Translations under genes and position numbers: made by a program | Shown: in pieces, positions 1-64,000 of the stretch | Layout of the letters: the number at the start of each line of letters is the position of its first letter | How positions within the stretch are numbered: the stretch's first letter is position 1 | Assembly: GCF_003334385.1 (NCBI RefSeq) | Contig: NZ_QOWN01000016.1 | Length of the DNA: 64,000 nt | Reading direction: 5' to 3' (one strand) | Source of the DNA: Escherichia coli | GTDB taxonomy: Bacteria; Pseudomonadota; Gammaproteobacteria; Enterobacterales; Enterobacteriaceae | Notes under the pieces: generated by a model | The model's input: only the letters and a program-made list of their open reading frames with translations | What the model was told of the DNA's origin: nothing | The model's database searches: none

Positions 1-884
<884 letters not shown>

Positions 885-930
885 TAATTTCACTATTTTC
901 AGAAGGATAATTAATCTTTCTACGTGCACG

Positions 931-984
931 AACGGTCCCCTCGCCCCTTTGGGGTGAGGGTTAGGGTGAGGGGAACCCGTTGGC
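931..984. repeat. GC-rich imperfect palindromic extragenic element (CCCCTC / GGGTGAGGG motif family)
   Basis: AACGGTCCCCTCGCCCCTTTGGGGTGAGGGTTAGGGTGAGGGGAACCCGTT in the convergent tldD/aaeR gap. Confidence 0.6.
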
Positions 985-1017
985 ACAGGTTTGTACAACG
1001 TAACAGTACAATATGAA

Positions 1018-1947
1018 TTACTTCTCTTTCCCGCGCCCGTGCATCTCCTGAAACAATTTACCGACCTCAACAAAATAATCCGTCAGCGAGTTGATCACGA
1101 CCTGTACCTTCAGCGGCAGCTTATCTTTTTCGGTATATAACGCATAAACCGGGCGTGGATCTGACTGGTAACGCGGCAGCAGGATCTCCAGCTCCCCACG
1201 ATTGATCTCGTTGATCACCCACATCAGCGGCACGTAGGCGATCCCGGCACCCGCCGTCAGCCAGCGCACCAGCGTCATCGGATCATTAGTCACAAATCTT
1301 CCTTGTGGGATCAGGCGAGTCGAGATCCCTTCCGGTGCGATCAGTTCAAATTCATTGTCGGGCCGCACGCTGTATTCAAGCCATGAATGACTACTCAAAT
1401 CGGCGGGTTTTTCCGGTATGCCGTATTGTGTGAGATAGCTTTTCGCGGCGCACACCACCATTGGCATCGCGCCCAGACGGCGGGAAAACAGGCTGGAATC
1501 CTGCAACGCGCCGACGCGGATCACCACATCCAGACCGTCGGCAATCAGGTCGGGGGCTGGAATTCCGGTAACCAGATTGACGCTCAAACCTGGGTATTCT
1601 TTCAGCATTTTGGCTGTCAGCCCGGCGAGAACATTTTGTGCCATAGTTGAAGAACAGCCAATGCGTAGCGTCCCGATGGGGGTGTTATTGAAGGCATACA
1701 GTTGCTCATGAACATCCTGCACTTCATGAAGCATACGACGGCAGCCCTGGTAGTAAATTCTACCGGCTTCGGTCAGGCCAATGCTGCGTGTGCTACGGTT
1801 TAACAGCTTTACCTGCAACTCATCTTCCAGTTTTGATACCGTCTGACTGATGGACGAAACGCTCATCTGTAGCTGTCTGGCGGCGGCGGTAAAAGAGCCA
1901 AATTCAACTACTTTGGCAAACACCGACATGCGTTTTAGTCGTTCCAT
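1018..1947 (-). CDS. aaeR: LysR-family transcriptional regulator of aaeXAB
   Basis: 309 aa ORF, divergent from the aaeX-aaeA-aaeB operon; sequence recognised as AaeR. Confidence 0.9.
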   Translation of the reverse strand: MERLKRMSVFAKVVEFGSFTAAARQLQMSVSSISQTVSKLEDELQVKLLNRSTRSIGLTEAGRIYYQGCRRMLHEVQDVHEQLYAFNNTPIGTLRIGCSSTMAQNVLAGLTAKMLKEYPGLSVNLVTGIPAPDLIADGLDVVIRVGALQDSSLFSRRLGAMPMVVCAAKSYLTQYGIPEKPADLSSHSWLEYSVRPDNEFELIAPEGISTRLIPQGRFVTNDPMTLVRWLTAGAGIAYVPLMWVINEINRGELEILLPRYQSDPRPVYALYTEKDKLPLKVQVVINSLTDYFVEVGKLFQEMHGRGKEK

Positions 1948-2129
1948 TATTCACTCTGACTTAAAAGTGATTTAGATCACATAATATAGATAACAGCATA
2001 ACAGTTACGCTAATATATTAAATATCAATCTACAGCAATGTTGCTCTCGCCCGGCTTTCCATGCCCTTCTCTGCGGCGACAGATGCTGAAAATAATAACG
2101 CCTGCTCTCTCTTTACAACCAAGGTCAAC

Positions 2130-2333
2130 ATGAGTCTGTTTCCCGTTATCGTGGTGTTTGGGCTGTCCTTCCCACCGATATTTTTTGAATTGCTTTTATC
2201 ACTGGCGATTTTCTGGCTGGTGCGCCGGGTACTTGTGCCAACAGGTATCTACGACTTTGTCTGGCATCCGGCGTTGTTCAACACCGCGCTCTATTGCTGC
2301 TTGTTTTATTTGATATCGCGACTGTTCGTTTGA
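2130..2333 (+). CDS. aaeX: Small membrane protein AaeX
   Basis: 67 aa from the internal Met ([12 protein letters not shown]...) of the 90 aa track ORF; hydrophobic; directly upstream of aaeA. Confidence 0.8.
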
Positions 2334-2340
2334 GGTTGAA

Positions 2341-3273
2341 GTGAAAACACTAATAAGAAAATTCTCCCGTACGGCCATCACGGTCGTATTAGTCATTCTG
2401 GCCTTCATCGCAATTTTTAATGCCTGGGTCTATTACACCGAATCCCCCTGGACGCGTGACGCGCGCTTTAGCGCTGACGTCGTTGCGATCGCGCCGGACG
2501 TTTCTGGACTCATTACCCAGGTGAATGTTCATGATAACCAGCTGGTGAAAAAAGGACAGATACTGTTCACCATCGACCAGCCGCGCTATCAAAAGGCGCT
2601 TGAGGAAGCGCAAGCCGATGTTGCTTATTATCAGGTACTGGCACAGGAGAAACGCCAGGAGGCCGGACGTCGTAACCGTCTCGGTGTGCAGGCGATGTCT
2701 CGCGAAGAGATCGACCAGGCCAACAACGTACTACAAACGGTTCTGCATCAGTTAGCGAAAGCGCAGGCGACCCGCGATCTGGCAAAACTGGATCTTGAAC
2801 GCACGGTGATCCGCGCGCCAGCAGATGGCTGGGTGACCAACCTCAACGTCTATACCGGTGAGTTTATTACTCGAGGATCAACGGCGGTTGCGCTGGTGAA
2901 ACAGAACTCCTTCTATGTACTGGCCTATATGGAAGAAACTAAGCTGGAAGGGGTGCGTCCGGGGTATCGTGCAGAGATCACGCCGCTTGGCAGTAACAAA
3001 GTGCTGAAAGGGACTGTTGATAGTGTTGCCGCAGGGGTCACCAACGCCAGCAGCACGCGTGACGACAAAGGGATGGCGACTATAGACTCTAACCTTGAAT
3101 GGGTGCGTCTTGCGCAACGTGTTCCGGTTCGTATTCGTCTCGACAACCAGCAAGAGAACATCTGGCCTGCGGGCACCACTGCTACAGTGGTGGTCACTGG
3201 CAAACAAGATCGCGACGAAAGCCAGGATTCGTTCTTCCGTAAAATGGCCCATCGCCTGCGTGAGTTTGGTTAA
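2341..3273 (+). CDS. aaeA: p-Hydroxybenzoate efflux pump, membrane-fusion subunit AaeA
   Basis: 310 aa with an N-terminal transmembrane segment; GTG start at 2341; recognised as AaeA. Confidence 0.9.
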
Positions 3274-3278
3274 TCACG

Positions 3279-5246
3279 ATGGGTATTTTCTCCATTGCTA
3301 ACCAACATATTCGCTTTGCGGTAAAACTGGCGACCGCCATTGTACTGGCGCTGTTTGTTGGCTTTCACTTCCAGCTGGAAACGCCACGCTGGGCGGTACT
3401 GACAGCGGCGATTGTTGCCGCCGGTCCGGCCTTTGCTGCGGGAGGTGAACCGTATTCTGGCGCTATTCGCTATCGTGGCTTTTTGCGCATCATCGGCACA
3501 TTTATTGGCTGTATTGCCGGACTGGTGATCATCATTGCGATGATCCGCGCACCATTATTGATGATTCTGGTGTGCTGTATCTGGGCCGGTTTTTGTACCT
3601 GGATATCCTCGCTGGTACGAATAGAAAACTCGTATGCGTGGGGGCTGGCCGGTTATACCGCGCTGATCATTGTGATCACCATTCAGCCGGAACCATTGCT
3701 TACGCCGCAGTTTGCCGTCGAACGTTGTAGCGAGATCGTTATCGGTATTGTGTGTGCGATTATGGCGGATTTGCTCTTTTCTCCGCGATCGATCAAACAA
3801 GAAGTGGATCGAGAGCTGGAAAGTTTGCTGGTCGCGCAATATCAATTAATGCAACTCTGTATCAAGCATGGCGATGGTGAAGTTGTCGATAAAGCCTGGG
3901 GCGACCTGGTGCGACGCACCACGGCGCTACAAGGCATGCGCAGCAACCTGAATATGGAATCTTCCCGCTGGGCGCGGGCCAATCGACGTTTAAAAGCGAT
4001 CAATACGCTATCGCTGACGCTGATTACCCAATCCTGCGAAACTTATCTTATTCAGAATACGCGCCCGGAATTGATCACTGATACTTTCCGCGAATTTTTT
4101 GACACGCCGGTAGAAACCGCGCAGGACGTCCACAAGCAGCTCAAACGCCTGCGGAGAGTTATCGCCTGGACCGGGGAACGGGAAACGCCTGTCACCATTT
4201 ATAGCTGGGTCGCGGCGGCAACGCGTTATCAGCTTCTCAAGCGCGGCGTTATCAGTAACACAAAAATCAACGCCACCGAAGAAGAGATCCTGCAAGGCGA
4301 ACCGGAAGTAAAAGTAGAGTCAGCCGAACGTCATCATGCAATGGTTAACTTCTGGCGAACCACACTTTCCTGCATTCTGGGCACGCTTTTCTGGCTGTGG
4401 ACGGGCTGGACTTCCGGCAGTGGTGCAATGGTGATGATTGCGGTAGTGACGTCACTGGCAATGCGTTTGCCGAATCCACGCATGGTGGCGATCGACTTTA
4501 TCTACGGGACGCTGGCCGCGCTGCCGTTAGGGCTGCTCTACTTTTTGGTGATTATCCCTAATACCCAACAGAGCATGTTGCTGCTGTGCATTAGCCTGGC
4601 AGTGCTGGGATTCTTCCTCGGTATAGAAGTACAGAAACGGCGACTGGGCTCGATGGGGGCACTGGCCAGCACCATAAATATTATCGTGCTGGATAACCCG
4701 ATGACTTTCCATTTCAGTCAGTTTCTCGACAGCGCATTAGGGCAAATCGTCGGCTGTGTGCTCGCGTTCACCGTTATTTTGCTGGTGCGGGATAAATCGC
4801 GCGACAGGACCGGACGTGTACTGCTTAATCAGTTTGTTTCTGCCGCTGTTTCCGCGATGACTACCAATGTGGCACGTCGTAAAGAGAACCACCTCCCGGC
4901 ACTTTATCAGCAGCTGTTTTTGCTGATGAATAAGTTCCCAGGGGATTTGCCGAAATTTCGCCTGGCGCTGACGATGATTATCGCGCACCAGCGCCTGCGT
5001 GATGCACCGATCCCGGTTAACGAGGATTTATCGGCGTTTCACCGACAAATGCGCCGCACAGCAGACCATGTGATATCTGCCCGTAGCGATGATAAACGTC
5101 GTCGGTACTTTGGCCAGTTGCTGGAAGAACTGGAAATCTACCAGGAAAAGCTACGCATCTGGCAAGCGCCACCGCAGGTGACGGAACCGGTAAATCGGCT
5201 GGCGGGGATGCTCCATAAGTATCAACATGCGTTGACCGATAGTTAA
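3279..5246 (+). CDS. aaeB: p-Hydroxybenzoate efflux pump subunit AaeB
   Basis: 655 aa multi-pass membrane protein 5 bp downstream of aaeA; recognised as AaeB. Confidence 0.9.
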
Positions 5247-5250
5247 GTCA

Positions 5251-5278
5251 AAACCGACGCCAAAAGCGTCGGTTTTTT
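5251..5278 (+). terminator. Intrinsic terminator after aaeB
   Basis: Hairpin ACCGACGC-caaaa-GCGTCGGT followed by a T-run, immediately after the aaeB stop. Confidence 0.75.
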
Positions 5279-5337
5279 CATGGCTATACTTAGCGATGCA
5301 CGGCAGAACTCGCCGCGAAACGTGACGGTGGCAACAG

Positions 5338-5610
5338 ATGAATATTTATACCTTTGATTTTGATGAGATTGAGAGTCAGGAGGATTTTTATCGTGACTTT
5401 AGCCAAACCTTTGGTCTGGCGAAAGATAAGGTACGCGATCTCGACTCACTATGGGATGTGTTAATGAACGATGTCCTGCCGCTACCACTTGAGATTGAAT
5501 TTGTTCATCTGGGAGAGAAAACGCGTCGCCGTTTTGGCGCGTTAATATTGCTGTTTGATGAGGCAGAGGAAGAGCTGGAAGGGCATTTGCGTTTTAATGT
5601 TCGTCATTAG
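5338..5610 (+). CDS. yhcO: Barstar-like small protein YhcO
   Basis: 90 aa acidic ORF; recognised as YhcO; the barstar-like assignment is from memory of the family. Confidence 0.75.
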
Positions 5611-5613
5611 CGC

Positions 5614-5638
5614 AAAAAAAAGCCCCCGAACCGGGGGC
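5614..5638 (-). terminator. Intrinsic terminator for yhcN (minus strand)
   Basis: Hairpin GCCCCCG-aa-CCGGGGGC with an 8 nt A-run on the plus strand, which is a U-run after the stem on the minus strand. Confidence 0.65.
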
Positions 5639-5665
5639 AATATCGTCGGACAAGACGATGAGGGT

Positions 5666-5929
5666 TTATTTGTACAGTTCAGCCGTAGCGTGCCAGGTGT
5701 CACCGCTACGAGCTTCAGTAATCTGGTAGGCCGTTGCGCCTTTCTCTTCCGCTTTTTTGTTCAGCATTTCACGCATATCCATTGGCGAAGACGCCACACC
5801 ACTTACGGATACGGTCCCGATTGCTTCACGATTTTGTGCTTGTGCAGCATCAATGGAGTCGGCAGCGAATGCACCGAAAGAGAGAACAGAAAGTACGCTT
5901 AATGCAGCAACAGTGGTTTTGATTTTCAT
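5666..5929 (-). CDS. yhcN: Periplasmic stress-induced protein YhcN (YdgH/BhsA/McbA-like family)
   Basis: 87 aa from the internal Met (MKIKTTVAALSVLS...) with a signal peptide; the track ORF is N-terminally over-extended. Confidence 0.8.
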   Translation of the reverse strand: MKIKTTVAALSVLSVLSFGAFAADSIDAAQAQNREAIGTVSVSGVASSPMDMREMLNKKAEEKGATAYQITEARSGDTWHATAELYK

Positions 5930-6293
5930 GATTTTTACCTCGACATAATCTTTTAGCTGGGCCTTTGTTTCGTGACCCATATCACAAAATCAAGTATACA
6001 CTAATTATTGAGCTAATTAATACCGCGCTAACTGTTTCAGTTGATACTAAGTGTTAAAAATGTGAATTTTAATAACAAAAAAGAATTAAAAATACGGTTA
6101 TTTATCGTTAATTCTAGTTTTTTCAATTAGATAATGAATTTTGCATAATGTGCTTTTTTTACCTTATGTATTCATTGTGTGAATGACATGTCGCAGTAAA
6201 ACGCACTATTCGTTAAATTAATCGCAGGGGAAAGCAGGGGGTTGAGAGGGATAAGCAACATTTTCCCCGCCGTCAGAAACGACGGGGCAGAGA

Positions 6294-6767
<474 letters not shown>

Positions 6768-6790
6768 TCACCCGATATGGTGGTTGATAC

Positions 6791-6825
6791 AACATTATTG
6801 TGCATACAGATGAATTTTTATGCAA
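6791..6825 (-). promoter_or_regulatory. Tandem ARG boxes (ArgR operator) in the argR promoter
   Basis: Minus strand reads TTTGCATAAAAATTCATCTGTATGCACAATAATGT, two adjacent roughly 18 bp AT-rich palindromic half-site pairs resembling the ARG-box consensus, about 30-60 bp upstream of argR. Confidence 0.6.
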
Positions 6826-7123
6826 ACAGTCAGCCCTGAAGAAGGCTGAAATAATGTTATGAAAGAGTGGGATTTTATCAAATTTCGTTATTGAGAAACA
6901 TGCCTGCGTCACGGCATGCAAATTCTGCTTAAAAGTAAATTAATTGTTATCAAATTGATGTTGTTTTGGCTGAACGGTAGGGTATATTGTCACCACCTGT
7001 TGGAATGTTGCGCTAATGCATAAGCGACTGTTAATTACGTAAGTTAGGTTCCTGATTACGGCAATTAAATGCATAAACGCTAAACTTGCGTGACTACACA
7101 TTCTTGAGATGTGGTCATTGTAA

Positions 7124-8137
<1,014 letters not shown>

Positions 8138-8153
8138 TTGATTAGCGGATAAT

Positions 8154-8183
8154 AAAAAACCGGAGCACAGACTCCGGTTTTTT
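8154..8183. terminator. Bidirectional intrinsic terminator between convergent mdh and degS
   Basis: AAAAAA-CCGGAG-cacag-ACTCCGG-TTTTTT: stem flanked by A-run and T-run. Confidence 0.8.
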
Positions 8184-8199
8184 GTTTTGAGCGCACGAC

Positions 8200-9267
8200 T
8201 TAATTGGTTGCCGGATATTCCTGAATGGTGACCTGCAGCGTTAACTGCTTATCATCACGCATCACTACTACAGGGATCACCGAACCAGGGCGAATTTCCG
8301 CCACCTGATCCATCGTCTCCAGAGCAGAGATGGCCGGTTTGTTATCCACCGAAATAATCAGATCGTTGACCTGAATACCCGCATTCGCCGCCGGGCCGTC
8401 AGGTGACACTTCATTAACCACGATCCCTTGCAGTTGATCTATACCACCGCCCTGCGCGTGCAGTGGTGCGATCTCACGTCCGCCGATACCAATGTAGCCG
8501 CGGATCACGCGACCATCGCGGATCAGCTTATCCATAATTTTGGTTGCTAACTGGAAAGGAATCGCAAAGCCGATACCTTCCGGCGTTTCGCCATCGTTAC
8601 TCTTATCAAACGACAGCGTATTAATGCCCATCAGTTCGCCCAGCGAGTTCACCAGCGCGCCGCCAGAGTTACCGTGGTTAATGGAAGCATCGGTTTGGAG
8701 GAAGTTTTGCCGCCCGGTCGGGTTCAGACCGATTCGACCCGTGGCACTAATAATCCCCTGGGTAATGGTCTGCCCGAGGTTGTACGGGTTACCGATCGCC
8801 AGTACTACGTCGCCAATGTGCGGTACGCGACGTGCATTAATTGGAATGGTAGGTAAACCGCCAGTGGCATTAATTTTAAGTACCGCCAGATCGGTTAGAG
8901 AGTCAGATCCCACCAGCAATGCTTCAAATACACGTCCATCCTGTAAGGCGACGATGATCTGATCGGCGTCGTTGATGACGTGTTTATTGGTGATGATATA
9001 ACCGTGTTGATCCATGATTACACCGGATCCCAGGGTGCGGATCTCAAGCTGGTTGTGAGAGTTGGTGTTCAAACCACGGTTGTAAACGTTAACCACCGCT
9101 GGCGCGGCGCGGCGAACCGCCAGATTATAGCTGGCAGGCGTCTCATCGGTACTGTCAAATTGCGGAGTGGAAAGCGGGTTAAGGCTGCGCAGCGAAGGCA
9201 TGGCAACCAGCAGAATAGCGCCGACAATTAATCCAATCGCAACGGAACGTAAGAGCTTCACAAACAT
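8200..9267 (-). CDS. degS: Inner-membrane serine endoprotease DegS
   Basis: 355 aa with an N-terminal transmembrane anchor, trypsin-like domain and one PDZ domain; recognised as DegS. Confidence 0.95.
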   Translation of the reverse strand: MFVKLLRSVAIGLIVGAILLVAMPSLRSLNPLSTPQFDSTDETPASYNLAVRRAAPAVVNVYNRGLNTNSHNQLEIRTLGSGVIMDQHGYIITNKHVINDADQIIVALQDGRVFEALLVGSDSLTDLAVLKINATGGLPTIPINARRVPHIGDVVLAIGNPYNLGQTITQGIISATGRIGLNPTGRQNFLQTDASINHGNSGGALVNSLGELMGINTLSFDKSNDGETPEGIGFAIPFQLATKIMDKLIRDGRVIRGYIGIGGREIAPLHAQGGGIDQLQGIVVNEVSPDGPAANAGIQVNDLIISVDNKPAISALETMDQVAEIRPGSVIPVVVMRDDKQLTLQVTIQEYPATN

Positions 9268-9356
9268 GATGGAGGCGTCATTAAAAAAGGGAACGGCAGC
9301 AGCATACCACGAGTTAACCGGACATCACACGTAAGCCTGATGCCCGGTTTACGACA

Positions 9357-10724
9357 TTAACGCATCAGCAGATAGATGCTTTCATTGCCGCGTACAATTT
9401 GCAGGGCGATGATGGCCGGTTTTGCCGCCAGCACTTTACGCATTTCAGCAATCGAGTTCACCCGATCGCGGTTGACGCCAATGATCACATCGTCTTTTTG
9501 CAAGCCAGCCTGAGCAGCTGGGCTTCCTTTGACAACTTCATCGATTTTAATACCTTTGCCGCCATCTTTTAGCTGACCATCGCTCAACGTTGCACCTTCC
9601 AGCGCTGGCGTGATCATTTCAGCGCTGGCCGACGAAGAGGTGCTGGTATCGAGCGTCACTTCTACTTCCAGTGGTTTGCCGTTACGCAGCAGGCCAAGCT
9701 TCACTTTCGTGCCCGGCTCGGTGGTCGCGATACGAGAGCGCAACTCAGCAAAGCTATTCAGCGGTTTGCCGTTGAGGCTGGTAATAATATCGCCCGCTTT
9801 GACGCCCGCTTTTGCCGAGCCAGAACCTGGCAACACTTCGCTGACAAACGCGCCACGCTGCACGTCAAGGTTGAAGGCTTTGGCGATATCGGCACTCATC
9901 TCGGTGCCTTTGATGCCTAACAAACCGCGTTTGATTTCACCAAAGTCGATAAGCTGCTGCGCCAGTGTTCGCGCCATATTACTGGGGATGGCAAATCCAA
10001 TCCCGACGCTCCCGCCGCCAGGCGCAAGGATTGCAGTGTTGATGCCAATTAACTCACCGTTAAGGTTTAATAGTGCACCGCCGGAGTTACCGCGGTTAAT
10101 GGAAGCATCTGTCTGGATAAAGTTTTCCAGACCTTCAAGATTCAACCCGCTGCGGCCTAATGCGGAAACAATGCCAGAGGTGGCGGTTTGCCCAAGGCCA
10201 AATGGGTTACCGACCGCTACGGCAAAATCACCGACGCGCAATTTATCGGAGTCGGCAATAGCGATTTGCGTTAATTTGCTCGGGTTTTGAATTTGTAACA
10301 GGGCGATATCGCTCTGGTCATCGCTACCAATCAGTTTTGCATCAAACTCGCGCCCATCATTGAGCTGAATACTGATTTTCTGTGCCTGATTAATCACATG
10401 GTTGTTGGTCAGCACATAGCCTTTACTGGCGTTGATGATGACACCGGAGCCTAAACCTTCGAAGGGTTGTGCAGGTTGATCCGGTAAATCATCACCAAAA
10501 AACTTTTTGAATTCTTCCGGGATTTTCTGTCCCTGACTGGCCGTTCCTTCCACCCGTACGCTCACCACTGCCGGAAGCACTTTTTCCAGCATTGGAGCCA
10601 GACTGGGGAGAGGGGCCTGATCGGCAACCTGGCCTGGAATCGACGCGACGGCCTGAAATGACGCCGAGAGAGTTAACCCGACACTTAACGCTAATGCACT
10701 CAACAGCTGGGTTTGTTTTTTCAT
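9357..10724 (-). CDS. degQ: Periplasmic serine endoprotease DegQ
   Basis: 455 aa from MKKQTQLLSALALS (signal peptide) with a protease domain and two PDZ domains; the track ORF is over-extended by 14 codons. Confidence 0.95.
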   Translation of the reverse strand: MKKQTQLLSALALSVGLTLSASFQAVASIPGQVADQAPLPSLAPMLEKVLPAVVSVRVEGTASQGQKIPEEFKKFFGDDLPDQPAQPFEGLGSGVIINASKGYVLTNNHVINQAQKISIQLNDGREFDAKLIGSDDQSDIALLQIQNPSKLTQIAIADSDKLRVGDFAVAVGNPFGLGQTATSGIVSALGRSGLNLEGLENFIQTDASINRGNSGGALLNLNGELIGINTAILAPGGGSVGIGFAIPSNMARTLAQQLIDFGEIKRGLLGIKGTEMSADIAKAFNLDVQRGAFVSEVLPGSGSAKAGVKAGDIITSLNGKPLNSFAELRSRIATTEPGTKVKLGLLRNGKPLEVEVTLDTSTSSSASAEMITPALEGATLSDGQLKDGGKGIKIDEVVKGSPAAQAGLQKDDVIIGVNRDRVNSIAEMRKVLAAKPAIIALQIVRGNESIYLLMR

Positions 10725-10877
10725 TATTCCTGCTCTCGTACCTGAATGATAAGAAAAGAGATTCAAAACAGTTTGATGTTATTGAATTTTCAGACGGCTA
10801 ACAATGAGACACCAGATTAAATGATAGTCGGGGAGGGAGAGAAGAGGAGGGCGCAATGGCTGCGCCCGAAAAATAAA

Positions 10878-11276
10878 TTAGTCGCGCTTCGCGCCAGTAC
10901 GCAGCAGGCCGGATGCGCCTTCAGAATAGTCGCGAGGCATCTGCACCGGTGCCTGATCGTTGCTGGCTTCAGACTCTGCCAGACGATTACGGAACGGGTT
11001 TGCTTCAGCAGACAGTTCCGGCAGCAGGCTGCTGGAGCTTTTTGCCATGTGCTGATACAGCTGGCGATAGTCGTGCGCCATGGTATCCAGTAATTCCGCG
11101 CTGCGGGCAAAGTGGCTAACCAGCTCTTCGCGATACTCGTCCAGTTCAGCTTTATTCTTTTCCAGTTCGTACTGCAACGCCTGTTGCTGGCGTAGTTTAC
11201 GATTACCAAAACGCATGGCCACAGCACCAATAATGATGCCGACGACTAACCCAATTAGCGCATATTCCCAGGTCAT
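10878..11276 (-). CDS. zapG: Z-ring associated inner-membrane protein ZapG (YhcB)
   Basis: 132 aa from MTWEYALIGLVVG with an N-terminal transmembrane helix and coiled coil; recognised as YhcB. Confidence 0.85.
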   Translation of the reverse strand: MTWEYALIGLVVGIIIGAVAMRFGNRKLRQQQALQYELEKNKAELDEYREELVSHFARSAELLDTMAHDYRQLYQHMAKSSSSLLPELSAEANPFRNRLAESEASNDQAPVQMPRDYSEGASGLLRTGAKRD

Positions 11277-11469
11277 GAACATCTCCCGTTGTCTTTTGTT
11301 TCCGTAGGGTGTTGGCTTCAGGCTCCATGCCTGCGGCTGATTATGCCACTATAACCGTTAATTCCACAGAAGTGGAATCCCGACTGCATATCGCGTAGTG
11401 TAGAACGGCCTTTTTTTCGTCAACCGTGAACAACGGCGCACCGATTATTCAAGGAATAACAATAAGATC

Positions 11470-12597
11470 ATGCAAAGCGTTACCCCAACATCGCAATACC
11501 TGAAGGCGCTTAATGAAGGCAGCCATCAACCCGACGACGTTCAAAAAGAGGCCGTCAGCCGCCTGGAAATTATTTATCAGGAACTCATCAATAGCACGCC
11601 ACCAGCCCCCAGGACGAGTGGGCTAATGGCGCGGGTCGGTAAGCTGTGGGGTAAACGCGAAGACATAAAGCATACGCCAGTGCGTGGCTTATATATGTGG
11701 GGCGGTGTAGGACGCGGGAAAACCTGGCTGATGGACCTTTTCTATCAAAGCCTGCCGGGAGAGCGGAAACAGCGCCTGCACTTTCACCGTTTTATGCTGC
11801 GGGTGCATGAAGAGCTAACTGCCTTACAGGGGCAGACCGATCCGCTGGAAATTATTGCCGATCGCTTTAAAGCCGAAACTGACGTGCTCTGTTTTGACGA
11901 ATTTTTTGTTTCTGATATTACCGATGCCATGCTACTTGGCGGTCTGATGAAAGCCCTGTTCGCTCGCGGTATTACCCTGGTAGCGACGTCAAATATTCCG
12001 CCGGATGAACTTTATCGAAATGGCCTGCAACGTGCGCGTTTTCTGCCTGCAATCGATGCCATTAAACAGCATTGTGATGTAATGAACGTGGACGCTGGTG
12101 TTGATTATCGTCTGCGTACACTCACTCAGGCGCATCTGTGGCTTTCGCCACTTCACGATGAAACCCGGGCGCAAATGGATAAACTATGGTTGGCGCTGGC
12201 GGGGGGGAAACGAGAAAATTCACCGACGTTAGAAATCAACCATCGGCCATTAGCAACAATGGGCGTCGAGAACCAGACGCTGGCGGTCTCTTTTACTACG
12301 CTGTGCGTCGACGCCCGCAGTCAGCATGACTATATTGCGCTCTCACGTCTCTTTCATACGGTCATGTTGTTTGATGTACCAGTTATGACGCGGTTGATGG
12401 AGAGCGAAGCGCGGCGCTTTATTGCGCTGGTGGATGAGTTTTACGAGCGCCATGTCAAATTAGTGGTGAGTGCAGAAGTGCCGCTGTATGAAATTTATCA
12501 GGGCGATCGGCTGAAGTTTGAGTTCCAGCGTTGCCTGTCACGTCTGCAAGAGATGCAAAGCGAAGAGTATCTGAAGCGCGAGCATTTGGCGGGTTAA
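11470..12597 (+). CDS. zapE: Cell division ATPase ZapE (AFG1-like, YhcM)
   Basis: 375 aa with Walker A GVGRGKT; recognised as YhcM/ZapE. Confidence 0.9.
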   Translation: MQSVTPTSQYLKALNEGSHQPDDVQKEAVSRLEIIYQELINSTPPAPRTSGLMARVGKLWGKREDIKHTPVRGLYMWGGVGRGKTWLMDLFYQSLPGERKQRLHFHRFMLRVHEELTALQGQTDPLEIIADRFKAETDVLCFDEFFVSDITDAMLLGGLMKALFARGITLVATSNIPPDELYRNGLQRARFLPAIDAIKQHCDVMNVDAGVDYRLRTLTQAHLWLSPLHDETRAQMDKLWLALAGGKRENSPTLEINHRPLATMGVENQTLAVSFTTLCVDARSQHDYIALSRLFHTVMLFDVPVMTRLMESEARRFIALVDEFYERHVKLVVSAEVPLYEIYQGDRLKFEFQRCLSRLQEMQSEEYLKREHLAG

Positions 12598-12728
12598 AAC
12601 CTGTCACAAATCACAAAAAGGGGTCGATCTTTGACCCCGACTTCTCTATAATCCTGCGACCCCACGTTACAAGAAAGTTTTTTTCCCAAAACTTTTTGTG
12701 TGCTGGCATAGGCTATTCGAAGGGGTAG

Positions 12729-13244
<516 letters not shown>

Positions 13245-13256
13245 TCGGGATTATAG

Positions 13257-13652
<396 letters not shown>

Positions 13653-13684
13653 TTGGCTTCTGCTCCGGCAGAAAACAATTTTCG

Positions 13685-13711
13685 AAAAAACCCGCTTCGG
13701 CGGGTTTTTTT
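13685..13711 (+). terminator. Intrinsic terminator of the rplM-rpsI operon
   Basis: AAAAAA-CCCGC-ttcg-GCGGG-TTTTTTT about 35 bp after the rpsI stop. Confidence 0.85.
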
Positions 13712-14046
13712 ATAGCTAAAATCTGAATCAGCGTAAAAACTGGAAAGTTGCTTTTTGCTGCCACCTGACAGACAGGTAAAACAAAAACCACATCGCCAAT
13801 AAGGGACTAAGTCAACTATTTCAGACTAAAGCGCATCTCTTTTTCCCCATTTCCGGCATCGACTCACCACAATGGTCGCAAAATCTGGTAAACTATCATC
13901 CAATTTTCTGCCCAAATGTCGGGTATTGCTCATTTTTTGTTTGATTTTCGAACAAAGAGAGTCGTTCCTTATTGGGTAACACAACTTCTGACTGGCCACC
14001 TGGTGGCTGGTAGCAGTAAAAATTCTGACTATACCTGGAGGTTTTC

Positions 14047-14685
14047 ATGGCTGTCGCTGCCAACAAACGTTCGGTAATGACGCTGTTTTCCGGTCCTACT
14101 GACATCTATAGCCATCAGGTCCGCATTGTGCTGGCTGAGAAAGGTGTAAGTTTCGAGATCGAACACGTGGAAAAGGACAATCCGCCTCAGGATCTGATTG
14201 ACCTCAACCCGAATCAGAGCGTTCCGACCCTGGTGGATCGTGAGCTGACCCTGTGGGAATCTCGCATCATTATGGAATATCTGGATGAGCGTTTCCCGCA
14301 TCCGCCACTGATGCCTGTTTACCCGGTAGCTCGCGGTGAAAGCCGTCTGTACATGCATCGCATCGAAAAAGACTGGTACACGCTGATGAACACCATCATC
14401 AACGGTTCAGCTTCTGAAGCAGATGCCGCACGTAAGCAACTGCGCGAAGAACTGCTGGCGATTGCGCCGGTCTTCGGTCAGAAGCCGTACTTCCTGAGCG
14501 ATGAGTTCAGCCTGGTCGATTGCTATCTTGCTCCGCTGCTGTGGCGTCTGCCGCAACTGGGCATCGAGTTCAGCGGCCCGGGTGCGAAAGAGCTGAAAGG
14601 CTATATGACCCGCGTCTTTGAGCGTGACTCTTTCCTTGCTTCTTTAACTGAAGCAGAACGTGAAATGCGTCTGGGCCGGAGTTAA
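14047..14685 (+). CDS. sspA: Stringent starvation protein A
   Basis: 212 aa GST-like protein; recognised as SspA. Confidence 0.95.
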   Translation: MAVAANKRSVMTLFSGPTDIYSHQVRIVLAEKGVSFEIEHVEKDNPPQDLIDLNPNQSVPTLVDRELTLWESRIIMEYLDERFPHPPLMPVYPVARGESRLYMHRIEKDWYTLMNTIINGSASEADAARKQLREELLAIAPVFGQKPYFLSDEFSLVDCYLAPLLWRLPQLGIEFSGPGAKELKGYMTRVFERDSFLASLTEAEREMRLGRS

Positions 14686-14690
14686 TCTGT

Positions 14691-15188
14691 ATGGATTTGT
14701 CACAGCTAACACCACGTCGTCCCTATCTGCTGCGTGCATTCTATGAGTGGTTGCTGGATAACCAGCTCACGCCGCACCTGGTGGTGGATGTGACGCTCCC
14801 TGGCGTGCAGGTTCCTATGGAATATGCGCGTGACGGGCAAATCGTACTCAACATTGCGCCGCGTGCTGTCGGCAATCTGGAACTGGCGAATGATGAGGTG
14901 CGCTTTAACGCGCGCTTTGGTGGCATTCCGCGTCAGGTTTCTGTGCCGCTGGCTGCCGTGCTGGCTATCTACGCCCGTGAAAATGGCGCAGGCACGATGT
15001 TTGAGCCTGAAGCTGCCTACGATGAAGATACCAACATCATGAATGATGAAGAGGCATCGGCAGACAACGAAACCGTTATGTCGGTTATTGATGGCGACAA
15101 GCCAGATCACGATGATGACACTCATCCTGACGATGAACCTCCGCAGCCACCACGCGGTGGTCGACCGGCATTACGCGTTGTGAAGTAA
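14691..15188 (+). CDS. sspB: ClpXP specificity-enhancing adaptor SspB
   Basis: 165 aa with an acidic C-terminal tail; 5 bp after sspA. Confidence 0.95.
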   Translation: MDLSQLTPRRPYLLRAFYEWLLDNQLTPHLVVDVTLPGVQVPMEYARDGQIVLNIAPRAVGNLELANDEVRFNARFGGIPRQVSVPLAAVLAIYARENGAGTMFEPEAAYDEDTNIMNDEEASADNETVMSVIDGDKPDHDDDTHPDDEPPQPPRGGRPALRVVK

Positions 15189-15190
15189 TA

Positions 15191-15225
15191 CAAAACAGGC
15201 CCAGGCGGCCTGTTTTGTCTTTTTA
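15191..15225. terminator. Bidirectional terminator between convergent sspB and dcuD
   Basis: ACAGGCC-cag-GCGGCCTGT stem flanked by A-rich and T-rich runs in the 42 bp gap. Confidence 0.7.
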
Positions 15226-15230
15226 ATGAC

Positions 15231-16598
15231 TTAATAAAATAGCGTGATTGTGGCAATCATATTCACCACGAAACCGACTGCCATGGGGATCGCTGTCCGC
15301 TTCACCACCGCAAAAGGCGAAACGCCTGCAATTCCTGACGTAACGACCACCACCGCAGTAATCGGCGAAACCGCGCGCGCTAGCGTCGTGGCAAAATGCA
15401 TCGGCATAATCATTACAACCGCTGGTACATGTAGTCCGGCTGCGATATTCGGAATAAGACTGGCAAATGACATAAACGGCGCATTGCCAGAGCCCATCAC
15501 AATGGCACAAATGGCAATGACCAGCGCCATAATAATCATCACGCCAATACCGCCCAGACCAGAATGCTCCGCCCCCCTGATAACCGCATCGACAGTGCCA
15601 ATCGTCGTTAAGCCTTTCGCAAATATTTCACCCGCGACCACCAGCGTTACCACGTTGGCAAACTGCGTACCCATGCCGTCAAAAAACGCCTGCACATCGT
15701 CCATTGTTTCGCGCAAGTTATGCTTGCGGAAGAACTCAACAAACATCGTCACAGTCAAACTCAGTAACATCACCACCACCAGATGCAGTTCTGACTGCAT
15801 CAGCCCGACGTGGGCGAGGAACAGCGAGCCGAGCATCAGGATTAACGGCATCACAGGTAAAATGGCGTAATAGAGCGGCGGGACATTATCGAGAGCTTTT
15901 TGCTCTGCCTGTTCGTGATTGATATTTTTATCTTTTTTGTCAAAAGCGCGTTGCACGAAAAAGTGGGAGATCGCCACCGAGATAATGACGCAAGAGGCGA
16001 CCGGAAGCTGGTAGTGGAAGAAGTATGTGGCAATTTTCATTCCCGCTACCTGGGCAGCAAAAATGGAGTTCGTTTCCAGAATCCCCCACTCAATGGACAT
16101 CGTGGTTGCGATAACTGCCACCGCAGAGAGACGACTTACTCCCAGACTCACCAGCGTCGGAAATAAGGTGACCATCAGCAACATACCCAGACCGGAGGCG
16201 CTGGTAATAAACTGCGCCATGATTTGGCCGATGACGTAAGTTGCCGACAGAATAATATACGGCGAGCGAATGAGTTTTAACGGGCGGCTTAACAAGCTCA
16301 CCATCGCGCGACTGGCCCCTATGCGCTCCATGTAGCGGGCATAACCGCCCACCGCCATAATCGACAGCCCCAATCCGGCAATGCGGTTGGACAGCATGCG
16401 CAGGATTTCATTATAAATATCGACGATCAAGTAGCCGCTGCTTTTGGTGGGATCGAGTACACCACCGAACCCTAACCAGACACCGCACATCATCAGGAAG
16501 ATACCTGCGGCAGCCAGCACCACCTGAGGTTTGTAGTTTTTCAGGATCAAATAGCCCATCGTAATTAATACGATGACAGATATAATTATGCCGAACAT
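15231..16598 (-). CDS. dcuD: DcuC-family anaerobic C4-dicarboxylate transporter homologue
   Basis: 455 aa polytopic membrane protein from [15 protein letters not shown]; recognised as DcuD (YhcL). Confidence 0.85.
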
Positions 16599-16977
16599 TG
16601 TTGAACTCCGTGTCAAAAGAAAACGGTCAATCCCATAAACGGCAGATTGAAAACAACGATGTTATATTTTTTGCAAGGCTATTTATGGTGCGGATGTCGT
16701 GTTTTTAATTGTAGGTGAGGTGATTTTTCATTAAAAAATATGCGCTTATGATTATTTTGTAAGAACACATTCATAATATTCATAATGCTCGTGAATAGTC
16801 TTATAAATAATTCAAACGGGATGTTTTTATCTGCGTTACATTAATTTTTCGCAATAGTTAATTATTCCGTTAATTATGGTAATGATGAGGCACAAAGAGA
16901 AAACCCTGCCATTTTCCCCTACTTTCAATCCTGTGATAGGATGTCACTGATGATGTTAATCACACTGACCTTACAGA

Positions 16978-17769
16978 ATGGGCCTTATGAACGCATTTGA
17001 TTCGCAAACCGAAGATTCTTCACCTGCAATTGGTCGCAACTTGCGTAGCCGCCCGCTGGCGCGTAAAAAACTCTCCGAAATGGTGGAAGAAGAGCTGGAA
17101 CAGATGATCCGCCGTCGTGAATTTGGCGAAGGTGAACAATTACCGTCTGAACGCGAACTGATGGCGTTCTTTAACGTCGGGCGTCCTTCGGTGCGTGAAG
17201 CGCTGGCAGCGTTAAAACGCAAAGGTCTGGTGCAAATAAACAACGGCGAACGCGCTCGCGTCTCGCGTCCTTCTGCGGACACTATCATCGGTGAGCTTTC
17301 CGGCATGGCGAAAGATTTCCTTTCTCATCCCGGTGGGATTGCCCATTTCGAACAATTACGTCTGTTCTTTGAATCCAGTCTGGTGCGCTATGCGGCTGAA
17401 CATGCCACCGATGAGCAAATCGATTTGCTGGCAAAAGCACTGGAAATCAACAGTCAGTCGCTGGATAACAACGCGGCATTCATTCGTTCAGACGTTGATT
17501 TCCACCGCGTGCTGGCGGAGATCCCCGGTAACCCAATCTTCATGGCGATCCACGTTGCCCTGCTCGACTGGCTTATTGCCGCACGCCCAACGGTTACCGA
17601 TCAGGCACTGCACGAACATAACAACGTTAGTTATCAACAGCATATTGCGATCGTTGATGCGATCCGCCGTCATGATCCTGACGAAGCCGATCGTGCGTTG
17701 CAATCGCATCTCAACAGCGTCTCTGCTACCTGGCACGCTTTCGGTCAGACCACCAACAAAAAGAAATAA
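16978..17769 (+). CDS. nanR: GntR/FadR-family repressor of sialic acid catabolism
   Basis: 263 aa; recognised as NanR; GGTATA operator lies downstream in the nanA promoter. Confidence 0.95.
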
Positions 17770-17832
17770 TGCCACTTTAGTGAAGCAGATCGCATTATAA
17801 GCTTTCTGTATGGGGTGTTGCTTAATTGATCT

Positions 17833-17856
17833 GGTATAACAGGTATAAAGGTATAT
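17833..17856 (+). promoter_or_regulatory. NanR operator: three direct GGTATA repeats in the nanA promoter
   Basis: GGTATAACAGGTATAAAGGTATA lies about 35 bp upstream of the nanA start; three evenly spaced GGTATA hexamers is the known NanR site architecture. Confidence 0.75.
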
Positions 17857-17890
17857 CGTTTATCAGACAAGCATCACTTCAGAGGTATTT

Positions 17891-18784
17891 ATGGCAACGA
17901 ATTTACGTGGCGTAATGGCTGCACTCCTGACTCCTTTTGACCAACAACAAGCACTGGATAAAGCGAGTCTGCGTCGCCTGGTTCAGTTCAATATTCAGCA
18001 GGGCATCGACGGTTTATACGTGGGTGGTTCGACCGGCGAGGCCTTTGTACAAAGCCTTTCCGAGCGTGAACAGGTACTGGAAATCGTCGCCGAAGAGGCG
18101 AAAGGTAAGATTAAACTCATCGCCCACGTCGGTTGCGTCAGCACCGCCGAAAGCCAACAACTTGCGGCATCGGCTAAACGTTATGGCTTCGATGCCGTCT
18201 CCGCCGTCACGCCGTTCTACTATCCTTTCAGCTTTGAAGAACACTGCGATCACTATCGGGCAATTATTGATTCGGCGGATGGTTTGCCGATGGTGGTGTA
18301 CAACATTCCAGCCCTGAGTGGGGTAAAACTGACCCTGGATCAGATCAACACACTTGTTACATTGCCTGGCGTAGGTGCGCTGAAACAGACCTCTGGCGAT
18401 CTCTATCAGATGGAGCAGATCCGTCGTGAACATCCTGATCTTGTGCTCTATAACGGTTACGACGAAATCTTCGCCTCTGGTCTGCTGGCGGGCGCTGATG
18501 GTGGTATCGGCAGTACCTACAACATCATGGGCTGGCGCTATCAGGGGATCGTTAAGGCGCTGAAAGAAGGCGATATCCAGACCGCGCAGAAACTGCAAAC
18601 TGAATGCAATAAAGTCATTGATTTACTGATCAAAACGGGCGTATTCCGCGGCCTGAAAACTGTCCTCCATTATATGGATGTCGTTTCTGTGCCGCTGTGC
18701 CGCAAACCGTTTGGACCGGTAGATGAAAAATATCTGCCAGAACTGAAGGCGCTGGCCCAGCAGTTGATGCAAGAGCGCGGGTGA
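17891..18784 (+). CDS. nanA: N-acetylneuraminate lyase
   Basis: 297 aa; recognised as NanA. Confidence 0.95.
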
Positions 18785-18789
18785 GTTGT

Positions 18790-18820
18790 TTCCCCTCGCT
18801 CGCCCCTACCGGGTGAGGGG
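18790..18820. repeat. GC-rich palindromic extragenic element of the same family
   Basis: TTCCCCTCGCTCGCCCCTACCGGGTGAGGGG immediately after the nanA stop. Confidence 0.6.
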
Positions 18821-18892
18821 AAATAAACGCATCTGTACCCTACAATTTTCATACCAAAGCGTGTGGGCATCGCCCACCGCGGGAGACTCACA

Positions 18893-20383
18893 ATGAGTAC
18901 TACAACCCAGAATATCCCGTGGTATCGCCATCTCAACCGTGCACAATGGCGCGCATTTTCCGCTGCCTGGTTGGGATATCTGCTTGACGGTTTTGATTTC
19001 GTTTTAATCGCCCTGGTACTCACCGAAGTACAAGGTGAATTCGGGCTGACGACGGTGCAGGCGGCAAGTCTGATCTCTGCAGCCTTTATCTCTCGCTGGT
19101 TCGGCGGCCTGATGCTCGGCGCTATGGGTGACCGCTACGGGCGTCGTCTGGCAATGGTCACCAGCATCGTTCTCTTCTCGGCCGGGACGCTGGCCTGCGG
19201 CTTTGCGCCAGGCTACATCACCATGTTTATCGCTCGTCTGGTCATCGGCATGGGGATGGCGGGTGAATACGGTTCCAGCGCCACCTATGTCATTGAAAGC
19301 TGGCCAAAACATCTGCGTAACAAAGCCAGTGGTTTTTTGATTTCAGGCTTCTCTGTGGGGGCCGTCGTTGCCGCTCAGGTCTATAGCCTGGTGGTTCCGG
19401 TCTGGGGCTGGCGTGCGCTGTTCTTTATCGGCATTTTGCCAATCATCTTTGCTCTCTGGCTGCGTAAAAACATCCCGGAAGCGGAAGACTGGAAAGAGAA
19501 ACACGCAGGTAAAGCACCAGTACGCACAATGGTGGATATTCTCTACCGTGGTGAACATCGCATTGCCAATATCGTAATGACACTGGCGGCGGCTACTGCG
19601 CTGTGGTTCTGCTTCGCCGGTAACCTGCAAAATGCCGCGATCGTCGCTGTTCTTGGGCTGTTATGCGCCGCAATCTTTATCAGCTTTATGGTGCAGAGTA
19701 CAGGCAAACGCTGGCCAACGGGCGTAATGCTGATGGTGGTCGTGTTGTTTGCTTTCCTCTACTCATGGCCGATTCAGGCGCTGCTGCCAACGTATCTGAA
19801 AACCGATCTGGCTTATAACCCGCATACTGTAGCCAATGTGCTGTTCTTTAGTGGCTTTGGCGCGGCGGTGGGATGCTGCGTAGGTGGCTTCCTCGGTGAC
19901 TGGCTGGGAACCCGCAAAGCGTACGTTTGTAGCCTGCTGGCCTCGCAGCTGCTGATTATTCCGGTATTTGCGATTGGCGGCGCAAACGTCTGGGTGCTCG
20001 GTCTGTTACTGTTCTTCCAGCAAATGCTTGGACAAGGGATCGCCGGGATCTTACCAAAACTGATTGGCGGTTATTTCGATACCGACCAGCGTGCAGCGGG
20101 CCTGGGCTTTACCTACAACGTTGGCGCATTGGGCGGTGCACTGGCCCCAATCATCGGCGCGTTGATCGCTCAACGTCTGGATCTGGGTACTGCGCTGGCA
20201 TCGCTCTCGTTCAGTCTGACGTTCGTGGTGATCCTGCTGATTGGGCTGGATATGCCTTCTCGCGTTCAGCGTTGGTTGCGCCCGGAAGCGTTGCGTACTC
20301 ATGACGCTATCGACGGTAAACCATTCAGCGGTGCCGTGCCGTTTGGCAGCGCCAAAAACGATTTAGTCAAAACCAAAAGTTAA
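18893..20383 (+). CDS. nanT: Sialic acid MFS transporter
   Basis: 496 aa from [15 protein letters not shown]; the track ORF is over-extended by 10 codons. Confidence 0.93.
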
Positions 20384-20430
20384 TCCTGTTGCCCGGTCTA
20401 TGTACCGGGCCTTTCGCTAAGGGAAGATGT

Positions 20431-21116
20431 ATGTCGTTACTTGCACAACTGGATCAAAAAATCGCTGCTAACGGTGGCCTGATTGTCTCCTGCCAGCCGG
20501 TTCCGGACAGCCCGCTCGATAAACCCGAAATCGTCGCCGCCATGGCATTAGCGGCAGAACAGGCGGGCGCGGTTGCCATTCGCATTGAAGGTGTGGCAAA
20601 TCTGCAAGCCACGCGTGCGGTGGTGAGCGTGCCGATTATTGGAATTGTGAAACGCGATCTGGAGGATTCTCCGGTACGCATCACGGCCTATATTGAAGAT
20701 GTTGATGCGCTGGCGCAGGCGGGCGCGGACATTATCGCCATTGACGGCACCGACCGCCCGCGTCCGGTGCCTGTTGAAACGCTGCTGGCACGTATTCACC
20801 ATCACGGTTTACTGGCGATGACCGACTGCTCAACGCCGGAAGACGGCCTGGCATGCCAAAAGCTGGGAGCCGAAATTATTGGCACTACGCTTTCTGGCTA
20901 TACCACGCCTGAAACGCCAGAAGAGCCGGATCTGGCGCTGGTGAAAACGTTGAGCGACGCCGGATGTCGGGTGATTGCCGAAGGGCGTTACAACACGCCT
21001 GCTCAGGCGGCGGATGCGATGCGCCACGGCGCGTGGGCGGTGACGGTCGGTTCTGCAATCACGCGTCTTGAGCACATTTGTCAGTGGTACAACACAGCGA
21101 TGAAAAAGGCGGTGCT

Positions 21117-21120
<4 letters not shown>
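20431..21120 (+). CDS. nanE: N-acetylmannosamine-6-phosphate 2-epimerase
   Basis: 229 aa from [16 protein letters not shown]; recognised as NanE. Confidence 0.93.
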
Positions 21121-22453
<1,333 letters not shown>

Positions 22454-22472
22454 AACTTAGTTCGTTTTAAAG

Positions 22473-22497
22473 ATTCTGCAGACACTGTCTGCAGAAT
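22473..22497. repeat. Palindromic element, CAGAC-N3-GTCTG family, copy 1 (extragenic, between nanQ and yhcG)
   Basis: ATTCTGCAGAC-act-GTCTGCAGAAT with perfect 11 bp arms; lies in the 59 bp gap between the two convergent genes. Confidence 0.8.
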
Positions 22498-22512
22498 TCG
22501 AAACCGCTGAAA

Positions 22513-23640
22513 TTAACGGCGTCTATAGCCTTCCTCTAGCACCGCCTGTGTTCGAACGAGTTCATCTGCGAGTCGTTTCTCATCAGGTAGTTGCATCTTA
22601 TATTCGCTTGCCAGAACGGTGTTAGGCAAACCTGCCAGAGCATAATGCGCTTCTCCGGCTCCTTTCTCTGCACAGAGAACCAGACCGATGGGCGGATTTT
22701 CATCCGGTAGCGTCCAGTGCTCTTTGGCGTAGTTGAGATACATATTCATCTGTCCGGCATCGCTATAGCTGAATTTGCCCACTTTTAGATCGACGATTAG
22801 CAGGCAGCGTAAACGGCGGTGGAAAAACAGCAGATCGACACGAAACCAGTTGTCATCAATGCGTAACCTTCGCTGCCGACCAACAAAGGCAAAATCATCC
22901 CCAAGTTCCAGCATGAAATCCATCAGGTGGTTGATCAGCGCCTCCTCAAAATCGGATTCTGAATATTCATCTTTCAATTCCAGAAATTCGAGCACAAAGG
23001 GATCGCGTATCGCCTGTTGCGGAAGAATATGCGTCTCGGCAGGAGCGTGTTGTTGCAGCATGGCTGATTTGTCATGTGACAGTAGTGTCCGCTCATAAAA
23101 CTGGGTCGCAATTTGCCGCTCTAGCTGGCGAACAGACCAGCCACAGCGGAGCGTCTCTTTTTCATAAAAGCTGCGGGCGTCAGCGTTTTTAACGGAAAGT
23201 AAACGGACGTAGGTGGACCTGGGCAAGGGGAAAGATTTGGCAGACAGCGTCTGCCAAATCTTTGCCGATGGGAATTCTGCAGACGGTGTCTGCGGAATTC
23301 CCAATGGTGTTAATTCGCCAGACATTGTCTGGCGAATTTCAACATGTTGAAAAAAGAGGTAAAAAAGCCTCATTTGGCGTAAGTTTTTTGCAGAGAACCC
23401 ACGCTTATACCTTAGACATAAATCCTTTGATAGTCGCTTGATTAGCTGCGCACCATACGCAGCCCTGGCCTCGCCACCTTGTTCAAATTCGACAATTCGT
23501 CGGCCAATTTCCTGGTACGTCGCGGTCATTAACGCGTTAACGCTACGTACCGTTTCCGTCCGGGCGCTATCGACCAGATGAATAATACCGTCGTGGATTT
23601 GCTGGTAGCCTGCTGTGGTTCCTTCTGAGAGCGATTCCAT
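22513..23640 (-). CDS. yhcG: YhcG, DUF1016-type protein with a predicted PDDEXK nuclease-like C-terminal region; function unknown
   Basis: 375 aa ORF convergent with nanQ; recognised as YhcG; the centre carries three in-frame 39 bp palindromic repeats (23231-23338). Confidence 0.8.
   Translation of the reverse strand: MESLSEGTTAGYQQIHDGIIHLVDSARTETVRSVNALMTATYQEIGRRIVEFEQGGEARAAYGAQLIKRLSKDLCLRYKRGFSAKNLRQMRLFYLFFQHVEIRQTMSGELTPLGIPQTPSAEFPSAKIWQTLSAKSFPLPRSTYVRLLSVKNADARSFYEKETLRCGWSVRQLERQIATQFYERTLLSHDKSAMLQQHAPAETHILPQQAIRDPFVLEFLELKDEYSESDFEEALINHLMDFMLELGDDFAFVGRQRRLRIDDNWFRVDLLFFHRRLRCLLIVDLKVGKFSYSDAGQMNMYLNYAKEHWTLPDENPPIGLVLCAEKGAGEAHYALAGLPNTVLASEYKMQLPDEKRLADELVRTQAVLEEGYRRR
23231..23338. 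repeat. Three tandem palindromic elements of the same family (copies 2-4), 39 bp period, inside the yhcG reading frame
   Basis: AAAGATTTGGCAGAC-agc-GTCTGCCAAATCTTT (perfect 15 bp arms), GGGAATTCTGCAGAC-ggt-GTCTGCGGAATTCCC (one mismatch), AATTCGCCAGAC-att-GTCTGGCGAATT (perfect 12 bp arms); centres 39 bp apart; the minus strand translates as ...RQTMSGELTPLGIPQTPSAEFPSAKIWQTLSAKSFP... within YhcG. Confidence 0.85.
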
Positions 23641-23824
23641 TATCTGTCCCTTTATATGGAGCTAAGTTGAATAATGGAATGAGCTATACTCTGGGGGGTG
23701 AGCACTGAACAATTAAGAACAGCGTATTACATTTACTTTCCCCAAGATATGCGAAGAGCTTTCCTGAAACATTAACCGATCGTATAAAACGAATGCCTGA
23801 TAGTACTCCTGTCCGGCATTGTTA

Positions 23825-24541
23825 TCACAAGTAGACTACGCTTATCACAGCTTTCCCATCAAGTTCGATTTTTTCTGAACCGCCTAAATCATTCGCGATA
23901 GATGCGCTCACCTGAAGCGGTATAATGGCGTTCGTTACAGGAGTTGGGGTTGTTTCACCTGGTTTTACAAAGGTGTAATAATAGCTTTGATCGACTGCAA
24001 GCGGATAAGCGGTGAGCGTTTGCCATGCTCTTTTTTGCCCTGTTATGACGGCATCTGCACCTGCTATTGATACAGCTAACGTCTGGCTACCATTGCTGGC
24101 ACTAATGTTGTTGCTATCAATTAACACGGCATAACTACCGATATTTTTATTATCTTTTGTTTTCCCTAAGCCGAATAAGCGCGTTGTCTGGCTAATATAA
24201 CCTCCGCCATTTAAGGTATATTTTACACCACTCTGACCCCCACTATCTTTTCCGGTGGTCATACTATCCATTCGTGTATCACGAGCGGTAATCGCAATGC
24301 TGGTAGCGGATTCGCAAGTTATAGTCATATTAATATTACGTGTTCCAATCTGTGTGTAGTGCTGCGTTGAAAGTCTATTGACTGAATGACTACCGAAGTT
24401 AACAACTCCGCCGTTGCTTAGTATTGGAGTACAAGCTGCAGCTTCCAGAGTCACCTTAACGTCAATTGATACTCTATCAGCGGCTTGCGCTGACATGGCA
24501 AAAAAGGCACTTCCGGCAATCAGTAATTTTACATTGTTCAT
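23825..24541 (-). CDS. yhcF: Secreted fimbrial-like protein YhcF (DUF1120 type)
   Basis: 238 aa with signal peptide MNNVKLLIAGSAFFAMSAQA; paralogous pattern to GltF (GxCTP...ITC); last gene of the chaperone-usher operon. Confidence 0.8.
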   Translation of the reverse strand: MNNVKLLIAGSAFFAMSAQAADRVSIDVKVTLEAAACTPILSNGGVVNFGSHSVNRLSTQHYTQIGTRNINMTITCESATSIAITARDTRMDSMTTGKDSGGQSGVKYTLNGGGYISQTTRLFGLGKTKDNKNIGSYAVLIDSNNISASNGSQTLAVSIAGADAVITGQKRAWQTLTAYPLAVDQSYYYTFVKPGETTPTPVTNAIIPLQVSASIANDLGGSEKIELDGKAVISVVYL

Positions 24542-25089
24542 TTTGCCTCCACCAGGACCGTCAGATTGCCTGTAATATCTGTCATGTCGGTTAGTTCCCC
24601 TTCATCCTTAAAAGCTGGAGCCATTGTCAGTGTGAGGCTAACGCTTTTACCGCTATCAATTACCACTTCTTGACCATTTTGCATAAACACCAGCCAATTA
24701 TTGGGGGAAGTACTAATTGATGCTGTTCCTGTGCTGCCCGGATTGTCATTTTTGCCACTGGCTAACGCCAGGTCGAGATTGTTACTACCTGAAAATGCAT
24801 CGCTGGCGATCAGATTTAATGAACCATTCGGGCCAAATCCAAATCCGTTGTTGGAAATATTAGCGGTATTCAACTGAACACGAATATGAGCGTCCTGATC
24901 GCATTGCATTACCAGCGTGATTGTTCTGTCTGCTAATTGTGTTGTTTTACCCCGGTCAACTTGGCGCATGGCAGCACTTCGTTTGCCATAGTCGATATTT
25001 TGTATGCTACTGGAGATATTACACTCTGCCTGAGCGGCCATGGCGAAGTTCAGCAGCAGGCATCCTGTTATTATCCGTTTCATTGGCAC
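24538..25089 (-). CDS. yhcE: Secreted fimbrial-like protein YhcE (DUF1120 type), apparently intact
   Basis: 183 aa with a signal peptide; start overlaps the yhcD stop by 10 nt. Confidence 0.75.
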   Translation of the reverse strand: MPMKRIITGCLLLNFAMAAQAECNISSSIQNIDYGKRSAAMRQVDRGKTTQLADRTITLVMQCDQDAHIRVQLNTANISNNGFGFGPNGSLNLIASDAFSGSNNLDLALASGKNDNPGSTGTASISTSPNNWLVFMQNGQEVVIDSGKSVSLTLTMAPAFKDEGELTDMTDITGNLTVLVEAK

Positions 25090-27461
25090 TCTCCTGTTGC
25101 TGTCTCATAGAACACATCTTTTGGTGCATCTTCTGGGAATGTAAGGTGAATACGGCATGATTGCTGCTCATCTTTTATATCTAGCACCATGTCCGGTTTG
25201 ATGTTATTGAGGAATACAACACCGTCATCCACTGATGTTGTCAGATAGTTGCCTTCACTATCTTCAATCGCAACGCCTCTGGGCAGTTTTTTGCCGTCGG
25301 AAAGTGTGATATTGAGTAATGCACGGCGTTGTGTTATCGCACTGAATCCGACTTTCCCTACTGCACCACGGCCTTGTTTGATCATTTTTGTGCCGTTACC
25401 GATATCGACATTTTTTGGCAAGCTGGCGGTATCGATCTCAACTCCTGATGTTCGCCACGACTGGATTGATGGAATGACGGCATTACCCCGAAAATCTGTC
25501 CATACTGGGCCTGCCTGAGATGTAATTCTGACACCTGCAATATTGTTATCCATTTTTGCGATGGCGAAAGTGTCATTGATAGTCCACGGTGAAAAGGTCA
25601 CTCCCTGATCATGTACGGCAATACCACCTGACATCGTACCGTTGTAAGTACGGCTATCACTGCCGCTTGCTCCTGCGGCAAGGCTGACTTGGGTGTAATG
25701 GAGATTGGAACTGATACTGCCGTTCAAGCTCGTTTCACGTTCGTCGTGATCTCGTTCAGCATTCACATAGTAGGACATCTCATCTGAGACGACTCCCATG
25801 ACACCAGTACCATAGTGGGTTTTATGATCGTCATGGCGAGTATACAGTGTGGCGGTGTTTGATCTGCCAAATGGAATACTGATGTTGACGTAGAACAGAT
25901 CACCATCGTCTTCATTATTTTCTGAAGCACTAAGTTGATGCTGCCAGTTGACGGAAACCGTGGCGTGTTTGAACGCTTTGTTCCAGTTAATATTAAGGTT
26001 GCTTGAGTCATTGTCACCGTCGTAACTATATGTTTTATAGCCACTGATGTTGAAACCACCCAGAATGGAGTTAGACCAGTTTAAACCAAGCGCATAAGTG
26101 CTTTTAGTCGGATCGGTATAATCATCATCAATCGCTTCAGACAGTTCGCGATAATGGCGATCAGATCGAGTGAGGCTGGTTGTTAGCCCAAGTGAAAATG
26201 GGAGATTGTAGTTCGCGTCAAGACGATATTTCTGTCCTTGCAGTGAGTCTTTCGTATCCTGCGATGTACTAATTTGGCTGCTCACTGTTAAATCGGGCAG
26301 GGGAACCAGACTCGACCGGATTGATGCCGCCTGATAATTTTCTGCTACGATAACGCCGCCGTTCATTGCACTCCAGCGTGTCAGATTCCATCCGCTCGAT
26401 GCACTAATTACCCAAGGTGATTCGTCATAGTCATCGTCTACCCGCCCTATCGCGAAGCGATAACCCTGGAAGCTTTCTACATGCTGATTAAACAGGGTGG
26501 AGGGAACAATATAGTTGTGCGAACTACCGTCTGTTTCGACAACGGTGACATTAAGATCACTATTACCATTGCGAACAGGTACATCAGGGATAGTGAATGC
26601 GCCCGCAGGAACCAGAATGGAATGAATTAAAACTCCTTGTTGACGAATCTCGACACGAGCCTGAGAGGTGTTGGCTATACCAGTAACTTGCACACCACTG
26701 CCGCTGGTTTGCAATGCGTTGTCCGGTGCGATTTCGATACCGTAAATACTGGCTCCTTCCAACACGCTATTATTGAGGTTAACTTCACCTGCTCGCATGA
26801 GTGTTTTAAGATCTGTAAAGGTACGTTGAAGGTAGGTTGACGAGTTCTGGTTACTGAATGTGCCATTTGTTTGTGTAAGGAACTGATGGCTGCGTAACAT
26901 CCAGTCATTAATATTAATCCCGCCTTCAAGTGCAGCCTGGGAGTAGTCCGAACTCCCATTAGAAAATTCTGCACGGCTGCTCATCAGAGAGTAGTTTAGC
27001 AGCGCAGCTGTTCCACCAGTTGCTGCGTTTGTGAGATCCAACCCTATGGGAATGATCGCCTGTGGTGAAACGATAATATCTAACGCTTCCTGGTTAGGTA
27101 ATGGTGTGATTGTGGTACCCGGGTAGGACAATATATAGTCGTAACAGCCATTTTTTTCTTCAGAAGGAATTTTTAAACCGGCTTGTTGCAGAAATGCCTG
27201 ATCAAGACAAATGTCGCCATTTTCATCAAAGCGCGTAGCAATGTTGCCTTTTTTTTCGCCATTTACTGATACTATCAGTGAATATTCACCTGGCAAAAAA
27301 CGGGCTGAACGGGAAAAATAATGCGATATATTAGGATCTACACCTAGTGATTTTAATGTTTCCCGATCAAAATCAACAGCGGCAATCTCTATACCATCTG
27401 CATTGGCTGGGGGAGAAAAGGCAAAACCAATGGTGTAGGCCAGTAACGTTTTTTTTAACAT
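25080..27461 (-). CDS. yhcD: Outer-membrane fimbrial usher
   Basis: About 793 aa from MLKKTLLAYTIG (track ORF 799 aa); usher-like beta-barrel sequence with a C-terminal Cys pair. Confidence 0.88.
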   Translation of the reverse strand: MLKKTLLAYTIGFAFSPPANADGIEIAAVDFDRETLKSLGVDPNISHYFSRSARFLPGEYSLIVSVNGEKKGNIATRFDENGDICLDQAFLQQAGLKIPSEEKNGCYDYILSYPGTTITPLPNQEALDIIVSPQAIIPIGLDLTNAATGGTAALLNYSLMSSRAEFSNGSSDYSQAALEGGININDWMLRSHQFLTQTNGTFSNQNSSTYLQRTFTDLKTLMRAGEVNLNNSVLEGASIYGIEIAPDNALQTSGSGVQVTGIANTSQARVEIRQQGVLIHSILVPAGAFTIPDVPVRNGNSDLNVTVVETDGSSHNYIVPSTLFNQHVESFQGYRFAIGRVDDDYDESPWVISASSGWNLTRWSAMNGGVIVAENYQAASIRSSLVPLPDLTVSSQISTSQDTKDSLQGQKYRLDANYNLPFSLGLTTSLTRSDRHYRELSEAIDDDYTDPTKSTYALGLNWSNSILGGFNISGYKTYSYDGDNDSSNLNINWNKAFKHATVSVNWQHQLSASENNEDDGDLFYVNISIPFGRSNTATLYTRHDDHKTHYGTGVMGVVSDEMSYYVNAERDHDERETSLNGSISSNLHYTQVSLAAGASGSDSRTYNGTMSGGIAVHDQGVTFSPWTINDTFAIAKMDNNIAGVRITSQAGPVWTDFRGNAVIPSIQSWRTSGVEIDTASLPKNVDIGNGTKMIKQGRGAVGKVGFSAITQRRALLNITLSDGKKLPRGVAIEDSEGNYLTTSVDDGVVFLNNIKPDMVLDIKDEQQSCRIHLTFPEDAPKDVFYETATGECQ

Positions 27462-27481
27462 CCTTGTCGCTCCAGGCAAAG

Positions 27482-28156
27482 TTATTTTAAGTCAGTGACA
27501 TATTTATTACCGCGATAACCATATCGGCTGGCTGGGTAAAACTCGACTTTTGTATCCGTAGCGTTTGTTAATGCAGTAGTTGTACTGGTGTGTGGTAGAA
27601 AATAGGTCTTATTTATAGCCCCCGTTTTTCCTGAAGGGAGCGTTTTAAATTGTAAGGTCATACGAACGACATAATTACTGGGGTTGCTAATCTCAATTTG
27701 GTCGCCATTTTTACGCCATTCCAGGAATTTCCAGGTCTCTCGCTCTTCCGGCAGGGAAGCCGGGTGGATCAGTACAGGTAGATCCTGACGAATTGAAACA
27801 GTAACTCTGCTGCTCTTGTCATCTTTTGGTGGAATACCTTCGAACGTTACGCGTTTCAGCTCTTCTGATTGCAGAGGAACAGTCGCCTGAAGTAAAAATC
27901 GAACCTGTTGTACTTGACCGGCTTCAACACGAATAACGGGCTGAGTCGGGATTAAACGAATTGATTTATTGCTTTCAGGCAAATCAACAATGGTGGTGTA
28001 AAGCAATGAAGGATGATCATCTGTATTCTTAATATTAATACTAGCTTCACCACGCTTTTCATCAACCAGCAATACTGATGTTTCAGGAACCATCCCTGTG
28101 GCTAAGGTATTCATTGATGTTGTTATAAATACAGTGAATGTAATGTGTCTGAGCAT
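27482..28156 (-). CDS. yhcA: Periplasmic fimbrial chaperone (PapD-like)
   Basis: 224 aa with a signal peptide; 2 bp upstream of the usher gene. Confidence 0.88.
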   Translation of the reverse strand: MLRHITFTVFITTSMNTLATGMVPETSVLLVDEKRGEASINIKNTDDHPSLLYTTIVDLPESNKSIRLIPTQPVIRVEAGQVQQVRFLLQATVPLQSEELKRVTFEGIPPKDDKSSRVTVSIRQDLPVLIHPASLPEERETWKFLEWRKNGDQIEISNPSNYVVRMTLQFKTLPSGKTGAINKTYFLPHTSTTTALTNATDTKVEFYPASRYGYRGNKYVTDLK

Positions 28157-28327
28157 TTAAATTAAAACTCCTGTAATAATGATAAATAACGCAGAAACAT
28201 ATTGTTAATATATGTTATGCACTGTTTGCGATGAGATTGATTAAGACAGACCATGTCATAGGGCATAATCTGTCCGAGTTATAGCTAACTGGTTAATGCG
28301 TAAAAATAAAAACTGTATTACAAGTTC

Positions 28328-29092
28328 TTATAAATACTGAACGCTGATAGTGACGTTACCATCCAGTTTGATCGTTTCATCAGAACCAAGAATAGTATTG
28401 TCATTTACCGCAGCATCAATCAGTAACGGGAAGGTGACCGCTGTAATGGCAACAGGTGTCAGTTCCCCTGTTTTTGCAACAGAATAACCGCGCTCGATTG
28501 CTGAGCAACTTGTCAGCGAGCAGAATGCGCCATTAGATGAGGCTTTCCATGTGGGGGTCGCTGCTGACCAGTGGTCAGTTTGAATCAGGTCGACAGGAAT
28601 TTCACCTGTATCGTCCGCCGCGTGAATCCCACCATTAGACCTGTCAATACCAATGGATGCAGCGCCAATTTTTTGTCCATTAGGCGCAGAACCTAAACCA
28701 AAGGCGTTTTTCGTTCCCTTCATATCTACGAGAGTATCATAAGCTTTTTCAATATAGGATGTGTCGTTTAACGCTACAATGGTCGACTGACGGTTATCCT
28801 TGGAGGTTACAGCAATTAGCGTTGGTGCTGTGCAGGTTATATTTAATGTGCTGTTTTTGCGGCCCAGTTGAACCAGTTTATTACTTTTACCGGTCGGATT
28901 CAGCGCACTGTTATGATGTTTCCCATAGTCAACAATGCCGCCGCCCGTAACAACTGGGGTACATGCACCAGGGGTATACTCGCCGATGATAGTTAATTCT
29001 GTATCAGTTGAATCTGTTGCCATGGCACTGAATGCTGCAACAGAAAGTGCTGCACAAATAGCAGCTGTTGTGAGGTTCTTTTTGAAAAACAT
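28328..29092 (-). CDS. gltF: Secreted fimbrial-like protein GltF (DUF1120 type), probable first subunit of the chaperone-usher operon
   Basis: 254 aa with signal peptide MFFKKNLTTAAICAALSVAAFSAMA; paralogous to YhcF. Confidence 0.85.
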   Translation of the reverse strand: MFFKKNLTTAAICAALSVAAFSAMATDSTDTELTIIGEYTPGACTPVVTGGGIVDYGKHHNSALNPTGKSNKLVQLGRKNSTLNITCTAPTLIAVTSKDNRQSTIVALNDTSYIEKAYDTLVDMKGTKNAFGLGSAPNGQKIGAASIGIDRSNGGIHAADDTGEIPVDLIQTDHWSAATPTWKASSNGAFCSLTSCSAIERGYSVAKTGELTPVAITAVTFPLLIDAAVNDNTILGSDETIKLDGNVTISVQYL

Positions 29093-29611
29093 ATGAACAT
29101 ATCCTTAATAACAAATTTATTTTTTAAAATAAAAAGCTGAAGCAGTATATATATCTGTTTGTGAATGTAAATAAATAACTCGTTCAGAAATAGCCAACTT
29201 GCTGGGATGTATTTATTTAATGAATTTTATAGTTACGATCATGTGAATAATAAGGTGCTGGTGAGGTGGTTTGTGGTGATAATTATTCATTACATGAATG
29301 TTTGCGCTGAAAAATAGGAAAATATATAGATAATTAAGGATAATATATTGGTTTTTTATATTCATATTTTGTATATTAATATCGAGACAATTTACATGGA
29401 ATGAAAAGACTGAATAGCTTGCAGAATCGGTATTGTCAGAGGTGTTAACAAGTAATTGAGACGGATTGTAAATGAGAAATTGCTTGATGTGCTTCACTCA
29501 TCAGACTTGGTGAACAAAGCACAATTTATTGAAAATTATCCCTATTATAGGAAAGGTCAAACGCTCATGCCGCATTTGCCAGAAAACAACGCGCACTTCG
29601 TCAGTAATTTG

Positions 29612-29636
29612 ATTCGCCAGACACAGTCTGGCGAAT
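29612..29636. repeat. Palindromic element, CAGAC-N3-GTCTG family, copy 5 (extragenic, just downstream of gltD)
   Basis: ATTCGCCAGAC-aca-GTCTGGCGAAT with perfect 11 bp arms; arms identical to intragenic copy 4. Confidence 0.8.
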
Positions 29637-29651
29637 TCATTGTTACCTCGC

Positions 29652-31082
<1,431 letters not shown>

Positions 31083-34000
31083 TTACTGCGCCTGCACGCG
31101 CAACTCAGCTGCGCTACGACTACGGTGACCCAGCAGTGCTTTTACATCACTGGACTTCGGTTTAACCAGCGCAAATTTAGTGGCGAAGGTTGACCAGTTC
31201 GCCAGAATCTCTTCACCGCGCTGAGAGCCGGTATGCTGCACATGCTCGGTGATAAGACCACGCAGATGCTCTTCATGGATCGCCAGAGCGTCAACGCTTA
31301 AGACCTCGACCAGTTCCGGGTTAACGCGTTTGCGGAAATCGCCGCTTTCATCGAGAACGTAAGCGAAACCGCCGGTCATGCCCGCACCGAAGTTAACGCC
31401 GGTTTTACCCAGAATGCAGACGATACCACCCGTCATATATTCACAACCGTTGTCGCCAATGCCTTCTACCACGGTGATAGCACCGGAGTTACGCACGCCG
31501 AAACGTTCACCCGCGCGGCCTGCGGCATACAGACGACCACCGGTCGCGCCATACAGGCAGGTGTTGCCGATAATGCTTGCTTCATGGCTGCGGAAGGCGG
31601 AACCAACCGGAGGACGAATGGCGATTAAGCCGCCCGCCATGCCTTTACCGACATAGTCGTTGGCATCACCGGTCAGGTACAGTTCCACGCCGCCCGCGTT
31701 CCACACGCCGAAGCTCTGGCCTGCGGTGCCGTTGAAGTACGCTTTGATAGGATCGGCTGCCAGCCCCTGATCGCCGTGCGTCTGGGCGATATAGCCTGAA
31801 AGCGACGCGCCGACAGAACGGTCGGTGTTGCGAATATCGAACCAGAAGGTTTTGCTCTGGCGCTCATCGACAAACGGTTTCGCCTGTTGCAGCAACTGCG
31901 CGTTCAGCAGGCCGTTATCAAACGGCGGGTTGTTTTCGGTGCAGTAGAGTGCCTTACCTGGATGCGGTTCGGCAGTCTCCAGCAGCTTCGACAGCGCCAG
32001 CTTCTGCTGTTTGGCGGTGAAACCGTCCAGCTCTTTCAGCAGGTCGGTGCGACCAATCAGATCCACCAGACGTGTTACGCCAAGCTGTGCCATCAGCTCG
32101 CGGGTTTCACGGGCGATAAACTCAAAGTAATTCGTCACCTTGAATGGCAGGCCGTGATAGTGGTTCTTACGCAGTTTGTCATCCTGAGTTGCTACACCCG
32201 TTGCGCAGTTGTTCAGATGGCAAATACGTAGATATTTACAGCCGAGCGCCACCATCGGGCCAGTGCCGAAGCCGAAGCTTTCTGCGCCGAGAATCGCCGC
32301 CTTGATGATATCGACACCCGTTTTCAGGCCGCCATCGACCTGCAAACGGATCTTGTGACGCAAGCCGTTAGCAACCAGCGCCTGCTGGGTTTCAACAAGC
32401 CCCAGCTCCCACGGACAGCCTGCGTATTTCACCGATGAAAGCGGACTTGCGCCGGTGCCGCCGTCATAGCCTGCGATGGTGATCAAGTCCGCATAAGCTT
32501 TTGCCACGCCAGTCGCGATGGTGCCTACTCCCGGTTCGGAAACCAGCTTCACGGAGATCATCGCTTTCGGGTTAACCTGCTTGAGGTCGAAAATGAGCTG
32601 CGCTAAGTCCTCGATAGAGTAGATATCGTGGTGCGGCGGCGGGGAGATCAGCGTCACTCCGGGCACCGAATAGCGCAGTTTGGCGATGTAAGGCGTGACT
32701 TTATCACCCGGCAACTGACCGCCTTCGCCTGGCTTCGCGCCCTGGGCGACTTTAATCTGAATGACGTCGGCATTGACCAGATACGCCGGAGTAACCCCAA
32801 AGCGACCGGAAGCCACCTGCTTGATGCGCGACACTTTGTTGGTGCCGTAGCGCGCCGGGTCTTCGCCGCCTTCACCGGAGTTCGAATTACCGCCGATGCT
32901 GTTCATCGCTTCCGCCAGCGCCTCGTGGGCTTCCGGGCTTAACGCGCCGATAGACATCGCGGCGGTATCAAAGCGTTTAAACAGTTCGCTTGCCGGTTCA
33001 ACATCAGCAATGTTGACCGCGTTTTCACCCGGCGTAATTGCCAGCAGATCGCGCAGCGTGGTTGCCGGACGCTCATTAACCAGCTTCGCGTATTCCTGAT
33101 AGTCGCTGTACTCGCCGCTTTGTACCGCTTGTTGCAGCGTGCGCACCACGTCCGGGTTGTAGGCGTGGTATTCGCCGCCGTGGACGTATTTCAGCAGACC
33201 GCCCTGGCTGATGGGCTTACGCGCCAGCCAGGCACGTTTCGACAGATTCAGCAGATCCTGCTGGAAGTCTTCAAAGCTTGCTCCACCAATGCGGCTGACC
33301 GCCCCCTGGAAGCACAGGCCCACTACATCATCGTGTAGACCGACCGCTTCAAACAGTTTCGAGCAGCGGTAAGAGGCGATGGTGGAGATGCCCATTTTGG
33401 ACATGATTTTGTACAAGCCTTTGTTGATGCCGTTACGGTAGTTGAGCATCACGGTACGATAATCTTTGGCAATCGCATGGGTGTCTACCAGGCGGCCCAG
33501 CGTTTCATAGGCAAGGTATGGATAAATAGCCGTCGCGCCGAAGCCCAGCAACACGGCGAAGTGGTGCGGATCGCGGGCGCTGGCGGTTTCGACGATGATG
33601 TTGGCATCGCAACGCAGGCTTTGATCGACCAGACGGGTCTGGATCGCGCCAACCGCCATCGGGGCTGGAACCGGCAGGCGATCTTTAGCGATATTCCGGT
33701 CGGAGAGCACCAGCAGCACGGTGCCGCTACGTACCATTTTTTCGGCTTTGTCGCACAGCTCTTTGACTGTCGCTTCGAGCGTGGTTTTAGTGACGTCAAA
33801 GGTGATATCCAGCGTATCTGCGCGGTAGTGCTCCTCTTTCATCGTCGTGAGCTGTTTGAAATCGGAGTAGAGCAGAATCGGCGATTTAAAGCTTAAACGG
33901 TGCGCCTGGCCCTCTGCTTCGCAAAAGACGTTCATTTCACGACCGATACTGGTGGCGAGCGACATAACATGCGCTTCACGCAGCGGGTCGATTGGCGGGT

Positions 34001-35543
34001 TAGTCACCTGGGCAAACTGCTGGCGGAAGTAGTCGTAAATAATGCGCGGCTGACTGGAGAGCACGGCGAATGGGGTATCATCGCCCATCGAACCGACCGC
34101 TTCCTGACCGTTTTCGCCCAGTACGCGAATTACGGAGTCCAGCTCTTCCGCGCTGTAGTTAAACTGTTTCTGGTAGCTGGCAAGCGTGTCGTCGTCCAGT
34201 TCGCGGCTACCCACTTCTTCATCGGGCAGATCTTCAAACGGTACCAGTCGGCGGACGTTTTTCTCCATCCACTCTTTATATGGATGGCGGCTTTTCAGAT
34301 CGTCATCGGTTTCTGCCGAGTGCAGAATACGCCCACTGCGGGTGTCGATAACCATCAGTTCGCCTGGCCCGACGCGGCCTTTTTCGACCACTTCGTCAGG
34401 CTGGTAATCCCAGATACCGACTTCAGAGGCGCAGGTGATGAGCTTATCTTTGGTGATGACGTAGCGCGCCGGACGCAGACCGTTACGGTCGAGGTTACAG
34501 GCGGCAAAACGACCGTCGGACATCACGATGCCCGCCGGGCCATCCCACGGCTCCATATGCATGGAGTTAAAGTCAAAGAAGGCACGCAGTTCCGGGTCCA
34601 TATCCGGGTTGTTCTGCCAGGCGGGTGGTACTAATAGACGCATGGCGCGGATGATATCCATCCCGCCTGCCAGCAGCAGTTCCAGCATGTTATCCATCGA
34701 ACTGGAGTCAGAGCCGGTTTCGTTGACGAACGGTGCGGCGTCGTGCAGGTCAGGGATAAGCGGTGTCTGGAATTTATAAGTACGCGCACGCGCCCATTGG
34801 CGGTTACCGGTGATGGTGTTGATTTCACCGTTATGCGCCAGATAGCGGAACGGTTGCGCCAGCGGCCAGCGCGGTACGGTGTTAGTGGAGAAGCGCTGGT
34901 GGAACAGGCAAATGGCCGATTCCAGACGCAGGTCCGCAAGATCCAGATAAAAGCGCGGCAGATCCGTCGGCATACACAGACCTTTATAGATGTTCACCAG
35001 ATTCGACAGGCTACAGACGTAGAAGTCTTTGTCGGCTTCGAGACGCTTTTCAATGCGGCGGCGGGCGATAAACAGACGGCGCTCCATATCGCGTGGACGC
35101 CAGCCTGCCGGGGCGTTCACAAAAATTTGCTCAATGCGTGGCAGAGAGGAGAGGGCGATTTCACCCAGCACGCCTTCGTTAGTGGGGACATCACGCCAGC
35201 CCACAATCGACAAGGTTTCGCGTTGCAGTTCTTCTTCAACGATGCGGCGTGCGGCAGCGGCGAGTTCAGGATCTTTATTCAGGAAGAGCATCCCGACAGC
35301 GTAGTTTTTTGCTAAACGCCAGCCGCGCTCCTGCGCAACGATGCGAAAAAAGCGATCCGGTTTTTGTAACAGCAAGCCGCAACCGTCGCCGGTTTTACCA
35401 TCGGCGAGAATCGCGCCACGGTGCTGCATGCGGGCCAGTGCGTGTATTGCAGTACGCACTACCTTGTGGCTAGGTTCGCCTTCTATGTGGGCGATCAGGC
35501 CGAAACCACAGTTATCCCTCTCAAGGGATTTATCGTACAACAT
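31083..35543 (-). CDS. gltB: Glutamate synthase (NADPH) large subunit
   Basis: 1486 aa from [16 protein letters not shown] (amidotransferase Cys after the propeptide); the track ORF extends 36 codons further to 35651, so the start is uncertain. Confidence 0.93.
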
Positions 35544-36217
35544 ATCGTGAACCTCCCCCAGGCTCTGCGGGAACCCCACTTCCGAACCGCTGCGCACGGG
35601 CACAGAAAGAGCGTGGCGACGGGGTTTGCGTGTCATACGCGCGCCTCGCATTCGCCCCCTTGTTGTCCTTTTCGCATCGGTTAATACGGTGAAGAGGGGA
35701 TCTCAATTACTGCATAAATATGATGAGCAGGCTGCTCATCCAGAAAGCTTCCAGCGGATTTCCAACTTATCGGGAAAGCTGATACAGGTCAAATGGCAAG
35801 CTTATTGGTACAGAAATGTGCTTTAGCGCAAAATTCTTTATTAAATGACTGAAATTAAAATGGATTTTATCTTTAAGGCTAAAAGGGAAGTCGTTAGAGA
35901 AACAGTCAATTCCTGACTGTCATAAAGGTGTGTTAACCCTTATCCTGCCTTGAACTGACGACAAAACCAGCATTTTATACTGCCTTAATTGGTAATGACG
36001 TTTCATGCTACTGTTTTTGCCTAAAATCCATCAGGAGATAAAAAAATCTGACACAAGATAAGCAAAAGTGATTTATGTGATTATGCATGAAATTTCGGTA
36101 ATTTTGATTGATTATGCAGTTGATAAAAGCAGGCCGGGACGATTGATCCAGGTCATCGCCGAATTGAGCTAAAAATGGCAGGCTTTGGCCTCTTTTCAAG
36201 GCGCGGTCTATCAGATT

Positions 36218-37147
36218 ATGCAGTTACAGAAATTAGTCAATATGTTTGGTGGTGATCTCACCCGTCGTTATGGGCAAAAGGTGCATAAGCTGACGCTGCA
36301 CGGCGGTTTTAGCTGCCCTAACCGTGACGGTACCATCGGGCGTGGTGGCTGCACATTCTGTAATGTTGCCTCGTTTGCCGATGAAGCGCAGCAGCATCGT
36401 TCCATTGCCGAGCAACTGGCGCACCAGGCGAATTTAGTTAACCGCGCTAAACGCTATCTGGCCTACTTTCAGGCGTATACCAGCACCTTTGCGGAAGTTC
36501 AGGTGCTGCGTTCTATGTATCAGCAGGCGGTGAGCCAGGCCAATATTGTCGGTTTGTGTGTGGGTACCCGCCCGGACTGCGTGCCGGATGCGGTGCTGGA
36601 TCTGCTTTGCGAATATAAGGACCAGGGTTACGAAGTGTGGCTGGAGCTGGGGCTACAAACCGCCCACGACAAAACACTGCATCGCATCAACCGCGGCCAT
36701 GATTTTGCCTGTTATCAGCGTACAACCCAGCTGGCACGTCAGCGCGGGCTGAAGGTGTGTTCCCACTTAATTGTCGGCCTGCCTGGCGAAGGGCAGGCTG
36801 AATGTTTGCAAACGCTGGAGCGAGTGGTTGAAACCGGCGTGGACGGCATAAAGCTGCATCCGCTGCATATTGTGAAAGGCAGCATTATGGCGAAAGCCTG
36901 GGAAGCGGGGCGTTTGAACGGTATTGAACTGGAGGATTACACGCTCACTGCCGGAGAAATGATTCGCCATACGCCACCGGAAGTGATCTACCACCGCATT
37001 TCCGCCAGCGCCCGTCGCCCGACGCTGCTTGCTCCGCTGTGGTGCGAAAATCGATGGACGGGAATGGTCGAGCTGGATCGCTATCTGAATGAACATGGCG
37101 TACAGGGATCGGCGCTGGGACGTCCGTGGCTACCTCCAACGGAGTAG
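36218..37147 (+). CDS. yhcC: Radical SAM protein YhcC
   Basis: 309 aa from MQLQKLVNMFGG with Cys-rich motif CPNRDGTIGRGGCTFC; divergent from gltB. Confidence 0.88.
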   Translation: MQLQKLVNMFGGDLTRRYGQKVHKLTLHGGFSCPNRDGTIGRGGCTFCNVASFADEAQQHRSIAEQLAHQANLVNRAKRYLAYFQAYTSTFAEVQVLRSMYQQAVSQANIVGLCVGTRPDCVPDAVLDLLCEYKDQGYEVWLELGLQTAHDKTLHRINRGHDFACYQRTTQLARQRGLKVCSHLIVGLPGEGQAECLQTLERVVETGVDGIKLHPLHIVKGSIMAKAWEAGRLNGIELEDYTLTAGEMIRHTPPEVIYHRISASARRPTLLAPLWCENRWTGMVELDRYLNEHGVQGSALGRPWLPPTE

Positions 37148-37242
37148 GTCGTTGAGGGGAATTCCGCATTTCTCACACAATTTATAACGTAACTGTCAGA
37201 ATTGGGTATTATTGGGGCAGGTTGTCGTGAAGGAATTCCCTA

Positions 37243-39579
37243 ATGAAGCAAATTCGTCTGCTGGCGCAGTATTATGTTGACCTGATGATGAAGTTAGGTC
37301 TGGTGCGCTTCTCAATGTTGCTGGCGCTGGCCCTCGTCGTTCTTGCCATTGTGGTACAAATGGCGGTAACCATGGTGCTGCATGGTCAGGTCGAAAGCAT
37401 TGATGTTATTCGTTCTATCTTCTTTGGTTTGCTGATTACGCCGTGGGCGGTCTACTTTCTATCGGTGGTCGTCGAGCAACTGGAGGAGTCACGACAACGT
37501 CTGTCACGGCTGGTGCAAAAACTGGAGGAGATGCGCGAGCGCGATTTGAGCCTCAACGTTCAGTTAAAAGATAATATTGCCCAGCTAAATCAGGAAATTG
37601 CCGTTCGTGAAAAAGCGGAAGCAGAACTGCAGGAAACCTTCGGCCAACTGAAAATTGAAATCAAAGAGCGCGAAGAGACACAAATTCAGCTCGAGCAGCA
37701 ATCCTCATTCTTACGTTCCTTCCTTGATGCTTCACCCGACCTGGTTTTTTATCGTAACGAAGATAAAGAGTTTTCCGGCTGTAACCGCGCGATGGAGCTG
37801 CTGACCGGAAAAAGCGAAAAACAACTGGTTCACCTGAAACCTGCTGATGTTTACTCACCGGAAGCCGCCGCAAAAGTCATTGAAACCGATGAAAAAGTGT
37901 TCCGTCATAATGTGTCACTGACCTATGAACAGTGGCTGGATTACCCGGACGGGCGCAAAGCCTGCTTTGAAATCCGTAAAGTGCCGTACTACGACCGCGT
38001 GGGTAAACGTCACGGTTTGATGGGCTTTGGTCGCGACATTACCGAGCGTAAGCGGTATCAGGATGCGCTTGAACGGGCCAGCCGCGACAAAACGACGTTT
38101 ATCTCCACCATCAGTCACGAATTGCGTACACCGCTGAACGGTATCGTCGGTCTGAGCCGCATTCTGCTGGATACCGAACTCACCGCCGAGCAGGAAAAAT
38201 ATCTCAAGACCATCCATGTTTCGGCCGTCACGCTGGGGAATATCTTTAACGATATTATCGACATGGATAAGATGGAACGGCGCAAGGTCCAGCTTGATAA
38301 TCAACCGGTTGATTTCACCAGCTTCCTTGCCGATCTGGAAAATCTCTCCGCATTGCAGGCGCAACAAAAAGGATTGCGCTTTAACCTGGAGCCGACGCTG
38401 CCATTACCGCATCAGGTCATTACCGACGGGACGCGTTTACGGCAGATCCTGTGGAACCTCATCAGTAACGCCGTCAAATTCACCCAGCAAGGCCAGGTTA
38501 CCGTGCGCGTGCGCTACGATGAAGGCGATATGCTGCATTTTGAAGTGGAAGACTCTGGTATCGGCATTCCGCAGGATGAGCTGGATAAAATTTTCGCCAT
38601 GTATTACCAGGTGAAAGACAGTCATGGCGGTAAACCTGCCACCGGCACCGGTATTGGTCTGGCCGTTTCTCGTCGTCTGGCGAAAAATATGGGCGGCGAT
38701 ATTACGGTTACCAGCGAACAGGGCAAAGGTTCAACCTTTACGTTGACGATCCACGCACCGTCGGTAGCAGAAGAGGTCGATGATGCGTTTGATGAAGACG
38801 ATATGCCTTTACCGGCGCTGAATGTGCTGCTGGTGGAAGACATTGAACTGAACGTGATTGTTGCGCGTTCTGTGCTGGAAAAATTAGGTAACAGCGTTGA
38901 TGTCGCCATGACCGGCAAGGCGGCGCTGGAGATGTTTAAACCGGGCGAATACGACCTGGTGTTGCTGGATATTCAGTTGCCAGATATGACCGGGCTGGAT
39001 ATCTCTCGTGAACTGACGAAACGTTATCCGCGCGAGGATTTACCGCCGCTGGTGGCCTTAACCGCTAACGTGCTGAAAGACAAACAAGAGTACCTCAATG
39101 CTGGAATGGATGATGTGCTGAGTAAGCCGCTTTCTGTTCCGGCGCTAACCGCGATGATCAAGAAATTCTGGGATACCCAGGATGATGAGGAGAGTACGGT
39201 GACGACAGAAGAGAACAGTAAATCAGAAGCATTGCTCGATATTCCCATGCTGGAACAGTATCTCGAACTTGTAGGACCGAAGCTGATCACCGACGGGTTA
39301 GCGGTGTTTGAGAAGATGATGCCGGGCTATGTCAGCGTGCTGGAGTCGAATCTGACGGCGCAGGATAAAAAAGGCATTGTTGAGGAAGGACATAAAATTA
39401 AAGGTGCGGCGGGGTCAGTGGGGTTACGCCATCTGCAACAGCTGGGTCAGCAAATTCAGTCTCCTGACCTTCCGGCCTGGGAAGATAACGTCGGTGAATG
39501 GATTGAAGAGATGAAAGAAGAGTGGCGTCACGACGTAGAAGTGCTGAAAGCGTGGGTGGCAAAAGCCACTAAAAAATGA
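37243..39579 (+). CDS. arcB: Aerobic respiration control sensor kinase ArcB
   Basis: 778 aa with transmembrane, PAS, HisKA/ATPase, receiver and HPt regions; recognised as ArcB. Confidence 0.96.
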   Translation: MKQIRLLAQYYVDLMMKLGLVRFSMLLALALVVLAIVVQMAVTMVLHGQVESIDVIRSIFFGLLITPWAVYFLSVVVEQLEESRQRLSRLVQKLEEMRERDLSLNVQLKDNIAQLNQEIAVREKAEAELQETFGQLKIEIKEREETQIQLEQQSSFLRSFLDASPDLVFYRNEDKEFSGCNRAMELLTGKSEKQLVHLKPADVYSPEAAAKVIETDEKVFRHNVSLTYEQWLDYPDGRKACFEIRKVPYYDRVGKRHGLMGFGRDITERKRYQDALERASRDKTTFISTISHELRTPLNGIVGLSRILLDTELTAEQEKYLKTIHVSAVTLGNIFNDIIDMDKMERRKVQLDNQPVDFTSFLADLENLSALQAQQKGLRFNLEPTLPLPHQVITDGTRLRQILWNLISNAVKFTQQGQVTVRVRYDEGDMLHFEVEDSGIGIPQDELDKIFAMYYQVKDSHGGKPATGTGIGLAVSRRLAKNMGGDITVTSEQGKGSTFTLTIHAPSVAEEVDDAFDEDDMPLPALNVLLVEDIELNVIVARSVLEKLGNSVDVAMTGKAALEMFKPGEYDLVLLDIQLPDMTGLDISRELTKRYPREDLPPLVALTANVLKDKQEYLNAGMDDVLSKPLSVPALTAMIKKFWDTQDDEESTVTTEENSKSEALLDIPMLEQYLELVGPKLITDGLAVFEKMMPGYVSVLESNLTAQDKKGIVEEGHKIKGAAGSVGLRHLQQLGQQIQSPDLPAWEDNVGEWIEEMKEEWRHDVEVLKAWVAKATKK

Positions 39580-39692
39580 CCCCGGCTAGACCGGGGTGCG
39601 CGAATACTGCGCCAACACCAGGGAAATCTTGGCTGCGCCGTAAATTATTATGATGAGTTACAAGGGCACAGCACTGTTTTTCAGGCCGCACG
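39571..39692 (-). ncRNA. arcZ: ArcZ small regulatory RNA (Hfq-dependent), convergent with arcB
   Basis: The minus-strand sequence reads GTGCGGCCTGAAAAACAGTGCTGTGCCC...CACCCCGGTCTAGCCGGGGTCATTTTTT, matching my recollection of ArcZ including its terminator hairpin and U-tract; the U-tract is complementary to the arcB stop region. Confidence 0.85.
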
Positions 39693-39808
39693 CAGTTAAG
39701 ATAGCAAAACTTAAATGATTTGTTACATGAATCAGTTAAATGTGTGATGCGTACCATTTTTATTAAAAAAATTAATGTGTTTCAGTCAATTGCGAAAGGA
39801 TGATCACA

Positions 39809-40462
39809 ATGAAGAAAATTGGCGTAATTCTGAGCGGATGCGGCGTCTATGACGGTTCTGAAATTCATGAAGCGGTGTTGACGTTGTTAGCTATTTCACG
39901 CAGCGGTGCGCAGGCGGTCTGCTTTGCACCGGATAAGCAGCAGGTTGATGTTATCAACCATTTAACTGGCGAAGCGATGACGGAAACGCGCAATGTGCTG
40001 ATTGAAGCGGCACGAATAACGCGCGGTGAAATCCGTCCTCTGGCCCAGGCCGATGCCGCTGAACTGGATGCGTTGATTGTGCCGGGGGGGTTTGGCGCGG
40101 CGAAGAATTTAAGCAATTTTGCCAGTCTTGGTAGCGAATGCACCGTTGACCGTGAATTAAAGGCGCTGGCACAAGCGATGCATCAGGCCGGAAAACCGCT
40201 TGGTTTTATGTGTATTGCCCCGGCGATGCTGCCGAAAATTTTCGATTTCCCGCTGCGTTTGACCATCGGTACTGATATCGATACCGCAGAAGTGCTGGAA
40301 GAGATGGGCGCGGAGCATGTGCCGTGTCCTGTCGATGATATCGTGGTTGATGAAGACAATAAGATTGTCACCACCCCAGCATATATGCTGGCGCAGAACA
40401 TTGCAGAAGCGGCGAGCGGCATTGATAAGCTGGTTTCCCGCGTGCTGGTTCTGGCTGAATGA
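39809..40462 (+). CDS. elbB: DJ-1/PfpI-family glyoxalase-like protein ElbB (YhbL)
   Basis: 217 aa from [21 protein letters not shown]; recognised as ElbB. Confidence 0.9.
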
Positions 40463-41187
40463 GTAAAAGCCGCTTAACGGTGTTTAGTTTCGTTCGCCGT
40501 TTTCTTTTGCGGTTAATGGTTGTCCTCGCCGTTTTCTGGGGCGGGGGCATCGCGTTGTTTAGCGTTGCGCCTGTTCCCTTCTCAGCGGTAATGGTCGAGC
40601 GACAGGTCAGCGCCTGGCTGCATGGCAATTTTCGTTACGTGGCACATTCTGACTGGGTCAGTATGGATCAAATCTCGCCGTGGATGGGACTGGCGGTGAT
40701 TGCCGCAGAAGATCAGAAATTTCCTGAGCACTGGGGCTTTGATGTCGCTTCCATTGAGAAAGCCCTGGCGCACAACGAGCGCAATGAAAACCGTATTCGC
40801 GGTGCTTCAACGATTTCTCAACAGACAGCCAAAAATCTCTTTTTATGGGATGGGCGTAGCTGGGTTCGAAAAGGGCTGGAAGCCGGATTAACGCTGGGGA
40901 TAGAAACGGTCTGGAGCAAAAAGCGTATCCTGACGGTTTACCTGAATATCGCCGAATTTGGCGACGGTGTGTTTGGCGTCGAAGCTGCGGCACAACGTTA
41001 TTTCCACAAACCCGCGAGCAAACTTACCCGGTCGGAAGCTGCATTACTGGCAGCTGTATTACCTAATCCACTTCGTTTCAAAGTCTCCTCGCCATCGGGC
41101 TACGTGCGTAGCCGTCAGGCGTGGATTTTACGGCAGATGTATCAGTTAGGCGGTGAGCCGTTTATGCAACAACACCAGCTGGATTAA
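40459..41187 (+). CDS. mtgA: Monofunctional peptidoglycan glycosyltransferase
   Basis: 242 aa with an N-terminal transmembrane segment; overlaps the elbB stop by 4 nt. Confidence 0.93.
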
Positions 41188-41816
41188 GCTTCGCGCGAAG
41201 TGAGGGCCAGCGTTTTGCTCTCACGAGGTTGCAGATCTTTCTGCAGGGCAATAGCCAGCGCCGGTTGGGCGATAAATCGTTTCCATAACCGCTCTTGCTT
41301 ACGCAGACAACACCACTTCGACCAGGTCGCCAGTGGAATCAATGTGCTTTCACCAATGTTGTCGCAGACGACCGGGATAACCTCTGACTCACTGATGCGG
41401 TGACAGAGGATATTCTGCGGCTTCAGCGACATCGTCACGATACGGTTATCCTGCAAATAACGCTTCAGCTGTTTCAGTAGCTGGCGCAGTTGTGCAATGT
41501 CTTCTTCGTAACGGCATTGTTCAGCAAATTCGGTCAGCGTAATGGAAGGCTTGCCGTCAAAATCTGCAATCACATCGTAGACATAACCGGTTCCGCAATC
41601 CGTCTCAACGGTACCGTGATAGCGCGGTATTCCACTCCAGTCTTTTAACCGGCGACCAAGATGCGCGTAGTACTTTAACTCACGGCGGATCTCTTTATCG
41701 CCACCATCGCCACGATGGTAGACAATCTTGATACAGCGTTGGGCATCTTCCGGATGCGCATAACATTTCCGATGTCTTCCGGTGCCCAGGGGACTTTGTT
41801 CAGATAAGCGAATCAT
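41184..41816 (-). CDS. yrbL: YrbL (PhoP-regulon protein of unknown function)
   Basis: 210 aa from [24 protein letters not shown]; convergent with mtgA and overlapping it by 4 bp; a PhoP-box-like repeat lies upstream. Confidence 0.85.
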
Positions 41817-41866
41817 GCCATCTCCTGGAAATATTTTCTGACGATCTCCAGTATGGTCGATTAACT

Positions 41867-41883
41867 TAAACAAAACCTAAACA
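41867..41883 (-). promoter_or_regulatory. PhoP-box-like direct repeat (TGTTTA-N5-TGTTTA) upstream of yrbL
   Basis: Minus strand reads TGTTTAGGTTTTGTTTA about 50-67 bp upstream of the yrbL start; matches the PhoP box consensus. Confidence 0.55.
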
Positions 41884-42029
41884 ATGCCTCTTAAGGTTTT
41901 CTTAAGGTTCTTCTGAAAGTGAAAAGCGCACAAAATGTACAAATGACGTTGATTGAGAACGATTTCAGTACGTGATTTTCTTATTGTCGGGGGGAGTTTG
42001 AAGGGAGTTGTATGTCAAAGTGATGAAGA

Positions 42030-42302
42030 TTAATCTTCATCAAAACCAGAATTAAAGAGGGCGATAACGGCGGCCAGTGCTTCCTCTTCCTGTGGACCGG
42101 TCGCTTCAACTTCAATCTGCCGTCCTTTGGCAGAATCCAACATCAGCAGCGCAATAACGCTGTTGGCTTCAGCCTCGGTGCCTTCGTCATTACGTAAGAG
42201 CACTTCAGCGTCAAAACCCTGCATTAATTCAAACAGCTTCATTGCAGGCCGGGCATGCATGCCCAGCTTGTTTGTGATTTCAACAGTTTGCTTGACGGTC
42301 AT
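42030..42302 (-). CDS. npr: Nitrogen-PTS phosphocarrier protein NPr
   Basis: 90 aa HPr-like protein; recognised as PtsO/NPr. Confidence 0.93.
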
Positions 42303-43153
42303 GGTTTACGTTTTTCCAGCGTACGATGGCGTGACTGGACGTTTTTACCGCGCGAGCGGAAGTAGTCTGCCAGTTGCTCTGCAATATACACCGAACGGTG
42401 CTTCCCGCCGGTACAACCAATGGCGACCGTCAAGTAGCTACGGTTGTTGGTTTCCAGCATAGGTAACCATAGCTCAAGATAGCTTCGCGTCTGGTAGATA
42501 AAATTGTGTACTTCTGTGTGGCGGTCGAGGAACGCGGCGACAGGTTTATCAAGACCTGTCATTGGACGCAGTTTCGGATCCCAGTGCGGGTTCGGCAAGA
42601 AGCGCACGTCAAAGACGTAATCTGCATCGATAGGGATACCGTGTTTGAAGCCGAAAGACTCAAAGACCATGGTCAGTTCGCGTTCACGTTTACCCAGCAG
42701 ACGGGTACGCAGCATTTCAGCCAGCTCGTGAACGGACATTTCTGAGGTATCGACAATCAGATCCGCTCGCGAACGCAGAGGCTCCAGCAAATCGCTTTCT
42801 TTGTCGATAGCACTTTCCAGCGACAGGTTTTTGCTGGAAAGCGGATGCAGTCGGCGCGTGTCACTGTAACGACGAATTAAGGTATTACGGTCGGCATCCA
42901 GGAACAGGAGTTGCGGTGAGAAAGCGTCAGGCAGGTTACTCATCGCCTGTTCGAATATTTCTGGTGACTCCGGCATATTACGAACATCAATGCTGACGGC
43001 GGCAGAAATCTCGCGATCGGCCAGGGTTCGAGCCAGATCGGGTAACAACACTACGGGAAGGTTATCCACGCAGTAAAAACCCATATCTTCCAGCGCACGC
43101 AGGGCGACAGATTTACCTGAACCTGAACGTCCGCTGACGATCATCAGTACCAT
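42299..43153 (-). CDS. rapZ: RNase adaptor protein RapZ (YhbJ)
   Basis: 284 aa with Walker A GRSGSGKS; stop overlaps the npr start. Confidence 0.93.
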
Positions 43154-43198
43154 GTACTGTTTCTCCTCACAACGTCTAAAAGAGACATTACCGAATAA

Positions 43199-43690
43199 CT
43201 ACGCTTCATCCGGAGTACCTTCGGTATCCGTAATGATTTGATACAGCTCTTCATCGCTCTGGGCTGCGCGTAAACGGCGGCAGATGGTTTTGTCCGCCAG
43301 ACGTTTCGCCACCAGCGACAGAGTATGCAGGTGCGTTTTAGTTTGGTCTGCCGGCACCAGCAGGGCAAAAAGTAAGTCCACCGGTTGGTTGTCGATGGCA
43401 TCGAAAGCTATAGGCGTTTCGAGCTGAACGAAAACGCCAACGGCGCGCAGAGTATCTTCTTCCAGTTTGCCATGCGGAATGGCAATACCATTGCCGATAC
43501 CGGTACTGCCCATTTTTTCCCGCGTCAGGATAGCTTCAAAAACCACCTGAGGCGGCAGGCTAAGTTGTTTCGCCGCCAGCTCGCTGATGATTTCCAGGGC
43601 GCGTTTTTTGCTCTGACAGTGGACGCGGCTTCGCGTACATTCCCTGTTAAGAACACTGCTAAGCTGTAGAGTTGTATCATTATTTGTCAT
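43199..43690 (-). CDS. ptsN: Nitrogen-PTS enzyme IIA (EIIA-Ntr)
   Basis: 163 aa from MTNNDTTLQLSSVLN; recognised as PtsN. Confidence 0.93.
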   Translation of the reverse strand: MTNNDTTLQLSSVLNRECTRSRVHCQSKKRALEIISELAAKQLSLPPQVVFEAILTREKMGSTGIGNGIAIPHGKLEEDTLRAVGVFVQLETPIAFDAIDNQPVDLLFALLVPADQTKTHLHTLSLVAKRLADKTICRRLRAAQSDEELYQIITDTEGTPDEA

Positions 43691-43807
43691 AATTTCACCT
43701 AAGAACCTGCCCACTCAAACAGTGGAACAGGCTCGGAGCATTAACCGTACAAATGGCCCGTTGTGCCGCACAACAGACCGCCATGCACATGCTAATTGCC
43801 CGGACAA

Positions 43808-44095
43808 TTAGTGTTGTTTCAGTTTATCTTTATGTTTGGTCAACTGGCGTGCCAGCTTATCAATTAAGCCATCAATGGCAGCGTACATGTCCTGACCTTC
43901 CGCGCTGGCATGAATTTCACCACCGTTTACATGCAGTGTTGCATCTGAGGTGTGGGTGACTTTCTCCACTTTCAGAACAACATAGACCTGGTTGATTCGG
44001 TCAAAATATTGCTCAAGTTTGGCAAATTTGGCTGTAACAAATTCGCGCAGTGCCTCGGTGATCTCGACGTTATTTCCGGTAATGTTGAGCTGCAT
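43808..44095 (-). CDS. hpf: Ribosome hibernation promoting factor
   Basis: 95 aa from MQLNITGNNVEITEALREF; the track ORF is over-extended by 28 codons. Confidence 0.93.
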   Translation of the reverse strand: MQLNITGNNVEITEALREFVTAKFAKLEQYFDRINQVYVVLKVEKVTHTSDATLHVNGGEIHASAEGQDMYAAIDGLIDKLARQLTKHKDKLKQH

Positions 44096-44117
44096 AGTGT
44101 CTTCCTTATCGGTTGGG

Positions 44118-45551
44118 TCAAACGAGTTGTTTACGCTGGTTTGACGGCGGAATGGATAAAGACTCTCGGTACTTCGCAACAGTGCGGCGTGCCACCATGA
44201 TACCTTGTTCCGACAGCAAAGAGGTTAACTTGCTGTCGCTCAACGGTTTCGCTGGGTTTTCCGCCGCGATTAATTTCTTCACCAGCGCACGAATCGCCGT
44301 GGAGGAAGCTTCGCCGCCGCCCTCGGTATTGACGTGACTGGAAAAGAAATACTTCAGTTCAAAAATGCCTCGTGGACTATGCAGGTATTTTTGCGTGGTC
44401 ACGCGAGATATCGTCGATTCATGCATTTCGACAGCCTGGGCGATATCGGCCAGTACCATCGGTTTCATATATTCTTCACCTTGCTCAAAGAAGGCTTGCT
44501 GCTGTTCAACGATACAGCGACTCACGCGCAGTAGCGTATCGTTACGGCTTTCCAGACTCTTGATCAACCATTTGGCATCCTGCAGATTGCTGCGGATAAA
44601 CTGGCTGTCACCATCGTTGCGCGCGTTATTGCACATCGAGGCGTAGTGCTGGTTGATTTGCAGACGCGGAATGCTGTCACTGTTGAGTTCTACCGTCCAG
44701 TGACCGTTATGCTTACGCACCAGCACATCTGGAATGACATACTCAGGTTCGCCAGTCTGGATCGACTGCCCGGGGCGCGGATCGAGCGACTGGATCAGAT
44801 TGACGGCTTCTTTCAGCACATCTTCTTTCAGACGCGTGACGCGCATTAAAGTGCGGAAGTCGTGATTGGCTAACAGATCGAGATGATCGCTAATGATCAG
44901 TCTGGCCTCTTCCAGCCACGGCGTGGTCTTATCGAATTGGGAGAGTTGGATCAGCAGACAGTCACGCAGATCTTTTGCCGCCACACCGACCGGATCAAAC
45001 CGTTGGATCCGCTTAAGGACGGCTTCAACTTCGTCGATGTCGATCTCTTCATCGCCTATACTTTCGAGAATATCTTCCAGCGGGACAGTCAGATAACCGG
45101 TTTCATCAACGGCATCGACGATAGAGGTAGCAATAGCGCGGTCAGTGTCGGAAAACGGTGTCAGCTCAACCTGCCACATCAGGTAATCCTGCAAGGTCTG
45201 CGTCGTTTCGCCCTGGTAGACCGGCAGCTCGTCGTCAATGTAGTCACCGCTGGTGCCGGATGGTGTACCAGCGGTGTAAATGGTGTCCCAACTGGCATCG
45301 AGCGGCAGCTCTTCCGGCATCTCTTTTTGTTCGAGCGCGTCGGCGGTGTCCAGCGTTTCACTGTCTTGCGTTTCGCGGGTGTCGATTTCTTCATGAGTGT
45401 CGATTTGCTCAAGCAGCGGATTACTCTCCAGCGCCTGCTGTAGCTCCTGCTGAAGTTCCAGCGTCGACAACTGCAACAGACGAATTGCCTGTTGGAGCTG
45501 TGGCGTCATCGCCAGTTGTTGGCTAAGCCTGAGTTGCAAACCTTGCTTCAT
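44118..45551 (-). CDS. rpoN: RNA polymerase sigma-54 factor
   Basis: 477 aa with a Gln/Leu-rich N-terminus and the conserved [10 protein letters not shown] box near the C-terminus. Confidence 0.97.
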
Positions 45552-45598
45552 GTTCAGAATCGTACTCTCCTGCTAAAACGTCGCAAACTTCTACCCTA

Positions 45599-46324
45599 TC
45601 AGAGTCTGAAGTCTTCCCCAAGGTATACACGCTTAACGTGTTCGTCTTGTAAGATTTCTGTAGGCGTGCCGTGGGCGATCAAATGCCCCTGACTGACGAT
45701 ATAAGCGCGTTCACAAACCGCCAGTGTTTCACGCACGTTGTGGTCAGTGATCAGCACGCCCAGGCCGCTGTCGCGCAGGTGCTCAATGATGCGTTTAATG
45801 TCGATAACCGAGATCGGGTCAACCCCGGCAAACGGTTCGTCGAGCAGAATAAATTTCGGATTCGCAGCCAGTGCGCGGGCAATTTCTACACGGCGACGTT
45901 CACCCCCGGAGAGTGACTGCCCCATGCTGTCACGCAGGTGCTCAATGTGAAACTCTTCCATCAACTCGTTCGCGCGGTCTTCACGTTGTTCAGCAGACAA
46001 GTCGTCACGAATTTGCAGTACCGCCATCAGGTTATCGTAAACGCTGAGGCGACGGAAAATGGAGGCTTCCTGTGGCAGATAGCCGATACCGCGGCGCGCG
46101 CGTGCATGCAGAGGCAGCAGACTGATATCGTCATCATCAATAATGATGTTGCCCGCATCGCGCGGCACAATGCCTACAACCATGTAGAAAGTGGTGGTCT
46201 TACCGGCACCGTTTGGCCCCAGCAGACCGACAATTTCCCCGGAGTTGACGGTCAGGCTGACGTCTTCTACCACGCGACGGCCTTTATAGGCTTTTGCAAG
46301 GTTCTTTGCAGTTAATGTTGCCAT
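45599..46324 (-). CDS. lptB: LPS export ABC transporter ATPase LptB
   Basis: 241 aa with Walker [10 protein letters not shown] and ABC signature LSGGERRR. Confidence 0.96.
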
Positions 46325-46330
46325 AACGAA

Positions 46331-46888
46331 TTAATTACCCTTCTTCTGTGCCGGGGTCTGGCCTTTGTTGTTTTTGTCCTGCAGCTGCGACGGCACCAGA
46401 ACGGTTGTTACGCGCTTGCCTTTGTCGCTGAAAGCCTGCATTTTCTGCTCTTTCACCAGGTAAGTGATCTTATCGCCCTTAATGTTGCTATCGACCTGCT
46501 GCAGATAAGCATTACCCGTCAGAACGACAAAATCTTTTGCCAGTTCGTAGTGCATCTGGGAAGCGTGACCTTCAACGGGTTTACCGTTGTCCTGCATCTG
46601 GTAGAACGTTGCCGGTTTACCGTAGCCGTCAATCACTTCTTTACCTTGTTCGCCGCCCGGACGGGTAACGACCACTTTGTCGGCATTAATTTTGATGGTG
46701 CCCTGGGTGACGATGACATTACCGGTAAAGGTAACCACGTTGCCTTGCATATCAAGAGATTGCTGGTCCGATTCAATGTGGATCGGCTGATCAGTGTCTC
46801 CGGTTACGGCAAATGCCGGAATGCTGGCGGCCAGAAGTGAGCTGGCAAGCACAAGATTAAGGCTGAGTTTGTTTGTTTTGAATTTCAT
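46331..46888 (-). CDS. lptA: Periplasmic LPS transport protein LptA
   Basis: 185 aa from MKFKTNKLSLNLV (signal peptide); start overlaps the 3' end of lptC by 32 nt. Confidence 0.93.
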   Translation of the reverse strand: MKFKTNKLSLNLVLASSLLAASIPAFAVTGDTDQPIHIESDQQSLDMQGNVVTFTGNVIVTQGTIKINADKVVVTRPGGEQGKEVIDGYGKPATFYQMQDNGKPVEGHASQMHYELAKDFVVLTGNAYLQQVDSNIKGDKITYLVKEQKMQAFSDKGKRVTTVLVPSQLQDKNNKGQTPAQKKGN

Positions 46889-47432
46889 AGGATGTTCTAA
46901 CCTTTTCAATCAGCTCGGCGTTCTTGCTGCGTAAGTTGCCGCGCATTTTCAGACCGCTGGAGTTAAATGTTGTTCCGTATAACGTGACGAGGTCTTCAGA
47001 GGTAACATCCTGCGTCACCAGATTGATCTGCGCGTTATCCGTCGTGATTCTGCGAAGTTGAGAGTCTGGCACAAGTGCGTTGACTTCAACGTGTCCATAT
47101 AAATAGAGCATCCGGTCATTGGTCAGCTTGGCTTTATCTGCTTTTACGGACCATGTCGGGATTTTATCCTTATCAAACGTGGTAAGTACCGGCTGCGTAA
47201 ACCACGAAACGGCCTGATCGGAATAATATTCAACGTGTTGAGCAATCAATCGATAGCTTAGTGCCCCTTCTGGGTTATAGACGAGCGTGTCCGTATGCTC
47301 GCTTTTATAGGTGGGATCATTGTTGTTGACGACCACCTGGGCGGTATCGTCTTTTTCGGCCATATTAATGCCGATCATCACCAGAACCGCCAGTGATAGC
47401 ACAATGATAACCCAACGTCTGGCTTTACTCAT
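46857..47432 (-). CDS. lptC: LPS transport inner-membrane protein LptC
   Basis: 191 aa with an N-terminal transmembrane anchor; overlaps the kdsC stop. Confidence 0.93.
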   Translation of the reverse strand: MSKARRWVIIVLSLAVLVMIGINMAEKDDTAQVVVNNNDPTYKSEHTDTLVYNPEGALSYRLIAQHVEYYSDQAVSWFTQPVLTTFDKDKIPTWSVKADKAKLTNDRMLYLYGHVEVNALVPDSQLRRITTDNAQINLVTQDVTSEDLVTLYGTTFNSSGLKMRGNLRSKNAELIEKVRTSYEIQNKQTQP

Positions 47433-47995
47433 ATCGATTGCCCTTTGGCTTCATCCAGTTTGCCCTGCGCCAGGAGTAATAAGTCGCAAACTTCGCGCAC
47501 TGCGCCACGACCGCCAGCAATGCGCGTCACGTAATCGGCGCGCGGGATCAACAGTGGATGCGCATCGGCCACGGCGACGCTTAAACCCACTTTTTCCATT
47601 ACCGGCCAGTCGATGAGATCATCGCCGACATAAGCCACATTTTCCGGGGCAATCGCCAGTTTTTCCAGCAGATCGCTAAAGGCGATCAGTTTGTTTGACT
47701 GCCCCTGATACAAGTGAGTGATCCCCAATGTGGCACAACGATCTTCTACCAGTTTAGCCTTTCGCCCGGTAATGATAGCGACTTCAATATCAGAGGTGAG
47801 CGCACAACGAATGCCATAACCGTCACGAACATTGAACGCTTTCAGCTCTTCGCCATTATTGCCCATATAAATCAGGCCATCTGACAGTACGCCATCGACA
47901 TCGAGGATCAGCAGACGAATGTTCTCTGCTTTTGCTATAACGTCGGCGCTGACAGGGCCGTAACAGGTCGCAAGCGACGCACCTGCTTTGCTCAT
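47429..47995 (-). CDS. kdsC: KDO-8-phosphate phosphatase
   Basis: 188 aa HAD-like protein (DVDGVLSDG); recognised as KdsC. Confidence 0.93.
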   Translation of the reverse strand: MSKAGASLATCYGPVSADVIAKAENIRLLILDVDGVLSDGLIYMGNNGEELKAFNVRDGYGIRCALTSDIEVAIITGRKAKLVEDRCATLGITHLYQGQSNKLIAFSDLLEKLAIAPENVAYVGDDLIDWPVMEKVGLSVAVADAHPLLIPRADYVTRIAGGRGAVREVCDLLLLAQGKLDEAKGQSI

Positions 47996-48015
47996 TGTTG
48001 TTTATCCTTGAATCT

Positions 48016-49002
48016 TTACACTACGCCTGCACGCAGTAAATCATGCATATGTAACACACCGAGTAAATGGTCGCCATCGGCAACCATCACGGAGGTGATA
48101 TGGCGGGACTGCATTAAGTTCAGTGCCTCAACGGCCAGAATGCCAGGGCGCACACGTATTCCCCCCGGCGTCATCACATCGGCAATACTTAACTGACGAA
48201 CATCCACGCCCATATCGAAGACACGGCGTAAATCACCGTCGGTAAAGATGCCTTCAATCATCATATTGTCATCGCAAATGACAGTCATACCAAGATTTTT
48301 GCGGGTAACTTCCAGCAACGCGTCACGCAGACTGGCCGTTTTCTTAACATGCGGGATCTCATCGCCCGTATGCATAATATCGTTTACGCGCAGCAGAAGT
48401 TTACGACCCAGTGCGCCGCCTGGGTGTGAGAGCGCAAAATCTTCAGCAGTAAAGCCGCGTGCTTTTAACAGCGCGACAGCGAGGGCATCGCCCATAACCA
48501 GCGTGGCGGTGGTGCTGCTGGTCGGTGCCAGCCCTAACGGACAGGCTTCTTTCGCTACTTTAACACACAGATGCACATCTGCGGCGCGCGCCATGCTGCT
48601 CTCCGGGCGACCGGTGATGCAGATTAACGGTACGTGAAGACGCTTAAGCACTGGAATTAAGGCCGTGATTTCGCTGGATTCACCAGAGTTAGAGATAGCA
48701 ATCACCACATCCTGTGGGGTAACCATGCCTAAATCACCATGCGCGGCTTCACCAGGATGGACGAAAAATGAAGGTGTACCGGTGCTGGCAAACGTTGCCG
48801 CCATTTTTCGCCCAATATGCCCCGATTTTCCCATCCCCATGACGACAACTTTCCCTTTACACCAGAACATCTTTTCACAGGCAAGCGTGAAATTCTGATT
48901 GATGTATTGATCAAGCTCCGCCAGGCATTCACGTTCAATCGCCAGGACTTCTTTACCTGCTTGCTGAAAGTCAAAACCCGGTTGTAACTCTACGTGCGAC
49001 AT
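48016..49002 (-). CDS. kdsD: D-arabinose-5-phosphate isomerase
   Basis: 328 aa from MSHVELQPGFDFQQAGKEV with SIS and tandem CBS domains; the track ORF is over-extended by 7 codons. Confidence 0.93.
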   Translation of the reverse strand: MSHVELQPGFDFQQAGKEVLAIERECLAELDQYINQNFTLACEKMFWCKGKVVVMGMGKSGHIGRKMAATFASTGTPSFFVHPGEAAHGDLGMVTPQDVVIAISNSGESSEITALIPVLKRLHVPLICITGRPESSMARAADVHLCVKVAKEACPLGLAPTSSTTATLVMGDALAVALLKARGFTAEDFALSHPGGALGRKLLLRVNDIMHTGDEIPHVKKTASLRDALLEVTRKNLGMTVICDDNMMIEGIFTDGDLRRVFDMGVDVRQLSIADVMTPGGIRVRPGILAVEALNLMQSRHITSVMVADGDHLLGVLHMHDLLRAGVV

Positions 49003-49015
49003 AATGCGTTTCCAG

Positions 49016-49993
49016 TTATTCAACGAGTATTGGCGATAACCAGTACAACATCGCCAGCCATACGATAAATCCGCCAGTTAATAATACCCCTACACCACGG
49101 CCCGGTTGCGGGGAGCGCCGCCAGCACAGCAACGCAAAAATAATGCTCACCAGCAACATCACGCTGTAGTCACGACTGTACGCCAGTGGATCAATCTCTC
49201 CTGGCGTTATCAGCGCGGGTAAACCCAACACGATGACAATATTAAAAATGTTTGCGCCAATGATATTTCCGACAGCAATGTCGTTTTCACCTTTGCGAAC
49301 CCCCGCTATTGCGGTTGCCAGTTCCGGCAGGCTGGTTCCGATAGCAATTGCCGTCAGACCCATCGTCAACTCGCTGATGGCAAAGTAATTCGCCAGCACC
49401 GTGGCGTTATCAACCACCATCCGCGTGGCCACTGGCATGATGATAAGCGCAATGCCGAGCCATAAAAACGCGACGGGCAATCCGCCGTCACGCGGCAGCT
49501 CTGCAAGCTGCTCTCTGGTCAGGCTGTCAGTCCCCTGACGTTCAGCCTGACGTGCAAGTTTAACAATGAACAGCAGCCATAGCACAGCCAGAAAGAGGAG
49601 AAAGATACCATCGCTGCGACTAAGTTGTCCGTCATAGAGTACGGAACCGGCCACCACGCTGACCAACAACATTAAGGGTAATTCACGGCGTAGAACATCA
49701 GAATGGACGGTAAAAGGACGAACCAGCGCAGCCAGACCGAGGATCAGCAATATATTGATAATGTTTGAGCCGAGGGCTGTACCAACGGCTAAATCGCGTT
49801 GTTCGTGCAGAGACGCGGCAAGCGAGACGATGACTTCTGGTAACGATGTACCAATACTGACCACCGTCATGCCGATGATCAGCGGCGGGATGCCAAAGGT
49901 TCGGCAAAGAATAGACGCGGCAAAAACCAGGCGGTCGGCACTGTAAACGACCAAAAGTAAACCAACAATTAACAGTGCCGTAGCTAAAAGCAT
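49016..49993 (-). CDS. yrbG: CaCA-family cation antiporter YrbG
   Basis: 325 aa polytopic membrane protein with duplicated GTSLPE alpha-repeats. Confidence 0.9.
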   Translation of the reverse strand: MLLATALLIVGLLLVVYSADRLVFAASILCRTFGIPPLIIGMTVVSIGTSLPEVIVSLAASLHEQRDLAVGTALGSNIINILLILGLAALVRPFTVHSDVLRRELPLMLLVSVVAGSVLYDGQLSRSDGIFLLFLAVLWLLFIVKLARQAERQGTDSLTREQLAELPRDGGLPVAFLWLGIALIIMPVATRMVVDNATVLANYFAISELTMGLTAIAIGTSLPELATAIAGVRKGENDIAVGNIIGANIFNIVIVLGLPALITPGEIDPLAYSRDYSVMLLVSIIFALLCWRRSPQPGRGVGVLLTGGFIVWLAMLYWLSPILVE

Positions 49994-50202
49994 CTAACGT
50001 CCTTTCTTCAGGTATACTCGCCGGTCCGCTGAAGATTTTCAGAAAGCCGTAACGGATGCTTAATTTTGACTTTATGCGGCTAAAAAGTAAAACAAATGCC
50101 AGCTTTCGCTAACCACGGCGGGTAATATTCTGTAAATATGTTGGGTTCAAGGTTAAATTGAGCGCCATGCTTAGAAAATCAACGCAAGACGAAGGGTGAA
50201 TT

Positions 50203-51802
<1,600 letters not shown>

Positions 51803-51806
51803 GTTC

Positions 51807-52358
51807 ATGCAAACGAAAAAAAATGAAATTTGGGTGGGTATCTTTTTATTAGCAGCACTGCTGGCGGCGCTGTTTGTTTGCCTGAAGGCGGCGAACGTGA
51901 CGTCCATACGTACTGAACCGACCTACACGCTTTATGCGACGTTCGATAACATTGGCGGCCTGAAAGCGCGCTCTCCGGTCAGTATTGGTGGCGTTGTTGT
52001 GGGTCGGGTGGCGGATATTACGCTGGACCCGAAAACCTATCTGCCGCGCGTAACGCTGGAAATTGAACAACGTTATAACCACATTCCAGATACCAGTTCG
52101 CTGAGCATTCGTACTTCCGGCCTGCTGGGGGAACAATATCTGGCATTAAACGTCGGTTTTGAAGACCCGGAACTGGGGACTGCTATCCTGAAGGATGGCG
52201 ATACAATTCAGGACACTAAGTCTGCGATGGTGCTGGAAGATCTCATTGGTCAGTTCCTTTACGGTAGTAAAGGCGATGACAATAAGAATAGTGGCGATGC
52301 GCCAGCTGCTGCGCCAGGTAATAATGAAACCACTGAACCTGTGGGTACAACGAAATAA
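51807..52358 (+). CDS. mlaD: MCE-domain phospholipid-binding protein MlaD
   Basis: 183 aa from MQTKKNEIWVGIFLLAALL with an N-terminal transmembrane anchor. Confidence 0.93.
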   Translation: MQTKKNEIWVGIFLLAALLAALFVCLKAANVTSIRTEPTYTLYATFDNIGGLKARSPVSIGGVVVGRVADITLDPKTYLPRVTLEIEQRYNHIPDTSSLSIRTSGLLGEQYLALNVGFEDPELGTAILKDGDTIQDTKSAMVLEDLIGQFLYGSKGDDNKNSGDAPAAAPGNNETTEPVGTTK

Positions 52359-53011
<653 letters not shown>

Positions 53012-53012
<1 letters not shown>

Positions 53013-53305
53013 TGAGCGAGTCACTGAGCTGGATGCAGACGGGTGACACGCTGGCGTTATCCGGAGAGCTGGATCAGGACGTTTTGCTACCGCTTTGGGA
53101 AATGCGTGAGGAAGCGGTGAAGGGGATTACCTGCATCGATCTTAGCCGTGTCTCCCGCGTGGATACGGGGGGACTGGCACTGCTGCTCCATCTTATCGAT
53201 CTGGCGAAAAAGCAGGGCAACAATGTGACGCTTCAGGGGGTAAACGACAAAGTGTATACCCTGGCGAAATTGTATAATTTGCCTGCTGATGTTCTGCCTC
53301 GTTAA
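53012..53305 (+). CDS. mlaB: STAS-domain protein MlaB
   Basis: 97 aa from MSESLSWMQTGDTL; start overlaps the mlaC stop (TAATG); the track ORF starts upstream in the same frame. Confidence 0.9.
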
Positions 53306-53464
53306 ATTTTTTCAGGCCGGATATGGCGTTAACCGCCTGTCCGGCAAACCTGCCTGCAAGTCGAGCCTTGTCTGATTTATCAGCGAGGCTTTTTGCTTAT
53401 TTATGCCAGCGCAACTTTGCTCTAAGATGTTTCGCTGGTTTATTAACTGATGATTGAAGATCCC

Positions 53465-53719
53465 ATGGAAAATAATGAAATTCAGAGCGTGTTGATGAAC
53501 GCTCTCTCCCTCCAGGAAGTCCACGTTTCCGGCGATGGCAGCCACTTTCAGGTTATTGCCGTGGGTGAGTTGTTTGACGGCATGAGTCGGGTTAAAAAAC
53601 AGCAGACGGTCTATGGTCCGCTGATGGAATATATTGCGGATAACCGCATTCATGCTGTGTCGATCAAAGCGTATACCCCTGCGGAGTGGGCGCGCGATCG
53701 CAAACTGAACGGCTTTTGA
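53465..53719 (+). CDS. ibaG: BolA-family acid-stress protein IbaG (YrbA)
   Basis: 84 aa from [14 protein letters not shown]; recognised as IbaG. Confidence 0.9.
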
Positions 53720-53773
53720 GCTATGGGCGATTCGCCGGTAGCGGATATGAATTGTTAACTGAGAACAAACTAA

Positions 53774-55033
<1,260 letters not shown>

Positions 55034-55080
55034 TCGTCTGAGAGCTGGCAGCCCCGTTCGCGGGGCTACCGCCAGACCAC

Positions 55081-55359
55081 TCATTTTTTCGGTTTAGTGT
55101 AGCTACGCATCAACTGCGTTCTGTCGATAAACTCATGGGTCTGCGGATCATGGTAGCGTGATGGCCAGATAACCCAGGGGTCAGTTCCCAGGGCTTTCGC
55201 AATAATCATCTCTCCTTTCGGCCATGGGCGCGATAATGCATTCGCCAGCGTTGAGGAACTCAAACCATTTCTGCGAGATTCCGCCGCCATTGACGTTCCC
55301 TTCTTGCGCAAACCCGCAATGATGTCAGCGGGATGCCAGTCAATGAAATTACTTTCCAT
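55081..55359 (-). CDS. sfsB: Ner-like DNA-binding regulator SfsB (Nlp)
   Basis: 92 aa; recognised as SfsB/Nlp. Confidence 0.9.
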   Translation of the reverse strand: MESNFIDWHPADIIAGLRKKGTSMAAESRRNGLSSSTLANALSRPWPKGEMIIAKALGTDPWVIWPSRYHDPQTHEFIDRTQLMRSYTKPKK

Positions 55360-55552
55360 TTTTCCTCACTCCTTAAGTTAGTCGCTTTCATTCAGAACAC
55401 TTCTTCTGTCGAGTATCACTATACTCCTGATGGCCTATTGCTCTAAAAAGTTCCTGTAAAGAGTGTGAATATTCAGAATATATAAAGATGCACATCCCTA
55501 TTTTTCAGGTGTTATAGAGCTGAATAAGTGTTTTTATGGAACTTACTGGAAC

Positions 55553-55575
55553 CATCCCGCGCGCTGCGCGGGATG
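55553..55575. repeat. Perfect palindrome ATCCCGCGC-gct-GCGCGGGAT just downstream of ispB
   Basis: 9 bp GC-rich arms with a 3 nt spacer, 12 bp beyond the ispB stop; no U-tract on either strand. Confidence 0.6.
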
Positions 55576-55586
55576 AGGGGAGGGGA

Positions 55587-56558
55587 TTAACGATCGCGTT
55601 GAACAGCGATGTGCGCGAGGCCGATGAGTGCTTCTCGCCAAGGGGTGTCCGGGAGCACCTGTAACGCTGCGATGGCTTTGTCTGCTTCTTCCTCGGCACG
55701 CTGACGCGTCCATTCAAGAGATCCACAAGCGTTCATTGCTTCCAGAACCGGTTCCAGAAGATGGCGACCGTTACCCTGTTCGATGGCGGTACGGATCATC
55801 TGTGCCTGTTCTGGTGTGCCATGATGCATCGCATGCAGCAGCGGCAGCGTCGGTTTACCTTCGTTCAGATCGTCGCCGACATTTTTACCTAACTGTTCGC
55901 CATCGGCATTGTAATCGAGTAAATCGTCGATCAACTGGAAAGCAGTGCCGAGATAGCGCCCATAATCCTGCAGGCCTTTCTCCTCCTCCGGCGTACAGCC
56001 AGCCAGAATCCCGGAACACTGCGCGGCAGCCTCAAACAGACGCGCGGTTTTGCTATAGATAACGCGCATGTAGTTTTCTTCAGTGATGTCCGGATCGTTA
56101 ACGTTCATCAGTTGCAGAACTTCACCTTCTGCGATGACGTTTACGGCTTCTGACATGACTTCCAGCACTTTGAGCGAACCGAGGCTGGTCATCATCTGGA
56201 AAGCGCGGGTATAAATAAAATCGCCTACCAGCACGCTGGCGGCATTGCCAAATGCGGCGTTGGCGGTAGCTTTACCCCTGCGCATATCTGATTCATCCAC
56301 AACGTCGTCGTGTAGCAGAGTCGCCGTGTGGATAAACTCGATCAGGGCAGCAATGGTGACATGCGCATTTCCCTCATAGCCAACAGCTCGTGCAGCCAGT
56401 ACAGCAATCATCGGACGAATACGTTTACCGCCGCCGCTGACGATGTAATAGCCTAACTGATTGATCAGTTGGACGTCGGAATTAAGCTGCTCAAGGATTG
56501 CCGCATTAACACCCGCCATATCTTGCGCGGTTAACTCATTGATTTTTTCTAAATTCAT
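55587..56558 (-). CDS. ispB: Octaprenyl diphosphate synthase
   Basis: 323 aa with polyprenyl synthase DDxxD motifs (LLHDDVVDESD, IDDLLD); ATG at 56556-56558. Confidence 0.95.
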   Translation of the reverse strand: MNLEKINELTAQDMAGVNAAILEQLNSDVQLINQLGYYIVSGGGKRIRPMIAVLAARAVGYEGNAHVTIAALIEFIHTATLLHDDVVDESDMRRGKATANAAFGNAASVLVGDFIYTRAFQMMTSLGSLKVLEVMSEAVNVIAEGEVLQLMNVNDPDITEENYMRVIYSKTARLFEAAAQCSGILAGCTPEEEKGLQDYGRYLGTAFQLIDDLLDYNADGEQLGKNVGDDLNEGKPTLPLLHAMHHGTPEQAQMIRTAIEQGNGRHLLEPVLEAMNACGSLEWTRQRAEEEADKAIAALQVLPDTPWREALIGLAHIAVQRDR

Positions 56559-56715
56559 CGCAAAAGCCGGGCTTTTCGCCCCGATTACCTTACTGTGAAC
56601 AAAGGCAACTTAGGGTTTATGGTTAGGAATATAGGGTGATTGTACTGAAAAAATGGCACAGATAAACGTTACCGTACAAGTTGTGTTTTTTTTCTTCGTG
56701 TATTGACTGTAGCAC

Positions 56716-56744
56716 TTGTCAAAGGCGTGCGTTTTGCGTAATAT
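56716..56744 (+). promoter_or_regulatory. Candidate sigma-70 promoter for rplU-rpmA (TTGTCA, 17 bp spacer, TAATAT) with a GC-rich discriminator
   Basis: Near-consensus hexamers with 17 bp spacing about 70 bp upstream of rplU, followed by TCGCGCC. Confidence 0.4.
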
Positions 56745-56780
56745 TCGCGCCCTATTGTGAATATTTATAGCGCACTCTGA

Positions 56781-57406
<626 letters not shown>

Positions 57407-57431
57407 GTTTTTCGCGTCCCGGTAACGGATG

Positions 57432-57461
57432 AAAGCCCCGCAACACGTTGCGGGGCTTTTT
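57432..57461 (+). terminator. Intrinsic terminator after rplU-rpmA
   Basis: AGCCCCGCAAC-acg-TTGCGGGGCT followed by TTTTT. Confidence 0.85.
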
Positions 57462-57532
57462 ACATTCGATAACCGGTAAAAATGCGCATGGTGCGACGTT
57501 AATCCGCAAATGCGCTTTGCAGGGAATACGGT

Positions 57533-58498
57533 ATGAAGCAGCAGGCAGGCATTGGCATTCTTTTGGCGCTCACCACAGCAATTTGCTGGGGGGCGTTGCC
57601 AATCGCAATGAAGCAGGTGCTGGAGGTGATGGAACCTCCGACAATCGTGTTTTACCGTTTCTTGATGGCGAGTATTGGCCTGGGTGCCATTCTTGCGGTG
57701 AAGAAGAGGTTGCCGCCATTACGCGTGTTTCGTAAGCCACTCTGGTTGATTTTGTTGGCAGTGGCGACCGCCGGGCTGTTTGGGAACTTCATCCTGTTCA
57801 GCTCATCCTTGCAATACCTGAGTCCGACCGCTTCGCAGGTGATTGGGCAACTCTCGCCAGTTGGCATGATGGTTGCCAGCGTATTTATCCTCAAAGAGAA
57901 AATGCGCAGCACTCAGGTTGTAGGGGCATTGATGCTCCTGAGCGGCCTGGTGATGTTTTTTAACACCAGTCTGGTCGAGATATTTACAAAGCTCACCGAT
58001 TACACCTGGGGAGTTATCTTTGGGGTCGGTGCGGCGACGGTTTGGGTGAGTTATGGCGTGGCGCAAAAGGTTTTATTGCGTCGGCTGGCCTCACCGCAGA
58101 TCCTGTTTTTACTGTACACTTTATGTACAATTGCGCTCTTCCCTCTGGCAAAGCCTGGAGTGATAGCGCAGCTTAGCCACTGGCAGCTCGCATGTTTAAT
58201 TTTTTGCGGACTGAATACCTTGGTAGGATATGGCGCCCTGGCGGAAGCGATGGCTCGCTGGCAGGCAGCGCAGGTGAGCGCGATCATCACGCTCACCCCA
58301 CTGTTTACGCTGTTTTTTTCAGATCTTTTATCACTGGCCTGGCCCGATTTCTTCGCCAGACCGATGTTAAACCTTTTAGGTTATCTCGGTGCGTTTGTCG
58401 TGGTTGCGGGCGCGATGTATTCCGCCATTGGTCATCGTATTTGGGGCGGATTACGTAAGCATACAACGGTGGTATCGCAACCCCGCGCAGGCGAATGA
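57533..58498 (+). CDS. yhbE: EamA/DMT-family membrane transporter YhbE
   Basis: 321 aa, ten predicted transmembrane segments; lies between rpmA and obgE. Confidence 0.88.
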   Translation: MKQQAGIGILLALTTAICWGALPIAMKQVLEVMEPPTIVFYRFLMASIGLGAILAVKKRLPPLRVFRKPLWLILLAVATAGLFGNFILFSSSLQYLSPTASQVIGQLSPVGMMVASVFILKEKMRSTQVVGALMLLSGLVMFFNTSLVEIFTKLTDYTWGVIFGVGAATVWVSYGVAQKVLLRRLASPQILFLLYTLCTIALFPLAKPGVIAQLSHWQLACLIFCGLNTLVGYGALAEAMARWQAAQVSAIITLTPLFTLFFSDLLSLAWPDFFARPMLNLLGYLGAFVVVAGAMYSAIGHRIWGGLRKHTTVVSQPRAGE

Positions 58499-59686
<1,188 letters not shown>

Positions 59687-59710
59687 TCACTGATGATAAA
59701 CGCCAAATCA

Positions 59711-59808
<98 letters not shown>

Positions 59809-59837
59809 ATAAACAAAGCGCACTTTGTCAATAATCT

Positions 59838-59869
59838 GAAGCCCCGGCCATGTGCCGGGGTTTCTTTTT
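59838..59869 (+). terminator. Intrinsic terminator downstream of obgE, after the REP pair
   Basis: CCCCGGC-catgt-GCCGGGG followed by TTTCTTTTT. Confidence 0.7.
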
Positions 59870-59871
59870 GA

Positions 59872-61305
59872 CTAATTGTTCTGATAAATATCTTTATACA
59901 AACGGCTTTCAAAACGCACTAACGGAATACGGCGATTACGCTGATCCGCAGGTTCTACTGCATAGCCAGAAAGATATTGCACAAACGCCATTCGTTGCCC
60001 GCTCGCTGTGGTAATGAATCCCGCCAGGTTATATACCCCCTGCAACGAACCGGTTTTCGCTGAGACTTTTCCATCCACGCCCGCCTGATGCAGACCTGCA
60101 CGGTACTGCAAAGAGCCGTCATAGCCCGCCAGCGGCAGCATGGAGATAAAGTTAAGTTCATTGTCGTGTTGGACAATGTATTGCAGCACCTGCATCATGG
60201 TGGCGGGGGCAATCAGGTTATGCCGCGAAAGCCCTGAACCATCGGCAATAATGGTGTTTCCAATATCGACACCGGCTTGCTGGCGCAGGATCTGACGCAC
60301 GGCGTCCGACCCGGCCCGCCATGTTCCAGGCACATTGAAGCGCGCATGGCCTATCATGCGGAAAACCGTATCGGCGATCATGTTGTCCGACTTTTTCAGC
60401 ATAATCTTAAGCAGATCGTGCAGCGGGGCCGACTGTTTACTGGCAACTACCGTTCCAGGTTCGTTAACCTGAGTCTGGCGCAGCAGTGTTCCGCTCCAGG
60501 TGATACCCGCCTGTTTTAACTCATCTTTCAGAATTGCACCGGCATAGCTGGCTCCATCCTGCACGGCAAAAGCCAACGGGAGCGGCTCAGAACGTTGTGG
60601 CAGGCATCCCGTCAGCGTAAAGCGGTTCAGGTCGCCTGGCACCACATCCAGTTCGCAGTATTGCGCTTCGGCAGAACCACGGGGGAGGGTGCGTACCTGG
60701 CTGAACATCGTAACGGGGTAATAAGATGCCACGCGTATAAAAGCCATATCACCAGGCTTTGGGGCACTGTAGAGCGAGACGGAGAAACAGTTGCGGTCAA
60801 CTATGGCGGCGGCAGGCGGAGCGCTAAAGCATTGTGTCATGTCATTCCATGGCCAGCCGGGGGCTTTATCGTGGCTGGCGAAAATGGAGGTATCTATCAA
60901 CACATTGCCATCGATTTGGTTGACGCCAGATTTTTTCAAAGTCGCGACCATATTGCGAATATCCTGACGTTTTAACGTCGGATCGGCACCAAATCGCGCC
61001 ACTAAGTCACCCTTAAGTACGCCGTTTTCCACATTGCCTTTGGTTTCAAGCGTCGTGGTAAAACGAAAATCGGGGCCGAGTTGAATCAACGCCGCCAGCG
61101 CAGTAATCACTTTCTGGGTACTGGCAGGCAGCGCCATCTGCTGACTGTGGTAATCAATAGCGGGGGCCGACGCGCCGACTTTTTGCACCATCAGGGCAAG
61201 GTTGGCACCAGCGGGGAGTTGAGTAATGTACTCATCAACATTTGCGGCCTGAACACTGAACGCTATACAGCTGGTCAATCCGATGATAAATCTGGAAAAT
61301 CGCAT
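59872..61305 (-). CDS. dacB: D-alanyl-D-alanine carboxypeptidase/endopeptidase PBP4
   Basis: 477 aa with a signal peptide and STQK active-site motif; recognised as DacB. Confidence 0.95.
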   Translation of the reverse strand: MRFSRFIIGLTSCIAFSVQAANVDEYITQLPAGANLALMVQKVGASAPAIDYHSQQMALPASTQKVITALAALIQLGPDFRFTTTLETKGNVENGVLKGDLVARFGADPTLKRQDIRNMVATLKKSGVNQIDGNVLIDTSIFASHDKAPGWPWNDMTQCFSAPPAAAIVDRNCFSVSLYSAPKPGDMAFIRVASYYPVTMFSQVRTLPRGSAEAQYCELDVVPGDLNRFTLTGCLPQRSEPLPLAFAVQDGASYAGAILKDELKQAGITWSGTLLRQTQVNEPGTVVASKQSAPLHDLLKIMLKKSDNMIADTVFRMIGHARFNVPGTWRAGSDAVRQILRQQAGVDIGNTIIADGSGLSRHNLIAPATMMQVLQYIVQHDNELNFISMLPLAGYDGSLQYRAGLHQAGVDGKVSAKTGSLQGVYNLAGFITTASGQRMAFVQYLSGYAVEPADQRNRRIPLVRFESRLYKDIYQNN

Positions 61306-61414
61306 AATCTCGCGCTAACAACCTGGAATCGAGCCGTCATACTACGGCGCAACGCCCTATAAAGTAAACGATGACCCTTCGGGAACTTCAGGGTAAAATG
61401 ACTATCAAAATGTG

Positions 61415-61448
61415 AATTGTAGCTGACCTGGGACTTGTACCCGGGTCG
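61415..61448 (+). terminator. greA leader intrinsic terminator, which would release a short GraL-type leader RNA
   Basis: Hairpin GACCTGGG-acttgta-CCCGGGTC (one G-U pair) followed by GGTATTTTTTT, about 100 bp upstream of the greA start. Confidence 0.55.
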
Positions 61449-61552
61449 GTATTTTTTTGCTTCTGGCCCCGGTAAGGAGTTATGCCGGGCAGGCCGAACA
61501 GCCGGGGTGGGTGAAGACTTGCCCTATCAGGAATATTCAAGAGGTATAACAA

Positions 61553-62029
<477 letters not shown>

Positions 62030-62072
62030 GAATTACCCAATACTCAAGATGTTGATGTATTGTAAAGAAAGG

Positions 62073-62097
62073 AAAAAGGCCGCTATGCGGCCTTTTA
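62073..62097. terminator. Bidirectional terminator between convergent greA and yhbY
   Basis: AAAAAGGCCGC-atag-CGGCCTTTT. Confidence 0.8.
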
Positions 62098-62184
62098 TCA
62101 ACGAACAGAGCGTGGCATTTTGCTCTCCTGCCTGCGGAAAACCCCTCGTTTTACACAGCAAATGTGTGTAACTTTAGGATAATC

Positions 62185-62478
62185 TTAGCGTGGCAGCGAG
62201 ATTTTACGTTCTTTAGTTGGGCGATAAAGCACCAGCGTTTTACCGATGACCTGTACATTACAGGCGCCGGTTTCGCGCACGATAGCTTCCACGATCAAGG
62301 TTTTAGTTTCGCGATCTTCGGTGGCGATTTTCACCTTGATGAGTTCATGGTGCTCTAACGCTTGTTCAATCTCGGCCAGCACCCCTTCGGTCAAACCATT
62401 ACTGCCAAGCAGAACAACTGGCTTGAGCGGATGTGCCAGACCTTTCAGGTGCTGTTTTTGTTTAGTACTCAGATTCAT
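62185..62478 (-). CDS. yhbY: CRS1/YhbY-type RNA-binding protein (ribosome assembly)
   Basis: 97 aa; recognised as YhbY; divergent from rlmE. Confidence 0.93.
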   Translation of the reverse strand: MNLSTKQKQHLKGLAHPLKPVVLLGSNGLTEGVLAEIEQALEHHELIKVKIATEDRETKTLIVEAIVRETGACNVQVIGKTLVLYRPTKERKISLPR

Positions 62479-62603
62479 CGTATTTTTTGCTTACGTTGGG
62501 ATTGAAAACGGGTCATTCTACCGCCATCTCCCATATATCACCAAATAGGCGCGTAAAAATTTACGCAATTGGTTACGATGAGTTATCCCCATGGGAAAGT
62601 TAA

Positions 62604-63233
62604 ATGACAGGTAAGAAGCGTTCTGCCAGCTCCAGCCGCTGGCTTCAGGAACACTTTAGCGATAAATATGTTCAACAGGCACAGAAAAAGGGGTTACGTT
62701 CCCGTGCCTGGTTTAAACTTGATGAAATACAGCAAAGTGACAAACTCTTTAAACCGGGAATGACGGTTGTCGACCTTGGTGCTGCTCCGGGTGGTTGGTC
62801 ACAATATGTGGTCACCCAAATTGGCGGCAAAGGCCGCATCATCGCTTGCGATCTTTTACCTATGGATCCTATCGTTGGTGTGGACTTTCTTCAGGGCGAT
62901 TTTCGTGATGAACTGGTGATGAAAGCACTGCTGGAGCGCGTTGGCGACAGCAAAGTCCAGGTTGTCATGTCCGATATGGCACCAAACATGAGCGGAACAC
63001 CGGCGGTGGATATCCCCCGTGCCATGTATCTGGTGGAACTGGCGCTAGAAATGTGTCGTGATGTATTAGCGCCAGGTGGCAGTTTTGTAGTGAAGGTGTT
63101 CCAGGGCGAAGGTTTCGATGAGTATCTAAGGGAAATTCGCTCCCTGTTTACGAAGGTCAAAGTTCGTAAGCCGGACTCTTCTCGTGCACGTTCGCGGGAA
63201 GTGTATATTGTAGCGACCGGGCGTAAACCCTAA
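62604..63233 (+). CDS. rlmE: 23S rRNA (U2552 2'-O)-methyltransferase RlmE (FtsJ/RrmJ)
   Basis: 209 aa with SAM-binding motif [11 protein letters not shown]; recognised as RlmE. Confidence 0.96.
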
Positions 63234-63332
63234 CCGGGAGATTTCAGACGAAAGTTTGAAAGATGCTGGATATAGAGTATCCTGACGCTGTTTTTAACAC
63301 AGTTGTAATAAGAGGTTAATCCCTTGAGTGAC

Positions 63333-64000
63333 ATGGCGAAAAACCTAATACTCTGGCTGGTCATTGCCGTTGTGCTGATGTCAGTATTCCAGAGCTTTGG
63401 GCCCAGCGAGTCTAATGGCCGTAAGGTGGATTACTCTACCTTCCTACAAGAGGTCAATAACGACCAGGTTCGTGAAGCGCGTATCAACGGACGTGAAATC
63501 AACGTTACCAAGAAAGATAGTAACCGTTATACCACTTACATTCCGGTTCAGGATCCGAAATTACTGGATAACCTGTTGACCAAGAACGTCAAGGTTGTCG
63601 GTGAACCGCCTGAAGAACCAAGCCTGCTGGCTTCTATCTTCATCTCCTGGTTCCCGATGCTGTTGCTGATTGGTGTCTGGATCTTCTTCATGCGTCAAAT
63701 GCAGGGCGGCGGTGGCAAAGGTGCCATGTCGTTTGGTAAGAGCAAAGCGCGCATGCTGACGGAAGATCAGATCAAAACGACCTTTGCTGACGTTGCGGGC
63801 TGCGACGAAGCAAAAGAAGAAGTTGCTGAACTGGTTGAGTATCTGCGCGAGCCGAGCCGCTTCCAGAAACTCGGCGGTAAGATCCCGAAAGGCGTCTTGA
63901 TGGTCGGTCCTCCGGGTACCGGTAAAACGCTGCTGGCGAAAGCGATTGCAGGCGAAGCGAAAGTTCCGTTCTTTACTATCTCCGGTTCTGACTTCGTAGA
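63333..64000 (+). CDS. ftsH: ATP-dependent zinc metalloprotease FtsH, N-terminal part (3' end lies outside the window)
   Basis: ATG at 63333 gives [20 protein letters not shown]... with two transmembrane segments and the start of the AAA module (GPPGTGKT at about 63907-63930); frame is open to the window end, so it is absent from the ORF track. Confidence 0.93.

Follow-up and report, generated by a model that had tools for sequence, protein, structure and literature searches.

A BoxC repeat in the tldD–aaeR gap and a probable BoxC derivative at the nanA–nanT junction of Escherichia coli as candidate mRNA 3′-end hairpins

The window analysed here, a stretch of 64,000 nucleotides, is a K-12-like segment of the E. 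coli chromosome in which tldD on the plus strand is followed by aaeR on the minus strand and, further along, by nanA and nanT on the plus strand. For the first ~25 kb, the corresponding K-12 coordinate (NC_000913.3) equals 3,391,467 minus the window coordinate. Two GC-rich palindromes in this region are treated below as elements 1 and 2. Element 1 is located where tldD and aaeR converge, in the 132 nt that separate the stop codon of tldD (882–884) from that of aaeR (~1016–1018, minus strand); the letters at 931–984 read AACGGTCCCCTCGCCCCTTTGGGGTGAGGGTTAGGGTGAGGGGAACCCGTTGGC and can be laid out as AACGG-T-CCCCTCGCCCC-TTT-GGGGTGAGGG-TTA-GGGTGAGGGG-AA-CCCGTTGGC. Its core (938–973, plus strand) consists of block 1, CCCTCGCCCC (938–947), followed by the loop TTT, block 2, GGGGTGAGGG (951–960), followed by the loop TTA, and block 3, GGGTGAGGGG (964–973). 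Outer pairing between AACGG (931–935) and CCGTT (977–981) extends this to a palindromic unit of 931–981 that as a whole has no strand, and the G-rich strand is the sense strand of the tldD mRNA. Element 2, defined by RNA folding, conservation and alignment, is a two-block hairpin at the nanA–nanT junction (18789–18823, plus strand; TTTCCCCTCGCTCGCCCCTACCGGGTGAGGGGAAA), in which the 5′ arm TTTCCCCTCGCTCG (18789–18802) is joined by the loop CCCCTAC to the 3′ arm CGGGTGAGGGGAAA (18810–18823). The stop codon of nanA occupies 18782–18784 (plus strand) and nanT starts at 18893; an extended helix begins at 18785, 1 nt past the nanA stop, and the GC core at 18789, 5 nt past it. A preliminary description of this DNA had reported such palindromes at 931–984 and after nanA, at two operon ends, and we find both of them where it placed them, but the second site is the intra-operon junction between nanA and nanT and not the end of an operon.

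The two palindromes are real and are not products of chance. For the string GGGTGAGGG, 0.32 occurrences are expected in the 64 kb and three are present, each at one of the two elements, and none of 100 shuffles contained three or more occurrences. Likewise, CCCCTC-N13-GGGTGAGGGG with at most two mismatches has three matches, all at the two elements, where 0.02 are expected. A relaxed scan for CCCTC-N3-40-GAGGG found no further site in the window.

Element 1 is, with near certainty, a known member of the BoxC/PIT/TMECO/HPG1 family, every sequence-level defining feature of which it displays; by the strict consensus it is copy no. 14 of the 23 copies of this enterobacterial repeat. To our knowledge, no function has been accepted for BoxC after 30 years, and we know of no transposase or mobile context for it. 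We take the name BoxC to go back to Bergler (1992) and Bachellier, and the term PIT element to Hoyne and Maher (2000). The identification was made by using the literal string GGGTTAGGGTGAGGG as a literature query, which led to two studies (Holder et al., 2015; Kaplan et al., 2016). TMECO no. 14 in Table 1 of the former is CCCTCGCCCCTTTGGGGTGAGGGTTAGGGTGAGGGG, at NC_000913.3 3,390,529–3,390,494 (PMC4666352), and element 1 (938–973) matches it letter for letter, as a type A core with one mismatch. The same site is listed as HPGQ 37, aaeR/tldD, in the HPG1 G-quadruplex/hairpin group (Kaplan et al., 2016, Table 1, PMC5100583); BoxC corresponds to their HPG1/HPG2 motif. The published three-block expression CCCTCNCCC-N3-6-GGGNGAGGG-N3-GGGNGAGGG is matched at 938–972, a canonical four-tract G4 motif lies within the element at 951–973, and a profile of 23 K-12 copies finds it with E=3.8e-11 (nhmmer). 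According to Holder et al. (PMC4666352), who catalogued 23 intrastrand-triplex motifs (TMECO) in MG1655 in their Table 1, TMECO, the PIT element of Hoyne and Maher and what was called BoxC in the 1990s are one and the same. An earlier survey counted 32 copies of BoxC, 56 bp in length, in E. coli (PMC2267715). BoxC is a family of ~23–32 copies per K-12 genome that is distinct from REP, and the ~50–56 bp repeat of the older literature corresponds to the full unit of element 1 (931–981).

The published Table 1 was used as our list of K-12 copies, with its coordinates confirmed at two loci; the taxonomic range of the motif had also been described by Holder et al. (PMC4666352). The copy between fabI and ycjD (no. 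9) is found exactly where it was published and is nearly identical with element 1, also in its flanks. The flank GGGGACCGTTCG of element 1 is shared with the lldD copy, and the hrpB and fabI copies carry close variants of it (GGGGACCGATCG and GGGGACCGTATT). A half element resembling BoxC (CCCCCTCGCTCTTTCAGGGAGAGGGTGA; 3395–3422 of the retrieved K-12 ycjD locus) overlaps the 3′ end of the ycjD coding sequence in K-12, ~170 nt from BoxC no. 9. When a 66-nt query for element 1 was run with blastn, each of the 5,426 complete E. coli genomes gave matches, the median being 18 places per genome and MG1655 having 20; almost all of the 93,647 places are chromosomal, with only 67 on plasmids. In the preliminary description, both palindromes were likened to members of a dispersed family of extragenic repeats other than REP, a view that a lack of further copies would have contradicted. 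Since further genomic copies do exist, the suggestion holds for element 1, which is part of a dispersed family. By our own tally of the loci in Table 1 of Kaplan et al. (PMC5100583), 16 of 18 K-12 BoxC loci are located 3′ of at least one gene, and 7 lie in gaps between convergent genes.

By direct reading, element 1 bears no likeness to the REP pair at 59711–59808. The PU (REP/BIME) consensus GCCGGATG...CATCCGGC is unrelated to the BoxC consensus CCCTCNCCC...GGGNGAGGG, and it is absent from both elements when these are read against the REP pair of the window and against orthologous junctions that carry REP. What both elements share with REP/BIME is that they are extragenic GC-rich imperfect palindromes of a kind usually found 3′ of genes or inside operons. 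REP has ~10-fold more copies than BoxC, and its association with RAYT transposases is known. In the window, REP-type palindromes (GCCGGATA.../...CATCCGGCA) are found at 53308–53346 and 59711–59808, the latter being a BIME pair after obgE that was cited in the preliminary description. An Rfam scan of the whole window at gathering thresholds gave no match at either element, and the RefSeq annotation of K-12 has no feature at the BoxC, the nanA–nanT hairpin or the REP pair.

Element 1 is not the same in all E. coli. Set against a 201-nt query, the tldD–aaeR spacer varies in 6-nt steps and is 201, 195 or 189 nt long; in the alignment, most strains are without the GGGTGA of block 2, and some are without a further 6 nt. 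Judged by identity bands, which are a proxy and not an allele count, ~37% of the records have the three-block form, ~52% the 6-nt deletion and ~10% a shorter form, shortened alleles being present in ~60% of E. coli records. On both strands, the hairpins of all examined alleles have fold energies between −27.6 and −35.9 kcal/mol, whereas neither the triplex consensus nor the G4 motif is present outside the three-block alleles. At the tldD–aaeR site, the hairpin is thus retained and the non-B-DNA potential is dispensable. In a construct of E. coli O127:H6 EPEC1 (NZ_LT903847.1), an IS4-like element, ISEc13, sits inside the tldD–aaeR BoxC directly after GGGGTT, and the aaeR side is replaced (~1600–1630 of the retrieved locus). 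Insertion of IS elements into palindromes is known for REP, and the case here may be of that kind.

The family membership of element 2 is less straightforward. It does not match the published three-block expression, having two blocks only, and it is missing from Table 1 of both catalogues (PMC4666352; PMC5100583). In nhmmer searches it reached E=4.5 with the profile of all 23 copies and, when block 2 was deleted from the model, E=0.23 (9.1 bits); neither value is significant, and with both models it is the second-best match in the window. A blastn query with element 2 gives a median of 1 place per E. coli genome, and there are no paralogues at the sequence level; of 5,410 E. coli genomes, 5,280 have the element at 99% identity or more. 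What it has in common with BoxC is block 1 (CCCTCGC..CCCC), block 3 (GGGTGAGGGG), the T...GGGGAA flanks and a remnant of a type-B-like loop (ACC/CCG). Unlike BoxC, it is without the middle G block, and since this block and its G-tracts are missing it is unable to form a triplex or a G4. As it fails the three-block definition, we do not file element 2 as a BoxC member. Consensus, profile and copy number alone do not place it in a dispersed family, and the orthologous junctions of other genera described below, which do carry BoxC, support its membership indirectly.

We retrieved the nanA locus from 80 species and read the nanA–nanT spacer in each. The two-block hairpin is kept in all sampled Escherichia (E. 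coli, E. albertii, E. whittamii and the cryptic clades). The changes in its stem among these species fall on the 5′ arm and preserve pairing in the sense RNA, either through G·U or by turning a wobble into a Watson–Crick pair. In Pseudocitrobacter faecalis, the same spacer holds a minus-strand three-block BoxC together with a slightly degenerate plus-strand copy, in Enterobacter sp. kpr-6 it holds an inverted pair of three-block copies, and in Kluyvera a reduced BoxC-like form is found. The spacer of P. vendiensis contains five three-block copies, four in tandem ~73–75 bp apart and the fifth inverted; the array unit is BoxC plus a AAACCGCACCCACATAACCGCTGGCGCGGTCGGT spacer (2401–2726 of the retrieved locus), which suggests local amplification of a composite unit. 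When aligned with MAFFT, the Escherichia hairpin aligns to the plus-strand, type-B-like BoxC of Pseudocitrobacter and kpr-6, with blocks 1 and 3 in register, the region of block 2 absent and the flank towards nanT in common. Holder et al. have described inverted TMECO pairs that collapse into simple stem-loops (PMC4666352). The presence of full BoxC copies at the same position, the aligned blocks, the loss of block 2 seen at tldD–aaeR and the precedent of pair collapse together make element 2 probably a BoxC derivative. We therefore consider it quite probable, from these sequence comparisons, that element 2 is a BoxC without the middle G block that became fixed in Escherichia directly after nanA, and it may have arisen either from a single copy that lost block 2 or from a collapsed inverted pair.

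It could be argued that the three-block element acts as a DNA triplex or a G4/hairpin switch that stalls polymerases, promotes instability or modulates the transcription of neighbouring genes. Element 1 has the exact three-block arrangement with four G-tracts, and the indels at its locus are of the slippage type. For BoxC copies other than element 1, triplex formation in vitro has been demonstrated by CD and NMR, together with an association with variable regions (PMC4666352), and CD spectra of HPG motifs bore the signatures of hairpins and G4 (Kaplan et al., 2016, PMC5100583). However, in the account of earlier work that Holder et al. give (PMC4666352), in vivo DMS footprinting showed no protection of the guanines and the in vivo tests of Maher were negative. 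Moreover, element 2 and the majority of element 1 alleles have lost a block and are nevertheless kept as hairpins. We regard such a role at the DNA level as quite improbable.

A more serious contender is that both elements are neutral or selfish repeats, spread or amplified by an unknown mechanism, decaying by slippage and tolerated 3′ of genes for no selected function. The copy at tldD–aaeR shows strong polymorphism in presence and absence as well as in length, in P. vendiensis four copies in tandem are joined by a fifth, inverted one, and the nanA–nanT slot can be held by unrelated repeat families or by nothing at all: REP/BIME elements occupy it in Citrobacter, Salmonella, Enterobacter and Lelliottia, unrelated GC hairpins in Raoultella and others, and in two Trabulsiella the spacer is 32–33 nt long and has no hairpin. 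Holder et al. also found that the surroundings of TMECO are more variable and that neither position nor function is biased in a way that would point to gene regulation (PMC4666352). On the other hand, element 2 is nearly fixed in E. coli and shows only pairing-compatible changes across Escherichia, hairpin stability is kept in every tldD–aaeR allele examined, and the sequence directly after nanA folds at −15 kcal/mol or below in 74 of the 80 species, so that a stable structure recurs at exactly this position. By a rough motif classifier, ~49 of these structures are REP-like and 7 BoxC-like, with 4 more BoxC-like by eye, and the rest are other hairpins. The missing mobile context and the rarity of plasmid copies also speak against a repeat that merely spreads. 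On balance, we think it rather unlikely that the elements are without selected function.

We instead favor, with moderate confidence, the explanation that element 1 is a BoxC and element 2 its two-block derivative, and that the hairpins formed by both protect mRNA 3′ ends while Rho acts downstream. As RNA, element 1 folds at −32.2 kcal/mol from the plus strand and −30.2 kcal/mol from the minus strand, the outer stem included. For element 2, the sense fold reaches −31.2 kcal/mol (z=−5.5), whereas the antisense fold is weaker (−19.1 kcal/mol, z=−1.9) because two of its pairs are G·U. No T-run follows either stem on either strand, the tails being GGGGAACCCGTT and GGGGAAATAAACG, and a consensus scan for promoters and terminators was negative on both strands of both elements. 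Strong GC-rich stems that directly follow genes might suggest intrinsic (Rho-independent) partial terminators, partial termination within the nan operon having been raised as a possibility in the preliminary description, and coverage across nanA–nanT does fall, from 164 to 58 without bicyclomycin (BCM). Yet without a U-tract neither element is an intrinsic terminator, and PIT elements had no promoter or terminator activity in the tests of the Maher group, as reported in Holder et al. (PMC4666352). Taken together, the absent T-run, the negative scan and the PIT tests leave the proposal of intrinsic partial termination unsupported. Further points against it are that the fall in coverage is mostly relieved by bicyclomycin and that the tldD transcript reads through the BoxC, to be terminated by Rho ~350 nt later. 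We consider intrinsic termination hardly credible.

The data on Rho come from RNA-seq with and without bicyclomycin, from which Adams et al. (2021, PMC7815308, supplementary file 2) defined Rho regions in 800-nt windows and hence at low resolution. In the nanA–nanT spacer they report a Rho score maximum of 2.10 (p=6.2e-5) at K-12 3372577 (minus strand), which is window 18890 on the plus strand. With bicyclomycin, coverage there changes from 205 upstream to 152 downstream, in contrast to the steeper drop without it (PMC7815308). The drop is Rho-dependent since it is largely relieved by the drug, but it is not attributable to the hairpin because the Rho score resolves 800 nt. The stabilising hairpin and coverage drop envisaged in the preliminary description are thus compatible with the published values, although these do not tie the drop to the hairpin. 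A stronger Rho region (score 5.99, p=5.5e-18) lies at K-12 3390148 (minus strand), or window 1319 on the plus strand, in read-through of the tldD transcript that runs antisense to aaeR; its distance from the BoxC, in the downstream direction, is 346 nt. Outside the window, another (score 3.64) lies at K-12 3504972 (plus strand), 80 nt past BoxC no. 15.

The Term-seq tables of the same study (PMC7815308) place RNA 3′ ends 3–5 nt past the BoxC hairpins at three other K-12 copies, at 164636 (plus strand) on the hrpB side, at 3781065 (plus strand) as the primary end of lldD and at 3959467 (minus strand) for ppiC, where the end is just past the block 1/block 2 hairpin. Of the 18 K-12 BoxC loci checked, some of them only in part, no more than three coincide with a listed 3′ end. 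The tables hold no 3′ end at elements 1 and 2, and nan and aaeR were poorly expressed in the conditions used; our literature search gave no usable description of the nanA–nanT stem-loop or of nan transcripts. Dar and Sorek (2018) described Rho-dependent transcripts that end just past stem-loops without U-tracts, which block PNPase and RNase II, and REP325, when located inside an operon, has been described as a partly Rho-dependent attenuator that also stabilises the upstream mRNA (2026 preprint). Both of our elements are like the Dar and Sorek class in having a stable stem-loop without U-tract and a published Rho region downstream; the third hallmark, a 3′ end just past the stem, has among BoxC copies been mapped at the three others and not at these two.

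By analogy with REP, the two hairpins could thus be exonuclease-blocking structures coupled to Rho-dependent termination or attenuation, a mechanism for and against which we see about equal weight. Each transcribed element would fold into a very stable GC-rich hairpin without U-tract that does not by itself stop RNA polymerase; Rho would end or attenuate transcription further downstream, and the 3′–5′ exonucleases PNPase and RNase II would then trim the transcript back to the hairpin. In this way, the hairpin would set and protect the upstream 3′ end, that of tldD or aaeR at the first site and that of a nanA-only message at the second, and the latter would result in higher expression of nanA than of nanT. 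With REP/BIME both elements would then have in common that they are exonuclease-resistant transcribed hairpins linked with Rho-dependent termination.

The short distance between the nanA stop codon and element 2 allows for another effect, compatible with the explanation we favor. As the helix begins directly past the stop, a terminating ribosome must melt it, and stalling could lower the output of NanA or trigger cleavage. Liang, Rudd and Deutscher reportedly observed in 2015 that REPs within ~15 nt of stop codons cause stalling with lower output or cleavage. The extended stem and GC core of element 2 start well within such a distance, and across the 80 species the first paired base is in most cases 0–12 nt past the nanA stop. 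This spacing could, however, merely reflect how compact operon junctions are, and we see little probability of translation-coupled control of nanA by the hairpin.

A broader reading of the variety of structures found after nanA is offered tentatively, and we think it somewhat doubtful. BoxC, REP and lineage-specific hairpins may be interchangeable cassettes that enterobacteria recruited to the same operon junctions, each serving as a 3′-end stabiliser and Rho-coupled attenuator. Selection would then keep the hairpin and not the triplex or G4, and this would be why two-block derivatives persist.

That element 1 belongs to a repeat family is correct but already known, the site having been listed, each time by another name, on at least three occasions, and most likely both elements are ordinary biology as protective hairpins of mRNA 3′ ends. 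We point out that these findings matter little beyond annotation. The minor additions made here are that the nanA–nanT hairpin is linked to BoxC by comparative synteny, that comparisons of alleles and species show conservation of the hairpin and not of the triplex or G4 potential, and that published Term-seq and BCM data place 3′ ends or Rho regions at or past several BoxC copies. The combined evidence argues for a REP-like role of BoxC in RNA.

Some further features of the window were noted in passing. Directly upstream of the Shine–Dalgarno sequence of nanT (GGGAGA, 18881–18886; ATG at 18893) lies a small hairpin, GTGGGC-ATC-GCCCAC with outer GCG/CGC (18862–18878), which has no match in Rfam and is adjoined by the published Rho score maximum at 18890. 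It is conserved, with two covarying pairs, in Escherichia, Kluyvera, Pseudocitrobacter, Raoultella, Leclercia, Siccibacter and Phytobacter; at the equivalent position in Buttiauxella another hairpin is found, and Citrobacter and Salmonella are without one. Near-perfect palindromes of 26–29 nt (ATTCTGCAGACAnnGTCTGCAGAAT / AATTCGCCAGACAnnGTCTGGCGAATT) occur at 22471–22499, 23235–23337 and 29610–29637, one right after yhcH, three in a row within yhcG, which encodes a PDDEXK nuclease, and one past the gltD stop codon. As blastn finds them at 2–4 places per E. coli genome, they are a local set and not a dispersed family. The only other canonical G4 motif of the window, GGGGATGGGAAAATCGGGGCATATTGGG (48811–48838, minus strand), is unrelated to BoxC. 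Between the nan region and obgE (window ~19000–59700), the offset to MG1655 (NC_000913.3) shifts by ~1.2 kb, as would be expected if the window is without the IS5 that presumably interrupts yhcE in MG1655. Finally, the Rfam scan recovered, at gathering thresholds and as expected for this region of K-12, the ArcZ sRNA (39584–39691, minus strand) and the greA leader (61336–61457, plus strand).

Follow-up and report, generated by a model that had tools for sequence, protein, structure and literature searches.

Escherichia coli carries yhcO, a gene of the barstar ribonuclease (RNase) inhibitor family, at a locus where no RNase gene lies beside it, which raises the question of where such an inhibitor came from and why it has been kept. 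The gene was examined in a stretch of 64,000 nucleotides of E. coli DNA (referred to here as the window), in which an ATG-to-TAG open reading frame (ORF) on the plus strand corresponds to E. coli yhcO. The predicted protein is acidic, with 21 aspartate and glutamate residues against 10 lysine and arginine residues and a pI of 4.48. It was 100% identical over residues 1 to 90 to the crystallized protein in PDB entry 2CX6 ("Hypothetical protein yhcO") and was closely related to Salmonella 5F4C (E = 2.6e-45). The 1.3-kb region around the gene was found in all 5,426 complete E. coli genomes searched, in which the RefSeq label is "yhcO: barstar family protein" and the position is between aaeB and yhcN; the gene order in MG1655 is yhdP-tldD-aaeR-aaeXAB-yhcO-yhcN-argR-mdh. 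yhcO is a real, expressed, and conserved gene and not a chance ORF; it is a known gene whose family assignment and structures can be found in databases. The initial annotation of the window had described a small acidic protein flanked by aaeB and a convergent yhcN, and its length, pI, and coordinates agree with that description (Table 1).

Several features of the neighborhood differed among relatives. Leaving aside Escherichia (one such gene in E. coli) and Citrobacter amalonaticus ku-bf3, most Enterobacteriaceae have two tandem yhcN-like (DUF1471) genes after yhcO. Kosakonia cowanii contains an insert of ~4.3 kb between yhcO and the yhcN genes, and its yhcO ORF is apparently still full length, with an N-terminal extension. 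The GC content of yhcO (42.9%; GC3, 41.8%) was below the values for aaeB (52.6%) and the window (50.9%), despite vertical inheritance.

Table 1. Features at the yhcO locus in the window and at mapped loci of other genomes (L numbers denote loci)
Feature	Position	Strand	Description
aaeB, end of gene	5246	+	Upstream neighbor of yhcO
aaeB intrinsic terminator	5250..5278	+	11-bp hairpin at 5250-5276, U-run to 5278; RNA fold -16.9 kcal/mol, z -6.2 versus shuffles
Sigma-S-type -10 element, GCTATACTT	5283..5291	+	Candidate promoter; CTATACT at 5284-5290, 47 nt before yhcO ATG; found by eye and pattern search
Shine-Dalgarno-like GGTGG	5327..5331	+	6 nt before yhcO ATG; sequence reading
yhcO CDS	5338..5610	+	Barstar-family protein, 90 aa, pI 4.5; predicted RNase-plugging residues D36, W39, D40, E75, E79
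Two LldR-box-like sequences	5409-5425, 5474-5490		From gSELEX (PMC10272880); placed by exact match, both inside yhcO CDS
Intergenic hairpins, yhcO/yhcN	5622..5660		Terminator scan; fold -23.3 kcal/mol, z -3.9
GC-rich hairpin	5622-5638		Predicted yhcN terminator
Hairpin with T-rich tail	5641-5660		Likely yhcO terminator
yhcN	5666-5929	-	Convergent with yhcO; DUF1471 periplasmic peroxide/acid stress protein, not a nuclease; NCBIfam NF033776 (stress_YhcN), E = 1.4e-44, above cut-off, and RefSeq annotation
-10 element, other loci	L009 ~6473; L011 ~6455; L020 ~7959; L031 ~5844; L027 ~7298
SSADH gene, other loci	L011 6428-7954; L031 5901-7418		Also at L009, L012-L018, L022, L023
RNase-barstar pair, Erwiniaceae	L085-L087 7001-7757		Also L068, L069; different locus
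Tandem yhcN-like genes	L010-L028, about 8330-9000		DUF1471
Insert, Kosakonia cowanii	L026 8231-12590		Between yhcO and yhcN genes
rng (RNase G)	L001 873-2342		~10 kb upstream of yhcO in MG1655

YhcO had been called barstar-like in the initial annotation, with profile and structure comparisons proposed as the check and a predicted structure unrelated to barstar named as contrary evidence. Residues 1 to 81 of YhcO matched positions 1 to 85 of the 96 in the Pfam Barstar model (PF01337; E = 2.4e-9; 37.5 bits), and YhcO orthologues also carry precomputed PF01337 matches. BLASTP alignment of YhcO with barstar showed 27% identity, with helix 2 ungapped and its motif in register. A phmmer comparison restricted to barstar sequences from the PDB did not reach significance (E = 0.06 to 1), so that profile and fold comparisons were needed; no match to YhcO was found in NCBIfam, PADLOC, or PHROGs. 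The AlphaFold model of the single sequence was poor (pLDDT, 68.6), and the model used was therefore an AF2 model with a 49-sequence alignment, which had a pLDDT of 96.4 and the element order E-H-H-E-H-H-E. In Foldseek comparisons, this model matched 2CX6 (TM score, 0.99) and 5F4C (TM scores for the two, 0.98 to 0.99), solved structures that are both titled "ribonuclease inhibitor Barstar," and it also matched approximately 25 barstar chains, including 1BRS_D, 1B3S_D, and 1BTA (TM scores, 0.78 to 0.83; rmsd, 2.0 to 2.6 Å; E = 2e-5 to 5e-4). The barstar alpha/beta fold, a three-stranded parallel sheet packed on helices, was present in the model. YhcO thus has the barstar fold and belongs to the barstar family, as the earlier description had it: profile and structure both match barstar (TM score, ~0.8; rmsd, ~2 Å).

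The likeness extends to the residues that plug the RNase active site. D36, W39, D40, E75, and E79 of YhcO align in register with D35, W38, D39, E76, and E80 of barstar, and the acidic plug motif (a helix-2 DxxxD with an intervening Trp, together with helix-4 glutamates) is present. Barstar of Bacillus amyloliquefaciens (PF01337; PDB 1BRS and 1BTA) is likewise a protein of ~90 residues with an alpha/beta fold, is similarly acidic (pI 4.7, compared with 4.5 for YhcO), and carries the helix-2 motif LDxLWD in register with YhcO. Apart from the low sequence identity, YhcO differs from barstar in having no adjacent barnase gene, and a search of the literature yielded no YhcO inhibition or binding experiment. 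By Pfam, the barstar domain is the only domain of YhcO, and a DNA-binding domain is lacking. An antitoxin of a type II toxin-antitoxin system was considered as a further role for YhcO and rejected on the lack of such a domain and of an adjacent toxin gene.

The initial annotation had also stated that the window holds no barnase-type partner, and this was borne out: when four enterobacterial barnase-type RNases and barnase were compared by tblastn with all 64 kb, no E value was better than 0.25. If a cognate barnase-type RNase were encoded elsewhere in the E. coli genome, yhcO would not be an orphan at all. The genome-wide search that had been proposed was run in part, covering 5,426 genomes at the DNA level, three chromosomes at the protein level, and the best 120 matches in a protein search, and all runs were negative in E. 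coli. In distant-mode blastn of the Serratia RNase and inhibitor DNA against the 5,426 genomes, only 72 bp of yhcO was matched. A tblastn search of a plasmid collection with the Serratia RNase found matches in Bacillus, in Clostridium, and in two Proteus chromosomes mislabeled as plasmids, yet none in the three E. coli chromosomes (4.8 to 4.9 Mb) and one Klebsiella pneumoniae chromosome (5.37 Mb) that are mislabeled in the same collection. The best 120 matches among 5.8 billion proteins came from Yersiniaceae, Budviciaceae, and some Erwiniaceae, and none of these 120 was named Escherichia, Salmonella, or Klebsiella. To our knowledge, no PF00545 protein is annotated in K-12. All four observations argue against a partner encoded in trans within the genomes and matches covered, and such a partner is very improbable. 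RNase G, encoded by rng, was also considered as a partner and was rejected, being of an unrelated RNase family and unlinked to yhcO.

Partners of the expected type were found in other Enterobacterales. YhcO relatives with 39 to 45% identity were each encoded directly downstream of an RNase gene of PF00545 (barnase/N1/T1), and the order on one such contig, yhdP-CN_hydrolase-tldD-RNase-barstar-darP-pmbA, represents the tldD neighborhood of E. coli. A scan of one genome per species, with mapping by tblastn, provided 80 loci. Two loci on tiny contigs were left out as likely contaminants (Corynebacterium, L019, 241 bp; Hydrogenophaga, L024, 422 bp), as was L074 (Citrobacter koseri NCTC10786), at which every gene was fragmented. 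The sequence from Corynebacterium lipophiloflavum was 100% identical to E. coli yhcO over residues 1 to 58, and that from Hydrogenophaga intermedia was 71% identical and accompanied by an aaeB fragment; both are almost certainly enterobacterial contamination.

An RNase gene lay just upstream of the yhcO homologue in Serratia, Yersinia, Ewingella, Rouxiella, Chimaeribacter californicus, Edwardsiella, Xenorhabdus, Providencia, Arsenophonus, and Regiella. RNase-partnered positional orthologues, in a tldD/aaeB neighborhood as in E. coli, were thus present in Yersiniaceae, Hafniaceae, and Morganellaceae, with the order aaeR-aaeXAB-(SSADH)-RNase-barstar in Yersiniaceae. The gap from the RNase stop codon to the barstar start was 1 to 5 nt in 48 of 51 loci, a spacing indicative of an operon. 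The inhibitors of these operons (for example, YPO3690 of Yersinia pestis) were 50 to 57% identical to YhcO, and the C-terminal half, from RRFGA(L/I)(I/V) onward, was nearly identical. The RNases have a hydrophobic, signal-like N terminus, and the Serratia RNase shared 57% identity with barnase across 100 residues without gaps, with K27, R59, E73, R83, R87, and H102 all kept, so that they are, judged from their sequences, genuine barnase orthologues. Neither the Yersinia RNase nor the accompanying inhibitor has a model in NCBIfam. The optional gene between aaeB and the RNase gene or yhcO encodes an aldehyde dehydrogenase of the SSADH subfamily; it was found in Yersinia, Enterobacter, Citrobacter, Lelliottia, Kosakonia, and Erwinia mallotivora and was missing at the locus in E. 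coli, Klebsiella, and Salmonella.

Two observations on this gene set stand apart. The spacer of Salmonella arizonae matched the 3' end of the SSADH gene weakly over 16 nt (E = 0.013), which is a hint only. In Erwiniaceae (Erwinia sp. Eh17-17, [Pantoea] beijingensis, E. typographi, and Winslowiella), a barnase-type RNase and barstar pair occurred at a different locus, adjoining srfB/Virul_Fac virulence-associated genes at L085 to L087.

The initial annotation had held that a cognate toxin gene lying right beside the inhibitor gene in relatives would speak against an orphan immunity gene. Such genes are indeed adjacent in other Enterobacterales families, and they leave the orphan status of the E. 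coli gene standing while explaining its origin. At all 23 loci of the Enterobacteriaceae type, the order was aaeB-(SSADH)-yhcO-yhcN-argR-mdh, with no RNase gene; these orphan-type loci came from Escherichia, Salmonella, Citrobacter, Enterobacter, Lelliottia, Klebsiella, Kosakonia, and Pseudenterobacter, together with Erwinia mallotivora. The SSADH stop codon lies 46 bp from the yhcO start in Enterobacter, a spacing that points to clean excision of the RNase gene, and neither the window nor 22 orphan-type loci searched by permissive tblastn contained a recognizable remnant of an RNase gene. Orphan-type sequences were monophyletic in 60 of 60 neighbor-joining (NJ) bootstraps, which argues for a single RNase loss in the Enterobacteriaceae lineage. 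It is this deletion that would account for the orphan inhibitor described in the initial annotation.

RNase genes were also missing or broken outside this clade. In Chimaeribacter arupi, the RNase gene was cleanly deleted, with the SSADH gene followed directly by that of the inhibitor, and the inhibitor protein was identical to that of the sister species, which keeps the RNase. In Hafnia psychrotolerans, a remnant of the RNase gene with an internal deletion was still recognizable by tblastn (E = 2e-5). These two losses are independent and recent, so that the RNase was lost at least three times, with the inhibitor kept each time. Such a pattern is expected where losing only the inhibitor would kill the cell.

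An orphaned inhibitor might be no more than a functionless relic on its way to becoming a pseudogene, and the loss of its RNase partner, its low GC content relative to its surroundings, and its rate of change could all be read in this way: dN of yhcO in the orphan clade was 0.194, approximately twice that of AaeB (0.103). However, the median pairwise dN/dS (NG86) was 0.119 among orphans and 0.118 among partnered homologues, rough values because dS was near saturation for most pairs, and yhcO dN/dS remained between 0.06 and 0.2 in every dS bin. The corresponding AaeB values were 0.068 in genomes of the orphan group and 0.097 in those of the partnered group. The full-length yhcO ORF was intact in all 23 orphan-type species loci, representing at least 8 genera, and the locus was present in every complete E. 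coli genome, as described above; published data also show that yhcO is transcribed and regulated. Orphan yhcO is kept by purifying selection and is not decaying, and a decaying relic is highly unlikely. Taken as a whole, the account in which yhcO is the leftover inhibitor of a secreted-RNase/inhibitor pair, orphaned by loss of the RNase and maintained under selection, is probably correct.

The upstream region of yhcO also bears on this origin. An intrinsic terminator separates aaeB from yhcO, and its hairpin is kept in Citrobacter, Enterobacter, and Klebsiella. Beyond it lies a sigma-S-type -10 element (Table 1); a generic sigma-70 scan flagged no promoter upstream of yhcO. The sequence GGCTATACTT also follows aaeB in Klebsiella, where it precedes yhcO, in Citrobacter and Enterobacter, where it precedes SSADH-yhcO, and in Yersinia, where it precedes SSADH-RNase-barstar; a near-identical element, GACTATACTG, follows aaeB in Serratia. 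Conservation of the element whatever gene follows suggests an ancestral stationary-phase promoter for an SSADH-RNase-barstar operon, and E. coli appears to have kept the putative promoter element of this operon together with its last gene.

Published expression data describe yhcO as dependent on RpoS (PMC2907692), induced by acid (PMC2270276), and induced by a cathelicidin peptide (PMC6737244). Activation by LldR has also been reported, in a study stating, as papers up to 2023 still do, that the function of yhcO remains unknown (PMC10272880). Because the LldR boxes assigned to the "yhcO promoter" in that study lie inside the coding sequence, any effect of LldR on yhcO would be intragenic or indirect. 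Two hairpins occupy the interval between yhcO and yhcN. The GC-rich one is assigned to yhcN as a putative terminator because the A-run on one side of it is a T-run on the minus strand, and the other, with its T-rich tail, is likely the terminator of yhcO. Comparison of window positions 4800 to 6400 with Rfam gave nothing above the gathering score.

The origin of yhcO could alternatively lie in a polymorphic toxin system (CDI, Rhs, or T6SS), with yhcO a classical orphan immunity gene acquired horizontally in a variable island. Immunity proteins of the Imm-Barstar type do occur in such systems, and the low GC content of yhcO would fit acquisition. They are specific for barnase-like toxins, with DxxxD given as the signature motif (Zhang et al. 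2012; PMC3482391), and Rhs effectors encoded at the Salmonella SPI-6 locus have a C-terminal domain labeled "Ribonuclease/Microbial RNase" and are accompanied by Barstar-type immunity proteins (PMC10469887). Family and motif are thus common to YhcO and these proteins, which neutralize barnase-type domains delivered into Enterobacteriaceae cells (PMC10469887). However, Imm-Barstar genes directly follow their toxin genes in variable islands and vary among strains, whereas yhcO is a core, single-copy, toxin-less gene at a fixed position in 5,426 of 5,426 genomes, and the synteny of the RNase-barstar operon is conserved across Enterobacterales families. The ancestral partner was a small stand-alone RNase with a signal-like N terminus rather than the C-terminal tip of a large toxin. 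Nor was yhcO found on phages or genuine plasmids or matched in PADLOC or PHROGs: the phage collection contained no RNase, and its sole YhcO match was a 691-kb Salmonella chromosomal scaffold, while YhcO matches in the plasmid collection were mislabeled chromosomes (four, of 4.8 to 5.4 Mb) or other large records with the chromosomal gene. Orphan cdiI and rhsI genes resemble yhcO in being immunity-type genes kept without a functional cognate toxin, but they form arrays beside toxin loci, are often strain specific, and arise by recombination, whereas yhcO was orphaned when a deep ancestor lost a stand-alone RNase gene by deletion, and it has been a core gene since then. A polymorphic-toxin origin has only a slight chance of being correct.

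What the retained inhibitor now binds is a separate question, on which the contact residues of barstar are informative. None of the 23 orphans deviated at D36, W39, D40, E75, or E79, residues that also hardly varied among 55 partnered homologues, and YhcO positions 63 to 87 were almost invariant in orphans. The remaining barstar contacts (Y29, Y30, G31, N33, T42, G43, and W44) were absent from E. coli YhcO, which has D30, K31, V32, D34, M43, D45, and V46 and one inserted residue; barstar Y29, Y30, G31, T42, G43, and W44 correspond to D, K, V, M, D, and V. At the counterparts of barstar positions 30, 31, 33, 42, and 43, the partnered homologues of enterobacteria retain F, G, N, T, and G. Relative to the partnered consensus loop, FGANLDALWDVVTG, the orphan clade carried F31K (21 of 23 sequences), G32V (23 of 23), A37S (23 of 23), D or N at N34, and one inserted residue after helix 2, and the equivalents of barstar T42 and G43 were variable. 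The young orphans, Chimaeribacter arupi and Hafnia psychrotolerans, still have the partner-type loop, which argues that the remodeling came after RNase loss and that the loop was then frozen. The clade-fixed changes beside helix 2 (F31K, G32V, A37S, the insertion, and the relaxed T42/G43 equivalents) suggest a shift in specificity, and the changed or relaxed positions in the contact loop may have reduced affinity for barnase-type RNases.

Such changes would fit the repurposed inhibitor raised in the initial annotation, namely, a former inhibitor neofunctionalized and retargeted to another endogenous protein (for example, a basic RNA-binding or nuclease-like protein of stationary phase), with inhibition of the barnase family gone. 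Remodeling at and beside the contact loop followed by strong conservation, the dN/dS of 0.12 with nearly invariant positions 63 to 87, and the timing of the remodeling after RNase loss all favor this reading. Hartley is reported to have found in 1988 that barnase could not be cloned in E. coli without co-expressed barstar, from which it would follow that chromosomal yhcO at its native expression gives no protection against B. amyloliquefaciens barnase; this failure to rescue barnase cloning points the same way. On the other hand, the residues that contribute most of the binding energy (barstar D35, D39, W38, E76, and E80) are all kept and invariant, as a continuing RNase plug predicts, and no candidate partner is known and no new neighbor is conserved, yhcN encoding a periplasmic stress protein. 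Retargeting away from barnase-type RNases is possible but doubtful.

The most plausible targets of present-day YhcO are foreign barnase-type RNases, such as Rhs/T6SS effectors with a barnase-type C-terminal domain, a proposal to which we give somewhat less than an even chance. In its favor, barstar cross-inhibits several microbial RNases; against it, polymorphic-toxin immunity proteins usually have a narrow specificity, cloning of barnase in E. coli reportedly requires barstar, and the contact loop has changed. A broader reading would see in YhcO a co-opted immunity protein that outlived its toxin: its loop would have been rebuilt and then frozen, and it would serve a conserved stationary-phase function in Enterobacteriaceae under sigma-S control, either through a new endogenous basic protein or as a core-genome "public" antidote against injected barnase-type effectors. 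This reading is offered tentatively.

From the comparisons above, we infer a history in which the ancestral operon, downstream of tldD/aaeB, would have comprised a sigma-S-type promoter, an optional SSADH gene, a gene for a secreted barnase-type guanyl RNase, and a gene for a cytoplasmic barstar-type inhibitor. The RNase gene would have been deleted once in the lineage leading to Escherichia, Salmonella, Citrobacter, Enterobacter, Klebsiella, and Kosakonia, and the RNase must have gone first, since a cell deprived of the inhibitor before the RNase would not survive. E. coli would then have lost the dehydrogenase gene too, leaving the promoter element and the inhibitor. Since that time, purifying selection has maintained yhcO as a core gene, inherited vertically and belonging, according to published data, to the RpoS regulon. 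Its product may still work in the manner of barstar, with helix 2 (D36, W39, and D40) and E75/E79 entering the basic cleft at the active site of a cytoplasmic RNase, and it would act mainly in stationary phase or under stress.

The orphaning history, the three independent RNase losses, the equal selection on orphan and partnered genes, the clade-fixed loop changes, and the inherited sigma-S promoter element appear to be new, as no account of them was found in the literature. The result is an evolutionary annotation and not a new type of system. Despite two crystal structures, yhcO is an uncharacterized E. coli gene, and the label "predicted barnase inhibitor, function unknown" can be replaced by a concrete and testable history. 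Should YhcO protect against barnase-type Rhs/T6SS effectors, every member of the species would have a chromosomal immunity gene in yhcO, with consequences for competition in the gut; should YhcO bind a new partner, it would provide a clear example of immunity-protein co-option.

Follow-up and report, generated by a model that had tools for sequence, protein, structure and literature searches.

Why does Escherichia coli keep dcuD, a gene for a putative C4-dicarboxylate transporter that seems to stay silent in the laboratory? In the 64,000-nt stretch of E. coli DNA analyzed here (the window), dcuD is preceded by a long and very AT-rich region, and an original prediction made from the sequence took such a region to be typical of poorly expressed or silenced genes. 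Poor expression of dcuD is already established by published work: Janausch & Unden (1999), as cited in PMC6414658, described a "lack of evident expression", which agrees with what had been predicted. Published work likewise gives no evident DcuD expression or activity, and the K-12 annotation labels the transporter putative. Phenotypes of dcuD mutants have been reported during glycerol fermentation at pH 7.5 and 5.5, which implies some expression. The gene, its laboratory silence, and its neighbors are thus already known and belong to ordinary K-12 annotation. The question is what kind of silence this is: that of foreign DNA held down, of a decaying gene, or of a conserved gene whose promoter awaits a signal.

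Identity of the locus and of its transporter

The layout of the locus was taken from the RefSeq annotations of a strain identical to the window over 15100-17100 and of K-12 MG1655, and the two agree. Because these annotations match the layout of the window, the region is that of E. coli rplM-rpsI-sspA-sspB, followed by dcuD on the minus strand and then by nanR-nanATEK. A megablast search with 15100-17100 gave a match in all 5426 complete E. coli genomes, several of which are 100% identical. The dcuD coding sequence (15231-16598, minus strand) specifies 455 residues plus the stop codon. Its convergent neighbor is sspB (14691-15188, plus strand) and its divergent neighbor is nanR (16978-17769, plus strand), both given by the open reading frame list and by RefSeq. 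The divergent arrangement of dcuD and nanR that had been proposed is borne out by these annotated coordinates.

The product is a DcuC-family transporter of the DcuD type according to RefSeq, Pfam, and NCBIfam. Pfam DcuC (PF03606) covers residues 2-454 (E 3.4e-142), and the score on TIGR00771 is 676.9 bits (cut-off 187). The NCBIfam model of the DcuD orthologue group, NF007317 (PRK09804), matches residues 1-455 with 1029.7 bits (cut-off 623), whereas the model for DcuC proper, NF007937, gives 370 bits and falls under its cut-off of 513. Since the first model is passed and the second is failed, the protein is the DcuD paralogue, and the gene name first assigned has the backing of the NCBIfam profile as well as of the RefSeq/K-12 annotation, in which the K-12 product is called "putative transporter DcuD". 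Note that the automatic RefSeq product name in the identical strain reads "DcuC" despite the DcuD-type profile scores.

Translation start and composition of the upstream region

Translation of dcuD starts with the ATG at 16598, a codon shared without exception by 13 aligned Escherichia and Citrobacter sequences. A Shine-Dalgarno sequence, GGAG (16606-16609, minus strand), lies 7 nt upstream of it; GGAGT is invariant in the same 13 sequences and the GGAGT-N-ATG arrangement is conserved throughout the alignment. The longest open reading frame starts farther upstream at a TTG (16616), which is CTG in Citrobacter. This TTG had set the left edge of the upstream region at 16617, an edge that has to give way to the conserved ATG. 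With the start at 16598 the spacer between dcuD and nanR is 16599-16977, or 379 bp. The predicted length of about 380 bp was therefore right, whereas the coordinates given with it (16617-16977) were TTG-based and span 361 bp.

The spacer is indeed very AT-rich: its GC content is 33.5%, whereas the whole window has 50.9% and the dcuD coding sequence 51.0%. GC falls to 27% in a 200-bp core, and only 0.9% of 379-bp segments are as low in GC as the whole spacer. We ranked it among the 40 intergenic spacers that measure 30 bp or more in the RefSeq gene table of the window. By GC content it comes third from the bottom (median 42.6%) and last of the nine divergent spacers; by length it comes fifth (median 154 bp). 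Similar AT-rich spacers are found in the same 64 kb at yhcA/gltF, gltF/gltD, and yhcN/argR. The AT-rich spacer of dcuD is a real feature and is not unique in the window. Repeats within it are short two-copy matches, except for a tandem pair of ATTCATAAT at 16769-16786. An Rfam scan of 13000-19000 (E up to 1) gave no match in the spacer or the dcuD leader and sub-threshold matches elsewhere.

Most of the spacer is lost together with dcuD

The full dcuD locus is present in 4344 of the 5426 complete E. coli genomes, and 1040 (19%) carry an "empty" junction in its place. In these genomes ~4 nt separate the sspB terminator from sequence homologous to the window from 16906 onward. The missing segment (15218-16905, 1688 bp) comprises dcuD and 307 bp of AT-rich DNA. 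As outgroups carry dcuD, its absence represents loss. Genomes with the empty junction include ATCC 11775, Nissle 1917, NU14, and an O25b:H4 isolate, all of which we take to belong to phylogroup B2.

Because the genomes that lack dcuD also lack the 307 bp, the AT-rich part of the spacer belongs to dcuD. This dcuD-specific upstream region (16599-16905, minus strand), lost with the gene in B2-type genomes, has 31.6% GC, and ~35% of its bases fall in A/T runs of 6 or more. The 1040 genomes keep nanR and the 72 bp next to it, so nanR can function with these proximal 72 bp alone. The original prediction had the whole spacer shared between dcuD and nanR. It is shared in the sense that it separates two divergent genes, but 307 of its 379 bp go with dcuD, which leaves 72 bp.

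These 72 bp (16906-16977, plus strand; 41.7% GC) are retained in genomes without dcuD and are probably the nanR promoter region. They contain TTCCCC-17-TAGGAT at 16914-16942 and the palindrome ATCCTGTGATAGGAT at 16928-16942, both within a conserved nanR-proximal block. In the dcuD-less genomes the 72 bp are ~70% identical to the window and the first 100 nt of nanR ~85% identical, which is unusually divergent; elsewhere in the nan region, 100-nt segments show 91-100% identity, and most of them reach at least 95%.

Inheritance of dcuD and selection on it

When one genome per species was scanned for DcuD, the protein turned up in about 15 Citrobacter species and in three lineages of Escherichia beyond E. 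coli proper, with identities of 87-98%. In every such case the gene lies between nanR-nanA-nanT and sspB-sspA. DcuD is 88-90% identical to its Citrobacter counterparts, a divergence that resembles those of NanR, NanA, and SspB. The 455-codon frame is intact in every locus examined, and dN/dS is 0.03-0.05 against the Escherichia clades and Citrobacter, synonymous sites being saturated between the genera. The upstream region has kept its character as well: in 18 loci the spacer to nanR measures 356-387 bp and has 29-35% GC, and dcuD itself has 49-55% GC.

The synteny, the congruent divergence, and the low dN/dS indicate that dcuD has long stood at this position, has been inherited vertically, and is subject to strong purifying selection. 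Recent horizontal acquisition was considered and rejected in view of the conserved synteny, the divergence congruent with that of the flanking genes, and the normal GC content. Neither the atypical gene composition nor the patchy, non-syntenic distribution of genes of xenogeneic origin is seen for dcuD. On these comparative sequence grounds dcuD is neither foreign DNA nor a decaying gene.

Invariant elements and promoter signals in the spacer

Alignment of 13 Escherichia and Citrobacter sequences gave conserved islands within an otherwise variable AT-rich spacer. The first one upstream of the Shine-Dalgarno sequence is a 14-mer, AAAAATATAACATC (16658-16671, minus strand), which is invariant in 13/13 sequences and contains a -10-like TATAAC ~60 nt upstream of the ATG. 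No -35 match that pairs with this TATAAC was found on the dcuD strand. The conserved CCATAAA (16682-16688, minus strand) sits where such a -35 element would be. Farther upstream a conserved block (16735-16790) keeps a constant distance of 181-186 nt to the dcuD ATG and reads TGAA-N6-GAA-N2-TG...ATCATAA on the dcuD strand. On the plus strand this block overlaps two sigma-70-like sites, TTTTCA-16-TATGAT and TTGTAA-18-CATAAT. The 14-mer is a candidate for a core promoter element or for a site at which a regulator binds; alternatively, a repressor might bind it, or it might act for nanR.

Sigma-70 matches on the dcuD strand reach 8/12 at best, and that strand of the spacer has no good sigma-70 promoter. 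A motif scan found no FNR, CRP, NarL, or NanR box on the dcuD side of the spacer, and scans of the spacer for IHF, Fis, ArcA, and NagC-like sites gave nothing convincing on that side. The best match to the FNR box (TTGAT-N4-ATCAA) has 2 mismatches and is located at 16950, by the nanR start and far from dcuD. A CRP-like site, also with 2 mismatches, lies nearby at 16949-16964 and is not conserved in Citrobacter. A published list of FNR-dependent operons has dcuB and dcuC, without dcuD. A weak promoter that has no -35 element and is built around an invariant sequence is the typical activator-dependent pattern, and it is on this pattern that we base an activator-dependent reading of dcuD.

Alternative explanations of the upstream region

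Instead, H-NS filaments might nucleate on the AT-rich spacer and block a dcuD promoter that would otherwise be competent. This would be silencing of the pure xenogeneic type, the model implied by the original prediction. We regard this as a serious but rather unlikely account. The AT-richness over hundreds of bp that marks H-NS loci is present, but in the spacer only: the dcuD-specific 307 bp have 31.6% GC with a core of 27-28% and about 35% of bases in A/T runs of at least 6, and the spacer is among the lowest-GC ones in the window. It is also an insertion-sequence target, having received IS1 in strain I3 and IS5 during laboratory evolution, and IS5 often inserts into H-NS-bound regulatory regions. 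The reported silence of dcuD points the same way. Against this, the spacer has no site within one mismatch of the high-affinity motif of H-NS, TCGATAAATT, and one site with two mismatches, and the dcuD strand offers no good sigma-70 promoter to occlude. Moreover, a foreign origin is contradicted by the 51% GC of the coding sequence and by the vertical inheritance of the locus. Invariant blocks at fixed distances from the ATG and a dN/dS of 0.03-0.05 likewise speak against plain silencing of DNA that is foreign or in decay. A literature search for dcuD together with H-NS found no link drawn between them in full texts, and dcuD/b3227 is absent from the 42 supplementary files of the IPOD-HR paper.

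A second possibility is that the spacer is mainly a regulatory region or leader of nanR and that dcuD is silent for want of a promoter of its own. The two best sigma-70-like sites of the spacer face nanR, and the -10 TATGAT and -35 TTTTCR of one nanR-facing site are conserved in Citrobacter. As these sites fall in 16735-16790, part of the 307 bp may act on nanR in strains that carry it. The IS5 insertions in the spacer fit that idea, since laboratory evolution selected them beside other nan-regulatory mutations. We consider it improbable that this is the main function of the region, given that nanR is intact with just 72 bp of spacer in 1040 genomes. The invariant elements, moreover, are near dcuD and at fixed distances from its ATG, and purifying selection on dcuD requires that the gene be expressed somewhere.

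It has also been proposed that dcuD has a sigma-54 promoter. PMC3118216 counts dcuD among the sigma-54-dependent promoters of RegulonDB, and in PMC12316311 the sequence of the E. coli dcuD promoter is stated to be TGGCAG-N7-CTCTT, an example that deviates from the consensus. The motif is present in the window (TGGCAGGGTTTTCTCT, 16895-16911, minus strand), and the gene would then be silent because the enhancer-binding activator is inactive. That dcuD uses this promoter seems very unlikely, and the motif itself is probably not functional. It departs from the consensus at three positions and has no -12 GC element; it is mutated in the other Escherichia clades and absent in Citrobacter, which confines it to E. 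coli among the loci compared. Genome-wide sigma-54 ChIP-seq placed no site in the spacer, the sole site assigned to dcuD being 2253 bp away. Neither the conserved -24 GG/-12 GC pair nor the in vivo binding of a sigma-54 promoter is thus found at dcuD.

Control of dcuD by a small leader peptide (MNIMNVFLQNNHK...) encoded in the block 16679-16783 (minus strand) is highly improbable. A frame starting with ATG, GTG, or TTG does occur at the same distance from dcuD in 16/19 sequences, and some of its substitutions are synonymous (AAT/AAC, CAT/CAC). The small open reading frame (16783-16679, minus strand) was nevertheless rejected. Its Shine-Dalgarno sequence is not conserved, its length ranges from 16 to 34 residues, and there is no third-position bias, the third positions of codons 4 and 7 being invariant and the first and second positions of these two codons variable. 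Nor does the K-12 annotation have a small protein there.

Lastly, we give almost no credence to the view that dcuD is decaying toward a pseudogene behind an unconstrained AT-rich spacer: the laboratory silence, the loss of dcuD in 19% of complete genomes, and an IS element upstream of dcuD in one strain would fit it, but it is contradicted by a dN/dS of 0.03-0.05 with saturated synonymous divergence between genera, by a frame intact in all loci examined, and by the invariant non-coding blocks of the spacer.

The hairpin between sspB and dcuD

The stop codon of sspB reaches to 15188 and that of dcuD lies from 15231 on; the spacer between them (15189-15230) is exactly 42 bp, the distance first given. 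Terminator scanning and folding place a hairpin there at 15190-15218, the intrinsic terminator of sspAB and the probable one of dcuD. It has a 12-bp stem (6 G-C pairs) and a 5-nt loop, and its folding energy is -19.0 kcal/mol on the plus strand (z -3.3) and -20.7 kcal/mol on the minus strand (z -4.9). None of 200 shuffled sequences was as stable. The stem, AAACAGGCC...GGCCTGTTT, is kept in 16/16 Escherichia and Citrobacter loci examined, in which the spacer measures 42-56 bp, and the same stem is still present in genomes without dcuD.

The consensus terminator scan reports the hairpin in the sspB (plus) direction only, where the tail is CTTTTT. In the dcuD (minus) direction the tail past the G+C core is TTTTGTATT, an interrupted or weak U-tract, for which the scan gives no report; in most Citrobacter this tail is TTTGATT. 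The bidirectional terminator originally described therefore holds in part: a single hairpin is shared and is recognized in the sspB direction, but the dcuD direction fails the scan. The label "bidirectional" is plausible, and the shared hairpin probably also terminates dcuD transcripts. As dcuD is silent, termination in its direction may rarely matter.

Another terminator-like hairpin, inside dcuD (16556-16576, minus strand), was examined and rejected. Its stem is conserved and its T-run is lost in Citrobacter. Since the scan gave 5 sites vs 3.8 expected, this intragenic hairpin was put down to coding constraint or chance.

Discussion

We hold with moderate confidence that dcuD is a functional DcuC-family transporter gene that is kept by selection and is transcriptionally off in the laboratory, a weak activator-dependent promoter being the likeliest reason. 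Its control region is the AT-rich 307 bp (16599-16905), at whose dcuD end the translation signals (GGAG, ATG) are intact. The dcuD strand of this region has neither a competent sigma-70 promoter nor sites for the regulators that activate the other dcu genes. The candidate for a weak promoter is the invariant TATAAC, with CCATAAA in the -35 place, and such a promoter would require some regulator or signal. H-NS or other nucleoid proteins that coat the AT-rich DNA may deepen the silence. DNA of this composition is one that H-NS could plausibly bind, and the silence may owe something both to H-NS and to the need for an activator. The 72 bp adjacent to nanR would serve nanR, and the conserved hairpin would end sspAB transcripts and probably dcuD transcripts too.

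A bolder proposal, which we put forward tentatively, is that the conserved elements at fixed positions (AAAAATATAACATC, CCATAAA, and 16735-16790) mark a promoter that is activated in the natural niche by some regulator and that DcuD has a real physiological role. If true, that role would perhaps be tied to the neighboring sialic-acid genes or to gut dicarboxylates, and the B2 lineage would have dispensed with it. The value added by the analysis is a sharper framing of why a "cryptic" transporter gene persists. The comparative facts point to specific sequences for mutation and to naturally dcuD-less strains for comparison.

The closest known system is dcuD of K-12 (b3227, formerly yhcL), the "cryptic" fourth Dcu carrier, which is the same gene with the same 455-aa product. 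The spacers in MG1655 have the same lengths as in the window, 379 bp on the nanR side (K-12 3,374,490-3,374,868) and 42 bp on the sspB side (K-12 3,376,237-3,376,278). Nothing material differs between the two, and the window is identical to strain A37 over 15100-17100. E. coli dcuC belongs to the same protein family (PF03606, TIGR00771) and presumably shares its substrate class with dcuD. In their regulation the genes differ: dcuB and dcuC encode FNR-activated anaerobic C4-dicarboxylate carriers, whereas dcuD has no FNR box.

H-NS-silenced cryptic loci such as bgl and the yhcA-F/gltF fimbrial-like cluster in the window share with dcuD a long AT-rich regulatory region, laboratory silence, and insertion-sequence hits in that regulatory region. 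Unlike these loci, dcuD has a coding region that is not AT-rich and a locus that is conserved and vertically inherited across genera, and a role of H-NS at dcuD is putative.

The hairpin downstream of dcuD also has known counterparts. Bidirectional intrinsic terminators between convergent genes were reportedly surveyed by SEnd-seq by Ju and co-workers in 2019. The hairpin in the window differs from such terminators in its dcuD-direction T-tract, which is broken up (TTTTGTATT) and is not recognized by the consensus scan. It resembles them in consisting of one G+C-rich hairpin between an A-tract and a T-tract, in lying within a 42-bp convergent spacer, and in being conserved across genera.

Absence of dcuD from part of E. 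coli

The dcuD gene, together with the 307 bp upstream of it, was missing from 1040 of 5426 complete E. coli genomes (window 15218-16905; 4090-4200 at L002, a locus carrying the dcuD-less junction). The genomes lacking the gene include ATCC 11775, Nissle 1917, NU14, and one O25b:H4 strain, and in such genomes the sspB terminator, a hairpin at 15190-15218 of the window, is separated from the nanR start by ~77 bp. Because the outgroups (Escherichia lineages outside E. coli proper plus Citrobacter species) have dcuD, its absence from the 1040 genomes is a loss.

The edge of the deletion borders a short, strongly divergent patch (window 16906-17077; L002 4124-4296). In genomes without dcuD, identity to the window is only ~70% across the 72 bp preceding nanR and ~85% across the first 100 nt of that gene, and the NanR N-terminus reads MSPMNAFDPQAEDSTTT, which is unlike the 17 residues found in the window. 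The remainder of the nan region gave 91-100% identity per 100-nt window, with most values being at least 95%.

The dcuD-nanR spacer

An IS1 element is present within the AT-rich dcuD-nanR spacer of strain I3 (2155-2852 of its locus, L038), ~150 bp upstream of dcuD in window terms. Three further spacers of the window match that between dcuD and nanR (16599-16977; 33.5% GC) in AT-richness: yhcA/gltF (28157-28327, 30.4% GC), gltF/gltD (29093-29651, 32.0% GC), and yhcN/argR (5930-6293, 34.3% GC). A preprint describes an identical IS5 insertion in the dcuD-nanR spacer in two laboratory-evolved lineages, and this spacer seems to be an insertion-sequence target.

Regulator sites near dcuD and the nan genes

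A CRP-like site with two mismatches, TGTGATTAACATCATC (16949-16964), occupies the stretch 14-29 bp before the nanR ATG and was not conserved in Citrobacter. Upstream of nanA are three GGTATA repeats, GGTATAACAGGTATAAAGGTATA (17833-17855, plus strand), which form the NanR operator already described; the dcuD-nanR spacer contains no repeats of this kind. The sigma-54 ChIP-seq site OA06, TTGGTATGAAAATTGTA (18841-18857, minus strand), is located in the nanA-nanT spacer antisense to the nan operon, and was attributed by its authors to dcuD, 2253 bp downstream (PMC4591121). A GalR site inside dcuD, GTGGGATCGAGTACAC (16447-16462, minus strand), is a bioinformatic prediction only (PMC5110547).

Remoter DcuD relatives

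The next-closest DcuD relatives found have 42-44% identity and are encoded by genomes of Succiniclasticum and other Acidaminococcaceae or Selenomonadales (loci L023-L035), the source of which was rumen and gut samples. A protein with 75% identity is encoded on a 2.8-kb contig binned as 'Negativicutes' (L019 710-2074), which may be mis-binned.

What the first reader, a model, noticed from the sequence alone, without database searches (positions are those of the whole stretch)
22473..29636. Five-member palindrome family sits at both edges of the yhcG-fimbrial block and inside yhcG
Five copies of a 25-33 bp palindrome with the core CAGAC-N3-GTCTG and GAATTC-like ends occur within about 7 kb and nowhere else in the window. 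Copy 1 (22473-22497) lies in the nanQ/yhcG gap and copy 5 (29612-29636) lies 16 bp downstream of gltD. Together they sit at the two junctions between core genes (nan cluster, gltBD) and the yhcG + gltF-yhcADEF block. Each flanking copy has a near-identical twin inside yhcG: copy 1 resembles copy 3 (TGCAGAC arms) and copy 5 resembles copy 4 (GCCAGAC arms). That pattern fits a small mobile or recombinogenic palindromic element, remnant integration junctions of an acquired island, or a repeated binding site for an unidentified regulator.
Basis: seen in the sequence. Interest (0 to 1): 0.62.

Follow-up and report, generated by a model that had tools for sequence, protein, structure and literature searches.

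The report
Conserved palindrome inside yhcG nuclease genes
The five E. coli palindromes are real, and they are copies of a DNA palindrome built into the coding sequence of almost every yhcG-type (DUF1016) nuclease gene in bacteria and archaea; it is kept symmetrical at the DNA level, I found no description of it in the literature library I could search, and in E. coli it marks the points where this locus breaks and rejoins.

Summary
Observation confirmed. The 25-bp pattern ATT-N5-GAC-N3-GTC-N5-AAT occurs five times in the window, at the stated coordinates (none expected by chance).

The three internal copies are 39 bp apart, in frame. They encode a 3 x 13-residue repeat in a predicted disordered linker of YhcG (DUF1016 / PDC-S02, NucS-like PD-(D/E)XK nuclease).

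New result: among 86 DUF1016 genes from many bacterial phyla and archaea, 83 carry an 11-3-11 palindrome with at least 8 of 11 arm positions paired. It sits at the same linker position and in the same reading frame. The arm sequences differ between lineages but covary:
- 90.8% of positions pair, with 205 two-sided changes and almost no G-U.
- Synonymous recoding destroys the pairing (9.7 versus 6.6 of 11).

It is therefore a DNA-level element, not a peptide or RNA feature.

In E. coli the family is confined to this locus. Strains lacking yhcG and the fimbrial block keep exactly one copy between nanQ and gltD. A 3' replacement of yhcG breaks at a palindrome edge. Salmonella and Citrobacter koseri have only the in-gene copy.

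Best guess (inferred, about 0.4): a hairpin- or cruciform-forming cis-site for the gene's own nuclease, and recombinogenic. The island-junction reading is only partly right.

The parts
22473..22497 (.). Copy 1: extragenic palindrome ATTCTGCAGAC ACT GTCTGCAGAAT in the convergent nanQ/yhcG gap. It is in frame with yhcG just past its stop codon.
   Evidence: A 391-aa E. coli variant (P0021) reads through the stop into it, giving ...RILQTLSGES.... The DNA hairpin has dG -10.9 kcal/mol, z = -6.1. It is absent from Salmonella and C. koseri.
23228..23266 (.). Copy 2, an in-gene unit closest to the nuclease-domain side. The perfect palindrome is AAAGATTTGGCAGAC AGC GTCTGCCAAATCTTT (23231-23263); near-complementarity extends to 23228-23266. 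It encodes KIWQTLSAKS.
   Evidence: I9, 18-nt arms, 94% complementary; perfect stem of 15. In strains BS-04 and 23AR1101 the replacement of the yhcG 3' part ends at the outer edge of its 11-nt arm.
23271..23301 (.). Copy 3, the middle in-gene unit: GGGAATTCTGCAGAC GGT GTCTGCGGAATTCCC, with one mismatch. It encodes IPQTPSAEF.
   Evidence: On the mRNA strand the mismatch is C-A, not a wobble pair.
23312..23338 (.). Copy 4, the in-gene unit at the family's canonical position: AATTCGCCAGAC ATT GTCTGGCGAATT. It encodes EIRQTMSGEL.
   Evidence: It is orthologous to the single unit of O157 yhcG, Salmonella and C. koseri.
29612..29636 (.). Copy 5: extragenic palindrome ATTCGCCAGAC ACA GTCTGGCGAAT, 15 nt after the gltD stop. 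Its arms are identical to those of copy 4.
   Evidence: (I4). Its right flank is identical to the right flank of the single palindrome in yhcG-less strains. It is absent from O157 and SCU-109, which have a different GC-rich hairpin there.
22513..23640 (-). yhcG: a 375-aa DUF1016_N + YhcG_C (PD-(D/E)XK) protein, classed as PADLOC candidate defence gene PDC-S02. The palindromes encode residues about 101-139, a predicted disordered linker.
23232..23338 (-). Tandem array of three 39-bp (13-codon) units, each holding one palindrome. The unit number varies from 1 to 4 among Enterobacteriaceae orthologues.
   Evidence: spacing 39, 39; orthologue lengths 349-391 aa differ by units.
23825..29092 (-). 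Cargo between yhcG and copy 5: fimbrial-type genes (ORFs 23825-24541, 24538-25089, 25080-27479 usher-sized, 27482-28156, 28328-29092). It is present in K-12-type strains only.
Evidence: for the ORFs. The block is absent in O157, SCU-109, U12A and BS-04.
21989..22453 (+). nanQ, a core flanking gene.
   Evidence: annotation of homologous records.
29652..31070 (-). gltD, a core flanking gene.

Best explanation
WHAT IT IS (shown). All five palindromes are copies of one element, the 'linker palindrome' of the yhcG / DUF1016 / PDC-S02 nuclease gene family.
- It is a 25-31 bp inverted repeat, ATT-N4-x(G/A)AC | 3-nt spacer | GT(C/T)x-N4-AAT.
- It is written in one fixed reading frame into the codons of the disordered linker between the N-terminal helical module and the rest of the protein.
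- Nearly every family member in Bacteria and Archaea has it at that spot. The arm sequence differs between lineages, but the two arms stay Watson-Crick complementary.
- It is therefore a constraint on DNA, not on the peptide and not on an RNA fold.

WHAT HAPPENED IN E. COLI (shown).
- The ancestral single in-gene copy was amplified in frame to three 39-bp units in K-12.
- Two extra copies arose outside the gene, one just past the yhcG stop and one just past the gltD stop.
- The locus repeatedly breaks and rejoins at these copies. Loss of yhcG plus the fimbrial block leaves one copy. A replacement of the yhcG 3' part ends at a palindrome edge. The gltD-side boundary of the fimbrial block is copy 5.

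HOW IT MOST LIKELY WORKS (inferred).
- The palindrome acts as DNA through intrastrand pairing, as a hairpin or cruciform.
- It is the cis-site that the gene's own NucS-like, structure- or site-specific nuclease recognises.
- Carrying the site inside the gene guarantees that protein and site are inherited together.
- Binding would give self-control. In several lineages a twin site lies 50-500 nt upstream of the start or just after the stop.
- Occasional cutting and repair, or hairpin-induced template switching, would generate the tandem amplification, the dispersal of copies and the indels.
For: Family-wide presence:
- Perfect 11-14-bp-arm palindromes lie about 290-305 nt into DUF1016 genes of Burkholderia, Rhodococcus, Pseudomonas and Clostridium plasmids, with different arm sequences.
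- In 88 full-length DUF1016 ORFs, including 79 loci fetched from one-genome-per-species contigs, the 69-290 nt linker window holds a perfect palindrome with a stem of at least 11 in 33, at least 8 in 47 and at least 7 in 59.
- Archaeal genes (Woesearchaeota, Nanoarchaeota) have it too.
- Stems of at least 11 occur at 0.352 per kb inside the genes against 0.014 per kb in the flanks.

Fixed frame: 124 of 143 units share one frame.

DNA-level constraint:
- On 79 units, 90.8% of cells pair, against 63.9% when shuffled and 24-43% when slid.
- There are 205 two-sided changes against 56, and all 11 pairs covary.
- G-U accounts for only about 9 of 869 cells.
- On the mRNA strand, A-C mismatches (62) outnumber G-T (24).
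- Synonymous recoding with each gene's own codon usage gives 6.6 of 11 paired against 9.7 observed. 49 of 86 genes beat all 200 recodings.

Pairing rather than sequence read-out: units within one gene differ at positions that are compensated on the other arm (17 two-sided against 7 one-sided).

Linker is disordered: pLDDT 47-60 and coil over residues 101-130.

Site travels with the gene:
- Extragenic twins occur in about 10 of 80 loci, mostly 50-500 nt upstream or 29-45 nt downstream of the gene.
- Their arms are 10-11 of 11 identical to the in-gene arm of the same locus in five loci and 8-9 of 11 in two more.
- The two L037 paralogues have near-identical nuclease domains by eye, but divergent N-terminal and middle parts and different palindromes.

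E. coli rearrangements at palindromes. Confinement to this locus.
Against: - No experiment links YhcG to the palindrome. Binding and cutting are inference.
- yhcG-less E. coli strains keep a perfect palindrome without the gene.
- 16 of 18 matches to the motif in viral contigs that lie outside DUF1016 ORFs are still 10-11 of 11 symmetric. Some are intergenic in phage structural modules or upstream of a RhuM gene, with no DUF1016 ORF within several kb. The element can therefore persist without a linked nuclease.
- About 70 of 80 loci have only the in-gene copy, so a two-site or operator architecture is not general.
- Three different middle sequences coexist in K-12. Sequence-specific read-out of the whole site by one protein is therefore unlikely.
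- A purely mutational process, quasipalindrome correction by template switching, could keep arms complementary in a tolerant linker without any function.
- The units in A3 were picked as the best-paired in each window. The recoding control used the same selection, but the covariation table itself leans towards pairing.
Confidence: 0.42

Rival explanations
1. Self-perpetuating palindrome with no function. A quasipalindrome arose once in a mutation-tolerant, disordered linker of the ancestral gene. It is kept perfect by replication template switching between the arms, so a change in one arm is either reverted or copied to the other. The same hairpin-prone DNA causes slippage, duplications and deletions, which gives the E. 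coli variants.
For: - Arms are strictly Watson-Crick with almost no G-U or G-T intermediates. This is what arm-to-arm copying predicts.
- Units in the same gene differ yet are each self-complementary.
- The linker is disordered and variable in length.
- The palindrome persists without yhcG in the yhcG-less strains examined.
- Rearrangement junctions lie at palindromes.
- Established knowledge: quasipalindrome template-switch mutation is well documented in E. coli.
Against: - It does not explain why position, reading frame, 3-nt spacer, 11-nt arm length and the ATT...(G/A)AC / GT(C/T)...AAT nucleotides are retained across phyla and in archaea.
- It does not explain why stems of at least 11 are about 25 times denser in these genes than in their flanks.
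- It does not explain why twins sit at operator-like positions next to the gene in several unrelated lineages.
- Perfect palindromes are normally selected against, because they are hairpin-nuclease targets.
Confidence: 0.22
2. Attachment or integration site of a mobile unit. The palindrome is a recombination site at which gene cassettes (yhcG, the fimbrial block, other defence-island genes such as RhuM) are inserted or excised by a recombinase or by the nuclease itself, leaving a copy at each junction and one copy at the empty site.
For: - Empty site with one copy whose flanks match the outer flanks of copies 1 and 5.
- Copies 1 and 5 bracket yhcG plus the fimbrial block.
- The 3' two-thirds of yhcG, bracketed by copy 1 and the in-gene units, is exchanged for an unrelated segment of about 470 bp in BS-04 and 23AR1101.
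- The Clostridium gene has an in-gene copy plus a twin about 30 nt after the stop.
- A RhuM gene is bracketed by two 11-3-11 ATT...AAT palindromes.
- Integrases lie next to DUF1016 in 3 of 8 plasmid loci.
- DUF1016 is enriched next to programmed-inversion loci (PMC9881135).
Against: - yhcG is syntenic between gltD and nanQ in Salmonella and C. koseri with no flanking copies.
- O157-type strains have yhcG but no copy 5.
- The yhcG-side edge of the fimbrial block has no palindrome.
- About 70 of 80 loci have no extragenic copy.
- There is no recombinase between the copies in the window.
- A 3-nt spacer with 11-nt arms is unlike known tyrosine or serine recombinase core sites (established knowledge).
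- N- and C-domain identities are largely congruent (r = 0.77), giving no clear domain swapping at the palindrome.
Confidence: 0.15
3. Operator for a separate trans-acting regulator. A dimeric DNA-binding protein encoded elsewhere binds these sites, with DNA looping between an intragenic and an extragenic site, as with lacO1/O2 or galOE/OI.
For: - The site has the shape of a dimer operator, with conserved outer ATT/AAT and inner GAC/GTC blocks about one helical turn apart.
- Twins lie 16-500 nt upstream of starts in several loci, including upstream of a RhuM gene and a serine recombinase without DUF1016 nearby.
Against: - No conserved neighbouring regulator was seen in the annotated loci.
- The site is conserved with the DUF1016 gene across bacteria and archaea, where no single regulator is expected to be shared.
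- The variable middle positions stay symmetric although different units coexist in one genome. A double-stranded-DNA operator model does not require that.
Confidence: 0.1
4. RNA hairpin: an mRNA element inside yhcG (pausing, processing, stability) and 3'-end stabilisers or terminators after yhcG, nanQ and gltD.
For: - Copies 1 and 5 lie 15-19 nt after stop codons.
- The single copy of yhcG-less strains lies between convergent genes.
- Strong predicted hairpins on both strands.
Against: - No T-run, and not called terminator-like.
- No Rfam match at E <= 1.
- G-U pairs are nearly absent (about 9 of 869 cells), although 205 cells show double changes.
- On the mRNA strand A-C mismatches outnumber G-U-compatible ones, 62 to 24.
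- Copies occur upstream of promoters and on either side of genes.
Confidence: 0.07
5. Chance, or only a peptide repeat. The palindromy is a by-product of a conserved I-x-Q-T-L-S-x-E peptide.
For: The peptide motif QT[LV]S[AG] is common in the family.
Against: - Synonymous recoding of the same peptides gives 6.6 of 11 paired against 9.7 observed; 78 of 86 genes exceed their own 95th percentile.
- Lineages with quite different peptides (RILVSLIREL, AIGQQPVGQL, AIQHAPRVEF) are equally palindromic.
- Extragenic copies exist.
- Window expectation is 0.02.
Confidence: 0.01

Closest known systems
REP/BIME elements and their RAYT (REP-associated tyrosine transposase) genes
   Same: Short DNA palindromes that act as hairpins, are linked to a specific nuclease or transposase gene, differ in sequence between lineages together with that gene, and are hot spots for rearrangement.
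   Different: REPs are imperfect, intergenic and dispersed in hundreds of copies, and they flank the RAYT gene. Here there are 1-5 copies, every place inspected is at one locus, the primary copy is inside the coding sequence in a fixed frame, the arms are perfect, and the protein is a PD-(D/E)XK nuclease, not an HUH enzyme.
parS sites inside parB/spo0J genes; intragenic operators such as lacO2 and galOI
   Different: parS and operators keep a fixed sequence read as double-stranded DNA, and non-contacted positions need not be symmetric. Here the middle of each arm varies freely but stays complementary, which points to pairing. No binding has been shown.
Quasipalindrome template-switch hot spots in E. 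coli
   Same: A DNA-level mechanism that converts imperfect palindromes to perfect ones and produces rearrangements at hairpins. It predicts Watson-Crick-only arms.
   Different: Known cases are individual mutational hot spots. They are not elements conserved at an orthologous position of a gene family across domains of life.
Integron attC sites and Xer/dif-flanked integrative elements (IMEX)
   Same: Palindromic recombination sites that bracket gene cassettes. One copy remains at an empty site. attC acts as a folded single strand.
   Different: attC sites are 55-140 bp and imperfect, with extrahelical bases, and need IntI. dif is 11-6-11 with a fixed sequence. Here the site is 11-3-11 and perfect, there is no integrase between the copies, and most loci have no flanking copies.
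Rickettsia palindromic elements (RPE) and other in-frame insertions of palindromic repeats
   Same: Palindromic DNA that is translated in frame as part of a protein and tolerated in a surface or linker region.
   Different: RPEs are 100-150 bp and insert into many unrelated genes of one genus. This element is 25-39 bp and tied to one gene family at one position in many phyla.
Interrupted-palindrome sites of PD-(D/E)XK restriction enzymes (from memory: Tth111I GACN3GTC, DraIII CACN3GTG; two-site enzymes such as SfiI and NgoMIV)
   Same: The inner core GAC-N3-GTC with a 3-nt spacer looks like such a site. The protein is a PD-(D/E)XK nuclease with restriction enzymes among its fold neighbours.
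   Different: The conserved region is far longer (25-31 bp). It lies in the enzyme's own gene. No methyltransferase partner is present in the window. Cleavage is untested.

Membership tests
YhcG / DUF1016 protein family (Pfam PF17761 + PF06250; PADLOC PDC-S02), for the gene that carries copies 2-4 | N-terminal DUF1016_N domain plus C-terminal YhcG_C PD-(D/E)XK domain | tested here: met
YhcG / DUF1016 protein family | Conserved PD-(D/E)XK catalytic residues (E...D...E-x-K type motif) | tested here: met
   E245, D269 and K286 (with L285) are invariant or nearly invariant in alignments A2 and A4, and D284 is nearly invariant across the 85 sequences of A4. The motif assignment follows Kosinski et al. 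2005.
REP / BIME (E. coli repetitive extragenic palindromes) | Hundreds of dispersed intergenic copies per genome | tested here: not met
   BLAST of copy 5 against 5,426 complete E. coli genomes gives 1-4 places per genome (median 2). Every place inspected is at this locus, and 2 of 11,120 places are on plasmids.
REP / BIME | GC-rich imperfect palindrome with the REP consensus; extragenic | tested here: not met
   The sequence is ATT...CAGAC-N3-GTCTG...AAT, perfect, and 3 of 5 copies lie inside a CDS. The REP consensus is recalled from memory.
Intrinsic (Rho-independent) terminator | GC-rich stem followed by a T-run at a transcript 3' end | tested here: not met
   The scan of 22300-23900 calls none of copies 1-4. 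The tails of copy 1 (TCGAAACC) and copy 5 (TCATTGTT) lack a T-run. Copies 2-4 are in mid-CDS.
Described structured RNA family (Rfam 15) | Match to a covariance model; RNA-type covariation including G-U | tested here: not met
   No match at E <= 1 in 21000-31000. G-U-type cells are about 9 of 869.
Integron attC | 55-140 bp imperfect palindrome with extrahelical bases; adjacent intI and attI | tested here: not met
   Arms of 11-15 nt, perfect, with a 3-nt spacer and no bulges. No integrase-sized ORF between or next to the copies in 21500-31000. intI was not searched for elsewhere in the window.
IS200/IS605-type or other transposon ends | Subterminal hairpins flanking a transposase gene; empty site lacks the hairpin | tested here: not met
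   The genes between copies 1 and 5 are yhcG and fimbrial-type ORFs, with no transposase. The empty site retains a full palindrome.
CRISPR array | Direct repeats of 23-50 nt separated by unique spacers of similar length; non-coding | tested here: not met
   Three units with a 39-nt period and only 10-14 nt between palindromes, translated in frame within yhcG.
Xer/dif-type site | 11-6-11 site with the conserved dif sequence | tested here: not met
   The spacer is 3 nt. The sequence is unrelated to dif (dif sequence recalled from memory).
Cognate nuclease/site pair (works like REP-RAYT or parS-ParB) | The linked protein binds or cuts the palindrome | not testable with these tools
   Only indirect evidence: co-inheritance, twins with the same sequence in the same locus, and divergence of the N-terminal and middle parts together with the palindrome in the L037 paralogues.

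The most novel reading that the evidence does not exclude
YhcG-family proteins (PDC-S02) are single-gene, self-contained suicide or alarm modules that carry their own chromosomal target. The linker palindrome extrudes as a cruciform or hairpin only when DNA topology or replication is disturbed, for example by phage infection or incoming single-stranded DNA. The NucS-like nuclease then cuts it. Embedding the target in the gene's own coding sequence makes the system portable to any host by horizontal transfer. The scars of such cuts are the tandem amplifications, the dispersed copies and the indels seen in E. coli.
Probability: 0.1. Interest if true: 0.92.

Novelty: categorically new. Interest (0 to 1): 0.8.

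Why it matters
- YhcG/DUF1016 is a very widespread nuclease family with no known function. It occurs on plasmids, on conjugative elements and inside type I restriction-modification loci, and it is listed as candidate defence gene PDC-S02.
- A DNA palindrome conserved at synonymous sites, in one frame, at one position of a protein family across bacteria and archaea is an unusual kind of constraint on a coding sequence.
- It gives the family a concrete, testable substrate: a 25-31 bp hairpin or cruciform.
- It shows that coding sequences can carry conserved DNA-structure signals that standard gene and RNA annotation miss.
- It explains a hot spot of structural variation next to the nan and gltBD operons of E. 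coli.
- If the palindrome is the nuclease's own target, this would be a new architecture: the target embedded in the effector gene.

Tried and rejected
- Rfam scan of 21-31 kb at E <= 1 gave nothing.
- The promoter/terminator scan did not call the palindromes terminators.
- A PDB sequence search with YhcG gave only chance-level hits. NCBIfam gave no model.
I obtained diversity from plasmid tblastn and the search for related loci instead.
- Literature searches for yhcG, DUF1016 and PDC-S02 combined with palindrome or hairpin found no description of the element. This covers only the open-access library.
- Dispersed-repeat idea: rejected.
- Remnant-pseudogene idea for copies 1 and 5: no DUF1016-like translation beyond the palindrome itself. 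The weak extended similarity of copy 1 to unit 3 in inverted orientation (42 nt, 79%, I2) is not significant on its own.
- Domain shuffling at the palindrome: N- and C-domain identities correlate (r = 0.77) with a few discordant pairs, so this is inconclusive. In the L037 paralogues the identity break appears, by eye, to lie near residue 210, not at the palindrome.
- Free-standing homing-endonuclease-in-phage idea: DUF1016 is present in only 15 of 50,697 phage records.
- The orphan 101-aa ORF that replaces the yhcG 3' part in some strains is annotated 'transposase' but has no Pfam or NCBIfam match.
- A wobble test for an mRNA hairpin came out negative.

Full report
1. THE OBSERVATION

The core CAGAC-N3-GTCTG occurs five times in the window, at 22479, 23241, 23280, 23319 and 29618. 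Shuffles give 0.02, and none of 100 reaches five. A looser 25-mer, ATT-N5-GAC-N3-GTC-N5-AAT, also matches exactly these five places with zero expected.

The repeat finder puts them in one family with spacings of 762, 39, 39 and 6299 nt. Arms are 11-15 nt and perfect, apart from one mismatch in copy 3. As single-stranded DNA each copy folds into a hairpin with a 3-nt loop, with z = -6 for single copies and -12 to -13 for the triple array on either strand.

ORF listing shows that copies 2-4 lie inside a 375-aa minus-strand ORF, 22513-23640. They are exactly 13 codons apart and encode IRQTMSGELTPLG / IPQTPSAEFPSAK / IWQTLSAKSFPLP.

The ORF is yhcG:
- Pfam DUF1016_N plus YhcG_C on all close homologues.
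- PADLOC candidate defence family PDC-S02, E = 3e-131.

2. THE E. COLI LOCUS ACROSS STRAINS

The locus matches 5,415 of 5,426 complete E. coli genomes, but only 3,348 hold most of it. I found four configurations.

(A) K-12 type: nanQ - copy 1 - yhcG with three units - fimbrial block - copy 5 - gltD. This is the window.

(B) O157:H7 and SCU-109: nanQ - copy 1 - yhcG with one or two units - 183 bp - gltD.
- There is no fimbrial block and no copy 5.
- A different GC-rich hairpin follows gltD.

(C) U12A and 2015C-4136CT1: nanQ and gltD are 67 bp apart, with exactly one perfect palindrome, ATTCGCCAGAC ACT GTCTGGCGAAT, between them.
- Its left flank resembles the left flank of copy 1.
- Its right flank is the right flank of copy 5.

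(D) BS-04 and 23AR1101: the 3' two-thirds of yhcG and copy 1 are replaced by about 470 bp holding an orphan 101-aa ORF.
- Homology to K-12 resumes at the outer edge of the 11-nt arm of copy 2.

A BLAST of copy 5 finds only 1-4 places per genome. Every place I inspected is at this locus, so this is not a dispersed repeat.

In a Salmonella enterica strain and in Citrobacter koseri, yhcG sits at the same gltD-yhcG-nanQ position. It has one in-gene palindrome and no extragenic copies. I conclude three things:
- yhcG is ancestral at this site.
- The tandem amplification and the two extragenic copies are Escherichia-specific.
- The 'acquired yhcG-fimbrial island' reading is only partly right.

3. 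THE PALINDROME IS A HALLMARK OF THE WHOLE GENE FAMILY

Enterobacterial orthologues differ in length mainly by the number (1-4) of I-x-Q-T-x-S-x-x units. Residue 2 covaries with residues 7 and 8 exactly as a DNA palindrome predicts, for example V(GTG) with A-Q (GCA CAA).

I fetched eight distant plasmid-borne DUF1016 genes. Four have a perfect palindrome with 12-14-bp arms and a 3-nt spacer about 290-305 nt into the gene:
- Burkholderia: GGATTGTGCAGAC ACT GTCTGCACAATCC.
- Rhodococcus: GCAATTGGCCAACA ACC TGTTGGCCAATTGC.
- Pseudomonas: AATTCTCGTATC ACT GATACGAGAATT.
- Clostridium: ATTTGTGCAGAC AGT GTCTGCACAAAT, plus a twin with a 16-bp stem about 30 nt after its stop.

Fusobacterium has an 11-bp-arm palindrome 23 nt upstream of its start codon.

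A scan of one-genome-per-species contigs gave 79 more loci from many phyla. These include Woesearchaeota, Nanoarchaeota and Methanoperedens.

I mapped each of 88 full-length ORFs onto an HMM and scanned only the window between YhcG M90 and Y144 (69-290 nt). A perfect palindrome with a 3-nt spacer has a stem of at least 11 in 33 ORFs, at least 8 in 47 and at least 7 in 59. Stems of at least 11 are 25 times denser inside these genes than in their flanks, 0.352 against 0.014 per kb.

Allowing mismatches, 83 of 86 genes have a unit with at least 8 of 11 arm positions paired, in the family's reading frame. 52 genes have at least 10 of 11. 124 of 143 units share that frame, with the first spacer base at codon position 3.

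4. IT IS A DNA-LEVEL CONSTRAINT

On an ungapped alignment of 79 units (A3):
- 90.8% of cells form pairs, against 63.9% after shuffling and 24-43% with the partner slid.
- All 11 pairs show compensatory changes.
- 205 cells carry two-sided changes against 56 in shuffles.
- The covariation score is 0.62 against 0.14.

G-U-type cells are only about 9 of 869. On the mRNA strand, A-C mismatches (62) outnumber G-T (24). That is the opposite of what an mRNA hairpin predicts.

I recoded each window with synonymous codons drawn from the gene's own usage and applied the same best-unit selection. Pairing drops from 9.7 to 6.6 of 11. 49 of 86 genes beat all 200 recodings, and 78 of 86 beat their own 95th percentile.

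Units within one gene differ at positions that are compensated on the other arm, 17 two-sided against 7 one-sided differences. An example is SCU-109, with ATTGTGCAGAC/GTCTGCACAAT and ATTCTCCAGAC/GTCTGGAGAAT. What is kept is therefore pairing of the two arms, not one sequence. That favours an intrastrand structure (hairpin or cruciform) or arm-to-arm copying over plain double-stranded-DNA read-out.

Caveat: the units in A3 were chosen as the best-paired in each window, so the table leans towards pairing. The recoding control carries the same bias and still separates cleanly.

5. THE PROTEIN

AlphaFold with an 85-sequence alignment gives mean pLDDT 83. It predicts:
- a helical N-terminal module (residues 7-96);
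- a low-confidence coil over residues about 97-135 (pLDDT 47-60), which is exactly the palindrome-encoded repeat;
- a helical middle part;
- a C-terminal alpha/beta nuclease core.

Kosinski et al. 2005 relate the domain to DUF91/NucS and to YraN-like and archaeal Holliday-junction resolvases (PMC1189080). A structure-specific or interrupted-palindrome-specific nuclease is therefore plausible, but nothing here shows that it touches the palindrome.

6. COPIES OUTSIDE THE GENE

Family-type extragenic palindromes occur in about 10 of 80 loci.
- Most lie 50-500 nt upstream of the gene: L007, L073, L086, L060, L037 and L038.
- Others lie just downstream of the stop: L013 and E. coli copy 1.
- Their arms are 10-11 of 11 identical to an in-gene arm of the same locus in five loci and 8-9 of 11 in two more.

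In L037, two tandem paralogues have near-identical nuclease domains by eye. Their N-terminal and middle parts are divergent and their palindromes differ. Each is preceded by an extragenic palindrome about 400 nt upstream.

A scan of 2.9 million viral contigs for ATTNNNCAGACNNNGTCTGNNNAAT gave 41 matches.
- 23 lie inside DUF1016 genes at the canonical position.
- 18 lie outside, and 16 of these are 10-11 of 11 symmetric although the N positions were unconstrained.
- Some of the 18 are DUF1016 pseudogene fragments.
- Others are intergenic in phage structural modules, lie upstream of a RhuM-family gene (Pfam E = 6e-105), or lie upstream of a serine recombinase.

The element can therefore exist without a linked intact nuclease gene, as in the yhcG-less E. 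coli strains. DUF1016 itself is rare in curated phage genomes, at 15 of 50,697 records.

7. HOW IT MOST LIKELY WORKS

Shown:
- It is a family-wide, frame-locked palindrome maintained at the DNA level.
- It was locally amplified and dispersed in Escherichia.
- Three structural-variant junctions coincide with palindrome edges.

Inferred (about 0.4):
- The palindrome is the cis-site of the gene's own nuclease and is recognised as a hairpin or cruciform.
- Embedding it in the gene keeps site and protein together during horizontal transfer.
- Binding gives self-control.
- Cutting and repair, or hairpin-provoked template switching, create the variants.

Rivals:
- A functionless, self-correcting quasipalindrome in a tolerant linker (about 0.2). 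It explains the Watson-Crick-only arms and persistence without the gene. It does not explain the conserved position, frame, arm length, spacer and end nucleotides across domains of life.
- An att-like cassette site (about 0.15). The empty site and the bracketed segments favour it. Salmonella and Citrobacter synteny, the O157 configuration and the roughly 70 of 80 loci without flanking copies count against it.
- An operator for another regulator (about 0.1).
- An RNA hairpin (about 0.07; no T-run, no Rfam match, no wobble).
- Chance or a peptide-only effect is excluded.

8. COMPARISON WITH KNOWN ELEMENTS, AND NOVELTY

The element fails the defining features of:
- REP/BIME (copy number, location, sequence);
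- intrinsic terminators;
- Rfam families;
- attC, IS200/IS605 ends, CRISPR and dif.

In logic it resembles REP-RAYT or parS-in-parB, that is, a palindrome tied to the gene of the protein that uses it. It differs in three ways:
- It is translated in frame in a fixed place of the gene.
- It is conserved across a whole protein family.
- Its arms are variable but strictly complementary.

Searches of the open-access library for yhcG, DUF1016 and PDC-S02 with palindrome or hairpin found no description of it. Subscription literature was not searchable. I rate it categorically new as a kind of feature. The caveat is that its function is unproven and the neutral rival is not excluded.

Noticed in passing
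L095 4547-4571 and 5813-5837 (same sequence reversed in L117): A RhuM-family gene (L095 4680-5723, minus strand; Pfam Virulence_RhuM E = 6e-105) is bracketed by two 11-3-11 ATT...AAT palindromes. ATTTAACAGAC aat GTCTGTTAAAT lies 90 nt upstream of its start. ATTGCGAAAAT agt ATTTTCGCAAT lies 108 nt after its stop. There is no DUF1016 ORF in the locus. RhuM, like DUF1016, is reported as an insert in type I restriction-modification loci (PMC9881135).
   Followed up: partly
L110 1342, L118 8089, L126 3781, L115 9938-9985, L101 7563, L103 3424: Stand-alone, fully symmetric CAGAC-type palindromes lie in viral contigs with no DUF1016 gene nearby. One sits between a prohead protease-like ORF and a major-capsid-like ORF, one after a terminase-like ORF, and one upstream of a portal-like ORF. 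Two abutting palindromes sharing their AAT/ATT ends lie 16 nt upstream of a serine recombinase. Gene identities are by eye from translations, not tested.
   Followed up: partly
L003 9390-9446 and L004 9455-9509 (E. coli O157:H7 and SCU-109): In strains without the fimbrial block, gltD is followed by a different GC-rich hairpin (CAGCGCCG...CGGCGCTG) instead of copy 5. The gltD 3' flank therefore exists in two unrelated versions in E. coli.
   Followed up: no
L005 8230-8535 (minus strand) and the degraded homologue in L001 about 3230-3700: A 101-aa ORF annotated 'transposase' replaces the yhcG nuclease-domain part in some strains. It has no Pfam or NCBIfam match, so the annotation looks doubtful.
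   Followed up: partly
window 22470-22514 versus 23257-23298: Copy 1 plus the 17 nt after it is 79% complementary over 42 nt to in-gene unit 3 plus its inter-unit spacer (repeat finder I2). This hints that copy 1 arose as an inverted copy of a 39-bp unit.
   Followed up: no
window 22484-22486 versus L003 8185-8187; family-wide spacers: The 3-nt spacer of copy 1 is ACT in K-12 and AGT in O157. Family-wide, the commonest spacers are the reverse-complement pair ACT (38) and AGT (28), coding Leu or Val. This is compatible with flipping of the spacer or with a simple C/G change.
   Followed up: no
L037 2372, 4267, 4579, 8697 and the two DUF1016 genes at 4881-6044 and 9172-10161: Two tandem DUF1016 paralogues lie in a high-GC genome. 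By eye, their nuclease domains are near-identical and their N-terminal and middle parts are divergent, and their in-gene palindromes differ. The locus also holds four AT-rich extragenic palindromes. The one upstream of gene 1 is identical to the in-gene palindrome of gene 2.
   Followed up: partly
L003/L004/L005 about 935-2299 versus L002 6571-6679: A dcuC-annotated transporter gene lies between sspB and nanR in O157, SCU-109 and 23AR1101 but is absent in strain U12A. This is another presence/absence polymorphism close to this locus.
   Followed up: no
H1, NZ_CP075462.1 533661-535938: One E. coli strain (NT1F10) has an IS1 family transposase inserted within the yhcG region.
   Followed up: no
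window about 23640-23770 (yhcG 5' region): A published antisense or divergent RNA (G0-10703) is reported to overlap the yhcG 5' UTR by 128 bp and to be induced in stationary phase (PMC7967276). It lies upstream of the gene, not at the palindromes.
   Followed up: no

Follow-up and report, generated by a model that had tools for sequence, protein, structure and literature searches.

The K-12 array of three palindromes within yhcG is very probably a lineage-specific, in-frame expansion, by units of 13 codons, of one perfect inverted repeat that is ancestral, characterises the DUF1016/YhcG family as a whole and is maintained as nucleic acid. Judged by comparison across this family, one unit is ancestral and fixed in position, and codon choice together with base-pair covariation shows that the palindrome for the most part determines the local peptide, I-x-Q-T-x-S-[A/G]-[Q/K/E]-[S/F/L], and not the reverse. 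We found no description of the element in the literature on DUF1016, yhcG, PDC-S02 and coding or intragenic palindromes. It is an exceptionally clear example of a protein sequence dictated by the structure of its DNA, which bears on the reading of Pfam-type motifs, and a position-fixed structure within the ORF of a whole family provides an experimental handle on the control of DUF1016 nucleases or on their recognition of targets.

In the window, by which we mean the whole 64-kb stretch of DNA that was analysed, the three palindromes follow one another at a spacing of 39 bp in frame with the 375-codon ORF (Table 1). The sequence read and a repeat finder agree on this point with the preliminary description, and the peptides given there for the three units match the ORF translation exactly. 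As direct repeats the units are only 70–78% alike, their common feature being the palindrome and not the sequence; at this level of divergence Tandem Repeats Finder reported no repeat between 22500 and 23700. The element has a GC content of about 45% and ends in ATT...AAT, and the pattern ATTNNNCAGACNNNGTCTGNNNAAT has 5 matches in the window against 0.00 expected. Three consecutive hairpins, envisaged earlier for positions 23231-23338, were indeed obtained when the array was folded, with −67.8 kcal/mol as RNA against −30.8 ± 3.8 for shuffled sequences (z = −9.9) and with z = −11.6 as DNA; none of 200 shuffles matched the folding of the array in either form. Unit A corresponds to the ancestral unit and is the sole unit in O157:H7, and unit B lies within the 78 bp missing from that strain.

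Table 1. Positions of yhcG, its palindrome array and the solitary palindromes in the window
Feature	Position	Strand	Sequence or translation	Remarks
yhcG coding sequence	22513..23640	minus	375 aa	From ORF list, Pfam, PADLOC and RefSeq name; hosts the palindrome array
Palindrome unit A	23312-23324 / 23326-23338		AATTCGCCAGACA-T-TGTCTGGCGAATT	First in gene order; 13-bp perfect arms
Unit A peptide	23312..23338		EIRQTMSGEL	
Palindrome unit B	23270-23284 / 23288-23302		GGGAATTCTGCAGAC-GGT-GTCTGCGGAATTCCC	15-bp arms, one T.G mismatch
Unit B peptide	23270..23302		GIPQTPSAEF	
Palindrome unit C	23231-23245 / 23249-23263		AAAGATTTGGCAGAC-AGC-GTCTGCCAAATCTTT	Last in gene order; 15-bp perfect arms
Unit C peptide	23231..23263		KIWQTLSAKS	
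Array translation, three units		minus	EIRQTMSGELTPL / GIPQTPSAEFPSA / KIWQTLSAKSFPL	Frame of 22513-23640
Solitary palindrome	22473-22497		ATTCTGCAGACA-C-TGTCTGCAGAAT	Begins 15 nt past the yhcG stop codon
Solitary palindrome	29612-29636		ATTCGCCAGAC-ACA-GTCTGGCGAAT	Begins 15 nt past the gltD stop codon

The host gene, annotated as yhcG in RefSeq, belongs to the DUF1016/YhcG family by its two Pfam domains, DUF1016_N (PF17761, residues 19–184, E = 1.3e-36) and PF06250 (residues 208–360, E = 1.6e-56), the latter being the YhcG_C PD-(D/E)XK nuclease domain. Pfam places the array inside DUF1016_N and not in a linker between domains, where it had been thought to lie. The protein matches the candidate defence family PDC-S02 in PADLOC (E = 2.8e-131); NCBIfam contains no model for it and a PDB sequence search with YhcG returned no solved relative. 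With 9,494 clusters (50% identity) at E <= 1e-10, DUF1016/YhcG is a very large uncharacterised family and a PADLOC candidate anti-phage system, and its genes are found within type I restriction-modification operons, BREX operons, plasmids and prophages. The C-terminal domain has been related to archaeal Holliday-junction resolvases and YraN (Kosinski et al. 2005, PMC1189080).

When the codons of 104 motifs were compared with the remainder of the same genes, serine was encoded by TCT in 103 of them (11% elsewhere), isoleucine by ATT in 74 of 77 (32% elsewhere) and glutamine by CAG in all 104 (66% elsewhere), and the third base of the middle codon was G in 103 of the 104 (33% elsewhere). Conservation at third codon positions was 0.91 within the stem as against 0.51 outside. 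Covariation was assessed in 78 distinct units with 500 shuffles and with slid-partner controls. Here 90.2% of stem cells were paired, compared to 79.2 ± 0.8% after shuffling and 22–44% with slid partners, and double-sided changes numbered 120 versus 53.7 ± 5.2, a count that none of the 500 shuffles reached. Such compensatory substitutions are those of a base-paired nucleic-acid element, i.e. a hairpin or cruciform. Three stem pairs carry 23–39 double changes each, and pair 9-23 is split almost evenly between C-G (37 units) and G-C (36). Residue 8 of the peptide may be Q, K or E; their charges differ but all three have NAA codons, and the first base of this codon pairs with the first base of the residue 2 codon; the amino acids at the two positions covary (V/A with Q, L/S/C/W with K, R/P with E) because of this base pairing. 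A conserved peptide over non-palindromic DNA, which the preliminary description had named as the refuting case, is the opposite of the observation. The second alternative offered there, a cis-acting site constrained to stay in frame, gains support from the cross-phylum palindrome, the compensatory changes and the fixed codons. Protein constraint on Q-T-x-S could contribute part of the sequence conservation within the subfamily.

In about 70 of the 80 YhcG-type genes compared, which represent eight or more phyla, one palindrome unit occupies the same codon position, directly ahead of the stretch that encodes the conserved 'LSWSH/PLPWS.Y' motif. The taxa are Gamma- and Betaproteobacteria, Acidobacteria, Verrucomicrobia, Bacteroidota, Actinobacteria, Cyanobacteria, Planctomycetes and Chloroflexota, with perfect arms of 11–15 bp, and phages too carry the palindrome in their DUF1016/YhcG nuclease genes. 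The consensus of these YhcG-type genes is ATTnnnCAGAC-nnn-GTCTGnnnAAT, in which the inner triplets covary and, within the YhcG subfamily, the CAGAC/GTCTG core and the outer ATT/AAT are invariant. Spacers mostly measure 1 or 3 nt (range 0–7) and in many family members the symmetry runs on across the centre, leaving a loop of 0 or 1 nt; complementarity of the 3-nt centre showed no association in the YhcG subfamily (Fisher p = 0.46). A variant core, GATTCTGGAATC-AGC-GATTCCAGAATC, encoding ILESAIPES, is still palindromic, and distant subfamilies of 27–40% identity carry unrelated palindromes at the same site. Palindrome scores of at least 8 were obtained for 52 of 67 site windows (78%) compared to 22 of 1027 control windows (2%) from the same ORFs. 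The palindrome is not indispensable, since about a fifth of the distant family members have no convincing one; quasi-palindromes with 1–2 mismatches are common among distant members, and a few AT-rich relatives (L124) retain LQTLSAQF over weaker palindromes. A covariance-model search of 561 kb recovered the element only in or next to DUF1016 genes.

The number of units varies within E. coli, whose yhcG alleles hold 1, 2 or 3 of them with the remaining protein conserved; the copy-number variation looked for after the preliminary description thus exists. The 78-bp difference between K-12 and O157:H7 is bounded by CC(A/C)TTG, and the extra K-12 units look like a tandem duplication or a deletion between short repeats. 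Copy number probably changes by gain or loss between such repeats, which the self-complementary AATT at the stem bases supplies. yhcG is used as an LSPA-6 locus for O157:H7 typing and the 78-bp O157 difference falls within it. Palindrome copy number accounts for the length differences of E. coli yhcG alleles. The palindromes are also recurrent breakpoints of rearrangements, the evidence for breakpoint enrichment being anecdotal: the BL21-type replacement, present in 726 genomes, has its junction at the outer edge of unit C, IS1 is inserted within unit C in one strain, and in L217 the duplication of a cassette, a MazF-like toxin-antitoxin pair, begins at the palindrome edge. In this sense the array marks a local rearrangement hotspot in E. 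coli genomes. The 101-aa ORF of BL21 matched nothing in NCBIfam, Pfam, PHROGs or PADLOC, and its RefSeq name 'transposase' finds no support there.

Two copies outside the ORF had been overlooked (Table 1). The one next to yhcG sits between this gene and the convergent nanQ/yhcH and was found in all Escherichia loci examined; its context, if translated, is a miniature copy of the internal yhcG motif, and in P0021 it is actually translated owing to a lost stop codon. The copy next to gltD has arms identical to those of unit A and is followed by a weak, stop-interrupted similarity to YhcG, with which it possibly forms a decayed gene relic. When both were examined as relics of a whole gene, protein similarity was weak (E = 0.002–0.1 in a tiny database) and no DNA homology was found beyond the 27-29-nt palindrome; we tentatively consider the solitary copies to be gene relics. 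E. coli and some phage contigs thus have copies away from intact DUF1016 genes. Non-coding copies also lie 15–40 nt ahead of start codons: the YhcG-type palindrome of L086 is non-coding and located just upstream of the Shine–Dalgarno sequence, and in L093 identical 13-bp arms are found ahead of the gene and again within it, 366 bp further down. A terminator and promoter scan called no signal at the palindromes, and none of them, not even the copy that begins 15 nt past the stop codon, was called terminator-like.

We suggest that the palindrome may act as DNA, by forming a hairpin or cruciform that works in cis with the gene. YhcG itself would be the probable reader of the site, which would serve as a target or a regulatory site: its C-terminal PD-(D/E)XK domain is similar to Holliday-junction resolvases, and a cruciform has the form of a four-way junction. 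The arms would be kept perfect by templated correction within one strand, of the quasi-palindrome kind. DNA is preferred to RNA because there is no excess of G.U among the stem mismatches on either strand, because swaps of C-G to G-C cannot go via wobble pairs, because many members are palindromic through the centre and because copies persist in non-coding DNA beside the gene. The 858 stem cells comprise 789 Watson–Crick pairs and few mismatches, i.e. 7 G.T (sense), 15 A.C (equivalent to antisense G.T) and 47 others; with so few of them, the missing wobble bias is negative evidence that leans towards DNA. As counterpoints, arms of 11–15 bp are short for spontaneous cruciform extrusion, and solitary copies stand at UTR-like places where an RNA role fits equally well. 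The DNA-level self-target mechanism, which is read from sequence, is put forward tentatively, as a possibility that falls short of being probable; the explanation taken as a whole, with its observed and its conjectured parts blended, seems to us evenly poised between right and wrong. It is rather unlikely that the DUF1016 nuclease itself recognises or cleaves the palindrome in cis, as a cruciform or hairpin target built into its own gene, and that the site drives the exchange of cassettes in defence islands. Cutting or binding there would then regulate the nuclease and turn the gene into a module active in recombination; this would explain why N-terminal stubs, collapsed relics, foreign cassettes (the MazF-like pair of L217, the BL21 replacement) and duplications all join exactly at the palindrome.

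A somewhat unlikely reading of the same data is that hairpins in the yhcG transcript, formed by the copies in the ORF and the UTR, control the translation or decay of the mRNA of a potentially toxic nuclease, or are bound by the protein itself, as autoregulation or as an embedded antitoxin-like RNA comparable to the type III ToxI repeats. A structure conserved at the superfamily level where sequence is not, and an RNA fold as strong as that of the array (z = −9.9), would suit this role, but the complementarity through the centre of many palindromes is useless to a hairpin, and G.U accounts for less than 1% of stem cells and is no commoner than other mismatches on either strand. The positions of solitary copies, 15 nt after stops or 15–40 nt before starts, are transcript-like and the tandem period of 36–39 nt recalls the 36-nt repeats of ToxI; on the other hand, there is no Rfam match or terminator-like tail, and the upstream copy of L093 may, on a weak reading, precede the likely promoter.

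It is improbable that the palindrome serves as an operator in duplex DNA, i.e. as the dyad site of a dimeric protein, possibly the DUF1016 N-terminal domain itself; the site would act as an intragenic roadblock or, like lac O2 inside lacZ, as a looping partner of copies near the promoter. The invariance of the CAGAC/GTCTG core and the outer ATT/AAT within the subfamily is what an operator would show, yet tandem units differ in their inner triplets and stay complementary all the same, and half-site recognition would need templated correction too. The identical arms of L093, upstream and 366 bp downstream in the gene, the non-coding palindrome just upstream of the Shine–Dalgarno sequence in L086 and a symmetry that often runs through the centre all speak for such a site, but in most family members the internal copy stands alone, and the DNA-binding role of the N domain is putative, with no solved relative in the PDB.

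The palindrome might also have no function, having arisen once in a tolerant loop and perpetuating itself by mutational bias, with template switching copying arm changes and slippage making or removing tandem copies; this we regard as quite improbable. Double transversions between C-G and G-C (37 versus 36) are the product expected of templated correction. Distant members often have quasi-palindromes with 1–2 mismatches, some 20% of the distant genes have lost the element or show it weakly, and its copy number drifts within E. coli. Mutational bias of this kind is difficult to reconcile, however, with the retention of one codon position down to 27% protein identity in more than eight phyla, with the 2% of control windows from the same ORFs compared to 78% at the site, with perfect copies kept in adjoining non-coding DNA, and with persistence despite palindromes being deletion-prone and an in-frame deletion being tolerated (O157 allele).

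The leading analogy of the preliminary description, the insertion of a Rickettsia-type palindromic element into the frame of yhcG, is not supported, and a mobile element of the RPE, REP or MITE type is highly improbable here. Units are indeed present or absent among E. coli alleles, but the ancestral unit is position-fixed in orthologues and just the extra units vary; E. coli and some phage contigs do have copies away from intact DUF1016 genes, but the extragenic ones look like gene relics. The copies are not dispersed either: the 5 in the 64-kb window are all at the yhcG locus, E. coli genomes have them in at most 2 places, and in 561 kb they are found only in or beside DUF1016 genes; moreover, the unit measures 27–39 bp against about 100–150 bp for RPEs. 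That a peptide repeat is selected at the protein level over coincidentally palindromic DNA is next to impossible, even with Q-T-x-S invariant in the YhcG subfamily and LQTLSAQF retained over weaker palindromes in a few AT-rich relatives (L124): it is ruled out by essentially fixed codons (TCT 99% versus 11%) and covariation, with the differently charged residues Q/K/E at position 8 sharing NAA codons that pair with the residue 2 codon, and the peptide is wholly different between subfamilies in which the palindrome stays.

Among known elements, RPEs are about 100–150 bp long. They are dispersed in many unrelated genes, whereas the yhcG element is ancestral, belongs to one gene family at one homologous position and covers 25–33 bp. 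The many dispersed copies of an RPE or MITE were not seen in the 64-kb window, in E. coli genomes or in 561 kb, nor was an empty site without the ancestral copy found among the E. coli alleles compared, and most orthologues hold at least one unit. RPEs and the coding palindromes of Nematomorpha mitochondria (PMC6649704) do resemble it in that palindromic DNA is translated in frame and the peptide is tolerated. REP/BIME, integron attC sites and IS200/IS605 ends are likewise small hairpin palindromes at rearrangement or insertion junctions; the yhcG element lies inside an ORF and is without a GTAG/CGTC head, high copy number, RAYT, Y1 transposase, integron integrase or extrahelical bases. In particular, it differs from REP/BIME in being intragenic and low-copy with about 45% GC, and no RAYT gene was seen in the flanks. 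Its spacers of mostly 1 or 3 nt are not those of tyrosine or serine recombinase core sites (6–8 bp and 2 bp, respectively); an integrase gene is adjacent in some plasmid members only and none is present at the E. coli locus. No palindrome was called terminator-like, as an intrinsic (Rho-independent) terminator would be, and with Rfam 15 at a permissive E-value only chance matches to miRNA hairpins were obtained, the best with 23.6 bits against a gathering score of 80.

ToxI repeats, which are 36 nt long, offer a different comparison. The RNA of type III toxin-antitoxin systems also consists of tandem units of ~36–39 nt associated with a defence-type nuclease gene, and an RNA binding its own protein is conceivable for yhcG. 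ToxI repeats, however, are non-coding, lie upstream of the toxin gene and have an endoribonuclease of the ToxN fold as partner; the yhcG units are part of a reading frame, form perfect DNA palindromes free of G.U pairs and belong to a PD-(D/E)XK protein. Repeats translated inside the nuclease gene of such a protein do not make a type III system. Operators within genes are well known: lac O2 lies inside lacZ and gal OI in galE, and there are intragenic cre sites. In these cases too a dyad-symmetric cis site is embedded in coding sequence, sometimes accompanied by a second copy near the promoter, as in L093. What operators conserve is the bases that are contacted and not complementarity, whereas in yhcG the non-conserved positions covary and tandem units differ in sequence.

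Quasi-palindromes that are hotspots of template switching in E. coli have reportedly been described by the Ripley model and with thyA and lacZ reporters by the Lovett laboratory, and the rates of quasi-palindrome correction in E. coli are high (Ripley; Lovett laboratory). There, short inverted repeats are made complementary by templated mutation, which in yhcG would explain both the double-sided changes and the perfect arms, and the swaps of C-G to G-C and the frequent quasi-palindromes with one mismatch are consistent with such a hotspot. These hotspots are incidental sequences, whereas the yhcG palindrome has been conserved in many phyla at one position of a gene family.

The region lies in the Escherichia coli nan-yhcG-glt locus. 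The yhcG gene, named from RefSeq genomes with a 100% identity match, encodes the Pfam domains DUF1016_N (residues 19-184) and YhcG_C PD-(D/E)XK (208-360), and its product also matches PDC-S02, a PADLOC candidate defence family. The three in-frame palindromes translated as 13-residue units in the preliminary description were recovered from the sequence, the ORF and an inverted-repeat search, with a spacing of exactly 39 bp. They are predicted to fold into three consecutive hairpins (z = -9.9 as RNA and -11.6 as DNA, against shuffled sequence). Their similarity as direct repeats is only 70-78%, and they escape Tandem Repeats Finder; what they have in common is dyad symmetry, a difference between units being matched by a compensating change in the other arm. 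On the plus strand, a 59-aa ORF (23262-23441) reads the mirror peptide MPMGILQTVSAEFPMVLIRQTLSGEF; it is a by-product of the palindromes and should not be taken as evidence for an antisense gene. The RegulonDB ncRNA G0-10703, which is activated in stationary phase, is reported to be divergent from yhcG and to overlap its 5' region by 128 bp (window about 23640-23770) (PMC7967276). It does not reach the palindromes.

Positions of yhcG, of the palindromes within it and of the solitary palindromes
Feature	Position	Strand	Description
yhcG	22513-23640	minus	375 aa
Palindrome unit A	23312-23338		within yhcG; perfect 13-bp arms
Palindrome unit B	23270-23302		within yhcG; 15-bp arms, one mismatch
Palindrome unit C	23231-23263		within yhcG; perfect 15-bp arms
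Solitary palindrome	22473-22497		15 nt past the yhcG stop codon (minus strand)
Solitary palindrome	29612-29636		15 nt past the gltD stop codon (minus strand); arms identical to unit A

A scan with one genome per species gave 80 YhcG-type loci (53-98% identity) from Enterobacteriaceae, Burkholderiaceae, Coxiellaceae, Acidobacteria, Verrucomicrobia, Planctomycetes, Bacteroidota, Actinobacteria, Cyanobacteria and Chloroflexota. In almost all of them the stretch between the conserved motifs 'QMRxFY' and 'PLPWS.YVRLL' contains the peptide x-I-x-Q-T-x-S-[A/G]-x-[S/F/L], in one to three copies. The underlying DNA reads ATTnnnCAGAC-nnn-GTCTGnnnAAT, and its perfect arms measure 11-15 bp. The inner triplet varies among lineages and among tandem units while remaining complementary (GTG/CAC, TTG/CAA, CGG/CCG, TCG/CGA, GCG/CGC, CCG/CGG, TGC/GCA, GTC/GAC and CGC/GCG were found). 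The palindrome spans phyla and is ancestral.

Codon choice within 104 motifs, from genes of 40 to 69% G+C, was compared with that elsewhere in the same genes. Serine is encoded by TCT in 103/104 motifs (11% elsewhere), isoleucine by ATT in 74/77 (32%) and glutamine by CAG in all 104 (66%), while the middle codon ends in G in 103/104 (33%). Conservation of third-codon positions is 0.91 within the stem and 0.51 in the flanks. Across 78 distinct units the 12-pair helix is 90.2% paired, compared with 79.2 +/- 0.8 in shuffles and 22-44% with slid partners, and double-sided changes number 120, where shuffles give 53.7 +/- 5.2 and 0/500 of them reach the observed figure. Residue 8 is Q, K or E, in each case with an NAA codon, in which N is the pairing partner of the base that opens the residue 2 codon; it is this pairing that produces the combinations V/A-Q, L/S/C/W-K and R/P-E, a pattern for which protein-level selection cannot account.

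Members with a variant peptide keep a palindrome, as in GATTCTGGAATC-AGC-GATTCCAGAATC, which encodes ILESAIPES, in GGATTCTCCAATC-AGC-GATTGGAGAATCC, in TGCCCGACG-C-CGTCGGGCA (two copies) and in ATTCGGCAGATG-C-CATCTGCCGAAT. At the homologous site, directly before the 'LSWSH/LPWGH' codons, plasmid and phage members with only 27-40% identity to YhcG have unrelated palindromes, such as CAATTGTCGTGAC-GCT-GTCACGACAATTG, AATTCTCGTATCA-C-TGATACGAGAATT, AATTGGTCAACA-AGC-TGTTGACCAATT from Wolbachia phage WO and CAGATTGTGAACGCA|TGCGTTCACAATCTG. Most members lacking a perfect palindrome have 11-15-bp arms with one or two mismatches. When windows were scored as matches minus twice the mismatches, 52/67 distinct site windows reached at least 8, compared with 22/1,027 control windows from the same ORFs (medians 9 and 4). 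What is conserved at the site is structure rather than sequence. The DUF1016 family comprises 21,241 50%-identity clusters at E <= 1e-3. On plasmids (L088, L090, L092, L097) its genes lie between BREX pglX and pglZ, and also between DNA methyltransferase and restriction endonuclease subunit S genes; on two megaplasmids the gene overlaps the stop codon of a site-specific integrase gene.

The two solitary palindromes were absent from the preliminary description. A pattern scan of the 64-kb window found no copies beyond these and the internal array (chance expectation 0.00). Both are preceded by GA, creating GAATTC. The translated context of the copy behind yhcG is a miniature of the internal motif, and in a rare 391-aa allele (P0021; L085:4100-4176, E. 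coli Logan assembly) loss of the stop codon lets translation run on through this palindrome, adding 21 residues. A roughly 6-kb block (gltF and the yhcA/yhcD fimbrial genes; window 23641-29650) separates gltD and yhcG in K-12-type genomes, and the copy behind gltD belongs to the K-12-specific side. O157:H7 and BL21 are without the block, with a gltD-yhcG distance of 183 bp; in O157 another hairpin, rich in GC, takes the place of that copy. A Gemmataceae DUF1016 gene also has a palindrome about 12-15 nt past its stop codon (L060:3656-3686). A covariance model from 78 units, run over 561 kb of fetched loci, matched only the internal site or positions directly beside DUF1016 genes. The latter lie 3' of the gene in Escherichia and a Gemmataceae MAG, and 5' of it in Fusobacterium and in Pseudarthrobacter, where the arms are identical to those of its own internal copy. 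In Tenacibaculum a palindrome of different sequence stands just upstream of the gene. In IMG/VR the exact pattern occurs at 38 loci, 23 within DUF1016 genes and 15 outside; nine of the latter, mostly non-coding, are real copies since the inner triplets are complementary in every copy. At one of these loci, on a prophage contig (L217), a 170-190-bp direct repeat (4700-4880 and 6020-6200) starts at the edge of the first of two YhcG-type palindromes and contains a collapsed DUF1016 remnant. The repeats flank a 1.3-kb cassette of a MazF-like toxin (phrog_1936) and a phrog_1281 partner protein, adjoined by an integrase gene. The same palindrome pair occurs in L215, 1.3 kb upstream of an intact DUF1016 gene. 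The solitary E. coli copies may tentatively be seen as relics of DUF1016 genes, the similarity being weak.

Within E. coli, the 308-bp array region is present in 3,973/5,426 complete genomes, at one place each. The expected copy-number variation was found, protein clusters having 1, 2 or 3 units in two allele families, of 349, 362 and 375 aa and of 358, 370 and 382 aa, the second in 479 genomes. O157:H7 yhcG lacks exactly 78 bp, or two units, with CC(A/C)TTG at the boundaries; its 349-aa product has EIRQTVSGELTPLPWSTY as its only unit. The lineage II allele of yhcG in LSPA-6 typing is probably 78 bp longer. In this O157:H7 scheme yhcG is one of six loci, with an amplicon of 394 bases in lineage I and a 392-base variant also given (PMC3514354, PMC8733641). 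In 726 genomes including BL21(DE3), an unrelated 471 bp (L002:2530-3000) takes the place of all DNA between the nanQ stop codon and the last palindrome's outer edge (window 23235), so that yhcG loses its C-terminal two thirds and the 3' palindrome is missing. The new DNA carries a 101-aa ORF which RefSeq names 'transposase' and which matches no recognisable family in Pfam, NCBIfam, PHROG or PADLOC. In one O25:H16 strain, F5505-C1, IS1B lies within the last palindrome (GTCTGCCA|GGTAATGAC; L003:3120-3130), and yhcG has lost its N-terminal part together with the DNA as far as gltD. Given the BL21 replacement, the IS1 insertion, the 78-bp indel and the L217 direct repeat, the palindromes recur as rearrangement junctions; breakpoint enrichment is anecdotal.

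We conclude that the array arose by local tandem expansion of an inverted repeat that is found throughout the family and is maintained as nucleic acid; a dispersed mobile element and a protein-level repeat are both rejected. The strongest rival for its mode of action is a hairpin in the mRNA that would serve in regulation or bind a protein, and the UTR-like placement of the solitary copies speaks for it. Stem mismatches comprise 7 G.T, 15 A.C and 47 others against 789 Watson-Crick pairs, and the lack of G.U enrichment on either strand leans towards a role in DNA. So does the commonest covariation, C-G to G-C, a double transversion without wobble intermediate that is typical of one arm being copied from the other by template. 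Many members are moreover palindromic through the centre (loop of 0 or 1 nt), non-coding DNA retains copies, and breakpoints are DNA events. For these reasons we favour an element that would act at the DNA level. A duplex operator for a dimeric binder is a further rival, and a functionless, self-perpetuating palindrome another.

A cruciform is a four-way junction, and the sole factor always accompanying the element is the host gene's own product. Its nuclease domain is related to archaeal Holliday-junction resolvases and YraN by profile and fold-recognition analysis (PMC1189080). On these grounds, our working model is a cis site that would form a hairpin or cruciform, with the DUF1016 protein as its reader. 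Quasi-palindrome correction would preserve the perfect palindrome, and slippage between self-complementary AATT stem bases could expand or contract the array.

Rfam has no matching family, and no description of the element was found in the literature on DUF1016, yhcG, PDC-S02 or coding palindromes. Identity with REP/BIME or with a type III toxin-antitoxin array was rejected, as was a terminator, none being called at the palindromes by a terminator scan, and a recombinase core site, for which the spacers are wrong. The analogy drawn earlier with Rickettsia palindromic elements does not hold beyond in-frame translation, the sole likeness, since the element is not dispersed and shows no insertion polymorphism at a site that is otherwise empty. 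Conceptually it stands closest to cis-acting structures embedded in ORFs and to quasi-palindrome hotspots; what appears to be new is a position-fixed, compensatorily evolving perfect palindrome typical of a whole nuclease gene family across phyla.

Follow-up and report, generated by a model that had tools for sequence, protein, structure and literature searches.

The yhcG locus and its product

The window, a stretch of 64,000 nucleotides from Escherichia coli (contig NZ_QOWN01000016.1 of assembly GCF_003334385.1), carries on its minus strand an open reading frame of 375 amino acids located exactly at 22513..23640. RefSeq names the identical DNA yhcG, 'PDDEXK nuclease domain-containing protein'. 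Pfam recognized two domains, DUF1016_N at residues 19-184 (1.3e-36; 23089..23586, minus strand) and the PDDEXK domain YhcG_C at residues 208-360 (1.6e-56; 22561..23019, minus strand). It is thus a gene already known in E. coli, the orphan nuclease gene yhcG, and the founding member of the YhcG/DUF1016 family (PF17761 and PF06250, COG4804), whose proteins are predicted PD-(D/E)XK nucleases (Kosinski et al., 2005; PMC1189080). The family comprises 21,241 representative clusters at E <= 0.001. Phages, conjugative elements, restriction-modification (RM) operons and the chromosomes of bacteria and archaea all contain members; these are scattered sporadically, frequently on mobile elements. NCBIfam contained no model matching YhcG and a PDB sequence search returned chance matches only. 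The first-pass annotation had spoken of a family of unknown function, and the family is still uncharacterised.

In the nuclease domain the motif E...D...(D/E)xK...Q is present with E245, D269, D284-L-K286 and Q297 all intact. The catalytic residues are conserved; therefore their loss, an objection raised in the first-pass annotation, does not apply. The nuclease fold is nearest to NucS and is related to Hjc and other Holliday-junction resolvases. When the helical N-terminal domain was searched alone, the DNA-binding domains of ParB, Spo0J, Noc and KorB were the top structural matches, all of them weak. This domain is halved by a linker; AF2 pLDDT values were below 50 at residues 103-125. At two positions at which relatives have tryptophan (W43, W141) the window's allele has Gln and Arg. 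Lacking both conserved Trp residues, it may be decaying.

The neighbours of yhcG are the nan operon, gltBD and a fimbrial operon of the chaperone-usher type. As had been noted at first pass, it is convergent with the nan operon: nanQ (21989..22453, plus strand) is on the opposite strand at a distance of 59 nt. On the same strand, 184 nt upstream of yhcG, is yhcF, and beyond it are yhcE, yhcD (usher), yhcA (chaperone) and gltF. The G+C content is 0.43-0.50 over yhcG and the fimbrial block compared with 0.55-0.61 in the nan and glt genes. yhcG is not adjoined by a gene for a methyltransferase, for an ATPase or for any other defence function, in agreement with the earlier remark that a partner gene was not visible. 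There is no methyltransferase in the block or its flanks either, and Type II or IIS restriction-modification was rejected on this ground. A scan of the region for consensus promoters and terminators found none on the minus strand, and so did not bear out the first-pass description of yhcG as monocistronic. According to transcript mapping yhcG is expressed, and a divergent RNA, G0-10703, overlaps it (PMC7967276).

Three in-frame palindromes in the linker

Within yhcG are three 27-nt palindromes with the core CAGAC-N3-GTCTG. They are in frame and located in the predicted linker. Palindrome A (AATTCGCCAGACATTGTCTGGCGAATT, 23312..23338) has 13 pairs and encodes IRQTMSGEL. Palindrome B (23269..23303) has 15 pairs with one mismatch and encodes IPQTPSAEF; palindrome C (23228..23266) has 17 pairs and encodes IWQTLSAKS. 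The three are spaced by 39 nt and jointly encode residues ~101-137, a peptide predicted to be a disordered linker. Their arms vary from copy to copy at positions 6-9, although every copy is complementary to itself. Folded as RNA they form three hairpins of -67 kcal/mol compared with -26 in shuffled sequences (z = -12).

Two more copies are non-coding. Palindrome D (ATTCTGCAGACACTGTCTGCAGAAT, 22473..22497, 12 pairs) lies between yhcG and nanQ, 16 nt past the yhcG stop codon. Palindrome E (ATTCGCCAGACACAGTCTGGCGAAT, 29612..29636, 11 pairs) lies at the other end of the low-GC gltF-yhcADEF-yhcG block, where 15 nt separate it from the stop codon of gltD. The core CAGACNNNGTCTG occurs five times in the window where 0.02 occurrences are expected. 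These conserved palindromes in and beside the gene, its most unusual feature, had escaped the first-pass annotation. Since no minus-strand terminator came up in the consensus scan, palindrome D was rejected as a canonical intrinsic terminator.

The palindrome is conserved across the YhcG/DUF1016 family

Eighty homologous loci, drawn from over 12 bacterial and archaeal phyla, were surveyed. They were fetched via nuclease-domain peptides only, using a 9-sequence alignment; hence the sample is unbiased for linker DNA. Of 78 assessable genes, 65 (83%) had a palindrome of 9 or more pairs some 300 nt from the start of their open reading frame. Palindromes of at least 11 pairs had a density of 3.18 per kb compared with 0.061 per kb in 954 kb of flanking DNA, a 52-fold enrichment. 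The family palindrome is ~27 bp long, has the consensus AATTnnnCAGACA[C/G]TGTCTGnnnAATT and lies where the N-terminal module is split in two. Its centre falls on codon position 1 in 78/80 cases. Arm positions 2-8 are 93-99% Watson-Crick paired, with several pair types at positions 6-9. The pair count of doubly changed cells was 177 versus 54 in shuffles, a statistic which is partly circular because the windows were selected as palindromic; the unbiased figures are the presence in 65/78 genes and the 52-fold enrichment.

Synonymous codons are fixed in the motifs, as measured over genes of 29-67% G+C. Serine is encoded by TCT in 96% of cases versus 17% elsewhere, threonine by ACA in 81% versus 27%, and glutamine by CAG in 87% versus 49%. 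Non-coding copies show the same consensus as those inside genes. The codon fixation, the DNA-type covariation and the non-coding copies together exclude a pure protein motif. For annotation this means that the conserved peptide motif I-x-Q-T-x-S reflects the symmetry of the DNA and should not be taken for a protein motif. The symmetry runs through the centre of the palindrome (loop size 1) in 55/80 cases, and arm mismatches (19 G:T, 32 A:C) have no excess of sense-strand G-U. Both observations favour a reading at the level of DNA over one at the level of RNA. Thus, the palindrome is conserved as nucleotide sequence, its arms covary and its reading frame is fixed.

Cognate copies outside the open reading frame are rare, about 3 in 60 assessable loci, and a general layout of a gene flanked by sites was rejected for this reason. 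In two Clostridia loci (L092, L103) a related palindrome is located between the -10 box and the DUF1016 ribosome-binding site, in addition to the copy in the gene. A phage homologue (L028) is without a linker copy; here two palindromes are upstream of the operon. Tandem paralogues bear different palindromes (L069, L078, L104). Two whole viral contigs (L029, L030) have palindromes and no DUF1016 gene; in L029 these adjoin a large serine recombinase gene. On phage contigs, copies were also seen upstream of a MazF-like toxin-antitoxin operon.

A search of Rfam 15 gave no family for the palindrome and nothing beyond chance matches, below threshold, to a miRNA model. In the literature on yhcG, DUF1016, COG4804, PF06250 and intragenic palindromes we found no description of the element. 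An in-frame, near-perfect palindrome in yhcG and its relatives therefore appears to be undescribed so far.

Rearrangements at the nanQ-gltD interval of E. coli

The locus was compared in 5,426 complete E. coli genomes. A K-12-type arrangement with the fimbrial block was found in 1,290; in 3,140 the sequence upstream of yhcG directly abuts gltD. yhcG is absent from 946 genomes and truncated in 723. In E. coli it is an expendable accessory gene. The first-pass annotation had placed yhcG at the boundary of an accessory block. This boundary has to be redrawn because yhcG itself is accessory.

In the window, palindromes D and E bracket the 7.1-kb gltF-yhcADEF-yhcG block. Genomes with an empty site keep exactly one palindrome between nanQ and gltD, at the same position by gltD, and its 27 nt are identical to the intragenic copy A of another strain. 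In the common arrangement, with yhcG alone between nanQ and gltD, there is no palindrome on the gltD side. The truncated genes break off at the edge of palindrome C, to within 1-2 nt, beside a foreign segment annotated as 'transposase'; its ORF of 101 amino acids had no Pfam or NCBIfam family match. Alleles of 349, 370, 375 and 382 amino acids differ by indels exactly at the repeats. Two allele classes are 97-100% identical save for a patch of ~240 nt which covers the palindromes and the preceding helix. Thus, rearrangement breakpoints in E. coli fall at the palindromes, and the nanQ-gltD interval is a hotspot, marked by palindromes, of gains, losses and replaced alleles. The palindrome occurs at 1-4 places per E. 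coli genome, all at the yhcG locus among the matches listed, and a REP-like dispersed repeat was rejected in view of this number and of the rarity of external copies in other taxa. Salmonella has kept yhcG next to gltD.

Is YhcG a defence protein?

The first-pass annotation considered stand-alone PDDEXK proteins in such contexts plausible candidates for defence or DNA processing, but called a defence role of yhcG speculative. YhcG matched the PADLOC-DB candidate PDC-S02 over its full length (PDLC04807, 2.8e-131, residues 9-370). PDC-S02 is a candidate only and not a validated system; the defence idea is neither new nor established. Of the 80 loci surveyed, 13 have the homologue inside a Type I or Type III RM operon and in the orientation of its genes, as that listing implies; the E. 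coli copy is not among them and sits between housekeeping operons. When neighbouring genes were clustered by BLAST, only small clusters emerged and no recurrent partner apart from RM genes. DUF1016 is enriched beside RM and BREX genes in a published survey (PMC9881135) and is carried as cargo of Tn7-like elements (PMC8649781). A proteomic atlas ties E. coli YhcG to HsdMRS and McrBC (PMC2672614). On the other hand, E. coli B into which a cold-seep representative of PDC-S02 had been cloned was not protected from T4, T5 or T7 (bioRxiv 10.1101/2024.09.26.614923). A defence role of YhcG is thus unproven, and PADLOC routinely counts the family as a 'defence system' although evidence is lacking.

What does the palindrome do?

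We tentatively propose that the palindrome may be the protein's own cognate DNA site, read by the weakly ParB/KorB-like N-terminal domain and serving autoregulation. In this reading YhcG is a DNA enzyme of two modules, a helical one weakly resembling palindrome-binding HTH domains and a catalytically intact PD-(D/E)XK endonuclease of the NucS/Hjc type. A dimer could bind the palindrome as a duplex or as an extruded hairpin or cruciform. With a site inside the open reading frame, the gene would be able to throttle itself through a roadblock or looping, whichever promoter reads it. Such self-throttling would suit a potentially toxic nuclease gene that moves among operons, phages and conjugative elements, and the placement would keep the site and its recognition domain genetically linked. 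That YhcG itself is the reader, and autoregulation the effect, we infer. In vivo the nuclease may serve defence, recombination or the processing of replication intermediates.

Several observations were counted for a self-site, in addition to the excess of the core in the window, the family-wide conservation, the duplex symmetry and the predicted disorder of the encoded peptide. The copies upstream of DUF1016 genes in the two Clostridia loci and in the phage L028 are operator-like. The differing palindromes of tandem paralogues and the allele patch spanning palindromes and preceding helix were taken to bear on specificity. Counted against it were the unlike arms of A, B and C, which fit intrastrand pairing or quasipalindrome correction better than a single duplex reader, and the window's own, perhaps decaying allele without the two Trp residues. 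As external cognate copies occur in about 3/60 loci, a loop between two operators cannot be general. Palindromes on viral contigs without DUF1016 and in the 946 E. coli genomes without yhcG make another reader possible.

Alternatively, the palindromes might be sites of recombination or mobility, with the gene as a cassette moved or rearranged by breakage and joining and YhcG as a structure-specific nuclease, loosely like integron attC sites or REP/RAYT pairs. Several E. coli observations speak for it: D and E flank the 7.1-kb block, block-less genomes keep a palindrome identical to another strain's copy A, 723 genes are broken at the edge of palindrome C next to a 'transposase' segment, indels coincide with the repeats and the divergent patch is centred on them. 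Homologues are inserted between genes of RM operons, on phages and on conjugative elements (this work and PMC9881135), palindromes adjoin a large serine recombinase gene in L029, and the nuclease fold is kin to Holliday-junction resolvases. However, flanking copies are exceptional, the common E. coli arrangement has none on the gltD side, and with 1-4 copies per genome nothing is dispersed. The position of Salmonella yhcG, also by gltD, suggests vertical descent over repeated insertion. Short palindromes are fragile anyway and breakpoints at them need no dedicated enzyme. We consider this explanation unlikely. A role as an RNA element, in which mRNA hairpins tune stability or translation, or serve as an intrinsic antitoxin bound to the nuclease until transcription ceases, as in type III toxin-antitoxin systems, is rather improbable. 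It would account for three stable hairpins, for covarying arms, for tandem copies at a fixed 39-nt period, for copies in 5'-UTR or 3'-UTR positions and for those upstream of the MazF-like operon. Yet the mismatches have no sense-strand G-U bias, which weakens a wobble-paired hairpin without excluding it, the palindrome usually runs through its centre where an RNA loop could vary, Rfam has no matching family, and the nuclease has the fold of a DNA enzyme, unrelated to ToxN or AbiQ.

Comparably doubtful is a reading along the lines of the first-pass annotation, that of a stand-alone nuclease for defence or abortive infection. The palindrome would then be a quasipalindrome which perpetuates itself, tolerated and functionless, because the linker is disordered. 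The patchy occurrence of yhcG in E. coli, from which it is often lost, is in line with a defence nuclease, as are the PDC-S02 listing, the proximity to RM and BREX genes, the Tn7-like cargo and the 13/80 RM loci, which are reminiscent of PrrC-type latent nucleases. Template-switch correction is able to keep palindromes perfect and could maintain this one, and the encoded peptide is predicted to be disordered. The E. coli locus, however, has no defence context and the one representative did not protect against T4, T5 or T7. Moreover, an unselected palindrome would not hold its position and frame in 83% of genes, bacterial as well as archaeal, that have diverged to 35% identity, nor keep its consensus in non-coding copies. 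Finally, YhcG might be a housekeeping nuclease that resolves intermediates of replication or recombination, e.g. hairpins and cruciforms. Its deletion was reported to be synthetically lethal with hypomorphic dnaB, dnaN and parE alleles (PMC2672614), and the relation of the fold to NucS and Hjc is compatible. This we regard as very unlikely for a gene that is absent or truncated in so many E. coli genomes, and whose homologues are distributed sporadically and often on mobile elements.

If the self-site proposal is true, it would constitute an unusual linkage of a DNA-binding specificity to its target and explain how a single gene can behave as a portable cassette. Its generalization to the family is a more doubtful matter: YhcG/DUF1016 genes could conceivably be 'protein plus site' modules, each carrying, translated in frame within the part that codes for its DNA-binding domain, the palindrome which its product recognises. 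In that event specificity and target would be inherited, exchanged and diversified as one unit. Such a unit would control the nuclease's expression and set the places at which DNA is cut or recombined by it, and the cassette-like gains, losses and allele swaps between nanQ and gltD in E. coli would be covered. YhcG has been an orphan since the nuclease prediction of 2005. The element in its reading frame is a first concrete and cheap experimental handle, a defined 27-bp candidate substrate or operator.

Comparison with known systems

The protein in the window shares both domains and the motif with the YhcG/DUF1016 family, whereas the palindrome is absent from the family descriptions we found. 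PDC-S02 matches as a full-length profile, yet the surroundings of the E. coli gene are not those of a defence island. NucS/EndoMS and archaeal Hjc are 15-16% identical to YhcG, and the N-terminal domain of YhcG is unrelated to them; a PCNA-binding or mismatch role is not implied. PrrC and RloC are latent nucleases embedded in Type I RM operons, and 13/80 YhcG homologues are likewise co-oriented between RM genes. However, their fold and presumed substrate differ from those of YhcG, and E. coli yhcG is not beside hsd genes. A type III toxin-antitoxin system of the ToxIN type was rejected considering the PD-(D/E)XK fold, the repeats inside the open reading frame and the missing G-U signature.

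REP elements with their RAYT transposases and integron attC sites resemble the yhcG palindromes in being short and structured, in their conserved core and covarying stems and in being tied to one enzyme gene, and the yhcG palindromes likewise mark rearrangement boundaries in E. coli. The yhcG enzyme, however, is a PD-(D/E)XK nuclease and not an HUH protein or tyrosine recombinase, and the copies are inside the open reading frame, not around it. Membership in REP/RAYT was rejected since the associated protein is not an HUH (IS200/IS605-type) transposase. A homing endonuclease was also rejected; there is no intron or intein, the reading frame of yhcG runs without interruption and the candidate site within it is whole and translated. 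With 27 bp and 1-4 places per E. coli genome, the palindrome would be a long and rare site if YhcG were to recognise it. The nuclease I-TevI autorepresses its own gene and lac O2 is an intragenic auxiliary operator. The logic proposed for yhcG is alike, a nuclease binding a target-like site and an operator within a coding region, but the sites of I-TevI and lac are not translated palindromes conserved family-wide, and yhcG has neither intron nor intein. ParB, Spo0J, Noc and KorB act as dimers on palindromic parS or operator sites, and in a similar manner yhcG travels with a palindromic site.

Genomic context and domain structure of yhcG

The yhcG ORF lies at 22513..23640 on the minus strand and encodes 375 aa, exactly where the first-pass annotation had placed it; its DNA is identical to genes annotated as yhcG in RefSeq genomes. 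nanQ, the last gene of nanATEKQ, is convergent with yhcG. Upstream, 184 nt away and in the same orientation, is yhcF, and next come yhcE, yhcD (usher), yhcA (chaperone), gltF and then gltD and gltB. The G+C content of yhcG and the fimbrial genes is 0.43-0.50 vs 0.55-0.61 in the flanks. As had been noted, no partner gene is visible: methyltransferase, ATPase and other defence genes are absent near yhcG in the window. A consensus scan yielded neither promoter nor terminator on the yhcG strand. According to transcript mapping yhcG is expressed and a divergent RNA overlaps its 5' end (PMC7967276).

Two neighbors deserve mention. gltF (28328-29092) is located where the G+C of the block is lowest (0.31-0.39; 29000-29500) and, as yhcF, is annotated as a DUF1120 protein; therefore, it looks like a member of the fimbrial cluster, not of the glutamate synthase operon. 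The yhcE-type ORF between yhcD and yhcF is intact (183 aa, 24538-25089); in MG1655 yhcE is interrupted by IS5, so the window probably does not stem from MG1655 itself.

Pfam assigned residues 19-184 of YhcG to DUF1016_N (1.3e-36) and 208-360 to the YhcG_C PDDEXK domain (1.6e-56). The family is large, with 21,241 representative clusters at E ≤0.001 and 9,494 at ≤1e-10. When enterobacterial orthologues and family members sharing 35-58% identity were aligned, E245 and D269 were invariant, position 284 of D284-L-K286 was D or E, and K286 and Q297 were nearly invariant. Thus, the catalytic residues, on which the first-pass annotation had let a defence or DNA-processing role depend, are kept, and the motif is the one predicted in 2005 (PMC1189080). 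The AlphaFold2 model (pLDDT 82) has long helices (6-96), a disordered segment (103-125), further helices (125-197) and an alpha/beta nuclease core (228-346). A sequence search found no solved structure of any relative, NCBIfam has no model for YhcG, and PHROGs lists the family as a phage family of unknown function. The resemblance of the N-terminal domain to ParB/KorB is a lead, not a finding. Instead of the Trp of most relatives (YW-IG and LSWSHY motifs), the window allele carries Gln43 (codon 23512-23514) and Arg141 (codon 23218-23220); in the commonest E. coli protein cluster W43 is combined with R141. Functional decay of the window's allele lineage may be reflected here.

Palindromes in and beside yhcG

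yhcG holds three near-perfect 27-nt palindromes, 39 nt apart: A (23312-23338), B (23269-23303) and C (23228-23266), which encode IRQTMSGEL, IPQTPSAEF and IWQTLSAKS, respectively. They encode precisely the segment that is disordered in the AlphaFold model. Two further copies are extragenic, D (22473-22497) 16 nt past the yhcG stop and E (29612-29636) at the opposite end of the low-GC block, 15 nt from the stop codon of gltD. The core CAGACNNNGTCTG occurs five times in the window, with 0.02 copies expected. The RNA fold of the in-gene trio is at -67 kcal/mol vs -26 for shuffles (z = -12). The copies D and E bracket the whole 7.1-kb low-GC gltF-yhcADEF-yhcG block.

Diverse homologues have the peptide I-x-Q-T-x-S-x'-[EKQ]-[FL] in one to three copies within a linker of variable length, and the x/x' residue pairs are exactly those which a DNA palindrome encodes. 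Loci fetched by exact protein identity contain palindromes, one with an extra copy just past the stop codon. We then used 80 genome loci retrieved solely through two nuclease-domain peptides, a set which is therefore unbiased for linker DNA. They span Proteobacteria, Acidobacteria, Bacteroidota, Firmicutes, Cyanobacteria, Planctomycetota, Verrucomicrobiota and four archaeal lineages. With one mismatch allowed, a search of 250 nt located some 300 nt into the ORF found palindromes of at least 9 pairs in 65 of the 78 genes having the N-terminus, and of at least 11 pairs in 53 of 78. The density of the latter class was 3.18 per kb, 52-fold the 0.061 per kb of the flanks (954 kb). The center fell on codon position 1 in 78/80 palindromes. 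The consensus is caaATTtncCAGACA[C/G]TGTCTGgnaAATt; arms and core vary by lineage yet remain symmetric, e.g. CGCGACACTGTCGCG, GCTACACAGTGTGTAGC, GTCACGCATTGCGTGAT and GCGAAATCGTCGATTTCGC. At arm positions 2-8, Watson-Crick pairs make up 93-99%, and a given position shows as many as four pair types. Paired cells amounted to 92.5% vs 69.6% in shuffles and 21-42% when slid, and doubly changed cells to 177 vs 54 in shuffles; because the windows for these pair counts were preselected for symmetry, the presence (65/78) and enrichment (52-fold) figures are the unbiased ones. Two or three tandem DUF1016 paralogues are present in L069 (Altiarchaeales), L078 (Woesearchaeota), L104 (Pseudoalteromonas) and L103 (Enterocloster); in the first three loci the palindrome sequence differs between paralogues.

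Is the peptide or the nucleic acid conserved? We compared the codons of 69 Q-T-x-S motifs (50 genes, G+C 29-67%) with the rest of the same genes. Ser was encoded by TCT in 96% vs 17% elsewhere, Thr by ACA in 81% vs 27%, and Gln by CAG in 87% vs 49%. The consensus also recurs in non-coding DNA, e.g. in the two extragenic E. coli copies, in the empty-site copy and in phage intergenic copies. With synonymous codons fixed and the consensus repeated outside coding DNA, a pure protein motif was rejected. The constraint therefore acts on the nucleic acid, the Q-T-x-S 'motif' of the protein being a by-product.

Copies outside yhcG

A scan of viral contigs for AATTNNNCAGACNNNGTCTGNNNAATT returned 25 loci. 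In 16 of them the copy is at the linker of a DUF1016 gene; the others have it between genes or at gene starts. Tandem intergenic pairs are located upstream of, or flank, a MazF-like two-gene module (L026, L028, L013). In one phage locus palindromes at 10566-10624 precede, in the same operon, a DUF1016 gene devoid of a linker copy (L028). Two whole contigs have no DUF1016 gene: in one, two overlapping copies immediately precede the RBS of a large serine recombinase gene (L029, 9937-9987), and the other has palindromes where a portal gene begins (L030, 3777-3809). By position the non-coding phage copies are operator-like; they may be operators, targets or att-like sites. Two Clostridia loci (L092, L103) have, besides an in-gene copy, a related palindrome between a TATGATAT -10 box and the DUF1016 RBS, a classic operator position. 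External copies are rare, about 3/60 assessable loci. In L026 a 99-nt direct repeat with palindromes (4704-4802 and 6026-6124) is present on either side of the MazF-like toxin-antitoxin operon. A REP-like dispersed repeat was rejected since the palindrome family occupies only 1-4 places per E. coli genome.

Variation of the locus in E. coli

Of 5,426 complete E. coli genomes, 1,290 share the arrangement of the window, with fimbrial block and palindrome E. In 946, nanQ directly neighbors gltD, and the one palindrome between them has 15 pairs, its 27 nt being equal to intragenic copy A of strain APEC O78. It looks as if the block was lost, or inserted, through palindromes. These block-less genomes have exactly one palindrome between nanQ and gltD and the same 13-nt junction to gltD (L111, 6078-6110). 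In 3,140 genomes the yhcG upstream sequence abuts gltD directly, an arrangement shared by Salmonella. In 723 of those, yhcG is cut within 1-2 nt of the outer edge of palindrome C and adjoins foreign DNA in which a 101-aa ORF bears the annotation 'transposase' but is unclassifiable, matching no Pfam or NCBIfam family. In this truncated allele, as in strain PBS4 (L112, 5057-5630), about 470 nt of foreign DNA stand in place of the nuclease half and palindrome D.

Alleles of 349, 370, 375 and 382 aa differ via indels in the repeats. Two allele classes are 97-100% identical save for a patch of about 240 nt at 38-80% identity. In the second class the patch is similar to the one in Pseudocitrobacter, suggesting exchange of a module of palindrome plus adjacent helix. 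Compared with strain DETEC-P649 (L117), the patch corresponds to 23170-23410 and covers the palindromes and the preceding helix 84-96. Judging by the empty sites, truncations, repeat indels and the allele patch, yhcG is expendable and frequently lost, and its rearrangements fall preferentially at its palindromes.

Neighborhoods and the defence label

PADLOC-DB holds the YhcG family as the single-gene defence candidate PDC-S02 (2.8e-131). One PDC-S02 representative in E. coli B gave no protection against T4, T5 or T7 (cold-seep study, bioRxiv 10.1101/2024.09.26.614923), and a P. aeruginosa study found no more than a positive correlation with prophage number. DUF1016 is 17-fold enriched beside genes targeted by programmed inversions and found between Type I restriction-modification (RM) genes (PMC9881135), is counted in the cargo of Tn7-like transposons (PMC8649781) and is carried by Rickettsia conjugative elements. 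In a proteomic and genetic atlas E. coli YhcG was connected to HsdMRS, McrBC and integrases, and deletion of its gene was reported as synthetically lethal with dnaB, dnaN and parE hypomorphs (PMC2672614).

In the 80 loci recurrent neighbors were determined by BLAST clustering and PADLOC annotation. Co-oriented, mostly directly adjacent Type I methyltransferase/endonuclease or Type III mod/res genes occurred in 13/80, and RM neighbors in 8/44 loci having at least 3 kb on both sides; the contexts of the remaining loci were heterogeneous. The co-occurrence with RM genes considered in the first-pass annotation thus applies to a minority of the family and not to the E. coli locus of the window. In L094, L097, L068, L080 and L105 the DUF1016 gene is between or directly beside Type III mod and res on the same strand, an association less noted in the literature than that with Type I.

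Discussion

What is the palindrome for? An RNA-level hairpin, for which the stable fold of the in-gene trio might be cited, is improbable: arm mismatches displayed no sense-strand G:T excess (G:T 19, A:C 32), and symmetry continues through the center in 55/80, where a hairpin loop would be unconstrained. Both features let us lean, not decisively, towards a DNA-level element, possibly a duplex site bound by a dimer, a cruciform or an either-strand hairpin. The three E. coli in-gene copies differ at arm positions 6-9, each being self-complementary, and this argues against a simple duplex reading. A recombination or mobility site, with rearrangements in E. coli concentrated at the palindromes and external copies rare, is unlikely, if somewhat less so than the hairpin. 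That YhcG is simply a defence nuclease and its palindrome a neutral passenger, we rate as low as the hairpin. A defence role of YhcG, unproven as it is, is compatible with these three explanations. Least probable is a housekeeping role of YhcG, a protein with reported links to replication genes and a gene often lost.

Tentatively, the best-supported model is that the palindrome is YhcG's own cognate site which chiefly limits nuclease expression. The N-terminal module would read the palindrome, and the latter would restrain production of a potentially toxic nuclease independent of the surrounding promoter. Site and specificity would stay linked because the site is embedded in the protein's own coding sequence.

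The conserved in-frame palindrome is absent from Rfam, and we found no description of it in the literature on the yhcG/DUF1016 family and on intragenic palindromes. The gene, its family, its fold and the candidate-defence label are already known. As first described, yhcG is ordinary; its conserved in-frame palindrome is surprising and directly testable.
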